Assembly: GCA_051546255.1 (NCBI GenBank)
Contig: CP128815.1
Location: 2,046,001-2,095,439, forward strand
DNA: 49,439 nucleotides
DNA from: Meyerozyma guilliermondii
Lineage: Eukaryota
Reading direction: 5' to 3'
Part shown: positions 1-49,439 of the stretch, piece by piece
How the letters are laid out: each line of letters opens with the position of its first letter
Numbering within the stretch: position 1 is the first letter of the stretch
Made by a program: the position numbers and the translations under genes
The notes under the pieces: model-generated
Database searches by the model: none
What the model saw: only the letters and a program-made list of their open reading frames with translations
Told to the model about the DNA's origin: nothing

Positions 1-389
1 GTAATTGGTACTAGCGGAACAGTATATCCTGCCAACAGCTACGTTGAACGAGTACGTTTACAGGGCGGAAAGGTTGCGATATTCAATACAGATATCGAAG
101 AGGATATTTTGCAGGGAAAACAGAAGGATACTTGGGGCTTTCATGGCGATGCAGCCGAGCTTCTTCCATTGGCATTGGAGCCATTAATAGGTCAACTATC
201 GGAACGATAGGTGAGAGAAAGAGACAGAGAGAGAGAAGTGGTATAGTCATAAGACTATGGTAGAGTATATGGATATTAGCATTCAATGGAGTAAGATGTG
301 AAAAATTGTAGAAAATCTGAAATATTGTAGAGTTAGTTTCTGTATGTTGTATGTGTGTATTCCAGTCTATGGATACTCTGTCTATGATC

Positions 390-911
390 CTATTCCAGCT
401 TTTCATCGTCTTGAAACGACTGGGCTTCACAATCTAACGACAAGAATGATTCGATCGACGAAAACGACGCTTGCAGTTCATAATCAGAACCCAGATCCGT
501 GCCCACAGATACGTTTCTCCTTTTTATATGGTGATATTCGGTATCTAAGGACGCTAAAGTAGGAATTGAAGAAGCCGACCGAGTGGATGGTCTATAATAT
601 GGGTTCCCAACGGTGGACTTTTTCAGTTTGGAAGTGTGTCTGCGATGCAACAAACGTGACAGCGAGGTTTCTATGGACTCCAACAACAATTTTGTTGGTT
701 GTAATGGTGGAGAACAAGAGTCAGAATATATTGAAGATGCAAGATCCGCAGCCCGCTGCGGGAAGATTGGGAAGGTTGGTTCTGACTCTAATAAAGGAGA
801 GCTCAAAGTTAATTGAGAATGAGAAGTTTTCAACGAGGGACATTGCTCACATTGATGGTAAGATTCCATATAACGAGGTTCGAAGTCGTCAAGAAATTGC
901 TCGATATTCAT
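390..911 (-). CDS. Hypothetical Ser-rich protein (173 aa)
   Basis: True ATG at 911, 173 open codons, low-complexity Ser/acidic composition like yeast disordered proteins (…GNPYYRPSTRS…). No family recognised; overlapping + strand ORFs look like shadows. Confidence 0.45.
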   Translation of the reverse strand: MNIEQFLDDFEPRYMESYHQCEQCPSLKTSHSQLTLSSPLLESEPTFPIFPQRAADLASSIYSDSCSPPLQPTKLLLESIETSLSRLLHRRHTSKLKKSTVGNPYYRPSTRSASSIPTLASLDTEYHHIKRRNVSVGTDLGSDYELQASFSSIESFLSLDCEAQSFQDDEKLE

Positions 912-2611
912 TAATTAAGGAACCAGAATTAAAATGCAAGGCCGAAAAGACAACGAATGAAACAGGATAATTGTCCCTATAAATATGACGCCTTGACACA
1001 AAAACCACCACAGTCCCCGCTAACTCCTTACCAAAGGTGCATATACTTTTACGATGCCAAATGCACATTCAAATTCTTAGTCGGGTGGAAAATAGGGCGC
1101 ATCCGTACACCAGCCCATCAGATCAGTCCCGAATCGGAATAATTGCTGCAGCACGTCGAGGTGGGATCGGGTATATTATCCCCCTTTCATAACCAGCCTC
1201 GGCGATGAGAAATTGAAGTTTGTAGGTTCCAAAGGGTTCAACGTGCCTACTAAGTTAGTCTAGACTAATCTAAACCTAGACAATGGTTGCTAGGTGGTGT
1301 GTAACAAACATGTTCTATTATCATAATAGTAGCATTGTCCCCTATTGTCCTCCTGTCGCCGTCCTGCAGGCAGGTTTGACAATGTGCGTCTACCCAGACC
1401 AAATTCTGGAAGCTAGTTCAGGCATGAGTTAACGGCGCCTTTGGTTATGAACCATCGGGCGTCTTGTGATGAGATGAACCTTGGCCGAAAAACTCCAACT
1501 TGAGAATGATTCTTCAGTCTATTGGTAATATTGCCTGAGGCTTTGATTGGGGTATCAATTGCGGCAGTTTGTCGTTTATAAGCGGCCCTTTGTCTCCCTC
1601 TTTGTCCTTTTTTTTTTCTGTGCGAATTTTTTATTCGCAGGTAAATTATTCCGCTTCTGATTACCTCGGTGTTGTAACGTGAGAATGACGAAAGCGGCAG
1701 GCGGAATAAGCATTTGGGGTTTTGGTTAGATTGATCGAAAAATAATCAAAAGTAGCAATCAAGGTTTAGCCAGTAATCTATTCTTTAATAATCGTCTACA
1801 CTTGTTTACAATGACCACAATAATTCACCATACTATCGGCATCTATCTCACTATCGGTATTGGTGCTCCGAACCCGGCTTGGCACTTGCTATAGATAGCT
1901 TTCGCGAAGTCCAGACCAGGTGGCTGATCGTTTCACAATTGCGATAGTGAGGGTGCCGATGCAGGATGTCGCCGCTCGAAGCAGGGTTCGTGGTGGGTGC
2001 AAATTTTAGCTACCGAGATATAAGGTTTGACAGTACGATTACGATAGACACGAATACGATAGATCGAGCTGAAGGGCAGAGGGAAAGGGAAAGAGAAAAA
2101 GTTATTGCTATAATGACTCGCTCCCCGCCCCATCTCGTCTCGCAATTCGTCTCGCTCTTGCCTCGTTTTTTTCTTGTTTTGTCTGATTTTTCGCCGTCTC
2201 GCTCGCGCCATATAGTGGCTCTGGCTGCGGAGCGCGTAAGGTGGAATTACCAGCGCAGCGGCAGGGAAGTGGTCTGGATGCAGGACCAAAAGATCGGCAC
2301 TTGAAGTCCGTGGCGATGGTGGTGGTGGTGGTTGGGTGCCACACTCTCGGAACGCGGACAGAAAGTGTTGCTGTATGGTGCACGGGTGCACAAATTCAAC
2401 CGTCAACCTACAACTGTTCAATTGCCAGTTTTCCAACAAAAGTATACTTCTACAATTACTAGTGTCTTTTCAGACTCCCTTCTTCCTCCTCTCGTTTTTC
2501 ATTTCTGACTCGGGCTGGTGCACGGGTGATGCACACCCGTGGATCCCGGACACGACCCCGGAGGTTTTTTGAATTTATTCGAGCTCCGGTGACAAATATT
2601 CATAAATTATC

Positions 2612-4093
2612 ATGTTGAGAACTAGTGGTGTGCGCTCGTTCGTCCGCAGCTTCAAGGCTCCCCAGCTTGTCAGATTTGCATCCACCAAGGATTTCGATGT
2701 GGTGGTGATTGGTGGAGGTCCAGGAGGTTACGTTTCGGCAATCAAGAATGCTCAGCTTGGTTTGAATACTGCTTGTATTGAAAAGAGAGGTTCTTTGGGA
2801 GGAACTTGTTTGAACGTGGGATGTATTCCATCCAAGTCCTTGTTGAACAATTCGCATTTGTACCATCAAATTAAGCACGAGGCCAAGACCAGAGGTATCT
2901 CGATCAATGGAGAGGTTGGTGTAGATATGGCTAGTTTGCAAGCTGCTAAGGAAAAGGCTGTTAAAGGATTGACTGGAGGAGTAGAGATGTTGTTCAAGAA
3001 GAACAAGGTTGCTTATTTCAAAGGTGAGGGTTCATTTGTGGATGAACATACCGTCAATGTCAAACCCATTGATGGATCAGAAGAGGTCAAACTTAATGCC
3101 AAGAACATCATTATTGCCACCGGATCCGAGGTGACTCCATTCCCTGGTATTGAAATCGACGAGGAAAGAATTGTGTCATCTACTGGAGCATTGGAGTTGA
3201 AAGAGGTACCCAAGAGATTGGCAATTATTGGTGGTGGTATTATTGGATTGGAAATGGCATCGGTATGGCTGAGATTGGGCTCAGAGGTCACCATCATCGA
3301 GTTCCAGAACGCCATTGGTGCTGGTATGGACGGTGAAGTTGCCAAGCAAACCCAAAAATTATTGGCTAAGCAAGGCTTGAAATTCAAGCTTGGTACAAAG
3401 GTCACCAAGGGTGTTCGTGAAGGAGAAGTTGTTAAAGTTGAGGTTGAAGATGCAAAGTCGGGTAAGAAGGAGGAGTTGGAAGCGGATGTGTTGTTGGTGG
3501 CTATTGGTAGAAGACCACACACCACTGGCTTAAATTTGGAAGCCGTTGGTTTGGAGAAGGATAACAAGGGTAGATTGGTGATTGATTCCGAATTCAGAAC
3601 CAAGGTTCCTCACATTAGAGTCATTGGAGATGTGACTTTTGGTCCTATGTTAGCACACAAGGCCGAAGAAGAAGGTATTGCTGCTGCTGAATACATCAAA
3701 AATGGCCATGGACATGTCAATTATGCTAACATTCCTGCTGTTATGTACACCCACCCAGAAGTTGCATGGACTGGAGCCAATGAGGAGCAGTTGAAAGAAC
3801 AAGGTATCAAATACAAGGTGGGTAAGTTCCCATTTGTTGCCAATTCCAGAGCCAAGACCAACTTGGACACCGATGGATTTGTCAAGTTTCTTGCCGATGC
3901 CGAGACCCAAAGGGTTTTGGGAGTCCACATTATCGGACCTAACGCTGGTGAGATGATTGCCGAAGCAGGACTTGCTTTGGAATATGGTGCATCCACCGAG
4001 GATATTGCCAGAACTTGCCATGCTCACCCAACATTGTCGGAAGCATTCAAGGAGGCAGCATTGGCTACTTTTGACAAGCCCATCAACTTTTAG
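2612..4093 (+). CDS. LPD1: Dihydrolipoamide dehydrogenase (E3), mitochondrial
   Basis: Arg-rich presequence, GGGPGG FAD motif, [13 protein letters not shown] redox disulfide, GGGIIG NAD motif, C-terminal HAHPTLSE; strong codon bias. Confidence 0.98.
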
Positions 4094-4885
4094 TAGAATA
4101 CTACATTAAGTGAGTAGTCATTCATGTAAGATGTATAGAATGCAGTCTGGCTAAACGAGCAACACAAAAGAAACCGAAAAGGAAATCGAAGCAGAAACTC
4201 TAATGAGAGAGAAAGAATAGAAATTGTAGAATGGGAATTGAGTAGAATAAGTGGTTAAAGTAATGTATCACATACATTGTAATATATACCAATACACATT
4301 TAAGATCTGACTTTTTCGCGATTCATTTCATCACTCATCACTTTATCACGATTTCATCATTCATCGCGACTTCGTCGCTCTTCAGTACCGCATTATAATA
4401 TACACTGCGTGGATGATTCCAGGAATATAACCCAAACACGTCAAAAGGATATTAATAAACAACGAACTAGAACATCCTCTTTCCATAAACACACCCAAAG
4501 GTGGTAAGATGATAGCGAAGAATAATTTAAAGATATCGGTACAGGTCAATGCCATTTTTTTTAGTTTAAAATGTGCAACTCTGTTTGTTTTTATAGTCTC
4601 AATCTTGATTGCTCAGCCGCGCAAACGTCCTGTGTGCCTGACCAGATGCATCATTGATGAGCAACCCTGCGAAAAATCATACTTATGTAAGTTAGCGCCT
4701 GAACTCCGCGCACGATCGCAATGAACACCTGGAATCTAAGGCTTAGCATTCCCCCATGCTACCGTGGGCGCGCACGACGTCATCCAGAAAAGACAGCCAC
4801 ACACCAAAAAAATTCCGAATCTGTCTTATGATTCTGGTGTGCGGGTGCTATATCCGCGAAAATTTCCATCGATCAGTCACCACCC

Positions 4886-6373
4886 ATGTCTGAAATACAG
4901 CTCCAGATACTCCAGAGGGTCGATGCCACCGGCGGGGTTAAGTCCACGCTTGAGGACGACGTGCTCGCCAAGTATGACCCCAATACGCTCCATTCCAACC
5001 TTACTTCTTTGTGGGCGAAGGAAATGATATCGTTTGATAAAATCGAAACCGACAAGTGGATTTTGACAAAAGAGGCCGAGGAGTTTTTGACGGCTGGATC
5101 TCACGAATTTCGCGTTCTCAATGAGGTTATGAAGTCATTGGACGGATTGAAGATTGCTGACGTCAATTCTACCTTGGGTAATGCTGGTAAGTTGGGACAG
5201 GGAAAAGCATTCAAGAATGGCTGGATTGCCAAAGATGGTGATAAACTTGTTGCCAAGGTGGATTCTTTGCCTGAAGATGTCACTGTGACCCAGTTGAAGA
5301 CAATTCAGTCGAGTGGTTCGTTATCGGATAAGAAAGAACTTCAGGAATTGAAGAAGAGAAAGTTAATTTCGTTGACTAAGATTGTTGGATACAAGATAGA
5401 AAAGGGCAAGAATTTCGGATTGGAAATCAAGACTTTGGAAACCGACATTACTTCCGATATGATTGTCAATGGTAGCTGGAAGAATGCCGAATTCAAACCG
5501 TACAACTTCAATTCCGAAGGTGCATTCCCTCATTCTGGTGCTTTGCATCCTTTGAACAAGGTTCGTGAAGAATTCAGACAAATTTTTTTCTCTTTGGGAT
5601 TCACTGAAATGCCCTCGAACCAATACGTAGAGTCTGGTTTCTGGAACTTTGACACCTTATTTGTTCCCCAACAACATCCTGCTCGTGATCTTCAAGACAC
5701 TTTCTACTTGAAAGACCCCAAAGTTGCCAAAGAACCTACCGACCGTGAGTACTGGGAAAATATTAAGCAGGTTCACCAGGACGGAAAATACGGTTCCATT
5801 GGATACAGATACCCATGGAAAGCCGAAGAGTCGTTGCGTATGGTTTTGAGAACTCATACCACCGCCATCTCTTCTGCCATGTTGCATCAGTTGGCGAAAG
5901 ATCCAAAGCCCACCAGATTGTTCTCGATAGACAGAGTGTTCCGTAATGAAGCTGTGGATGCTACCCATTTGGCTGAGTTCCATCAAGTGGAGGGAGTTAT
6001 AGCTGGGTACGATATCACGTTGGGAGACTTGATTGGATTCATGGATGACTTTTTCGGCAAGATGGGTGTTAACCAATTGAGATTCAAGGCCGCCTACAAT
6101 CCATACACAGAACCTTCATTGGAAATTTTCGCCTATCATAAAGGATTGGGCAAGTGGGTTGAAATTGGAAACTCGGGTATGTTCAGACCAGAAATGCTCG
6201 AAGCCATGGGATTGCCCAAGAACATGCGGGTGCTAGGCTGGGGATTGTCATTAGAGAGACCAACCATGATCAAGTATGGCGTTTCCAATATTAGAGAATT
6301 GTTGGGACACAAGGTGTCGTTGGACTTTATAGAGACAAACCCGGCTGCTAGATTAGACGAGGCTTTGGTGTAA
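4886..6373 (+). CDS. FRS2: Cytoplasmic phenylalanyl-tRNA synthetase alpha subunit
   Basis: FWNFDTLFVPQQHPARDLQDTF, LRTHTT, FRNEAVDATHLAEFHQVEG, YNPYTEPS, GWGLSLER motifs. LPD1 and FRS2 are also near neighbours in S. cerevisiae. Confidence 0.98.
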   Translation: MSEIQLQILQRVDATGGVKSTLEDDVLAKYDPNTLHSNLTSLWAKEMISFDKIETDKWILTKEAEEFLTAGSHEFRVLNEVMKSLDGLKIADVNSTLGNAGKLGQGKAFKNGWIAKDGDKLVAKVDSLPEDVTVTQLKTIQSSGSLSDKKELQELKKRKLISLTKIVGYKIEKGKNFGLEIKTLETDITSDMIVNGSWKNAEFKPYNFNSEGAFPHSGALHPLNKVREEFRQIFFSLGFTEMPSNQYVESGFWNFDTLFVPQQHPARDLQDTFYLKDPKVAKEPTDREYWENIKQVHQDGKYGSIGYRYPWKAEESLRMVLRTHTTAISSAMLHQLAKDPKPTRLFSIDRVFRNEAVDATHLAEFHQVEGVIAGYDITLGDLIGFMDDFFGKMGVNQLRFKAAYNPYTEPSLEIFAYHKGLGKWVEIGNSGMFRPEMLEAMGLPKNMRVLGWGLSLERPTMIKYGVSNIRELLGHKVSLDFIETNPAARLDEALV

Positions 6374-6668
6374 TATAGCATAATGATGGTGGACAGAAGA
6401 TAGTAACTTAATAAAAGTGATTAGACTAGTTAAGCTAAAGGTTATATTTCTAGAGAGTATTACTCCTTGATGTAGATAGTGGTCAAGACAGTAGCACTGG
6501 CTGGTAGGTGGCGTAGGTACTAATAGATACAACTAAAGCTAAAGTATTAAATACTAGTAAGGTAGTAATGGTTACGATACTGTAAATGAAAACTGTAAGC
6601 TTTCAACATACCAGTTGATACTGGCTAGATACTGGGAAGACAGTGGTACTTGTCGAAAAGTTCTAATA

Positions 6669-6849
6669 GATAGTAACAGATACTAGTAGATACCAATAGA
6701 CACCAACAGATACTAATTGATACTAATTGATACTAATGAATTCCAAGAAAATCTAATTGATACTAATGAAGTAACTAGTAGACACTAATTGATCCCATTG
6801 ATAATAATGAATACTAATAGATACCAATAGTCACCAATAGACACTTTAA
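6669..6849. repeat. Degenerate ~10-bp intergenic minisatellite (consensus GATAC(T/C)AAT(A/T)), ~18 units
   Basis: Units read directly: gatactagta, gataccaata, gacaccaaca, gatactaatt, gatactaatt, gatactaatg … gataccaata, gtcaccaata. Confidence 0.75.
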
Positions 6850-7050
6850 AGTACTACTTGATACTCTATAACAGTGTCTGCTTAACACTCATTAGCTCTC
6901 GCAACTGCATAATTCCTCCACTCCGTTCTTTTCCCAGCCTGGTGCACCGGTGGCCCGATTCTCACCACTCTTCAATCTGAATCAGACGGTCGCAGTTCAT
7001 TTCTCTCATACCAAGTCGCTTTCGCTTTTTGTTTGGCACCATCCACAACT

Positions 7051-7977
7051 ATGGAACACATAGAACCCGCAAAAAATCGCAGTCCAGAGGACTCAGAACC
7101 CATTTTTCAAGCTCCACCTATAGAAGACAACGGCACGAAAAACGGCTCCCAAGAAACTACCTGTAAGTGGGTGGGATGTTCATGGCCTCTGCAGCCGTCC
7201 CAACCGGCGCTCGTGTCTCATATTGCCGAAAGACACTTGCGGTCTTACTCAATGGAGGAAACAAAGTCGATCGCATGCCATTGGGCAGGATGTGGAGATT
7301 ACGGCGTTCCCAAATTCACGAAACCAGGATTGACCAATCATCTTCGGATCCACACGGGAGAAAAACGGTATTTCTGTCCCATTCCCGAATGTGCCAAGTT
7401 TTTTGGTAAGCAGGACGTGTTGGCTAGACATATCAAAGCGGCTCATGAACTCCATGCTACCAAAGAAGGCTTGGTGCTTAATAGAGATCGGGTCAAACGA
7501 TTAAAAGTTGATCATAAGGAGGAAGGTGAAGACGACGACATTACTCCCATCGAACTAGACGACGAATTGAGGACTCCTTGGTGGTATTCCCTGCTATTTG
7601 TAGATACCTTGAGAGATAAAGAAAAACCGGTTCACTGGAACGATTTACTCGATTCTCCTATAAATGAAAAAAAGTATAGGGCAGCCGTCGAGAGGTACCG
7701 CCACCAAGTGGGCCCCGACCCCACCACGGAAGAGTCTGATTTTACCTCCAATATTGAACAGCTCCAAAAATCTCATGAAGTTCTCGAAAGACGCTTGAAT
7801 GTTGCAACTAAAGTGTCAACCATTCTCGGCCGAGAACTCGACCACTACAAAAAAGAAAAAAGAAAACTATGGATTGCCAACCAGATCCTCATCGACGCCA
7901 ACGTAAAACTTGGTCTCTCACCTCCGGTCAAACCAGACTCCACCGACGAGTTCATCTTGGAATCGAAATTATCTTAG
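7051..7977 (+). CDS. C2H2 zinc-finger protein (three fingers, tWCH2-type) with C-terminal coiled coil; possibly Iec1-like INO80 subunit
   Basis: CKWVGC…HIAERH, CHWAGC…HLRIHTGEK, CPIPECAKFF…HIKAAH. First ATG at 7051. The Iec1 resemblance is inference from architecture only. Confidence 0.85.
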   Translation: MEHIEPAKNRSPEDSEPIFQAPPIEDNGTKNGSQETTCKWVGCSWPLQPSQPALVSHIAERHLRSYSMEETKSIACHWAGCGDYGVPKFTKPGLTNHLRIHTGEKRYFCPIPECAKFFGKQDVLARHIKAAHELHATKEGLVLNRDRVKRLKVDHKEEGEDDDITPIELDDELRTPWWYSLLFVDTLRDKEKPVHWNDLLDSPINEKKYRAAVERYRHQVGPDPTTEESDFTSNIEQLQKSHEVLERRLNVATKVSTILGRELDHYKKEKRKLWIANQILIDANVKLGLSPPVKPDSTDEFILESKLS

Positions 7978-8044
7978 GGACTGCATACAAGACACACCTT
8001 CGCACTGCTCATCGGTTTTGCGCTGTTTAACAAAAATTACCACC

Positions 8045-8626
8045 ATGTCCCAGGAAAAAAGCTTAGACGATTTGTTCTTGGAGCTACGCCAAGCCACATC
8101 CGGCGAGACCACAGAGGAGAAGGATGAATTCAGAAAGATCCAGAATCAGCTTTCGAAGCTCCCCAAGCTCCAATCGGCTTTGGAGCAACAAGAAGAAGGT
8201 CCAACAAAGACTCGAGATATCACAAAGATAAATGATCCTATCGTCATTAAACACACCAAAAAAGAGGACGATTCAGCTGGCGCCAATTGGTTTGGTTTGT
8301 CCAGACCTGAACTAACTCCACAGATCAAGCGGGACTTGGCAATCATCCAGCAAAGAAGTGCATTAGACCCTAAACGTCACTATAAAAAGGAAAAATGGCA
8401 AATACCCAAGTATTTTGCTACTGGGACAATCATACAAGGAAACACAGAGTTTTATTCGTCACGAATGCTGAGACGTTCACGAGGACAAACGCTTGCGGAA
8501 GAAATCTTGAACGATGGAGATGCCAATAAGTTCTTTAAGAGAAAGTATGCTGAAATACAGCAGCAAAAAACCAGCGGAAGAAAAGCACATTATAAGGCGG
8601 TGAAGGAAAGAAGGAAACGGTATTGA
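8045..8626 (+). CDS. FCF2: rRNA-processing protein Fcf2
   Basis: WFGLSRPELTPQIKRDL…RSALDPKRHYKK…PKYFATGTII…EFYSSR is the Fcf2 signature; first ATG at 8045. Confidence 0.92.
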   Translation: MSQEKSLDDLFLELRQATSGETTEEKDEFRKIQNQLSKLPKLQSALEQQEEGPTKTRDITKINDPIVIKHTKKEDDSAGANWFGLSRPELTPQIKRDLAIIQQRSALDPKRHYKKEKWQIPKYFATGTIIQGNTEFYSSRMLRRSRGQTLAEEILNDGDANKFFKRKYAEIQQQKTSGRKAHYKAVKERRKRY

Positions 8627-8672
8627 GATATCCCGCTACATATTTAAGCATATTATTACATATCGTAAGTCA

Positions 8673-9686
8673 TCACTCTAAACCAGCCCGTTTAAATACG
8701 TCCAGACGCACTTGATCCCATAAGTATTTTTTTTCTTGTTTGGAGAGTTTTTTCTTACGGGTAGGGTCGGTTTTGGCCAATTTCTTAATCTCTTCACTTT
8801 TGAGCTTGTACTCGTGAGCAGTGGTAGCGGCGGCGGCAAGGTTGATGAGGTAGTTGCGAACCGCAGTTTCTTTGAATTTGGACTTGAGGAATGATTCGGT
8901 GGATTTTATAGGCAGAGACAGCAGCAGCGAATTGATTTGAAGAAGCCGAGATTGCTTGACGGATATTTCAGCCACCGACTTTTTGAAATTGTAGTCCAAG
9001 TTGTGTTCCTGGTAGATATTAGATGAAAATAGGGTATATATGAGTTCCTTGTCGGATATATGAGGTTGAAGCAACACAATATGACAAGTTTTGGCAAGGT
9101 CTCCAACGAGCAATGGCAACGTGGTGTTGGAATAGGTAAAGTTGGGAGTTGAGGAAACGATTGGAAGGTGGATTAGAAATAGTTTACACCGGGTAACATT
9201 CAAATTCCAGTCGATCAACGATTCAGGATGCTGATATTGAAGTTCGGAACCCAAGGAAATCTTGTAGAACTCCACCTCATCGTCAGCGCTTTCAGGGGCC
9301 ACCACTCCGTTCTGAAGCAGTTCTTGTCTCTTACGGAAACAGAATTCCTCATGCAAAGAAATATCGTTAATGAGCTGATCAACAGTGGTGGAAGCAGGTT
9401 CCGCATCCTCGGGAATTGTTGCTGTGGAACTCGAATATATCGAAGGAGCCGACCGTACCGATCTGTTCACAGAAAAGACACTCGATGCCTGAGATCGGTG
9501 CAGCGGAATTGGCGGTGGATTTTTATAAATTTGATATTGGGAGGGAGCAGACCTGATGGATCCGGCACTATTTGAAGTTACCACCAAGGGAGAAAGTTGC
9601 TGGTAAATGGCATTTCTAGCCGAGTCCTTGAAGTGGGAAGGTGTGGACGATTGCAGGGAAGGTCTCGAGAACGGAGCCCCATACAT
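8673..9686 (-). CDS. Hypothetical protein (337 aa): Ser/Pro-rich N-terminus, globular C-terminal half
   Basis: Long ATG-initiated ORF filling the gap between FCF2 and NUP159, with natural composition; family not recognised. Confidence 0.8.
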   Translation of the reverse strand: MYGAPFSRPSLQSSTPSHFKDSARNAIYQQLSPLVVTSNSAGSIRSAPSQYQIYKNPPPIPLHRSQASSVFSVNRSVRSAPSIYSSSTATIPEDAEPASTTVDQLINDISLHEEFCFRKRQELLQNGVVAPESADDEVEFYKISLGSELQYQHPESLIDWNLNVTRCKLFLIHLPIVSSTPNFTYSNTTLPLLVGDLAKTCHIVLLQPHISDKELIYTLFSSNIYQEHNLDYNFKKSVAEISVKQSRLLQINSLLLSLPIKSTESFLKSKFKETAVRNYLINLAAAATTAHEYKLKSEEIKKLAKTDPTRKKKLSKQEKKYLWDQVRLDVFKRAGLE

Positions 9687-9747
9687 GGTGGACTATATGG
9701 GAAAAAGGGAACCAACGATTTTTGAATTTGAGAATTTGTGACGAGTG

Positions 9748-9757
9748 GTCACGTGAC
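9748..9757. promoter_or_regulatory. Palindromic GTCACGTGAC (Cbf1/bHLH site) in the divergent promoter of the 337-aa ORF and NUP159
   Basis: Perfect 10-bp palindrome matching RTCACGTG in a 301-bp intergenic region. Confidence 0.65.
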
Positions 9758-9987
9758 AAAGTGGAGAGAGAACGGTTTAGGTAAAATGGCGGAAATTGAA
9801 GGTGGAAGTAAGTGGTGAGGGTAGTTTGAATGTGGATGTTGAATTGAGGAGGATTGGAAAGTTTGGGCTCTTTTCGTCTATTTGTTTGTAGTTTTACATG
9901 CACTTTCCCCTCCTGTCTCTCGACCTTAGGGTACTGCATGTGGCCCATCTCACCTTTTGGTTCTCTCGTTCTTCAAACTAGTGTAGC

Positions 9988-12900
9988 ATGGATCTGCTCG
10001 AAACAGAAAATTTTGGGTACAAGCTTGCCACGGAAGAAGAAGGAATCAAGGTATTTGACGATGCTTTGGATTTTAGTGAATTAGAAAGTGACTATCTAGA
10101 CCTTTTGGACCTTTCTTCATCTGGTTATGTGGTTTGTTCCAATACGAAGGATGTTGTTTTGGATAAGATTCTGACGATTGAACAACAAGAAAAGCCCAAA
10201 ATTTTGAGCGGGTTTACAAAAGTGACCCAGGTCGCTTTTAGTTACGATCAATCGCAATTATTTGTTGTGGACGATGGTATTTTATTGGCGATGTCAAGTG
10301 ATAACTTTGAGACCCCAACACGAGATAATTTTCACCGCCAACTGGAACTTGAAAATATCAATTCTATAAGACCCTCACGGCAACATAATGGCATTTTGGT
10401 GCTAACTAACGACAAAGAATTATACATTTTACAGGACAAGCATCAACAAAAAGTTTCAAGTGGTGTAAGTGCTTTTTCATGGTCAAGTCCTGAAGACAAA
10501 TTGATTACAGCAAATGGCAACACTATAAGCTTTGTGAGCCCCGATGGCAAAGTTTCCGACTCGAAACAAGCCGATGATGGTCTCGAAGCTGTATCTGTTA
10601 TAAGTCTTGGAGACAAGAAAATACTAGCATCATTCTCGAATCAAGAAGAGGATCTCGAATCTTTCGCTTTGGACGTAACGTCCCAGAGCTTTAAACCAGT
10701 GGATATTTCACCAGCGTACGCAGACACCAACCGCAGAAGCGTATACTACTCGAAACTGGTCCAGCAGTGGATTCCCAATAAGAGCATAACCTTTGTAATT
10801 TCTTCCAAGGCGACTGCTATCGATACCATTGTTCACGACGACCTGAAGGCATCTTTGGTGGAACAGATCAACGAAACTGAACGAGCCCAAATGCCCTTGG
10901 ACGACGAAGGTGAGGATGCCACGGCTGTAGGACTTGCGGTTGATTTGTCTCACGATAAAACAAAGGTTTTGGAAGTGTCAACTTCAGTAGAAGAGGCAAT
11001 TGGCGTCTTGCCGAAGCTCTGGTGTCTAACTAGTATGGGAACTCTTGTTGCTTGGTGGGTATTTGCTGCTCATGAGGTGAAGGAGAACAGTTTGAGCTTG
11101 CAGCGTGCTCAAAAGGCTATTGTGCAATTGTCGCTAAGTTTGAAACCTACTGATGCCACTGTTTCGGAACCTTCCAAAAATATCCCTGAGGCTGCTAACC
11201 CTGTGTCTTCTGAAGAGCATCAAAAACCATCTACAGCTGCACCTTCGTTCCAAAATGCACAACCCGCATTTGGAGGTTCAGGCTTTGGTGGTGCAGGTTT
11301 TGGAGGTAAAGGCACTGGAAGTACAGTTACTGGAGGAGGATTTGGAAGTTCAGGCTTTGGTAATACAGGTTTTGGTGGTACAGCTACTGCAGGAGGGTTT
11401 GGAAGCACAGGGTTTGGAAGCACAGGCTTTGGGAGCACAGGCTTTGGCTCTCTGCAAGCATCAGCATCCGGCTTTGGGCAACTGTCATTTTCATCAAAGA
11501 AAACCAGTGATGCCACTTCTGGATCTACATCAACTGTATCGTCCAATTTTGGCAAGTTCGCTACCAAGGCGTCACCTTTCGGCAGCACCAATTCCACCAA
11601 CCTGATATTTGGCGGCGATCAGAAGCTGATATTTGGGGCCCAACAAGGAGAGGTGAAGCCGTTATTTGGAGACAAAAAGTTGGATGAAACGAAACTGTTG
11701 TTTGGTAAAACGGAGCCTCAAAAGCTGATTTTTGGAGCACCTCCGGTGAACCAGGAAGAGAAGAAACTGATTGGAGAAGCTAGTGAAAACCAAGACGAGA
11801 AGAAGCCAATTGGAGAACCTACTGAAAATCAAGACAAGAAACTGATCGGAAAACCTACTGAAATTCAAGAGGAGAAGCTGATTGGAGAACCTACTGAAAA
11901 TCAAGAGAAGAAACTCGTTGGAGAATCTGTTGAAAATCAAGAACAGAACAAGCTGCTTTCCTCTGATCAAAAATTGGGACTGGAAACGGCCACAGAAGAA
12001 AGGAAAGTCGATGACATAGCTGGTGAATCCACCAAAGACTCCCCAATTTCCGGCCAGTCTCTTGATCGTTTGAGTTTAGAATCACTGGAAAAACCAAAGG
12101 CACCAAGTCCGTTCGCACAATTAGGACAGACAAAGAGTGGAGAAAAGAAGGAAGAAAGTTTAATTGCAAGGTTGAATGACAAGAAAGATACGCCAGGAAC
12201 AACCAACCTAGGTAAAGAGAGCTCTCCTTTTCCTGAACTTTCATCACTCTCAGTTGACTCTAAGAAAGAAGGAACTCTGTCTCCTTTTGGCAAAGGTTTC
12301 CATAATCGACAACAGTCAGAATCCAAGCCTGCTTTTTTGTTTGATGCTGATAAGTCTGTGGTTCGGAGTTCGGAGCCGGCAACCTCTGAATCTGACCAGA
12401 GTGACGAGCAAGAAAGTGATCTTGATACAAGCGAGCAACCAAGACTGGCAGGTCTCAATCCTATATCTGTGAACTCCTCTCGAAAGTTTCAGGTTGGTGG
12501 AAATGATGAAGAGCGTGGGTCCTTAACTGCAGAGAAGGACCAAACCTCGCTTCATAAAGATGACGAAAATGACGAAGAATGGGAAACAGTAGAGACGCCA
12601 GAGAACAGATCTGAAGTCAGTGGAGATGATGAAGATGAAGAAGAGGAAGAAGATTTTGATGATAAAGAAGGTGAAGATGAAGAGGAGGAAGAGGTTGATG
12701 ATAAAGAAGACGAGGCTAAAGATGAAGACTTGATAAATGAATACGAAATCGTGGACAAGGCGGAAGCTGAGGGCTACATAAATGTACCTGTTGAAGTGGA
12801 GCTTCTTTCTTACGGCGGACTTACGAGTAATGTTGGATCAGAGCAGAGTATTGCAGGTATGGTGAGTAAGATATACCAGGAGACGAGTGGACATTTGGAG

Positions 12901-13527
12901 ATCTTGCGTGAGAATGAAGCAATTTTGGGAGACTTTATTGATGCTCACAGTTACAGAAATGAGGACGTATCGCTCGAAGAACCAACTCAATGGACACTTG
13001 GTCTGGCCTCAGCATTGAAGGAGAAAATGGCTGATGTTCCAGAAATCACAGCTACAAACCGAGCTAAGTTTGGTAGTCTAGACGAGCGTCTCACCAACTT
13101 ACAAAACCAGGTTCGAGCATCGCAAAAGCTGCGTATTCCTCTTGAAAAGCAGCTTGCACAGCTAAAGCTGTTGACCGAGAATCTCGAATCATTTTCAGCG
13201 AAAAATCGACCACTCGATTCAAGAAGTGAAATGATGAGAGACGAACTAAGAAGAAAGGTCAAGAATGTTCAGAAATCATATAACGAAGCCTTGATGTTGC
13301 TTATGCCATTAAAGGCACAAGCTGGTACTTCGCGAGACACTGTGAAGAATTTGGAACGAGCGGTGGTGCAGTTGAGTCGGCGTATAAATACCAAGCAAGC
13401 CGAAGTGAACAAATTGACAAAAGATATCCAAGCCATGAACCTTGGCGAGCCAAGAATGATCGAAACCAAGCCTTTATCCACCTACGATATACGAAGAAAG
13501 TGGCATGATTATTACAGTGAGTTGTAG
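9988..13527 (+). CDS. NUP159: FG-nucleoporin Nup159
   Basis: N-terminal beta-propeller-like region; GFG/SxFG/SPF repeats (SIFG/SLFG once CTG is read as Ser); acidic linker; C-terminal coiled coil. Confidence 0.88.
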   Translation: MDLLETENFGYKLATEEEGIKVFDDALDFSELESDYLDLLDLSSSGYVVCSNTKDVVLDKILTIEQQEKPKILSGFTKVTQVAFSYDQSQLFVVDDGILLAMSSDNFETPTRDNFHRQLELENINSIRPSRQHNGILVLTNDKELYILQDKHQQKVSSGVSAFSWSSPEDKLITANGNTISFVSPDGKVSDSKQADDGLEAVSVISLGDKKILASFSNQEEDLESFALDVTSQSFKPVDISPAYADTNRRSVYYSKLVQQWIPNKSITFVISSKATAIDTIVHDDLKASLVEQINETERAQMPLDDEGEDATAVGLAVDLSHDKTKVLEVSTSVEEAIGVLPKLWCLTSMGTLVAWWVFAAHEVKENSLSLQRAQKAIVQLSLSLKPTDATVSEPSKNIPEAANPVSSEEHQKPSTAAPSFQNAQPAFGGSGFGGAGFGGKGTGSTVTGGGFGSSGFGNTGFGGTATAGGFGSTGFGSTGFGSTGFGSLQASASGFGQLSFSSKKTSDATSGSTSTVSSNFGKFATKASPFGSTNSTNLIFGGDQKLIFGAQQGEVKPLFGDKKLDETKLLFGKTEPQKLIFGAPPVNQEEKKLIGEASENQDEKKPIGEPTENQDKKLIGKPTEIQEEKLIGEPTENQEKKLVGESVENQEQNKLLSSDQKLGLETATEERKVDDIAGESTKDSPISGQSLDRLSLESLEKPKAPSPFAQLGQTKSGEKKEESLIARLNDKKDTPGTTNLGKESSPFPELSSLSVDSKKEGTLSPFGKGFHNRQQSESKPAFLFDADKSVVRSSEPATSESDQSDEQESDLDTSEQPRLAGLNPISVNSSRKFQVGGNDEERGSLTAEKDQTSLHKDDENDEEWETVETPENRSEVSGDDEDEEEEEDFDDKEGEDEEEEEVDDKEDEAKDEDLINEYEIVDKAEAEGYINVPVEVELLSYGGLTSNVGSEQSIAGMVSKIYQETSGHLEILRENEAILGDFIDAHSYRNEDVSLEEPTQWTLGLASALKEKMADVPEITATNRAKFGSLDERLTNLQNQVRASQKLRIPLEKQLAQLKLLTENLESFSAKNRPLDSRSEMMRDELRRKVKNVQKSYNEALMLLMPLKAQAGTSRDTVKNLERAVVQLSRRINTKQAEVNKLTKDIQAMNLGEPRMIETKPLSTYDIRRKWHDYYSEL

Positions 13528-13839
13528 CTCGAGCGGGCTACAAAAAGTTCTTCATAATCGCATACACCTAAGTTGCCAAATAGACCACCATAGCTAATCA
13601 TTAGTTCATAAGTTCAGTAATACCTGCGAATATATACAATTTGCGTACTACTTATATACAAATTTTCTACAAGTTTCCTACATGATCCGCTCTTCACATA
13701 ACACATTTCAAACATTAACCTATGTATTCACGCAATATTCCCAGATCCCTATTTTCGGGTTTGTCTACTGAGTGTGCACTTGTCTGCTCATTGTTTTCGT
13801 GCAGGCCGTCTATTTATTCTCGCATCGCGCTCGTTCTTT

Positions 13840-14787
13840 ATGGATCTTGTAGGCACACAGGTGACGGTTCCCGGATCACGAGGACATGGTATACTTCGAT
13901 ATTACGGACCTATCGACGGCAAAGCTGGAGTATTCGGGGGCATAGAATTGATAGGTCCTTTGGCAACTTCCCGCGGAAAAAACTCAGGAAATGTTGATGG
14001 TGTACAATATTTTGATGTCAAGATTCCCCAAACTGGGTTATTTATTCCGTGGGAAAGGCTCAGGAGTTCGAACCCCCAGTTGGACAACGACACGAGTGGT
14101 CGTATAAGTCGCCAAAGTAGCGGAAATGGACGCCAATTGCATATACCGAAGAGAAGCACCCAGTCTACACCCGAGAAAAACCGAGATTCCAGGCAAGAAG
14201 CGTTGTTTTACAAACAACAGTACGAGACGTTGAAGGAAGAAACGGAGAAAAAATCAGCAATTCTTACAGAACTTCAAAGAACAGTGGCTGAACTCGAACC
14301 GTTGCTTGAAGAGTACGAGAGAGACCTTCAAGAACGAGACAAAAAATTGGCCAAACAAAGAGCCGAGTTTGAACGAGCTCGGGAAAACTGGCGTGAAAGC
14401 ATGGACTTGATGTCTTCGACTCAGCAAGAAACGGAACTTTTTTACGAAGAAAAATTGAAAGAATTGGAGGGAGGTGCCAACATCGAGGCATTGAAAAAAC
14501 TCCACGAAAAAGAGATTGACGAGCTCCAACGCAAGCTCGAAGCATCACAGAGTCGGGTTGAAACGCTAGAGAAGCAACTCGAAGCCGAAAAGAACAAAAA
14601 CGATAGAAAAGCGTTGGATGATATTCTGACGAAAATGGCCCATACCTCACTTAATAACAACCAACTTCCAATTTACGAGCCCAAAAAGCAAACCGACCCG
14701 AGCACGGGGAGAGACAATTGGTGCGGGCTCTGCGAACAAGACGGCCACGTAGCACTGGAATGCCCGTATGAAAATGATGCCTTTTGA
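13840..14787 (+). CDS. BIK1: CAP-Gly microtubule plus-end protein (CLIP-170/Bik1)
   Basis: GKNSGNVDGVQYF CAP-Gly motif, long coiled coil, C-terminal zinc knuckle WCGLCEQDGH…CPYENDAF; first ATG at 13840. Confidence 0.88.
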   Translation: MDLVGTQVTVPGSRGHGILRYYGPIDGKAGVFGGIELIGPLATSRGKNSGNVDGVQYFDVKIPQTGLFIPWERLRSSNPQLDNDTSGRISRQSSGNGRQLHIPKRSTQSTPEKNRDSRQEALFYKQQYETLKEETEKKSAILTELQRTVAELEPLLEEYERDLQERDKKLAKQRAEFERARENWRESMDLMSSTQQETELFYEEKLKELEGGANIEALKKLHEKEIDELQRKLEASQSRVETLEKQLEAEKNKNDRKALDDILTKMAHTSLNNNQLPIYEPKKQTDPSTGRDNWCGLCEQDGHVALECPYENDAF

Positions 14788-14867
14788 AAGTGTGGAGAAA
14801 TATGGGGCATTATGCAGTACTGAAATTATATGATCTTCATGAGTCAGACTTGCTCTCATTAACCAAG

Positions 14868-15731
14868 ATGAAGTTTAAGCAAGTTGACGTTTTTACCAAC
14901 AAAAAGTACTTTGGCAACCCCGTTGCGGTCTTTTTCGATGCCGACAACTTGAATCTGGACCAAATGCAGACAATTGCCCGGTGGACCAATTTATCCGAGA
15001 CAACATTTATTTTGAAACCAACCGAAAAAAGTGCTGATTACAACGTGAGAATCTTCACACCAACCAGCGAACTTCCGTTTGCCGGACACCCCACGCTCGG
15101 AACTTGCTTTGCGTTACTTGAAGGTGGACTTATTAAGCCGCACGATGGTCGGATTGTGCAACAATGCGGAGCTGGATTAGTGGAAATCACTATTGACGAG
15201 TGTGAAACCTTAGCGGAATCGAAGCTCTGGCTCAAGTTGCCGTACCATAAAGTAAGCCCGGTAGGAGACGAAGAAATTGCCGATCTCAAGCGGGTTTTGC
15301 AAATTGACACTTTTGTCGAAGAGCCCATTTCGGTGGATGATGGACCCAAATGGCTCACTCTACAATTGCAAGATGGTGAGCAGGTCAAGAAAGTCAGGCC
15401 AGATATGGCGGAACTTTCAAAAATTTCGGAAAAATACGGCTGGACTGGGGTGGGCATTTTTGGATGGTACCAAGATGGACAATTGGAACTTCGCAATTTG
15501 GCACCTTTTTATGGAGTACCGGAGGATCCAGCATGTGGAAGTGGTTCTGGTGCTGTGGGCACTTTTTTGGCACATTATTCCGGTCCCAAAACTGCAACGG
15601 TGCAACAAGGCGGATGCATTGGTCGCGATGCGAGAATCTCGGTCCGAGTGTCCGAAACAGGCGACTCCGCATTTGACGTATTTGTCGGTGGACATGCGGT
15701 CACGTGCATATCGGGAGATTATTCACTGTAA
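14868..15731 (+). CDS. YHI9: PhzF/diaminopimelate-epimerase-like protein
   Basis: QVDVFT…GNPVAV, WTNLSETTF, RIFTPTSELPFAGHPTLG, EDPACGSG; ATG at 14868. A TGAGTCA (Gcn4-type) site lies at 14840-14846. Confidence 0.9.
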   Translation: MKFKQVDVFTNKKYFGNPVAVFFDADNLNLDQMQTIARWTNLSETTFILKPTEKSADYNVRIFTPTSELPFAGHPTLGTCFALLEGGLIKPHDGRIVQQCGAGLVEITIDECETLAESKLWLKLPYHKVSPVGDEEIADLKRVLQIDTFVEEPISVDDGPKWLTLQLQDGEQVKKVRPDMAELSKISEKYGWTGVGIFGWYQDGQLELRNLAPFYGVPEDPACGSGSGAVGTFLAHYSGPKTATVQQGGCIGRDARISVRVSETGDSAFDVFVGGHAVTCISGDYSL

Positions 15732-15777
15732 TTATGCCGCTTAAAACCCGGTGTGTGGGATTGGCTGATTATTTTTC

Positions 15778-17439
15778 ATGAGATTTCCGAGGTCAGGTTT
15801 ACGAATTGGGTCGAGATGGGGGTCGCGCGGGCTCCATTGGAGAGCTGGGGCACCTAGAATGTGGCCCAAGTTGCCCAATGCTCATTTTACAGCTGGTGCT
15901 ATTATCGCCGGTTCTTTGGCTTTTGCGGCAATTGCAGGCGAAAAAGACTTTATTAGGTTGGATACGGCCCAACAGGGAAGAGAAATCACCGTTGATGAAT
16001 TACAGAAACATAACAATGAAGAGGACGGTGTATGGGTATGTATCAATGGACTTGTCTATGACTTGACAGACTTTCTACCAATGCACCCAGGAGGAGCCAA
16101 AATCATTCTTCACTATGCTGGTAAGAACGCCTCTACAATTTTCAACAAGTTTCATGCCAAGGACGTTTTCACCAAATTTCTCGATCCGGAGAAATGCTTG
16201 GGTCCTCTTGTGGGAGATTTGGAACCCGCCGAGGACATTACTGCGAGCGAAGAAGATGAAGAGCGGGAGCAACTCCGAGGACAATTGCCCAAATTGTCCA
16301 AAGTTTTCAACATTTCCGACTTTGAGTACCTTTCCAAACGGATTCTTACTCCGCATGCATGGGCCTACTATTCCAGCGCAGCCGACGACGAGATCACATT
16401 GAGAGAAAACCACTATGCCTTTAGTCGTATTTTCTTCAACCCCAAGGTGCTCACAGATGTTTCTGATGTGGACATTAGTACTGAATTTTTGGGAGTAAAA
16501 TCCTCTGCTCCATTCTACTGTTCAGCCGCGGCCCAAGCTCGTATGGGTAACGAGGATGGAGAACTTTCTATTGCTCGGGGATGTGGAAACGAGGGCATTA
16601 TCCAGATGATTTCGTCGACTGCGTCGTACTCGTTGGGGGAAATCGTCGAGGCAGCCAGAAAAAACCAGCCTCAATGGTTCCAATTGTATGTCAATGAAGA
16701 CAGAGACATTTCTTATAACACTATCAAGCAATGTGAAAAGCTCGGGCTCAAGGCAATTTTTGTGACGGTGGACACTGCTATGCTTCGTCGGAGAGAAAAG
16801 GACTTGAAGTTTAGGTTGTTTGACGATGAAGACGAGGTTAGCTCAACCGAATCGCATGCTGACGATCCACTCATGAACTTTAAAGACGTGCGGTTGACCT
16901 GGGAAGACATTGATAAGTTCAAGTCGATGACGAAGCTTCCTATTGTAATAAAAGGCGTCCAGCGGGTTCAAGACGTGTTGCTAGCCATTGACCATGGGGT
17001 AGACGCAGTAGTATTGTCGAACCACGGCGGACGGCAGCTCGATTTTTCTCGTGCTCCCGTCGAGGTTTTGGCGGATGTGATGCCGGTTCTCAAGGAAAAG
17101 AAGTTGGAAGAGAAAATCGAAGTGTATATTGATGGAGGGATCCGTCGTGGAACCGATGTATTAAAGGCATTATGCTTGGGTGCAAAAGGCGTGGGATTGG
17201 GCCGGCCATTCCTCTACGCCAATTCCACCTATGGTGAACAAGGTGTCACGAGAGCCATCCAGTTGCTCAAGCGCGAGCTTCTTCTTGATATGAAGTTGCT
17301 TGGGGTCAGTAAACTCAGTGACTTGACGCCAGAGCTTTTGGACTTGAGAAGTTTGCACAATAGAACCGCACCTCCAGACATGCTATACAATGCCGGGTAC
17401 GAACCGTTGGCACCTCCCAAGTTTTTGAACGAGACATAG
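15778..17439 (+). CDS. Flavocytochrome b2 family (L-lactate/2-hydroxy-acid:cytochrome c oxidoreductase), CYB2-like
   Basis: Presequence plus hydrophobic segment; cytochrome b5 domain (HN…WV…YDLT…HPGG); FMN domain with WFQLY, IKG, SNHGGRQLD, DGGIRRGTD. Confidence 0.93.
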   Translation: MRFPRSGLRIGSRWGSRGLHWRAGAPRMWPKLPNAHFTAGAIIAGSLAFAAIAGEKDFIRLDTAQQGREITVDELQKHNNEEDGVWVCINGLVYDLTDFLPMHPGGAKIILHYAGKNASTIFNKFHAKDVFTKFLDPEKCLGPLVGDLEPAEDITASEEDEEREQLRGQLPKLSKVFNISDFEYLSKRILTPHAWAYYSSAADDEITLRENHYAFSRIFFNPKVLTDVSDVDISTEFLGVKSSAPFYCSAAAQARMGNEDGELSIARGCGNEGIIQMISSTASYSLGEIVEAARKNQPQWFQLYVNEDRDISYNTIKQCEKLGLKAIFVTVDTAMLRRREKDLKFRLFDDEDEVSSTESHADDPLMNFKDVRLTWEDIDKFKSMTKLPIVIKGVQRVQDVLLAIDHGVDAVVLSNHGGRQLDFSRAPVEVLADVMPVLKEKKLEEKIEVYIDGGIRRGTDVLKALCLGAKGVGLGRPFLYANSTYGEQGVTRAIQLLKRELLLDMKLLGVSKLSDLTPELLDLRSLHNRTAPPDMLYNAGYEPLAPPKFLNET

Positions 17440-17441
17440 AC

Positions 17442-18629
17442 TCAGGTATTTAGAAAATCCATGAAATCCATTTCCGAGCCTGAAGTAGAGGCGTGGTCGG
17501 GTTCTTGATTTTTCACGGCGGGTTGATTTTGCGCTGGCGGAGTGAACTCGAAACCGGTATTCACTTCATTTTTCCACGGTTTTTCTCGTAAGAGGAAAAC
17601 TAGCGTATCCACGGTGCAATTGAAAGGTTGCATGAACGCGGCTATGAAGGTGATCCACATTACTGGACGTCGACTGGTACCGTACTTCAAGTCCATGGCA
17701 TGGACGACCAAAGGTGCTATCCACAAAAACACATATGATATTGGATATATGAAAATCAACTTCATCTGGCGTTCTGCGATGGTGCGACGAGTCTTGAAGC
17801 TGTTATAGGCGTCGTTTAGCCCGAATTTTTGTGGTCCGGAAACCTCACTACTGACGTCGCTAGCCAATTCCACATTGGAAAATAAAATAAAAGTTAACAT
17901 TTTCAAGGACCGTTTCCATAACCGTTCACCTTTTTTGCCCCCCCGCAACCTTCGAGCCACGACACTATATTGTTTAGTAACGTGGCGATAAACGCATCCG
18001 TAAATGACAAATATTGCAACTATGATGATGTAGCGAGGCACCCAACTCAACGCCAATCGGCACCAAACTGCCTCCGTGGACAAGTAGCACCAATTAGTCA
18101 ATGGGGTGTAGCTGATAGGACTGGCAAAAGCCAAGGAAGCCAAAAGAATGGGGATGACAATGGACACAATATAGACGTAATTTCGGTACGGATACAAGCC
18201 ACCTTCTGTGGCAGAACCAGTGTTCACCTTGACATTTGGACGATAGATGAGGAGTGCCACATGGACAGCAAAGCTGACAATAGCCAAGTCTGAGCCCTCA
18301 ATGGACATGGCGGTGAAAAATCCCACCACTTTGCAAAACGGAACATCATAATAAACCGAACTTCTTGCAATCACTCGTGCGGGATACATTAATAGAAACA
18401 ACGCCTTGATGAAGTCATACGATACTAAGAAAAGAATCAACTGGTGCCTAAAGATGAGTTTTCTGTTGCGGCTGAGTCGCCAAAAAAAGTACAACGAAAT
18501 TAGTCCAGAAATCAACGACAACGACGACGATACAATCGACAAGGTGCGACTTACTAGAGCCTCATGTTCAGTATATCGCCTCACATCCAGGGTGATCTCG
18601 TCCAGCCGGGCAAATAGCAAGTTGCACAT
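17442..18629 (-). CDS. Gpr1/Git3-family G-protein-coupled receptor (short form)
   Basis: Seven hydrophobic segments; LIFRHQLILFL, FCKVVGFF, EGGLYPYR, WCYL, RLALSWVPRY, IFIYPISYVFLW, PFNCTVDTLVFLLREKPW; first ATG at 18629. Confidence 0.88.
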   Translation of the reverse strand: MCNLLFARLDEITLDVRRYTEHEALVSRTLSIVSSSLSLISGLISLYFFWRLSRNRKLIFRHQLILFLVSYDFIKALFLLMYPARVIARSSVYYDVPFCKVVGFFTAMSIEGSDLAIVSFAVHVALLIYRPNVKVNTGSATEGGLYPYRNYVYIVSIVIPILLASLAFASPISYTPLTNWCYLSTEAVWCRLALSWVPRYIIIVAIFVIYGCVYRHVTKQYSVVARRLRGGKKGERLWKRSLKMLTFILFSNVELASDVSSEVSGPQKFGLNDAYNSFKTRRTIAERQMKLIFIYPISYVFLWIAPLVVHAMDLKYGTSRRPVMWITFIAAFMQPFNCTVDTLVFLLREKPWKNEVNTGFEFTPPAQNQPAVKNQEPDHASTSGSEMDFMDFLNT

Positions 18630-18913
18630 TACAGGAAACCTGGGGTGCAAGGGACCATAACTGAAAAAAATCAGATGTCACTCGGGAATTTTCGCACTGG
18701 TCTTGGCATTTTTCATTTTTCATTTTGCAGTTCTAGAGAGCTGGAGAGGGTTCCGCTGACGTAATCGGATAGGAATATTTTATGCCAATCGATGGGGAAG
18801 TATGGGGTGGCTGCTTTGTTCCAGATCGGGGAACCTGAAATGCCACGATGAGTAATACGCTGATCTAAAACGTGAATAGAGGCGAAATTACGGCGCTAGC
18901 GGGTAATTAGGTG

Positions 18914-18982
18914 CTGTGGCACCGTTATCCGTGTGGCTGCAAAATGTGGCTCAGAAGTGGGGCTCCATGGGGTATATATAAA
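18914..18982 (+). promoter_or_regulatory. Three TGTGGC (Met31/Met32-type) sites plus TATA box upstream of the TauD gene
   Basis: CTGTGGC 18914-20, TGTGGC 18932-37, AAAATGTGGC 18941-50, TATATATAAA 18973-82. Confidence 0.7.
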
Positions 18983-19014
18983 CTTAATATTTGAAACTAT
19001 ATTGCACCCTTGAA

Positions 19015-20307
19015 ATGAGTTACAGCTACAGACAAAACGGTGCAGAGCTTGACGACCCTTTGTTCATTGAAGAGTTCAAAAAGGCTTTGAAATTAGGCAA
19101 GGTTGCCAGGGCCGTGGACCTCGAGGAAGTAAGGCAACATGTCAAGTATCCCGAATATTTGTCACCTTTTAAGCTTGAGGATGAAGGTAAATACAATGCT
19201 TTTGCCAATCCTGATGGCGCCAAGAACGATAAGGGCCATTTGGGAGATCCTAGTTTCAAAAACTTGTTCTACAACAAGGACGCAAAGACATTTGATCTCT
19301 CTCCTAACTTTGGAACTGAGATCGATGGGATTCAATTGAGCAAGCTCGACGATGCAGGAAAGAACGACTTGGCACTTTACTTGGCTACTCGTGGTTTAGC
19401 TGTGTTCCATGACCAGGATTTCAGAGACAAGGGACCAGAATTTGCGAGAGAATTTGGTAGATATTTTGGACCGCTTCATATCCATCCTGTTGCCTACTCA
19501 ATTGATGGGTACCCTGAACTTTTGGTGACTTTCAGAAAGGAAGGTGGTCCAGAACGGTACGAGGGAGAATTTGCTAGCAGGACAACTCTGGTGGGTTGGC
19601 ACTCCGATATCAGTTTTGAAGAATACCCATCTTCTTTTTCGTTTTTCGTTGCGCTTGAAGCTCCCGAATCCGGCGGTGATACCGTTTATGCTGATACTCG
19701 AGAAGCTTATAGAAGACTTTCGCCCGAGTTTCAAAAGTTGCTTGAAGGGCTTACTGCCATCCACACCAATTACTACCAAAACAAGTTTTCTGCGTTAACC
19801 GGAGGGGTCGCTAGAGTCAAAAAGGACTACTTTACCGAGCACCCCTTGGTCAGAACCCATCCTGTTACAGGTGAAAAATCGCTCTTCTTTTCAAAAGGAT
19901 TTGTCAAGTCAATCAAGGGTCTTAAAGGACCCGAGTCGAGTGCTATACTCAACTTTTTGGATGCTCATATTAACAGCACCGACTTCCAGGTAAGAGCCCA
20001 ACACCGTGGAACTCTGGGAGCCACTGTGATTGCCTGGGATAATCGTATTGTGTTGCACACTGCCATTGCCGACTTTTTGCGTCACAAGACTGGTCACCGT
20101 CACCACTTTAGGATTACTGTTCTTGGCGAGAAGCCATATTTGGACAGGGAAACTAAGGAAGAGAAGGAAAATGGACAAAATGGACAAAATGGACATGAAA
20201 ATGGACACTCTAATGGACATGCCAATGGACATGCCAATGGACATGCGAATGGACATGCCAATGGACATGCGAATGGACATGCGAATGGAAGTTCCAATGG
20301 AAATTAA
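19015..20307 (+). CDS. Fe(II)/2-oxoglutarate sulfonate dioxygenase (TauD/Jlp1 family)
   Basis: WHSD (HxD), [25 protein letters not shown] distal His, terminal R; ATG at 19015. Confidence 0.93.
20170..20304 (+). repeat. Coding tandem repeat (AATGGACATGC(C/G)) encoding an NGH(A) tail
   Basis: Six 12-bp NGHA units plus [11 protein letters not shown] variants at the end of the TauD ORF. Confidence 0.95.
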
Positions 20308-20641
20308 AAACCATTTGAAATGGTCAATTGTCCAAACTAGTTACTTTTCAATTTATCCAAATCTTAGCTTTCCGTTTATGCAATTTCTTTCCTTTATTCA
20401 ATTCCATATTCAATTTATGCAATTCCTCGATCTATTCAGCGCCTCTAATTTTGAGTCTACAAAAAACTAGAATATCTTGATAAAATGAATCAAAAACTAA
20501 AATGTAGAAAGTTATAATAAATCAATTCCTTTCAATCTTTTTACACTTTTCAATCTATTCACCACCTTTCCACAATCCTACAACCTACCCATCTCACGTT
20601 TTCAGTTCATATTCCAAACTTTATTCAGTCTGCCCTTGCGT

Positions 20642-20734
20642 AATGTGGCACCTTTTTTTGCAATCGATCGTATTTCCTCTTTGGGACAGGTTGCAATTTC
20701 GCGCAGATGCCACACTGTGGCTGCGTCTATATAA
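20642..20734 (+). promoter_or_regulatory. TGTGGC sites (one inverted pair GCCACA-C-TGTGGC) plus TATA upstream of the sulfatase
   Basis: AATGTGGC 20642-49; GCCACACTGTGGC 20709-21; TATATAA 20728-34. Confidence 0.7.
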
Positions 20735-20761
20735 GTGCAGATCGCACCAAAATCGTACCCA

Positions 20762-22456
20762 ATGACAAAATCGAGACCAAACTTTCTCATCATTGTTGCT
20801 GACGACTTGGGGTTCACAGACTTGACTCCTTATGGAGGGGAGATCGATACTCCAAATTTGGACAGATTGAGTAAAGGCTGGAATACTCCAGGAACTGGAG
20901 CATTAGTTACCGACTTTCATACCGCTCCAACATGTTCTCCTACAAGATCAATGCTTTTTTCTGGAACCGATAACCACATTGCTGGGTTAGGTCAGATGGC
21001 AGAATTCATGAGAAGTGACCCAGATGCGTTTAAAGACAAACCAGGTTATGAAGGTTACTTGAATGATAGGGTCGCACCACTTCCTGAAATTCTTCAAGAC
21101 GACGGCTACTTTACTTGGATTTCTGGGAAATGGCATTTGGGTTTATTACCTGAATATTGGCCTGTGAAAAGAGGATTTGAAAAAGTCTTCACCTTGTTGC
21201 CTGGTGCTGGAAATCATTACAAGTACTTTCCTGGTTTGGGTGATACCAATTTCAAATTTTTACCACCTTTATTCTGTGAAGACGACAAGGATTTTAATCC
21301 TGAAACTCTTCCAGAAAATTTCTACTCCACTGACTATTATACAGACAAAGGAATTGAGTATATTGTGGACGAGTCTTTGAGAAAAGGAAGACCATTCTTT
21401 GGCTGTCTCACTTATACCGCTCCGCATTGGCCCTATCAGGCACCTGAAGAACGGGTGCAAAAATACCGAGGAAAATATGATAATGGTCCTGAAAACTTGA
21501 GGAAGACCAGATTGGAAGCAGCAATTAAATTGGGTATTGTCCCTGAAAATATCAAGCCTCATGTCATGACATCGCTCAAAAAAGACAGATGGAAAGATTT
21601 GAGCGACGAAGACCGTCGCTACCAAGCAAGAATCATGGAGACGTACGCTGCGATGGTGGATATTTTGGACGAAAATGTTGGAAAAGTGGTGAAGGTTTTG
21701 GAAGAAAGGGGAGAATTGGACAATACTTTCATTGCATTTATGTCAGATAATGGTGCAGAAGGAATGACGAGAGAGGCACTTCCATTGGGAGCTGCACCTA
21801 TCCAAAATTATATCAACACTTACTACAATAATTCCTACGAGAATATTGGCAAAAAGGACTCATTTGTCTTTTATGGTGACCAATGGGCTCAAGCCGCTAC
21901 CGCCCCATGGTACAAATATAAAGCGTGGGCGTCGGAAGGTGGAATCAGATGTCCGTTAATTGTTCATCATCCTCAAATTTTGCAGCCATCACCAGAGAAA
22001 AAAATCTACAACACATTCACAACCGTGATGGATATCTTGCCCACTGTTCTTGAATTAGCTGGAGTGGAGCATCCTGGATCGACTTACAAGGGCAGAAAAG
22101 TAGCAATTCCAAAAGGAAAATCGTGGGTATCGCATTTGGCTGGAAAAGACGAAAAAGTTCATCCTGATGGTACGGTTACAGGATGGGAGCTATTTGGCCA
22201 ACAGGCGGTTCGAAAGGACCCATACAAAGCTTTGAACATTCCTGCTCCTTATGGGTCTGGTGAGTGGGAGCTATACAATATTAGAGATGATCCTGGAGAA
22301 ACCACCGACTTGGCCAAAGATGAGCCAGAAAAACTTCAAGAGATGATTAACCATTGGTTGGAGTATGTTGCTGAAACTGGTATGATCGAGGTGAGGCACA
22401 TTTTCTACAACTTTAACGACATCCCCGAGGTCAAGTGGACTGTGTGTGAGGACTAA
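20762..22456 (+). CDS. Arylsulfatase (type I, formylglycine-dependent), no signal peptide
   Basis: RPNFLIIVADDLG, CSPTR (CxPxR), GKWHLG, YTAPHWP, SDNG, EGGIRCP, WELYNIRDDPGE; ATG at 20762. Confidence 0.94.
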   Translation: MTKSRPNFLIIVADDLGFTDLTPYGGEIDTPNLDRLSKGWNTPGTGALVTDFHTAPTCSPTRSMLFSGTDNHIAGLGQMAEFMRSDPDAFKDKPGYEGYLNDRVAPLPEILQDDGYFTWISGKWHLGLLPEYWPVKRGFEKVFTLLPGAGNHYKYFPGLGDTNFKFLPPLFCEDDKDFNPETLPENFYSTDYYTDKGIEYIVDESLRKGRPFFGCLTYTAPHWPYQAPEERVQKYRGKYDNGPENLRKTRLEAAIKLGIVPENIKPHVMTSLKKDRWKDLSDEDRRYQARIMETYAAMVDILDENVGKVVKVLEERGELDNTFIAFMSDNGAEGMTREALPLGAAPIQNYINTYYNNSYENIGKKDSFVFYGDQWAQAATAPWYKYKAWASEGGIRCPLIVHHPQILQPSPEKKIYNTFTTVMDILPTVLELAGVEHPGSTYKGRKVAIPKGKSWVSHLAGKDEKVHPDGTVTGWELFGQQAVRKDPYKALNIPAPYGSGEWELYNIRDDPGETTDLAKDEPEKLQEMINHWLEYVAETGMIEVRHIFYNFNDIPEVKWTVCED

Positions 22457-22758
22457 AAAAGAGATAAGATATGTATAGAATAGAGTAAAATATGAATAGA
22501 AAATAGAGTTACAAATTTGAATAAAGTCAAGACACTTTCAGGACCTAATGAACTATATAAGCGAATTCAATAGTACAACCTTTTCAAGATCTCTAATTCA
22601 ACTTCATTCAAAAATAGACTCATTTTAAAAATACGATTAAAATAACTTCCACTAAAAAATAAATCAACAACGATTACTTATTCCAGAAACTACATCTTAA
22701 AAGCTAATCAGTTTATTCTACTGCTCAACACCGTTGAACTATAATAATTTATTTTCAT

Positions 22759-24867
22759 CTACACCAACTCCTCGTTATCCTCATTGATCTCGTTTCTCTG
22801 TCTGTCTTCCAACGATGGTCTGTTCAAGTGAGCACGGAACTCTTCTTCGTATGGAGCAGTGTAACTTCCTGGAGCAGGGTTTCTGTCCTTAACAATCTTG
22901 AAAAAGTTTTCGTAGACATTACCATCGTAGTTACCCAACGAGGAGTTGATGATCATATCAGACAAGTTGAAAGCATCAGTCAATGGAATGACATGGGGCC
23001 TCAAGTCAGCACACAATTTCTGGATGTACTCAGAAGACAAGTACGAAACGGTGTCGGAATCCAAAACCTTGAAAGTCAAAAAGATACCGGAGAATCCTTC
23101 CAAAATGACGGACGATGAGTATAATTGAGCCAACTGTTTCAAGACCAGCTTCATTGGCCCTTCCTCAAGGGTATTGAACTTCTCAAGGAACGACTTCAAC
23201 ATGAAGAAATGGGCCAACATCTTAGACAATTCCACCAATCTGGCACCAATGTAGTCCCAGTCCTCACCATTCTTGTCCAAGTCTGCCAACGCCTGGTTGG
23301 CGGTTCTGATAAGTGCAACTTCCACAGCCTTCAACACCTGTTCTAAAGATTCAAGCTGGTCTTTCTTCAACACAATTTCGTTGTTCAAGTATTGCTTAGT
23401 GTTGTTCAAAAAGTCAAGAATACCAGTGGCCTTGTTTCCATCCTTGATAACTCCACTGATGTTTTTGACCAATTGCTTTCCAATCGACATACCAAGAATG
23501 TTGTTGTCTCCCTCCCAGGTACATTGGACTGCCCAGTCGTTGTAAGTCTTTCCGAATCCAGAGTATGAAGAGTAACCATGTCCACCACAAGCTTGTCTAC
23601 ACTGCTCAATGGTGTTCAAAGTAGACCAGGTACAAGTGGATTTCAACGAGCCAGAAGCCACAAACAACGACTTCATCTCCTCAATTCCCTTGTCAATACC
23701 AGCCTTGTCATCTTGCGAAACGGCATGGTCCAAACTGTCCATCGTCTTCTTGGAGAGTTGGTCCAAGACATTGGCACCGTTGGAAAATGCATAGGCTGTG
23801 GCCAACAAGGGGATCAAACGACGCTGATGCAAAGGATAGTTCATAATCTGGTTCTCCCCGTCGTTTTCGCCAGCTTTAGATGCCTTGAATTGACGTCTGG
23901 CAATGGCGTATCTGATAGCGATGGTTACCACCTTGGCACTCCATCTGAACGAATCCTTCACCATCACCACTCTTCCGCCCAACAAGGCCGAATAAGACAA
24001 TTGGTTGTTTGGAGGCTCGGTAACTTCACCGTCGGCGGAAACCTTACAGTATTTTTGCAACATATTGTAGCGAGGAATTCTCACGTTGGAAAATTGGATC
24101 CAACCATTGTCAATACCATCCCTTCCCATTTTGGCTCCAATGTCTCCCACAACAACACCGGGGTTCAAGTTGTGGTTGGAGTCACGGAGAGGCACCACAA
24201 AAGTCTTGACACCATAATCTTTGCCCTTGACGATCAATCTGGCGTACACAGTAGTATGGGTAGCCGAGTGAGCAGCACCTCCAATCCACCACTTGGTGGC
24301 ACCAATGTGAGGAGTGTTGATGACAAACTGCTCGTTTTCCACGTCGTAGGTGGCGGTAGTCTCCAAACCAGCAACATTGGAACCATGGGCCAATTCTGTC
24401 ATGGCGAAACATCCGTAGATTTGTTTGACATAGGCAGCTTCTTTGTTCAAAACCCAGTAGTACATCTGCTCCGACGTTCCGTTACCACGAATACATCCCA
24501 AAAACAATCCCAAATGGACACCAATTCTGGTATGGAGTTGAGGATCCATCAAACTGACCAACGACATTCTGTTTTCAAAAGACGAAAAGTTTTCCAGCTC
24601 AATGTACAGTGCAAGTCTTGCTATTTTGCGTGCTGTCTCCAATCTGTGTTCGGCTTTGGTCATGTCATAAACTTTGGAAGAAACTTGTAAAATTGGGTCT
24701 CTTTCCATCTGTTGAATCATCTGCTTAATTTCATCGGACTTTTCTTTGGAGCCTTCCAAGAAATGATTCATGAGTTCAGGATCAAAGGTAGCCTTGGCAC
24801 GCTCCGCCTGAATGGCCAAAGCTGGAGTAGGGATATTACCACTTTGAATCGTGTTTTTTACTTCCAT
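22759..24867 (-). CDS. POX1: Peroxisomal acyl-CoA oxidase
   Basis: GCFAMTELAHGSNV, KWWIGG, GDIGAKMGRDGIDNG, CGGHGY, CTWEGDN. ATG at 24867 preferred because TATAAA lies at 24901-06; the exact paralogue is uncertain. Confidence 0.95.
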   Translation of the reverse strand: MEVKNTIQSGNIPTPALAIQAERAKATFDPELMNHFLEGSKEKSDEIKQMIQQMERDPILQVSSKVYDMTKAEHRLETARKIARLALYIELENFSSFENRMSLVSLMDPQLHTRIGVHLGLFLGCIRGNGTSEQMYYWVLNKEAAYVKQIYGCFAMTELAHGSNVAGLETTATYDVENEQFVINTPHIGATKWWIGGAAHSATHTTVYARLIVKGKDYGVKTFVVPLRDSNHNLNPGVVVGDIGAKMGRDGIDNGWIQFSNVRIPRYNMLQKYCKVSADGEVTEPPNNQLSYSALLGGRVVMVKDSFRWSAKVVTIAIRYAIARRQFKASKAGENDGENQIMNYPLHQRRLIPLLATAYAFSNGANVLDQLSKKTMDSLDHAVSQDDKAGIDKGIEEMKSLFVASGSLKSTCTWSTLNTIEQCRQACGGHGYSSYSGFGKTYNDWAVQCTWEGDNNILGMSIGKQLVKNISGVIKDGNKATGILDFLNNTKQYLNNEIVLKKDQLESLEQVLKAVEVALIRTANQALADLDKNGEDWDYIGARLVELSKMLAHFFMLKSFLEKFNTLEEGPMKLVLKQLAQLYSSSVILEGFSGIFLTFKVLDSDTVSYLSSEYIQKLCADLRPHVIPLTDAFNLSDMIINSSLGNYDGNVYENFFKIVKDRNPAPGSYTAPYEEEFRAHLNRPSLEDRQRNEINEDNEELV

Positions 24868-24973
24868 AGTGTAATTTAGATATTTGTGACAAAATCCAGC
24901 TTTATAACATGCAAATTGCGGGGGTAAGATGCACATGCGATCATGTGAACTTCGGGGGTGTCTGGGCGTGGGT

Positions 24974-25225
24974 CCGAGGTTGACGTGGAATACCGAGAGC
25001 GAAAAAGAAAGAAGAAAGAGAGGGTAAAATTTGTACCAAAAGCTATTAATTGTCTTTTGGAATGTATGTCCGATTCATATTTTGTATTTTATAGCAACTC
25101 TTTCTGAATTTTTCTGAATTTTTCCTCGGGTCACTGGTGAGTACATCCGTACACCTCCGCTTTGTGCATCCGCGGCACTGGAAAGAGCATGCTATTCTTC
25201 CTGCACGCGACTGGTAACTCCGAGG
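24974..25225. promoter_or_regulatory. Three CCTCGG/CCGAGG sites (FarA/Ctf1-type fatty-acid response element) upstream of the acyl-CoA oxidase
   Basis: CCGAGG 24974-79, CCTCGG 25124-29, CCGAGG 25220-25. Confidence 0.6.
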
Positions 25226-25240
25226 TGTGCAGCTGGTGTG

Positions 25241-26185
25241 TCAATCCTGCAGATGGTGGACATGGTGGGGTACGTCAGTGCCCAGTTGAGAAAGTGGTAT
25301 GTTTTTGGCATTATGAAAAACACCTGCAATTATCTGAAAAACGAAGGATGCCCACAAGAGACCCATGCCTGTGGTTCCAGAACGAACCAGGGTAGATCTG
25401 ACTTGGCTGCGAATTTCGTTGGCATATCCAATGGCTGCAATAGTATAGCAGATTGCATATATAAGATGACATATTAGCAGAAACCATGCAAGACATCCAC
25501 ACGGAACGTATTTGAACCTTCCTGAAGCGTCGGCAATAACACTGAACCAACAAACTACAAACCCGACTAGTGCCATGATACTTATTGGTTGAAGTACCTT
25601 GAAGGCATTATTCATGGAATTAAGTTTGGGATGAGATTTTGGTTTATAATTGAATCCTGGCACATTAATGTGTTTCTCGGAGTTTTCATTAAGAGTTTTG
25701 GGAAGATTTATGCCTTCCAGATTGGAAATCTTGGTGGTTTTCGTTGGCTGCAAATAGTACTGGAGCCAATTGAAGATGCCCACTTGGTAATATTCATGGA
25801 AGCCAAGATTGTAGCCAGAGACATATTCGTAGTCGTCTGGAAGAGCACCGTTTGACCCCATGAAAATTGGTTTTTGTGAACTTTCGTTGGTCATGTTTTC
25901 TGTAACCTGGAATTGAGTGTATCCAATGTCGAACCGAACTATATAGATGTCCTTTACGCCATACGAAACTGATCCAAGAGTCACCATGAGAAGAGCTATC
26001 ACGATGAAAATGGAATATATTATTGGAAAAAACCACCCTGATCGACTCACTTTTTGATTTCTTTGCACATTTTTCAGAGACTTTCTTATTATTTGAGTGG
26101 TGGTGTGGGTATAGTGGGAGAATGTTGTGAAGCCATTCTGAGGCTGTGAAGTTGCTTCTGTATACGCTGGCGGCTCCTGAGTCAT
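25241..26185 (-). CDS. SUR7/PalI-family tetraspan membrane protein with N-terminal PPAY motif
   Basis: One TM, a long glycosylatable loop with YYQVGIFNW, then three TMs (GTTGMGLLWASF). ATG at 26185 with a TATA ~26 nt upstream. Confidence 0.75.
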   Translation of the reverse strand: MTQEPPAYTEATSQPQNGFTTFSHYTHTTTQIIRKSLKNVQRNQKVSRSGWFFPIIYSIFIVIALLMVTLGSVSYGVKDIYIVRFDIGYTQFQVTENMTNESSQKPIFMGSNGALPDDYEYVSGYNLGFHEYYQVGIFNWLQYYLQPTKTTKISNLEGINLPKTLNENSEKHINVPGFNYKPKSHPKLNSMNNAFKVLQPISIMALVGFVVCWFSVIADASGRFKYVPCGCLAWFLLICHLIYAICYTIAAIGYANEIRSQVRSTLVRSGTTGMGLLWASFVFQIIAGVFHNAKNIPLSQLGTDVPHHVHHLQD

Positions 26186-27013
26186 TTGTTTGGTTTGTGG
26201 GGCTGCATTGTTTATATGGGAATGCCAAGAAGTGCCTGCATGATTAATCAATTTACGAAGTTTAAATCCGAGATTTCGCGAATTTGGAGTGAAGTCGATG
26301 AAAATTAGAATGGATTGAAAAAGTGAAAAGTGAAAACTTAGAAAGTTAAAAGTTGAGAAGGTTAACTGTTCTTCCTAAGATAGATCAACCATTTCAAGTT
26401 ATCCCAGTTCTCAAAATAAGGTCAAATTGTCAGCTATTTTACAGTTCTCTCATAGTTTAAAAAAACATGATGATGTTGCGGAAGCTGATATTCAAGCTAG
26501 CTAATTCGCATACTCTGACTTCATTTGAGGTGAACAATACATGGTGAGTTCGCTTGGTCGTAGCACGAATGGCTGAAATTATATATTGTGCGAAAATAAG
26601 CGAAAAATAATTTTCAATGAAAATCTTAGCAGGTATTCAAGACAGGCTTCCTCAAATTAATCAAAGAGACGAATTGTTATAGTTTGGTAGTGCTTAGGAC
26701 GCAATCTCTCAGAATATAGTCTGAAAGTTTAACTCGATGAATAAAGCAATATTCAATTTAGTTCATATAACTACAGTTGGAATGTGAAGTGTTCCCTCAC
26801 TCGAGACAGCCTCGGAGAAACGCTAGTGGGAACTCAAACCCAAAGTCAATTTCAAATTCCAAAGCTTATTTTTCGCAGCCATCAAAGTTTATTTCTTTCG
26901 CAGCCAATTCACCAGTGCACCAATTTCCAGCCATGTCCAAGCCACCATGCAGGGTCCCCCTACTTTCCCTGCGGCGTTTCTTGTGGCAAATCCATCTTTC
27001 TTCCTAATTAACC

Positions 27014-27988
27014 ATGGCTAGTTTCACAGAAAAATTCGGCAATCTCTACAACAACAATCTTTGTCCGTCCAAACCTAAATTCTTACCAGAGGACTATCCT
27101 GATTTAACAGGTAAAACTGTACTTGTAACAGGTGCAAATGCGGGAATTGGCTACGAAACCACCAAACTTCTCTTGGAAGCTGGTGCCCAAGTGTTGGTAG
27201 TTGTGAGAAGTTTGGAAAAAATGAAGGCTGCTGAGGACAAATTGAAACTGGAGGGTGCTGAAACTTCAAGATTGGAAATTTTTGAGGGTGATTTCAGCGA
27301 CTTGGCCTCTATTGGAAAATGTGGTAAAAACATTGTGGAAAAACAATCTGAAATCCATATTGTCATTCACAATGCCGGTGTGATGCTTCCTCCTCGTGGA
27401 TCTGTCACCAAACAGGACTACGACTTGCAATTGGGCGTCAATGCTTTGGCACCTTACTTGCTTCAAAAGTACCTTGACCCAGTAGTTTTAGCTGCTAAAA
27501 CTGACCAATTTGTGCCGCGGGTGATTTGGGTGTCCTCCAACTCGTACCTTTTTGCTCCTGGACCAAGGGGCTTGCTTCCTTATGAGGAGATCAACGACAA
27601 GGATGGAAAAAGTACGTTATTCGCACTTTATGGTCAGTCCAAAGTGGCGCTTAATTACAACGCTTTGATTTATGCGGAAAAGTACAAAGGAAAGATCATC
27701 ACTGCTGCCCTCAATCCAGGCGGGTTAAAAACAGATTTACAAAGAAACACTCTGGCTTTCGAACAGTGGTTGGCACGGCTGTTGTTGAAGGATCCGGTGT
27801 ATGGTTCGTATACGGAGCTCTATGCGGCGTTGAGCCCCGATATCACAGTGGAAAATAGCGGCTGTTTCGTGAGACCTTGGGGACAAATTGAAGAGTATTG
27901 TGGCTTTATTAAACAGGGGTTGAAGGATGGAACCGCTAAAAAGCTTAACGAGTGGACCGAAGAGCAAATTGCCCCATATTATCAGTGA
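27014..27988 (+). CDS. Short-chain dehydrogenase/reductase (retinol-dehydrogenase-like)
   Basis: TGANAGIG, HNAGVM, YGQSK (YxxxK), LNPGGLKTDLQR, PWG. Confidence 0.93.
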   Translation: MASFTEKFGNLYNNNLCPSKPKFLPEDYPDLTGKTVLVTGANAGIGYETTKLLLEAGAQVLVVVRSLEKMKAAEDKLKLEGAETSRLEIFEGDFSDLASIGKCGKNIVEKQSEIHIVIHNAGVMLPPRGSVTKQDYDLQLGVNALAPYLLQKYLDPVVLAAKTDQFVPRVIWVSSNSYLFAPGPRGLLPYEEINDKDGKSTLFALYGQSKVALNYNALIYAEKYKGKIITAALNPGGLKTDLQRNTLAFEQWLARLLLKDPVYGSYTELYAALSPDITVENSGCFVRPWGQIEEYCGFIKQGLKDGTAKKLNEWTEEQIAPYYQ

Positions 27989-28113
27989 GAAAGAGGAGTA
28001 GATCCATTCACTTCACTTTACTGTTTTCTACCCTTTTTTGTGGTTTTTGCTATTAATTTGCTAACTATTTGCTATCAATTACTTGAATTTTGCGGCTTAG
28101 TCCGTCTTGGCAT

Positions 28114-28204
28114 GCGGCTGTCCTAATCGGGGCTCACTTCCGAAGCCAGCAATTCCTTTCGCTCATCTCCTCACTACTACTCCATGGGCTAACCTTCACC
28201 CCTC
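28114..28204 (+). pseudogene. Truncated duplicate of the promoter and first 7 codons of the DUF4336-like gene at 36121
   Basis: 28114-28143 matches 36023-36052 at 27/30; 28182-28204 matches 36119-36141 at 22/23. ATG GGC TAA replaces ATG GGC TAC. Confidence 0.85.
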
Positions 28205-28719
28205 TCCACTTCCTCAAAACACTTGGAAGTTTTGCGGTCGCCATGAGTCCGTTCAAATCAAAGTTCAATCACTGGCCAACATAGGACCAGGATTCGATTT
28301 GGCATTGGTTTGGGGTTGTACGCCTCTCCAGCACTTATATCGGCAACAACAAGAGATACCGCAGTCGTTTCTGCGGACTTGGATTGAATACCTCAATCAC
28401 TGGGCCAGTTTGGATAATCCCTACTTACTCGGTAATATCTTATGTCCAGACATTTTTGTGGAACATTTAACTCTCAACTACATGTTAACAAAATGAGTCT
28501 ACTTGCCTAAATGGTATTGCTTGACTAACAATGAAGAACGTCACTTATTGCAAGAGGAAAAAGCAACCTCATGTCAAGTTGAGATAGCTTGTCGTGCCCA
28601 TGTGACTACTGCAAGGCTTCTTATCTAAATAATAATTTGCGAGGAATCTGGTGCAAAGATCTTGATAACGATACTTCCTTTTCGGGACACACGAGAATAT
28701 TGGATTTTTTACTCGCAAT

Positions 28720-30624
28720 ATGGTAGATGGTTCCGGTAACAAGGAAAGAAAGAAGAGAGGGAGTTACAGCAGAAGTGGTTGTTTTCAATGCAAATCTCGA
28801 AGAGTAAAGTGTGATGAACAAAAGCCAGAATGCTGGCAATGCCTGAGGCTTCGGAAAAGTTGTCTGTATCCAGAGTTGTCTAACGATGAAATAGGTGGTG
28901 GCAAGCAAAGTGCGAGGAAAAAGTCCAGAAGGAATATTGTCGAGAGGAGATTGACAGAATCCGGCTGGCAGGATCAAGTCGATGGTAGACGAGGAGAAAT
29001 AACCGAGACATTTGGTGAAGAGATTCCAGTTCCTAACAGGGAGGATGGTATCGCTATTTTCGGTACTGAACCAAAACCGCAAAATTTGAACGATACCTCC
29101 TCAATAGCCAATTTTGTTGGAGACTCTCTAGAAATTGGCGAGCGCAACCTCAGTTCTTTGGTTTCTGACTTGAACAAAATAGTAAACGACATGATGGTGG
29201 TGGATCATAATGTTAGCAGTGCCACTATTGAGAATGCCAGTGCCACTGAACTTACCGACACGTACGGTGGTACCGAGCCAATGAGCCATGCAAATGATTT
29301 ACCAAAAAACATACCGTTTGAGTATATCAAAGTGTGCAAAAATCAAGAGAGTATCTACCTTGAGGAATTTTACAATAACTTTGCAACCATCATTCAACCT
29401 TTCCACTCCTATGATGAGAAGATAGGCTACTTTTGCCCTGCTCGAGACATTCTTTTAGAGACAGCTTCCAGAGAGTCATTTCTACTATCAGCAATCATGG
29501 CTCAAGGTGCAAAAATGAGCTTCAAAAAACATCACCTCCAAGAAGACGATGAGGCATCTTACAAGTACTTGGTAACATGCTCCAAGCTCCTCGAACCAGC
29601 ATTAATAAAAGCCAGGCAAGATAAGAACTTGGTTAATAGCAAGATTGAAGCCGTTCTTTTAACAATCTTATTTTTGGTATCGTCGAATGCATCCATTCTG
29701 AACCTGGATTGGCGTTCACATTTGAGAGGAGCTAAGGAGTTACTCTTAAGTTACTCAACTCCAGACAGTGAACATTCGATTATCAAGTCAAAAATAATGG
29801 TGTTCTGCAAGCAATGGTTCATCTCATTCGAGATTTTGGCAGGTTTAAGTTCCAGGCGTGGTGGGACTTTGGCAACTCAACAGGAGATGAGTGTCATGTT
29901 GACGACTGATAATGTTCAGGAGATTGAAATTTTGAGAGAAATTGGAATCATACGACCGGATGGATTCAACTTGCTAATTGGTATGCACTACACTTGCTTG
30001 ACGCCAATACGAGGCCTCATTAAAATAGTAAAGCAAACCAGAGAAAGAGAAAATGAGACTTTACCAGACACCTTTGAGATCATTGACTTATTGAGTCAAT
30101 TCAATGAACAGATGAGCTTCGAGTTCATCGACCGCCGGTGTATCCTCAAGTCAGACTCTTTTGCTCAAACCGCAGGATCTTTATTGGGCGAGGTCACTAT
30201 TCGGAATGAAAAGCTTGTGATAAGTTGGATGGATATATGCCACCAAGCATATGTATTTGCGTCAATAGTGATACTCTTGAGGAAGGGTCTTCAATTTCCT
30301 AGCAAAGGAGCACATATACAAACGGTCAATCGAAAACTATTGGAATTGATTTCGTTTTTGGGACACTATCTGGAATTGTCTAACCATACCAAATGTTCAA
30401 TGATTCTTTTACAGTGGCCCATATTTGTGGCCGGGCTAAATTGTTTGGAAGACAAGGAAAAGCTATTGGTGATGAAATTTTTCAGAAACTCAGCTGATAT
30501 TGGCACTTCGAACTCTACCTATGCCTTGCGAAAACTTAACAAGTTTTGGAATCGTGCCACGGATGGAGACGAAAAGAACGATTATTTGGACAGTGGCAGT
30601 GACGTGGATGTATTTGCGTACTGA
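28720..30624 (+). CDS. Zn(II)2Cys6 transcription factor (Fungal_trans_2 type; Uga3/Lys14/Thi2-like architecture)
   Basis: SRSGCFQCKSRRVKCDEQKPECWQC…C.YP; WRSHLRGA and LQWPIFVAG motifs. Confidence 0.92.
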   Translation: MVDGSGNKERKKRGSYSRSGCFQCKSRRVKCDEQKPECWQCLRLRKSCLYPELSNDEIGGGKQSARKKSRRNIVERRLTESGWQDQVDGRRGEITETFGEEIPVPNREDGIAIFGTEPKPQNLNDTSSIANFVGDSLEIGERNLSSLVSDLNKIVNDMMVVDHNVSSATIENASATELTDTYGGTEPMSHANDLPKNIPFEYIKVCKNQESIYLEEFYNNFATIIQPFHSYDEKIGYFCPARDILLETASRESFLLSAIMAQGAKMSFKKHHLQEDDEASYKYLVTCSKLLEPALIKARQDKNLVNSKIEAVLLTILFLVSSNASILNLDWRSHLRGAKELLLSYSTPDSEHSIIKSKIMVFCKQWFISFEILAGLSSRRGGTLATQQEMSVMLTTDNVQEIEILREIGIIRPDGFNLLIGMHYTCLTPIRGLIKIVKQTRERENETLPDTFEIIDLLSQFNEQMSFEFIDRRCILKSDSFAQTAGSLLGEVTIRNEKLVISWMDICHQAYVFASIVILLRKGLQFPSKGAHIQTVNRKLLELISFLGHYLELSNHTKCSMILLQWPIFVAGLNCLEDKEKLLVMKFFRNSADIGTSNSTYALRKLNKFWNRATDGDEKNDYLDSGSDVDVFAY

Positions 30625-30902
30625 CGGGGATATTAAGGTCGTCTTCTGAGCTGTCTTCTGGTATATTTTCTATCACAGATCCGCTCAATTTGCAGCAAAA
30701 TTGCGAGCAATTTATCAGATCTGCATGCAAACTTAGATCGTTATCGCGAAACGGGCATCTCCAGATTGTGAACTCCATAGAGTTCGGCGCCTGATAAGTC
30801 AATCAGAGGATGTCCCGATCGGGTCAAACGATATGATCTTTAAATTTGATCAAGATTCTTAAACTCCCAAATTCAAGCACAAGTTTTCAATTTTCAATCA
30901 AC

Positions 30903-32540
30903 ATGATTAATGAATATCTCACAAAACTTGAAGTTCCTCATGAGAATAATGATATCCCGAATATTTTAAAAAACCCAGATTTGGAGCCAATGCCTCCTTC
31001 TAGACGAATCTGGGGTTTTTGGTCCTTCTTTGGCTACTGGGCGGTACCCAATATCACAGTTTGGACGTGGTCCACAGGTAGCGCTATGCTAGGTTTGGGC
31101 TTAAATATTCAACACACCATGGGAGCCCTAACGTTGGGGAATTTGTTGATTATATTGTATACCTGCTTGAACTCCACTATGGGCCTGAAATACCATATTG
31201 GGTACACTGTGTGTATGAGACTGATTTTTGGAATATATGGCTCTGGAATTGGTATTCTTATTCGGTTTATCTTGTCAGTGGTATTTTATGGATCGCAAAG
31301 TTGGTTGGGTGGTTTAGGGCTTGTTGTTACTTTTTCAAGTTTCAGCAAAGACTTTATGAACATGAAGAATACGTTTCCGGACAGCGTTGCCATGACCACC
31401 AGAGACTTTATTGGATTTTTTGTGTTTCTGGTAATTCAAATCTTTTTCTTGTTTATGAAACCCGAAAGGATGAACAAATACGTCAACTTGTCTTGTGCTG
31501 CTTGTGCTGCTGCATTTATAGCCATATTTGGTGTCTGCTTGAAAAAAAATCATGGTCCCGGAAGTCTATTTCATGAAGGGGTCAATATGAGCTCTTCGAA
31601 AACAGCTTGGATGTGGGTTTACTCTATGACTATATGGTATGGTGCATTATCTCCTGATGTGACGAATCAAAGCGATTTCTCAAGATTTGCGTCGTCCAAA
31701 AGGAAAATGTACTTGGGAATAATTACTTCTGTTTTGATAACGGGCACTTTTGTTCCTCTATTTGGACTTTTATGTGCTTCGGCCACCCAGGACTTATACG
31801 GTACAGCAATGTGGCTTCCAACCGATATTGTGCTTCAGTGGATGGGTGAAAACTATAATTCCGGATTACGAGCTGGTGCTTTTTTTCTTGGAATTGCCTT
31901 TGCATTCTCGCAACTTACTTTCAACGTACTAGCCATGGGATTTGCCGGGGGGATGGACTTGGCAGGAGTGTATCCAAGGTTCATTAACATTAGAAGGGGA
32001 GCCATCATAACTGCCTTACTATCATGGGTAGTACAGCCTTGGCGCTTCTATAATACTTCGTCTGTCTTTATGAACGTTATGAGTTCTTTTGGAGTTATAG
32101 TAACCCCAATCATAGCAATATTGATAGCGGATTTTATGGTTGTACGAAACTATACCCTTCCTTTGCTGGACCTTTACAGTACGCATCCCGATGGTACGTT
32201 TTATTTTCTTGGAGGTTTCAACCTTCGAGCTATCCTTGTGTGGCTTGCAGCTGCAGTTCCAGGAATACCAGGCTTGATTGGAAGAGTACAAGACGTCAAA
32301 ATTCCTGCTGGCTTGAACAACTTTTATTTCGGAAACATCATCTTTGGTTTCGTGTGCCCGTTCGTTCTCTACATCATAGTTTGCAAAGTGTTTCCCCCAA
32401 AAAACCTTGGAGTATGTGATGATCACGATTATTTTGAGAATTTTGATGTGAGTAACCAGGGAAGGATAGAGGTGATTGTCGGCTCTGAGGTTTCTAAGAG
32501 GGAATCGTTTTCCCCAAAGGAGAAGCAATTTGATGATTAG
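30903..32540 (+). CDS. NCS1-family permease, Thi7/Nrt1-like
   Basis: LEVP…KNPDLEP…WGFWSFFGYW, NQSDFSRF, FINIRRG, VQPW; about 12 TMs; first ATG at 30903. Confidence 0.92.
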   Translation: MINEYLTKLEVPHENNDIPNILKNPDLEPMPPSRRIWGFWSFFGYWAVPNITVWTWSTGSAMLGLGLNIQHTMGALTLGNLLIILYTCLNSTMGLKYHIGYTVCMRLIFGIYGSGIGILIRFILSVVFYGSQSWLGGLGLVVTFSSFSKDFMNMKNTFPDSVAMTTRDFIGFFVFLVIQIFFLFMKPERMNKYVNLSCAACAAAFIAIFGVCLKKNHGPGSLFHEGVNMSSSKTAWMWVYSMTIWYGALSPDVTNQSDFSRFASSKRKMYLGIITSVLITGTFVPLFGLLCASATQDLYGTAMWLPTDIVLQWMGENYNSGLRAGAFFLGIAFAFSQLTFNVLAMGFAGGMDLAGVYPRFINIRRGAIITALLSWVVQPWRFYNTSSVFMNVMSSFGVIVTPIIAILIADFMVVRNYTLPLLDLYSTHPDGTFYFLGGFNLRAILVWLAAAVPGIPGLIGRVQDVKIPAGLNNFYFGNIIFGFVCPFVLYIIVCKVFPPKNLGVCDDHDYFENFDVSNQGRIEVIVGSEVSKRESFSPKEKQFDD

Positions 32541-32804
32541 CAGATTTGCGGAACGGAGTGGATATATTTATGGTCCTCTTTATAGGCAAGGTTTTTATGC
32601 GTTTAATTCAGTGATAGATTTTGTATCGTGTTTATATATATTATAAAAGGGCAGAATAGTAAATAAGAGATTATATTTTAAACAGCTGAAGGAAGCATCG
32701 TTAATTCAAGAATATTAACTTGTATCCGGAATACTGATCCAATCCTCGGTTCGAGAAATATGATTAGAGAGTGACTTTTTAGAAATTCATATGTATATAA
32801 ACTG

Positions 32805-34250
32805 TCAATTTTGAAGCCTTTGTCTAGCATCGTCAAAGATTGGGAACCAGCGAGTATTGTAGACAAAGTATAATTCAGACAATGCCAAAACGAAAATTCC
32901 AACTCCAAGTCCGATCCAGAGCCCATACAAATCCAAGCCAAAGTAGAACGCTAGGATCAACGATAATGGTACAGCTATCAAGTAATAGATCATCAAGTTA
33001 AGCCTTGAGCCAATTGCTTGTCGTCCTTGTCCTCTAAGAAAACCAGCAAGAATGATGTTTGCGCAATCGTACAACTGATTGATACCCAAGATTGTGAGGA
33101 TTTTCAGACTGACAATTAAGACTCTTTTATCGGAAGTGAAGCATCTTCCAATTGCAAATCTGAAGAATATTAAAAGACCAGCGTCCAAGACACCCAAGAT
33201 TCCAGCGACAGTGTAAGTCACTCTGGTCAATCTTCGAAGTCCAGCTAGATCTTGCAGTCCTACACGATCAGCTATTTTGGTTGAAAGTGCAACAGAAACT
33301 CCAAAGGGAATCTGAAAAGCCATTGTTGCGGTTGTTGAAGCAATAGACTGAGCAGCGAGCGCTGTAGTTCCAAACCTTGAAGCGGCCAAAGTCAAAATTT
33401 CAAAGGCGATGAATTCTGATAGAAGCATAGCAGTTCCATTGATTGCAAGCCCGAACATGGAGGACCACTCACTTAATTTGAAAGCCTGTCTCAACTCTAG
33501 TCCAAACCAGCACTTTTTTCCATCGATGAATAGCACGTACAATAACAAAAAAAGGCTCATGAGCCAATAGCTTATAGCTATCGAGATAGGAGCTCCAACA
33601 AATCCGATTCCATATGACTTGTTCCACACCAATAAATAGTTTAAACCAACATTTATGGGTACCACCAAAAAGATAGAAAATTGCCCAGCACTGTAGATAC
33701 CCTGGCACTGCAAAAATCGTTTTCCTGTCTCAAATAGAATGTAACCGGGAGCTCCAAATGACAAGTATCTGAGGTACGTCTGTGCTAGCAAAAGTAGTTC
33801 TTTCTGTGGAACAATGAATTTGAGAATCGAAGCACTAAAGCACCAAAATAACAAAACAGGAATTGAAGTCACCAATAGCATGGCGCTGCCCCTTTGAAAA
33901 TACATACCCACAAGTCTATGGTTACCTGAACCGTAGGCTTGGGCACAAAACGTATCAAGACTAGTAGCCATACCATTAAAAATGGAATTTCCAACGTTAT
34001 AAGTAATTGTAGCTAGGGAAACAGCAGCCAATTCGTTCTTTCCCAACCCACCAACGGAAATTATGGCAAACACAGATATAGAATACTGTAAGAAAAGAGT
34101 AGTAATCAAGGGAAATGAAGCTTTACCCACAGCAACGAAATCTGAAATCAAAGCTGGGGAGTGAATATGACTTTCTGGATCTGTTGAGCCATATTTGTTT
34201 AAGCAGTTTTCAGAAATAAGGCTTGTGGAATCATCTGGAGAACTACTCAT
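32805..34250 (-). CDS. MATE-family efflux transporter (Erc1-like)
   Basis: LGKNELAAVSLA, LDTFCAQAYG, KRFLQCQG, EFIAFEIL, LRGQGRQAIG, GLWIG. Confidence 0.93.
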   Translation of the reverse strand: MSSSPDDSTSLISENCLNKYGSTDPESHIHSPALISDFVAVGKASFPLITTLFLQYSISVFAIISVGGLGKNELAAVSLATITYNVGNSIFNGMATSLDTFCAQAYGSGNHRLVGMYFQRGSAMLLVTSIPVLLFWCFSASILKFIVPQKELLLLAQTYLRYLSFGAPGYILFETGKRFLQCQGIYSAGQFSIFLVVPINVGLNYLLVWNKSYGIGFVGAPISIAISYWLMSLFLLLYVLFIDGKKCWFGLELRQAFKLSEWSSMFGLAINGTAMLLSEFIAFEILTLAASRFGTTALAAQSIASTTATMAFQIPFGVSVALSTKIADRVGLQDLAGLRRLTRVTYTVAGILGVLDAGLLIFFRFAIGRCFTSDKRVLIVSLKILTILGINQLYDCANIILAGFLRGQGRQAIGSRLNLMIYYLIAVPLSLILAFYFGLDLYGLWIGLGVGIFVLALSELYFVYNTRWFPIFDDARQRLQN

Positions 34251-34548
34251 TTCTCAATAAAAGATACTTGGAAGCAGGTGATATTATATTTCTGTGGCAT
34301 TTTGTTATTGTTAAGTTTCTCTCGTATCATAGAGTTGTTATCAGAAACGTTTTCTCGTATCATAAAGTTGTTATCAGTCTCCATCTTTCATCGGAACATG
34401 AGATTCTTATCTCACAATTGCGAGGAAATCAGATCTGATATCCGGGTAAATGTGAGAATGGTTGCAATTTCGAGCGAAAAATTGCGAACGACAAACTATA
34501 AAATGGGTGCAAAAAACCAGATTTTCAAGAAAACAGGTAGATCTGATC
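34251..34548. promoter_or_regulatory. 298-bp bidirectional promoter (MATE / ureohydrolase) with GATA sites, a 25-bp direct repeat and the palindrome ATCAGATCTGAT
   Basis: TCTCGTATCATA(G/A)AGTTGTTATCAG at 34320-44 and 34353-77; CTTATCT 34406; AATTGCGAGGAA 34416-27; palindrome 34428-39; TATAAAA ~34497. Confidence 0.7.
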
Positions 34549-35904
34549 ATGTTATCGAAACTTGCACTTGTTTCTTTGATTGGAGTCTCTGGGACTTACT
34601 CTAGCATTGTCCCTGTGGAACAAAAGCCTTTGATGTTGCAATGTGAACCAGTGGACATGGCAGGAAGAAACGCTTTGGTGAACTCTCGCAGTGGTAAAGA
34701 TGTGTCTGGAAAGTCATTTCTTGATCGCTACTACGGTTCGTTCTTTGATAACATCCAAATCGAATCAAACTCAATGGCTCCAGATGGAAGTTTGAAAAAG
34801 CAACCGGGCACTCTTGACTGGAGTTTACACTCCTTGATGGTCAATGATGAGTACGAGTATCCGGATAAGGATGACTTACGTGATATCAACGGAACGAACA
34901 CTTTGTATCGTGGAGGAGAGTTCGGAGGGTTGGTCACATTCGCTCATACTCCATACGCCAATTGCTATGATCCAGCGTTTTATGACAAGGAGGAATTTGA
35001 TATTGCGGTTGTAGGAGCTCCGTTTGACTCGGGAGTTTCATACAGACCCGGTGCAAGATTTGGACCTAGTGGAATCAGAATGGGTTCACGTCGATTGGCT
35101 CCTGCTTATTCAGTTTACAGAGATTCTTTCGACCCATACTCCAACTGGGCTAAGATAGTTGACTGTGGAGACCCTCCTGTGACTCCTTTGGACAACAGGG
35201 TTGCTTTGGATCAAATCTACCGGGCTAATCGTGCTATTGGTAGACACAAGACTACCCAGTCCAATCCCAACAAGTCCCCCAAAGTGTTTACACTTGGAGG
35301 TGACCATACAATCACCTTGCCAGCAATCAAAGCAGCATATGAGAATTTTGGACCAATCACCGTTATCCACTTTGACTCACACTTGGACACTTGGAATCCG
35401 TACTATTTTGGAGGAAATGTCACCGATTACCAGTCTGTGAACCACGGCACTTATCTTCACTGGGCTCATGAAAAGGGTCTCTTGACCAACCTGTCCATTC
35501 ATGCTGCTATCAGAGGACCATATCCTGGACCTAAAGATGTTCAACATGATGAAAAATGTGGTTTTGATCGCATCTTGGCAAGGGATATTGACAAAATTGG
35601 AACCCAAGGTATTATCAAGAAGATCAGAGACAGAGTGGGAAGCGGAGCTATCTATATCACAGTCGATGTAGACTCCATGGATCCTGCTAACACTCCTGCT
35701 TCTGGTACTGTGGAGCCTGGTGGGTGGACCTCAAGAGAGTTGCTTACTATTCTTGACGGCTTGGAGGGACTCAATGTTGTGGGAGGAGATGTGGTGGAGG
35801 TGTCCCCACCATTCGACACTGTTGCCGAGTTGACGTCTATCACTGCTGCCCAAGTTGCTGACCTGATCATTTCGTTGATGATTATCAAGGATGAGAAGAA
35901 CTGA
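34549..35904 (+). CDS. Ureohydrolase (agmatinase/guanidinobutyrase family) with predicted signal peptide
   Basis: GAPFD…RPGARFGPSGIR, GGDHT, HFDSHLD, DVDSMDP, GTVEPGG, DVVEVSP with all metal ligands intact; hydrophobic N-terminus from ATG 34549. Confidence 0.93.
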   Translation: MLSKLALVSLIGVSGTYSSIVPVEQKPLMLQCEPVDMAGRNALVNSRSGKDVSGKSFLDRYYGSFFDNIQIESNSMAPDGSLKKQPGTLDWSLHSLMVNDEYEYPDKDDLRDINGTNTLYRGGEFGGLVTFAHTPYANCYDPAFYDKEEFDIAVVGAPFDSGVSYRPGARFGPSGIRMGSRRLAPAYSVYRDSFDPYSNWAKIVDCGDPPVTPLDNRVALDQIYRANRAIGRHKTTQSNPNKSPKVFTLGGDHTITLPAIKAAYENFGPITVIHFDSHLDTWNPYYFGGNVTDYQSVNHGTYLHWAHEKGLLTNLSIHAAIRGPYPGPKDVQHDEKCGFDRILARDIDKIGTQGIIKKIRDRVGSGAIYITVDVDSMDPANTPASGTVEPGGWTSRELLTILDGLEGLNVVGGDVVEVSPPFDTVAELTSITAAQVADLIISLMIIKDEKN

Positions 35905-36120
35905 AGGGATCGTCGTCAGTGGCTTTTTTGCTACATCTATCTAGTTTTTATCTCAATTGAACTCATTTTTCAATTTCGGAAATATTTCGCGAAATCGAAT
36001 AAAATTAAGCTTTATCTGGTGCGCGGCTGTCCCAATCGGGGCTCGTTTCCGAGGACAAACTTCGCATCTCACTTCTCACTTCTCACGCCGTATTTCTCAT
36101 TTCACTCACTTTTCTTTACC

Positions 36121-36948
36121 ATGGGCTACCCTTCACCCCTCAAAGTTGCAACCAGAAAACTAAACGACGATGTGGTTATTTCCTCGTGTCCTTTTTCCAT
36201 AATGAACTTTATGCATCTTGGTGCAAGAATGGCTTGTATCAACAGTGATGGAAAAATTGTCATTTGGTCTCCGCTTCCATGGGGTCCTCATGTCATCGAA
36301 GCGCTTCAATTGCTCACGGGGAAGACTTCTACCGACGCCAATGACTATAATGTGACCCATATTGTCGTAGCTAATCTTCAACATGATATGGGAGTTCGCT
36401 CTGTCAAGCCCCAGTTTCCACACTCCAAAGTAATTGGTGCACACACTTTGCAATACGATTCGCTCGACTATAAGGTGAACAGCGACTTGGGGAACAAGCC
36501 GGTGAAATTACAAGATATTGCAGCCGCTAATGGCGAAACGGTTAGTGGATACGAAAACTTGGAGTTTGTCTATTTGAGTAAACACAAAAACCGGGAATTA
36601 GTGGTTTATGAGAACAAACACAAGGTTTTGTTTGAGTCAGATTTGCTTATTACCGTTGGAGACAGAGGACCAACTAACACTCTTGAGCAGTACTCTGAAG
36701 CTACTGGGTTTACTGACGGCTATAATCCCCACACTGGAAGAGCTCTCATTGGTAATTTTTTCTATCCTCAAGGATGGGTTTCGCAGTGGATTCAACGCAG
36801 AATTAACGGATTCAAGTTTCCAGAGGGCATTGAGGGATGCAAGGCAATATTGCTGTGGGATATTGAAACCATAGTTCCGAGCCACGGCAACTTGGTGGAA
36901 AAAAACTGTTCGGGAATATTGAAGCAGGTTTTTGGGTTCGAAAAGTGA
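36121..36948 (+). CDS. DUF4336-like protein (metallo-beta-lactamase-like fold)
   Basis: GARMA…IWSPLP, HIVVANLQH, ELVVY…LFESDLL, WDIETIVPSHG; first ATG at 36121. Confidence 0.78.
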   Translation: MGYPSPLKVATRKLNDDVVISSCPFSIMNFMHLGARMACINSDGKIVIWSPLPWGPHVIEALQLLTGKTSTDANDYNVTHIVVANLQHDMGVRSVKPQFPHSKVIGAHTLQYDSLDYKVNSDLGNKPVKLQDIAAANGETVSGYENLEFVYLSKHKNRELVVYENKHKVLFESDLLITVGDRGPTNTLEQYSEATGFTDGYNPHTGRALIGNFFYPQGWVSQWIQRRINGFKFPEGIEGCKAILLWDIETIVPSHGNLVEKNCSGILKQVFGFEK

Positions 36949-37292
36949 AAAAGGAGAAGAGAAAGAAACGAGAGGAAGAAGCTGTTTACTGCAACTGTTA
37001 TTCGTTTTTCATGCTTTTCTACTTTTTCCTATTTTTCACTTCTTCGTCAGGTACTGCACACTGCCACTACCCCAGATCGCGTGTCTCACTATTTACTTCT
37101 TTACTTCTCACTTCTTACTTCTTACTTCTTACTTGTATCAAAGAAGGTATCATGTATTAGCAATTAAAGGAATATACAGTGCCGAGGTAGCTAATGATCT
37201 GTCGATCTGTTGTGAAATGCAAAATAAAAGTCTAATAAAAAATCCGTGGCCTCGAATATTTGGGTCACGGTCGCCAGTATAACTTCACAAGT

Positions 37293-40200
37293 CTAGAATA
37301 AAATTCCAATGAAAAGTGCACTGGCAATGGCGAACGAGAAGGGCTGAATGGTGGCGGCTCCTCCGGTGGCGGAAGCATGGACTTGGGCTGCTACTGTTGG
37401 GGAAGATTGGGCGCCAGACGGGGTGACTGAAATCTGGGAGTTTTGAGAGTTTTGCTGGTTTGGTTGGTTTGGTTGGTTTGTGACTGAGCCAGTAGGACGA
37501 GCAGTACCTGCGACAGTAGCTGGGTTTGATTCTGAGGGCTGAGAACCGCCTGGAGAAGATGGTGAAGCTGGAGCGGAAGGAACGGAAGCTGGACTTGTTC
37601 CTGCTTTAGCTGGATTTTCTGAAGCTGGGCTTTCTTTGGCAGGGCTTTCCGTTTCAGGCAATGGACAGTAGGTGGTATAAGTGTATCGAGGCTTGGTGAC
37701 AGTGGTGACACCTGTGGTAACCTCGTTGGCTGTACACTTGCCGTTGGAGCAGCTGGTGATGGTGACAATTGTAGTGCTGATATCACTGACGGTTTTGGCT
37801 TTGGCAGTTTCAGCAGTGTCACATGGAACTGTGGTTGTGACTGTGATACCCTTGGTGGTGGTCACAATAACCTTGCTCGTAACAGATCCAGTTCCTTCAG
37901 GAACAACGGTGGTGTACTCGGTACAAGCCGTGCACAATGGTCCCAAGTCTGTCGTGTAAGTGGTCAAGTGGCCAGCAGAGTCGGTTGTAACGATAACATT
38001 ACCAGTCTCGGTAGACACAGATCCATCGGTCTTGGTTGTTACAAAGGTCGTTGGAACCTTGGTGCACTTAGGACAAACTGGACCAGTGCTGGTTGTGTAC
38101 GTCGTCAAGTGACCGCTTCCATCAGTGGTAACAATAACCTTTCCAGTGTCAGTTTCCGTCTTTCCATCAGAATTCGTGGTAACATAAGTTGTTGGGAACT
38201 CAGTACACTGAGGACAAACTGGTCCAGTGCTAGTGGTATAAGTTGTCAAGTGACCGCTTCCGTCAGTTGTAACAATAACCTTTCCATTGTCGGTTTCAGT
38301 CTTTCCGTCAGAGTTCGTGGTAACATATGTTGTTGGGAACTCGGTACACTGAGGACAAACTGGTCCAGTGCTAGTGGTATAAGTTGTCAAGTGACCGCTT
38401 CCGTCAGTTGTAACAATAACCTTTCCAGTGTCAGTTTCTGTTTGACCATTGGAGTTGGTGGTAACATATGTGGTGGGGAAATCAGTGCATTGTGGGCAGA
38501 CGGGACCAATGTCAGTGGTATACGTTGTCAAGTGTCCAGTGGTATCAGTGGTGACAATAACATTTCCGGTATCAGTCTCGGTATTGCCAGCTGAATTGGT
38601 CGTAACAAATGTTGTTGGGAACAGAGTACATTGAGGACAAACGGGACCAATATCAGTTGTGTAAGTGGTCAAGTGTCCAGTAGTATCAGTGGTGACAATG
38701 ACATTTCCAGTATCCGTCTCAGTCTTTCCGGCAGAATTGGTCGTCACAAAAGTAGTTGGGAACAGAGTGCACTGTGGGCAGACAGGACCAATATCAGTTG
38801 TGTAAGTGGTCAAGTGTCCAGTAGTATCAGTTGTGACGATCACATTTCCAGTGTCAGTCTCAGTCTTTCCATTCGAATTGGTCGTCACGAAAGTGGTTGG
38901 GAACAGAGTACATTGTGGGCAGACGGGTCCGATGTCAGTGGTATAAGTTGTCAAATGGCCAGTAGTATCGGTTGTGACAATAACATTTCCGGTATCAGTC
39001 TCAGTCTTGCCAGCTGAATTGGTCGTAACGAAAGTCGTTGGGAACAGAGTACATTGTGGGCATACGGGTCCAATATCGGTGGTGTAAGTCGTCAAGTGTC
39101 CAGTTGTGTCGGTGGTCACGATAACCTTACCAGTATCAGTTTCCGTCTTTCCAGCAGAATTGGTCGTCACAAAAGTAGTTGGGAACTCAGTGCATTGTGG
39201 GCAGACGGGACCAATGTCAGTGGTATAAGTTGTCAAGTGTCCAGTGGTATCAGTGGTGACAATAACATTTCCGGTATCAGTCTCGGTATTGCCAGCTGAA
39301 TTGGTCGTAACAAATGTTGTTGGGAACAGAGTACATTGTGGGCAGATAGGTCCAATGTCAGTAGTGTAAGTTGTCAGATGTCCTGTTGTGTCAGTTGTGA
39401 TAACTACCTTACCAGTGTCAGTTTCTGTCTTGCCGGCTGAATTAGTGGTAACGAATGTGGTAGGGAATTCAGTACACCCAACGCACTGACCAGATGATGC
39501 TTGTGATGAGGAAGTGGGATTGCTTGAAGAAGCCACGCTAGAAGACACAGGTCCAGTAGATGATACTTGACCTGATGAAGCTGGTGCACTTGAAGATGCT
39601 GGTCCAGAAGATGAAGCCGCGCCCGAGGAAGCTGGTCCTGTCGAAGGAGCCGCACTAGAAGAACCAGGAGCGCTTGAAGAAGCAGGTCCAGAAGATGAAA
39701 CTTGACTCGAAGAAGCCGATCCGCTCGAAGATGCTGCTCCTGAAGAGGCTGCGCTTGACGAAATAGGAGCACTCAAAGAGGCTGGTGCGCTAGATGAGGC
39801 TTGGCTTGAGAAAGCTTGGCTAGAAGAAACAGCACCCGAGGAAGCTGGAGAGCTGGAAGAAGCACCAGAAGAAGCAGAAGCACTAGATGATGCTGCACCA
39901 GATGAAGCAGGAGCATTAGATGACGCAGCACTAGATGAAGCGGCATTAGATGAAGCTGCACTAGATGCTGGTCCGGTAGAAGAAGCTTGGCTTGAAGAAG
40001 CAGCATTGGAAGATGCTGGAGCACTCGAGGAAGCGGGATCGCTTGAGGAAGCACCACTGGATGAAGCTGGGGCGCTAGACGAAGCAGCAGACGAAGCAGC
40101 AGATGAGGCAGCAGACGAAGCAGCAGATGAAGCAGCGGATGAAGCAGCGGATGAAGCAACAGATGAGGCAGCAGATGAGGCAGCAGATGAGGCAGCAGAT

Positions 40201-42545
40201 GAGGCAGCAGATGAGGCAGCAGATGAGGCAGCAGATGAGGCAGCAGATGAGGCAGCAGATGAAGCAACGCTCGATGAAGGAGCAGCACTAGATGAAGCAG
40301 GACTCGAAGAAACTGGAGCACTCGAAGAAGCAGCACTAGACGAACTTGGTGCGTTAGATGAAGCTTGACCAGATGAAACAGGAGCACTCGAGGAAGCAAC
40401 ACTTGAGGAAGCAACACTTGATGAAGCTGGCACACTTGAAGATGCTTGACTAGAAGATGTCGCACCAGACGAAGCAGCACTAGATGAAGCTGGTACACTC
40501 GAAGAGGCAGCGCTTGAAGATGCTGGGGCACTAGACGAAGCAGCATTGGAGGAAGCAGCACTGGAGGAAGCAGCATTCGAAGAGGCTTGACTCGATGAAG
40601 CAGCGCTAGAAGATGCTGGAGCACTAGAAGATGCTTGACTAGAAGAAGCAGCACTAGATGAAGCTGGTGCAGATGAAGATGCTGGAGCACTGGATGAAAC
40701 AGGGACGCTAGATGAGGCAGCACTGGATGATACTGGAGCACTAGAAGAAGCCGGAGCACTTGATGAAGCTGGAGCACTGGATGATGCGTTACTTGAAGCA
40801 GCGCTTGAAGCAGCGGCACTAGACGATGCCGGAGCACTTGAAGAGGCAGCACTTGAAGAAGCAGGACCAGACGAAGCAGCACTTGAAGGAGTAGCACTTG
40901 AAGAAACTGCACTAGATGAAGCTGGAGCACTGGATGAAGCTTGACTAGAAGAAACTGCACTAGATGAAGCAGAATTGGATGAAACTGGAGCACTAGAAGA
41001 TGCTTCACTTGAAGCAGCACTAGATGAAGCAGCACTGGAAGAAGCAGCACTCGAGGAGGCTGGAACACTAGATGAAGCAGCACCGGAAGAAGCAGCACTC
41101 GAGGAAGCGGCACTAGATGATGCTGGTGCACTTGAAGATCCTTGACTAGAAAGAGCAGCACTTGATGAAGCTGGAGCGCTAGATGAAGCAGCACTGGATG
41201 AAGCTGGAGCACTTGAAGAAGCTGGAGCACTGGATGAAGCAGCACTAGACGATGCTGGAGCACTAGAAGAAGCTTGACTAGAAGAAACTGCACTTGATGA
41301 AGCTGGAGCACTGGATGAAGCAGCACTGGATGAAGCAGCAGCACTCGAGGAAGCAGCACTGGATGAAGCAGCACTCGAGGAAGCAGCACTGGATGAAGCA
41401 GCACTTGAAGAAACTGCACTAGACGAAGCTGGAGCACTCGAGGAAGCAGCACTTGAGGAGGCAGCACTTGAGGAGGCAGCACTTGAAGAAGCACTGGATG
41501 AAACAGCACTAGAAGAAGCCGCTACTGATGAGGAAGTTTCATCGATTCCGGGTGGTGTTGGTAAAGGAGCACAAGCCATACATGCGGTTGGTTGGTTAGC
41601 ACCAGCTGGTACAGGTCCATTATATCTTATTCCACCATTGATAACAGTGGTAAGTATTCCTCCGAAATCAGTGGTGAACTTTTGAAAGTTGTTGCTGTTG
41701 TAACCTTTTCCAATATCAAAGCTGAAGGAAAAGATGAGTGTGGTGTACAATTTCAAGATACCAGTAGATGACGAGTACAGGAAACTGAAGATAGGAAGAC
41801 TGAGTCCCAAAGTGTTACCATTACCGAAACCAGCAATCTTGAAAGTCTGACTGAATGAAAGTGCTTCCACTCTCATACTGGAAGATGGACTACTCAAGTA
41901 GAATGTCTGATTAGGATCAACACTCAAAAGTGAATTTTGGATCCAAACGTTACTGTTTTCACCAATGTCAAAACAACCGCTTCCTTTGATGGCAGTGGTT
42001 TGATCATAAACTTCATTCCGCAAGCAAATTGTACCGGCATTATTAATTGTTCCACCAATTGAACCAAGGGTAACGAAACCACTGGACAATACTCTCTGTT
42101 GAAACACAATGAGACCGTTGTTGTTCCAGTTAAGCGAAGTGATCGACATTTGAGGAGTACCAACACTACCATCACCAGCGAGCCACATGTTTCCGTTGTT
42201 TGTGAAACGAAGACCAACAAGGTTGTAGTTTGGAGCAAGAAGGGACCGAGAAGAATCAAGGGAGATATCACCGTTGTTGGTGATACTATTAAGAACACCC
42301 AATAATTCCACCGTCAACCCAATCAAGTTGGAGTTACTACTTATGAAAAGTTGACCATCAACTTGAAGACTTCCCAAGAAGTTGGTGATAGCATTGTTAA
42401 TGATAGACCAGTATACACCGGGGTTAACCGTCGTTGTTCCAACGAATGCCGCTAAGGTTCCACGAGTTGTGGTATCCAGAGAGATGGTTATAGCGAAGGC
42501 TGAAGTAACCAGCAAAGCAGCTGTGACAAGCGATTGTAACCGCAT
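37293..42545 (-). CDS. Hyr1/Iff-family GPI-anchored cell-wall adhesin (1750 aa)
   Basis: Signal peptide; Hyphal_reg_CWP-like N-domain (NNGNMWL, WNNNGLI, INNAGTICL, IKGSGCF, GFGNGNTL); Ser/Ala stalk; Cys/Thr repeats; flocculin-t3 motif (TITSCSNGKC…YTTYCPL); hydrophobic GPI tail. Confidence 0.93.
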   Translation of the reverse strand: MRLQSLVTAALLVTSAFAITISLDTTTRGTLAAFVGTTTVNPGVYWSIINNAITNFLGSLQVDGQLFISSNSNLIGLTVELLGVLNSITNNGDISLDSSRSLLAPNYNLVGLRFTNNGNMWLAGDGSVGTPQMSITSLNWNNNGLIVFQQRVLSSGFVTLGSIGGTINNAGTICLRNEVYDQTTAIKGSGCFDIGENSNVWIQNSLLSVDPNQTFYLSSPSSSMRVEALSFSQTFKIAGFGNGNTLGLSLPIFSFLYSSSTGILKLYTTLIFSFSFDIGKGYNSNNFQKFTTDFGGILTTVINGGIRYNGPVPAGANQPTACMACAPLPTPPGIDETSSSVAASSSAVSSSASSSAASSSAASSSAASSSAPASSSAVSSSAASSSAASSSAASSSAASSSAAASSSAASSSAPASSSAVSSSQASSSAPASSSAASSSAPASSSAPASSSAASSSAPASSSAALSSQGSSSAPASSSAASSSAASSGAASSSVPASSSAASSSAASSSAASSEASSSAPVSSNSASSSAVSSSQASSSAPASSSAVSSSATPSSAASSGPASSSAASSSAPASSSAAASSAASSNASSSAPASSSAPASSSAPVSSSAASSSVPVSSSAPASSSAPASSSAASSSQASSSAPASSSAASSSQASSNAASSSAASSNAASSSAPASSSAASSSVPASSSAASSGATSSSQASSSVPASSSVASSSVASSSAPVSSGQASSNAPSSSSAASSSAPVSSSPASSSAAPSSSVASSAASSAASSAASSAASSAASSAASSAASSAASSVASSAASSAASSAASSAASSAASSAASSSAPASSSGASSSDPASSSAPASSNAASSSQASSTGPASSAASSNAASSSAASSNAPASSGAASSSASASSGASSSSPASSGAVSSSQAFSSQASSSAPASLSAPISSSAASSGAASSSGSASSSQVSSSGPASSSAPGSSSAAPSTGPASSGAASSSGPASSSAPASSGQVSSTGPVSSSVASSSNPTSSSQASSGQCVGCTEFPTTFVTTNSAGKTETDTGKVVITTDTTGHLTTYTTDIGPICPQCTLFPTTFVTTNSAGNTETDTGNVIVTTDTTGHLTTYTTDIGPVCPQCTEFPTTFVTTNSAGKTETDTGKVIVTTDTTGHLTTYTTDIGPVCPQCTLFPTTFVTTNSAGKTETDTGNVIVTTDTTGHLTTYTTDIGPVCPQCTLFPTTFVTTNSNGKTETDTGNVIVTTDTTGHLTTYTTDIGPVCPQCTLFPTTFVTTNSAGKTETDTGNVIVTTDTTGHLTTYTTDIGPVCPQCTLFPTTFVTTNSAGNTETDTGNVIVTTDTTGHLTTYTTDIGPVCPQCTDFPTTYVTTNSNGQTETDTGKVIVTTDGSGHLTTYTTSTGPVCPQCTEFPTTYVTTNSDGKTETDNGKVIVTTDGSGHLTTYTTSTGPVCPQCTEFPTTYVTTNSDGKTETDTGKVIVTTDGSGHLTTYTTSTGPVCPKCTKVPTTFVTTKTDGSVSTETGNVIVTTDSAGHLTTYTTDLGPLCTACTEYTTVVPEGTGSVTSKVIVTTTKGITVTTTVPCDTAETAKAKTVSDISTTIVTITSCSNGKCTANEVTTGVTTVTKPRYTYTTYCPLPETESPAKESPASENPAKAGTSPASVPSAPASPSSPGGSQPSESNPATVAGTARPTGSVTNQPNQPNQQNSQNSQISVTPSGAQSSPTVAAQVHASATGGAATIQPFSFAIASALFIGILF
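37935..39485 (-). repeat. 11 tandem 141-bp (47-aa) Hyr1-type repeats
   Basis: Unit CPQCTLFPTTFVTTNSAGKTETDTGNVIVTTDTTGHLTTYTTDIGPV counted 11 times. Confidence 0.92.
39490..41530 (-). repeat. Ser/Ala low-complexity coding repeats (15/18-bp units; purer 12-bp AASS array at ~40078-40265)
   Basis: ASSSA/PASSSA units; (GCAGCAGATGAG)n on the + strand. Confidence 0.92.
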
Positions 42546-42992
42546 TTGCCTTTCTTCGAATAAAACTGGGATTTGTCTACGATTATTACCGTGGTATATA
42601 TACCCCCATGCGATGTGCTCGCCTCGTGGATTAATACGAGGCGGGTGGTGTCAATTTACGAAGTGTCAGCTCATAGGTATACCAAGTGCTATTTTAGGCG
42701 GCAGGACGCATAAATTTGATAGCGCTGTGCATGTCTGGCAGGAGGAGCCGTTACGTTGCAAATGTGTGGGGCCCTTTGAACTTTCCCTCACTTGATGTGT
42801 GAGTCCTTTGAGACTGAGCCAGCTAACTGTGATTTCAATCAGTTCAACATCGTCTCTTAATTGCGTTGTATTCAAACTTTCCGTCATGTCAATTCCATCT
42901 TTTGGGATCAAATTATGCTTTTGGCGTGCGTAATACATGCACGAACCGGGCACAAACCGCGCATAAACCGGATATAAATCGCGCATAAAACT

Positions 42993-43074
42993 GTGCATGA
43001 ACCGTGCATGAAACCGTGCATGATGTAATTATATATCCGCGGTGCATGAGAAAAGAGGCTTCAAATATGCATGC
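42993..43074. promoter_or_regulatory. Cluster of RTGCATG motifs (Efg1-type) upstream of the adhesin
   Basis: GTGCATGA at 42993, 43004, 43016 and 43042; ATGCATGC at 43067. Confidence 0.55.
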
Positions 43075-46000
43075 GACCGTATTTTATTCCCTAGAAGTTC
43101 GCTTATTCGCCTTCACTACCTTGATGTGTGATATTGTGATCTATGATTACTGCTACATTTCGTATTGAAGAAGTATGCTCAAAATATCTACGTTTATTGT
43201 GAATCTCACTGGGCTCAACGAATTCTCGGCTGCATAAGTTTTCCAGAACATTTTTCTTTCGCTGCAGCATCTGCATTGGTAGGCTGTACGGCACGCTGTG
43301 TTTCATGCAAGAAGCGGTGTTGGGCATGAATCCCGCCCACTGGCGCGGTTGCTTCGCCATCGAATTTACGAGCATGAACCATCTCGAAAAGTAATATTCT
43401 TGGCCAAATGCTACTTTTTCGTGGCTTAACTGATCGTATTTGCCCCAGTTCCATGCAAAGTGGTTAATTGTGATGATCGTCGGCGCCAAGATGCGTAGAA
43501 GCCATCGTGCATGTGAAGATTTAACCTTTTGAGCCGCACAAGCTGCAGAGAGCTCCATTGTTGTAACCAGAATGTTGCATTTTAATGCCATGCTGCCCAT
43601 GATTTCTGCACCTTTTAATGCCTCTCGGAATCATGCCGATTGCACTTTACGGTGTGGCTTGATGCGCCAAGTGGATTCTTTGCATGTGGGCGGGCGTTCT
43701 GCCGAAACGGGCAATAATTCGATGCACTTCGGTAATCGGCAATTTGCGATCAAATAAGGCGGTGCCGACGAAATAGAACATTTGGGCTGCGGGGAAATTC
43801 AATTTTCCAGTCTGCAAGTTTCGTTTTCTCGTTTCGTACCGATATGTTCGGTCTAGATGAGCTTTGACGCACCGATTCTTATTATCTTGACCGATTTAAC
43901 CCCGCATGCATAAGATTTTCCAGATCGCGATTTGTGGAAAATAGTGAACAATCAGTCGGTTAACCAAGGTTGCAGAGACAATGGGGGTGAAAATTTCCAA
44001 TACGAGTTACCTTCAACTACGTTGGTCAGAACTTTTATGCCTAGATCTAGAGCTGTGATAATTGCGTGATTTTCGACGACTAGTCTCAGCCATCGGTTCG
44101 ATTCTGTCAACGTACGTCAACCTTGCTTCTACGGCTGAGGCGGATTCTTGCATGTGGCGAAGGGGATCGGGTGGCTTGGAAATCAATACCACGCTATGTT
44201 ACTTTGGGATCAAAATCGTACCATAGTGACGTTTACGACGACGCAACTACGGCGTTGCTTTCGGAGATGCTAGTGGAACGGATGGTATCCAAACATTTCC
44301 AAAAATTTGGACTTTTCAAATTTTTCAAATAGATTTTGGAAACCTCGCTATGAGTAAAATGTCATTGAAGTTGGTCATTTTTCACACTGCGCCATGAAAA
44401 CTTGATATTTTTGCTCTCTGGGTACTGGTCTAGAGATGGTGGATTATAGGAGTGGTGAGCGATTGAGTTAAGTAATTGCTGCAACTATTTTTGTTACCTG
44501 AAATTTTTACTCTGGCCTTTTTTGATGAAATTGAAAGATAATGCTGACGAAAAGGACTCTGGGATAACGAGATGGTTCATCAACTGTTTATGTGGCGCAA
44601 ACTTAGTAAGTGGTCAGTGTAACATTACTTCCAAAGGCTTCCCTTTGAATCTTCGATGCCCCATACTCAGAATTGAAGCATCCTATATCAATGTGGATTT
44701 TCAATGAAGAGCCTTCTCCACTACTACAGACCAATTTAGACTGTACAACTGTGAGTTTCATCTAGTTGACTTTGGCACTAACCACCATACGCTGAGAAAC
44801 AAATGAGATTTGACAAGTTGATCTTCGAAAGTCTTTCGTTCTTTCTAGTTGATCAATGCTTGGACCTTCATCAATTTTACTCCATGGTTCCACTAGACTT
44901 TAATTTGCAACCTCAAGTCGACTTTTTCTCAGTAGATATTGATGAAAGATTTCAATAGTCATTGATCGAGGATTGCAATTATCATGTGCATGTCCAGTTT
45001 CTGGCAAGCTAATGGAGGATTTGGGGCTTGTATGCAACGCAATTTAAATTTCCATTAGCCACAAACTTCACACTTATTAGCGTTATACAGTTACTAAATT
45101 TGGTCTTGAGATGAGCTTTTAGTCATCAAGCGCAACTTGTATTTTTTACCGTTCAATCTCAAATTTGCCGATATGCAACACTTTTTCGCGCAACACTATC
45201 CGCATAATGGCTAAACTGCATTACTTAATTTTGCACCCAATGAATAACCGCATAACCTGACTCAAGATAATCCATAAAATGAGTGGAAGCAACTCAAGAT
45301 CTAAGCTAGTAGTTATCACGCATACTTCATAATCTCCTCAGATGCTAAAGATCAGTCTGATTTATTATTTGCATGCTTCAAGGAAAGTATCGCTTGTGGA
45401 ATTTTCAGTTGGGTGCAGGTCAGAAAGGTAGTAGATGAAGGGTCAAATATTAGGAGAAACCTTCACTTAAAGTAAACAAAGTCTAGTAGTTGTTATCACA
45501 CAGCTCAAGAAATTTTTAACTAGACATGTTTCATTGTTGTATTAAGTATTGTATCAATTGGTTTACTTTGCATTTTGGCAAAAATTTGCAACTTTGCCAA
45601 AATTTGTAATTTTGAATTGTGATTTCACCAGTTAGCGTACTTTAGATTCTTATTCATTACTAACTGTTTTCAGAAGCTATGTGCTTAATAAACCTATACT
45701 CAATTTATTATCATAAGACGGATCTACACAGTTAAGAAAACTAGTTTCAGGTTTGTAACGACACCATCTTGAAGATCTACTAATGCTAATTTGTATTTAA
45801 CTTATTATAATATGCATACCAAACTGAATATAATGGGGATCCCTTACCTCTCTTAACTGTACCTTGAGAGGTGTCTTGTTGCTTTGGCATGCCCTCGTGG
45901 GCTCGCAACCATATACAGGGTCCCTAAATTTGACGGGCCTAATCTTCCCTTTTCCAGCTAGAAATAGATTATATATTTCTAAGGTTTCAGGTCATATTTT

Positions 46001-46362
46001 TGTATATACATATCTATGGTATGAGCACCTCTTTTTAAAATCTTTTAAATCAAGATTTCTTGTAGTTTTTTAATCATGCTCTTAATATAGCTTTGTTCTT
46101 GACAAATTTTTGAGAAATCTTTAGCTCCGTTGCGTTGAATATGTGGTTCTCACATTTCAGCACATTCATCAATGAACTGGAAAGTGAAGAAAAGAGTTGC
46201 TGATTTGCACAATTGAACATTTTAACAAAGAAGATGTAAGTGGCTTTTCTTGATTGGGTCGATAATAACCAAAGTCAATTTAACTCTTAAAATTTCAACA
46301 TTATGAAAGCAAAAGATTACAAAAACCAAATTAAATCATAAGAAATTCAACACTCAATGTCT

Positions 46363-46446
46363 TGTTCCTTCCCCAGCTTCGTCTTATCACATTGTTAAAT
46401 GTGAAATTTGCAGCCACTATCCTGCACAATTCGCCGCATGCGAACT
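46363..46446 (+). repeat. Direct repeat copy 1 (5' flank of the LRR gene)
   Basis: TTCCCCAGCT…ACATTG.TAAATGTG.AATTTGCAGCCA..ATCCTGCACA…CACAATTC.CCGCATGCGAACT shared with 48775-48863. Confidence 0.88.
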
Positions 46447-46473
46447 CAAAAGTTAAAATCAAACTCAAGGCTA

Positions 46474-48636
46474 ATGACTCTCGCTGACTTACCGCGTGAA
46501 TTACTCACGTGTTGTTTTTCTTACTTGAACACAGAACTCTCACGGATACAATACTATTGGAGAACATTCCTGATAATATTCTTGAAGCAGCAGCAAACAA
46601 TCTCAACCTATGGTATGCAAACAAACTTCGAGACATCAAAGAAAATGAATTATTAAAGACCACTATAAAACCAGTTTCGACCAGTACCACGATAAAGTTT
46701 CTCACGACCGGTACCACTTTGAAACCGACTTCAATCGGTTTGTAAAGATACACAAAATTCTCGAAAAGAAGTCTACCAGGCGTCCTCTGTGGTTCCATTA
46801 TAGATGGGAAAACACTTTCAAAATGCGTCGAAATCTCAAAGAAATCAACTCAGTTTACAATGGTAAAGAATTGAACATAAGCGCTGACCTCAGAGACATG
46901 CCGTCTTCCATTGTTCGTTTTTTCTCAGACCATGATTTGAATCTCAAAATCACTTGCCTCTCATTGTGGAATTGTGAACCTATACCTTTGAATGAATTCC
47001 CGAAATTGGAAACTTTTTATGGCGGTAATTGCGAAATAATCGTCGACCATACCCACCCCAGCTTGAAAACCATGGTTCTCCAAAATGTGCCTTTCAGCAC
47101 ATTACCAGTTGATTTGGAAAGGTTGGTAGCAAGAAATTGCCACATAAGTATGGAGGAGAACCATCCGCAACTAGAAGGTCTACGGGTTTTGGATTTACAG
47201 AATACCCTGGTGGTCGCTCATTTCTACTCCAAAAACTCTGGAACAAAGACTTGGAAACTTTTTCGTATACTGAAGGTATCGATTATAAGAATGGAGACAG
47301 ACGTTTGGTTGAAGTTATAAATGTGGATGAAGTGATCTCCTTTCTTGGCCCCAAAGTGATAAATTTTGGATTCTCTAGTTCATCGTTTTCTAGGATTCCT
47401 ACACTGTTACGCTCTTTGTACTCCAACCATGTGAGAAGAGATTCGCCTGAGAATCGTATTAGCATGTACGATTGGACCGCTTTTACTCATTTGACTTCCC
47501 TCACAATTTTTCTGTTACCAACTAGAATCGACACTTTGGAATTATCACCCAATTTGCTCAAACTTTCGATTACGTGTGCTCGGTTTGATGACATCAACAG
47601 AATCAGTTTTCCTCCAGGAATAGTTGACCTCGAGCTAGATTCTTGTGGCATAACTCTGACAGCCAGTTGGCTAAAACCAGCCCGATTGAAGCGACTTTCA
47701 CTTGCTAGCAATGATCTTTCATCTTTCAATGACTCTCTTCCTTGCTGTGAATACTTGAACTTATTTTCCAATCCTTCTTTAAAGAAACTTGAGATTGAAG
47801 CTCCCGTTCTTGAGCATATCAACTTGAGCTATGCTGAATTCACTTCAATTCCGAAACTTCCAGATAGTCTTCAAGTGCTTATAATCAACACGTTCAACCT
47901 AACACTCTCCCATGAGTATGAATTGCCTTCTAGTTTAAAGGTTTTGGATCTCTCGGATTCTACAGTGTTAATACTTCAAGACTACACTTTCACTCCATCA
48001 ATAGAAGAACTCAACCTCGGCCAAATAGAATTGTTAAAAATGAGTGGAGTCAAATTTGCCCAAGGGTCAAGATTGAAAGAATTGATATTGAGCAATACTT
48101 GTTTAACTACAATGGACGAGGAAGATTTAATTACTTATGAGGACAGATTGGAAGAGTATGATATAACTACTCTCGACGACGGAATTATTGAACTCCCTCC
48201 AGGCTTGAAGGCACTAAAGTTGCAAGGCATGAACTTGCAAAACATAGATGATTTCACCATTCCACAATCAGTTACAATTCTAGACTTGGGAGAAAGCGAT
48301 TTGAAATCATTTGAAGTCAAGTCTCATATTGAGACACTTTATCTCAATGATAATCCAATACGAGACAACTTTGAGGTACGTGAGGATCTGGAGCTAAGAG
48401 TTCTTGATCTTGAAGGTGTTGGAATTAGAATGTTTTCGTTTGAAATGGTTAAAGCTGAAAAACTCGCACAACTACGTCTAGGTGCTGAGCTTGAAGTGAT
48501 TGATCTTTTGAGTATGCCAGCCAATTTTCAGATTCTAGAACATCATGATGGTGGAAATTGTACATTGAAAGAACCCGATACGGGCCAATCATACATCTAC
48601 GGACCTCTTATGGCTAGGATTAGCCTTCGATATTAG
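46474..48636 (+). pseudogene. F-box/leucine-rich-repeat gene broken by about three frameshifts (or assembly indels)
   Basis: MTLADLPRELLTCCFSYL is an F-box-like start. Coding sense passes through the ORFs at 46474, 46509, 46649-47320 and 47137-48636. Many LPxxLxxLxL repeats. Confidence 0.8.
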
Positions 48637-48774
48637 GGCTGCCATGGCTGTATAGTTAAGTGTGATGAGGAAGATAATGCGAATTTTATAGATTTTTCAA
48701 AATTGTAACATTATACAAACATGAAAATTTATTGTAACAATGAACCATATGATGAACCTCAATGCCCAATACTC

Positions 48775-48863
48775 TGTTTCTTCCCCAGCTCTCTTTTAAC
48801 ATTGGTAAATGTGGAATTTGCAGCCATGATCCTGCACACATCACAATTCTCCGCATGCGAACT
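48775..48863 (+). repeat. Direct repeat copy 2 (orphan LRR-gene 5' flank)
   Basis: Aligns by eye with 46363-46446, with small indels. Confidence 0.88.
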
Positions 48864-49026
48864 TCTGATCGAACTTCAAGATGCACGGTTATTTGACAAA
48901 TTTTATCCAAGTGGTTGAATCTGTCTGAGGCCTGATGCTTTAATGGAATCAAGGGTGCATAATAATATGCATGGAAGGACCGGAAGTCAGAAGAGATACG
49001 CTATCTCCGACGCGGAAGCGCAATTG

Positions 49027-49438
49027 ACTGGTGTACTGGTGTACTGGTGTACTGGTGTACTGGTGTACTGGTGTACTGGTGTACTGGTGTACTGGTGTAC
49101 TGGTGTACTGGTGTACTGGTGTACTGGTGTACTGGTGTACTGGTGTACTGGTGTACTGGTGTACTGGTGTACTGGTGTACTGGTGTACTGGTGTACTGGT
49201 GTACTGGTGTACTGGTGTACTGGTGTACTGGTGTACTGGTGTACTGGTGTACTGGTGTACTGGTGTACTGGTGTACTGGTGTACTGGTGTACTGGTGTAC
49301 TGGTGTACTGGTGTACTGGTGTACTGGTGTACTGGTGTACTGGTGTACTGGTGTACTGGTGTACTGGTGTACTGGTGTACTGGTGTACTGGTGTACTGGT
49401 GTACTGGTGTACTGGTGTACTGGTGTACTGGTGTACTG
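49027..49438 (+). repeat. Telomere, (ACTGGTGT)n, 51.5 perfect copies
   Basis: Homogeneous 8-bp G-rich repeat running to the end of the sequence; the unit matches that reported for Meyerozyma (Candida) guilliermondii. Confidence 0.98.
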
Positions 49439-49439
49439 A

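Follow-up and report, generated by a model that had tools for sequence, protein, structure and literature searches.

A four-gene block near the right end of contig C1 of Meyerozyma guilliermondii is bracketed by two copies of the promoter and first codons of the DUF4336-like gene that lies on its right. Most likely this repeat was left by a one-time old rearrangement, in a cluster with a known history of transfer between yeasts, and does not signal that a mobile element is active here. The reading that best accounts for the locus, given a probability of about 0.5, is a single old relocation of the block by break repair with template switching, duplicating ~90-120 bp. The window, that is the whole stretch of DNA that was analysed (49,439 nucleotides), forms the right end of contig C1 and finishes in an 8-bp telomere-type repeat, from which the locus lies 13-21 kb; its genes were translated with table 12. 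An earlier note, made from the letters of the window, had proposed that the repeat is an insertion scar. That idea is plausible and is supported in part, with the qualification that mobilisation can most likely be explained without special machinery.

The duplication consists of two islands, all on the forward strand. Island 1 of the left copy (28114-28143) matches 36023-36052, upstream of the intact DUF4336-like gene, with 27/30 identities and three mismatches, whereas island 2 (28182-28204), which holds the start context and first seven codons of that gene, matches its intact start at 36119-36141 at 22 of 23 positions. Order and orientation are the same in the two copies, which stand 7,818 bp apart; the islands combined are 49/53 identical (92%), and the longest perfect run common to both copies is shorter than 15 bp. 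Alignment of 27989-28204 with 35905-36141 gave z = 7 to 12 over 300 dinucleotide shuffles, none of which (0/300) reached the score in any of three scorings. Both matches hold as the earlier note had described them, coordinates, order and orientation included. Its account of the left copy holds as well: this copy reads Met-Gly-stop, with TAA at codon 3, and homology to the right gene runs through codon 7 and is then lost, the following 515 bp aligning at shuffle level (z -1.7 to 1.1). A genome-wide dispersed repeat is ruled out, each island having exactly two sites in the 10.66-Mb genome with up to three mismatches allowed (reversed-pattern control, 0). Chance resemblance and convergent binding sites were rejected on two grounds: island 2 lies in coding sequence, and the islands keep their order.

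Nothing significant was found outside the islands, and the demonstrable duplicated unit is therefore put at only 91 bp on the left and 119 bp on the right. The left pyrimidine-rich spacer (28144-28181, +, 38 bp) has diverged from its 66-bp counterpart on the right, their alignment being at shuffle level (z 0.07-0.86) and the best cheap-gap version of it needing six gaps. Upstream of island 1, a T-rich match had been offered as a weaker extension of the repeat; this sequence, too, is at shuffle level (z 0.1-1.3), and the extension is not confirmed. What remains is the configuration expected of insertion with target duplication, a direct repeat at both ends with one copy a truncated target gene. 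Of the ~100-200 bp of duplicated target that had been suggested, the repeat at both ends thus stands, and no length beyond 91-119 bp is demonstrable. Island 1 is a promoter-like element with the pattern CGG-N10-CGG-N9-CCG, whose inverted CGG-N9-CCG part belongs to the broad class of sites recognised by Zn2Cys6 dimers; the full pattern is not enriched genome-wide (33 sites vs 27 in the control).

The left flank of the block is a short-chain dehydrogenase/reductase (SDR) gene (27014-27988, +; PF00106), which has a 71% paralogue near the end of C7, and the right flank is the intact DUF4336-like gene (36121-36948, +; 275 aa). The DUF4336 label is borne out as a weak profile match (E = 0.0035) and falls short of a formal assignment, since the score against PF14234 is 17 bits, under the Pfam cut-off of 28.5 bits; all six members of the DUF alignment match DUF4336 weakly (best E 0.00032), and a search for a relative of solved structure with this alignment found none. 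Two distant paralogues of the gene lie on C5 and C6. The duplicated promoter was not found at either of these or behind the SDR paralogue on C7, where the matches were to coding sequence only. The seven codons of the left stub match the DUF start of the window and of Meyerozyma sp. JA9, and not that of the related proteins P0005 or P0006, which indicates from the sequence that the relic belongs to the right gene's own lineage rather than to an ancient paralogue.

Several features of the surroundings may be recorded here. From the hydrolase stop to the DUF start (35905-36120), an open stretch of 72 codons keeps the frame of both genes; P0282, a protein of another strain, uses a different frame at the T-run between the two, so a read-through fusion looks not to be conserved. 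Elsewhere in the window are a Hyr/Iff-type adhesin gene (37293-42545, -; 1,750 aa; it has tandem units of 141 bp and a long tract of Ser/Ala), next to the telomere a leucine-rich-repeat gene spread over several frames (46300-48636), several paralogues of which lie at the C7 end, and adjacent genes for a TauD-family dioxygenase and a sulfatase (19015-22456), a possible sulfur-scavenging pair.

Between the stub and the first gene of the block lies a unique region (28205-28719, +) in which neither DNA alignment nor hmmsearch --max detected a DUF remnant; nor did hmmsearch --max, with a profile of six DUF proteins in six frames, find one in the left spacer. The block itself encodes a Zn2Cys6 transcription factor (28720-30624, +; PF00172 and PF11951, with the Priceomyces relative PRCAT00004347), an NCS1-family permease (30903-32540, +; PF02133, TIGR00800 above cut-off), a MATE-family exporter (32805-34250, -; PF01554, TIGR00797 above cut-off) and an arginase-family ureohydrolase of agmatinase/guanidinobutyrase-like type (34549-35904, +; PF00491, below the bacterial agmatinase cut-offs). 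From this content of regulator, importer, exporter and guanidino-compound hydrolase, the block is most likely a nitrogen-scavenging module, the nature of the substrate being suggested by the enzyme family. In the M. guilliermondii ATCC 6260 annotation the hydrolase is in two pieces (PGUG_01199 and PGUG_01200), and that of Debaryomyces fabryi is likewise in two adjacent pieces; each may reflect a real break or an assembly error.

Three copies of an 11-bp motif stand upstream of the regulator (28636-28646, +), the permease (30700-30710) and the MATE/hydrolase pair (34417-34427). Its frequency, 3 in the window vs 0.12 expected and 31 in the genome, where the reversed control has 6, is that of a pattern chosen after these sites had been seen. 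The motif fits co-regulation of the block as a candidate regulatory site that is distinct from the duplicated island and not confined to the cluster. The promoter shared by the MATE and hydrolase genes also carries a tandem pair of 33-bp copies that are 76% alike and contain TTATC sites (34302-34367); GATA-type sites would fit nitrogen regulation.

Transposons and integrative elements find no support as the source of the block. No transposase, integrase or reverse transcriptase was found among the 24 ORFs scanned, and all four ORFs of the block are metabolic or regulatory. No terminal inverted repeats or LTRs mark its ends among the 25 longest of 52 inverted pairs, and no LTR-like repeats do so among the 20 largest direct-repeat families listed. 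The block is single-copy in the genome apart from a 68-bp paralogue match. The impression that neither a transposase nor terminal repeats are visible was thus confirmed within that scope. Nothing points to the circular intermediate that had been proposed as an alternative route, and the locus provides no evidence of a new mobile element.

The arrangement SDR-block-DUF appears from sequence comparison to be old. In Meyerozyma sp. JA9 the SDR (JA9_000773), ureohydrolase (000769), DUF (JA9_000768) and MATE genes are all on the same 1,354,640-bp contig, with four locus tags separating the SDR from the DUF4336-like gene, and both flanking proteins are 81% identical to those of the window; the block was therefore in place before the split that this identity reflects. 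Three Logan contig sizes (12290, 12372 and 12487) are found repeatedly, in the SDR, the hydrolase and the DUF clusters. Identities across relatives were 94 vs 98% for the hydrolase, 81 vs 93.5% for the SDR and 81 vs 96% for the DUF protein, so that distances rise in step in the block and its flanks, the pattern that vertical descent predicts. In a quick tree of 14 rows the hydrolase groups with other CUG-clade yeasts (SH-aLRT 95), the own-genome C7 paralogue, on an implausibly long branch, being ignored. Block GC3 (0.38-0.44) is inside the window range (0.32-0.54), and codon use is ordinary. The comparison of composition thus gave no foreign signal and the gene tree is native, so that a horizontally acquired island is unsupported and the suggestion of a recent or horizontal insertion is not upheld. 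Within the species complex, M. caribbica is placed nearer to C. carpophila than to M. guilliermondii in the excerpted text of PMC5844296, and no genome-wide divergence figure was found in such excerpts of the literature on the complex. An assembly labelled Naganishia cerealis, a basidiomycete, carries consecutive tags (P0245, P0285, P0291 and P0304) for proteins at least 90% identical to the SDR, regulator, permease and MATE protein, most likely through contamination or mislabelling.

In the favoured scenario of relocation, a nitrogen-scavenging module would have been placed once into a subtelomeric SDR-DUF junction, before the M. guilliermondii and JA9 lineages split, by break repair with template switching instead of a transposase. 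Copying would have halted at DUF codon 7, switched to the block and come back ~90-120 bp upstream, leaving an intact DUF gene at the right and a promoter with a seven-codon stub at the left. The spacer would later have decayed, with the islands held above neutral expectation by weak selection on sequence upstream of the regulator or by short gene conversion. The proposed repair step has known parallels: template-switch and break-induced insertions are not transposon events, duplicate tens to hundreds of base pairs and leave one gene intact. The likeness to the present locus is in the flanking duplication; the junction microhomologies are here unreadable after decay. In favour of relocation, the repeat is unique to the two ends of the block and its homology stops sharply at codon 7. 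The module also occurs with other flanks in Region A of wine yeast, considered below, and two Logan proteins may record an empty site.

The latter are an SDR protein (P0011, 68%) and a DUF protein (P0006, 58%). Each is a single-member Logan protein encoded on a 4,470-bp contig. Such a contig is too short for the 7.8-kb block and would thus indirectly hint at SDR-DUF adjacency without it. Here the shared contig is inferred from size alone, and the SDR tree leaves the orthology of P0011 ambiguous. Equal sizes do mark shared contigs in the three recurrent cases given above, and one chance coincidence of size (2,280 bp) is also visible among the Logan contigs compared. Two other Logan contigs, one of 120,744 bp and one of 9,889 bp, have the permease, MATE and hydrolase at 91-95%; neither an SDR nor a DUF is listed for contigs of either size, which may reflect another neighbourhood, loss or missed genes. 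A contig from a sister species was sought by an exact-motif scan of metagenomes (0 found), by a protein scan of prokaryote genomes (0/72 candidates) and by a protein scan of metagenomes, in which 14/172 candidates were all distant (best full-length, 37%) and none was such a contig. For the ancestral order SDR-DUF4336 put forward earlier, there is accordingly this one indirect hint, the two 4,470-bp contigs.

The main difficulty for relocation lies in what has survived of the left copy. When the right copy was frozen in simulation and the left evolved neutrally, both islands were kept in 257/400 runs at 0.2 changes per site, in 23/400 at 0.3 and in 0/400 at 0.4, 0.5 and 0.7. The neutral distance to JA9 is probably large, since SDR paralogues at 71% protein identity share only 25/86 identical fourfold sites, the sole calibration of that distance. 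A neutral left copy would not, then, have kept both islands, and the conservation of codons 4-7 behind a stop also counts against relocation. A structured non-coding RNA was ruled out: a match search of Rfam and folding gave no RNA family or stable fold that would explain the conservation, with one chance-level Rfam match elsewhere in the block and fold z-scores of -0.67 to 0.49. An old scar evolving neutrally does not account for islands that are 92% identical around a spacer at shuffle level, and a young copy does not do so either. The mosaic could come from intermediate age with a ~120 bp unit, from weak selection on the left islands or from short conversion.

Since islands this similar are not expected of a neutral scar of that age, the repeat may be younger than the arrival of the block. 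As a tentative possibility, a local event that came afterwards in the M. guilliermondii line, either tandem amplification of the block with the DUF 5' end followed by collapse, or the copying of a DUF promoter patch before the regulator, would reconcile 49/53 identity with an arrangement that predates the split marked by 81% flank-protein identity, and such events are common near telomeres, where this locus lies. It would require two non-homologous events, however, and a young copy should retain its spacer: in a crude model that penalises one long indel, only 0-1 of 1000 simulated spacers were as degraded as that observed, in each of eight settings. The left copy might instead have been a whole DUF gene later deleted to codon 7, either from an SDR-DUF-block order with rightward duplication or from a tandem pair split by the block. 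The similar stop-to-ATG gaps (196 bp from the SDR to the left ATG, 217 bp from the hydrolase to the right one) suit this history, as does the 4,470-bp hint, which fits an SDR-DUF pair whatever lies beyond. It is nevertheless unlikely, given that the 515 bp past codon 7 hold no remnant by DNA alignment or profile search and that one DUF lineage per genome type was found in the species complex.

Quite improbable is the idea that the scar was co-opted: the duplicated DUF promoter would drive a long transcript, laden with uORFs of which the first is Met-Gly-stop, through the promoter of the regulator and so control the cluster, with the whole set a recurrently relocating yeast cassette; if true, such co-option would explain why two islands outlived their spacer. 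That the block is a current or recent mobile cassette, forming a circle via the repeat like Region B of wine yeast, must be held very improbable indeed. Direct repeats do flank it, the module has moved horizontally into wine yeast within Region A, and two Logan genomes have three of its genes on the 120,744- and 9,889-bp contigs described above. Against this, there is one block copy per genome, at the same site in JA9, no mobility gene and no long perfect run common to the two repeats, and pop-in of a circle would need a donor already carrying the DUF 5' end. A single old relocation thus stays the preferred account and, if the scar reading holds, the locus is a record of a metabolic cluster reaching a subtelomere without mobile-element machinery.

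No description of the four genes as a unit, of the repeat or of the link to Region A set out here was found in the open-licence literature. What is gained is that link and the unexpectedly well-kept islands; the module itself is of known kind. Region B of S. cerevisiae resembles the block as a small metabolic cluster with Zn-cluster regulators and without a transposase, and its circular replication is reported in the excerpted text of PMC7212421; its genes are unrelated to those of the block, however, and the block shows no variation in copy number or position in the genomes examined. The window enzyme shares the PF00491 ureohydrolase family with K. lactis Gbu1 and C. albicans Agt1/Gbu1. Excerpts of PMC4149782 describe the Region A ureohydrolase gene as the orthologue of KlGbu1, a guanidinobutyrase, and excerpts of PMC7439472 show that C. 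albicans uses agmatine and guanidinobutyrate by means of enzymes of this type. The clade of the window enzyme is apart from the Lachancea, C. auris and own-genome C2 enzymes, and its substrate is here predicted from sequence.

The closest parallel is with Region A of wine S. cerevisiae, which is described, in the excerpted texts of PMC7212421 and PMC4149782, as subtelomeric and horizontally acquired from Torulaspora. Table 1 of PMC7212421 gives a fungal transcription factor, arginase, MATE and NCS1 transporter as the adjacent ORFs A6-A9 in strain EC1118, the same four classes that are adjacent in the block. The window hydrolase is 68% identical to a protein cluster containing EC1118_1F14_0089 (A7) and T. 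delbrueckii TDEL_0G04880; A7 is thus linked by sequence, whereas A6, A8 and A9 are matched by gene class only. The Region A order (TF-hydrolase-MATE-NCS1) and its flanks differ from those of the window, and Region A came from Torulaspora by horizontal transfer, whereas the window copy groups with CUG-clade yeasts. As in the window, the Priceomyces carsonii relatives of the regulator and the hydrolase differ by three locus tags, and the best SDR match in that species is on another contig. Region A and Priceomyces together support the view that the block is a unit found elsewhere with other flanks. The connection of a CUG-clade cluster with the poorly understood A6-A9 suggests that these four genes form a guanidino-nitrogen unit much more ancient than the transfer from Torulaspora.
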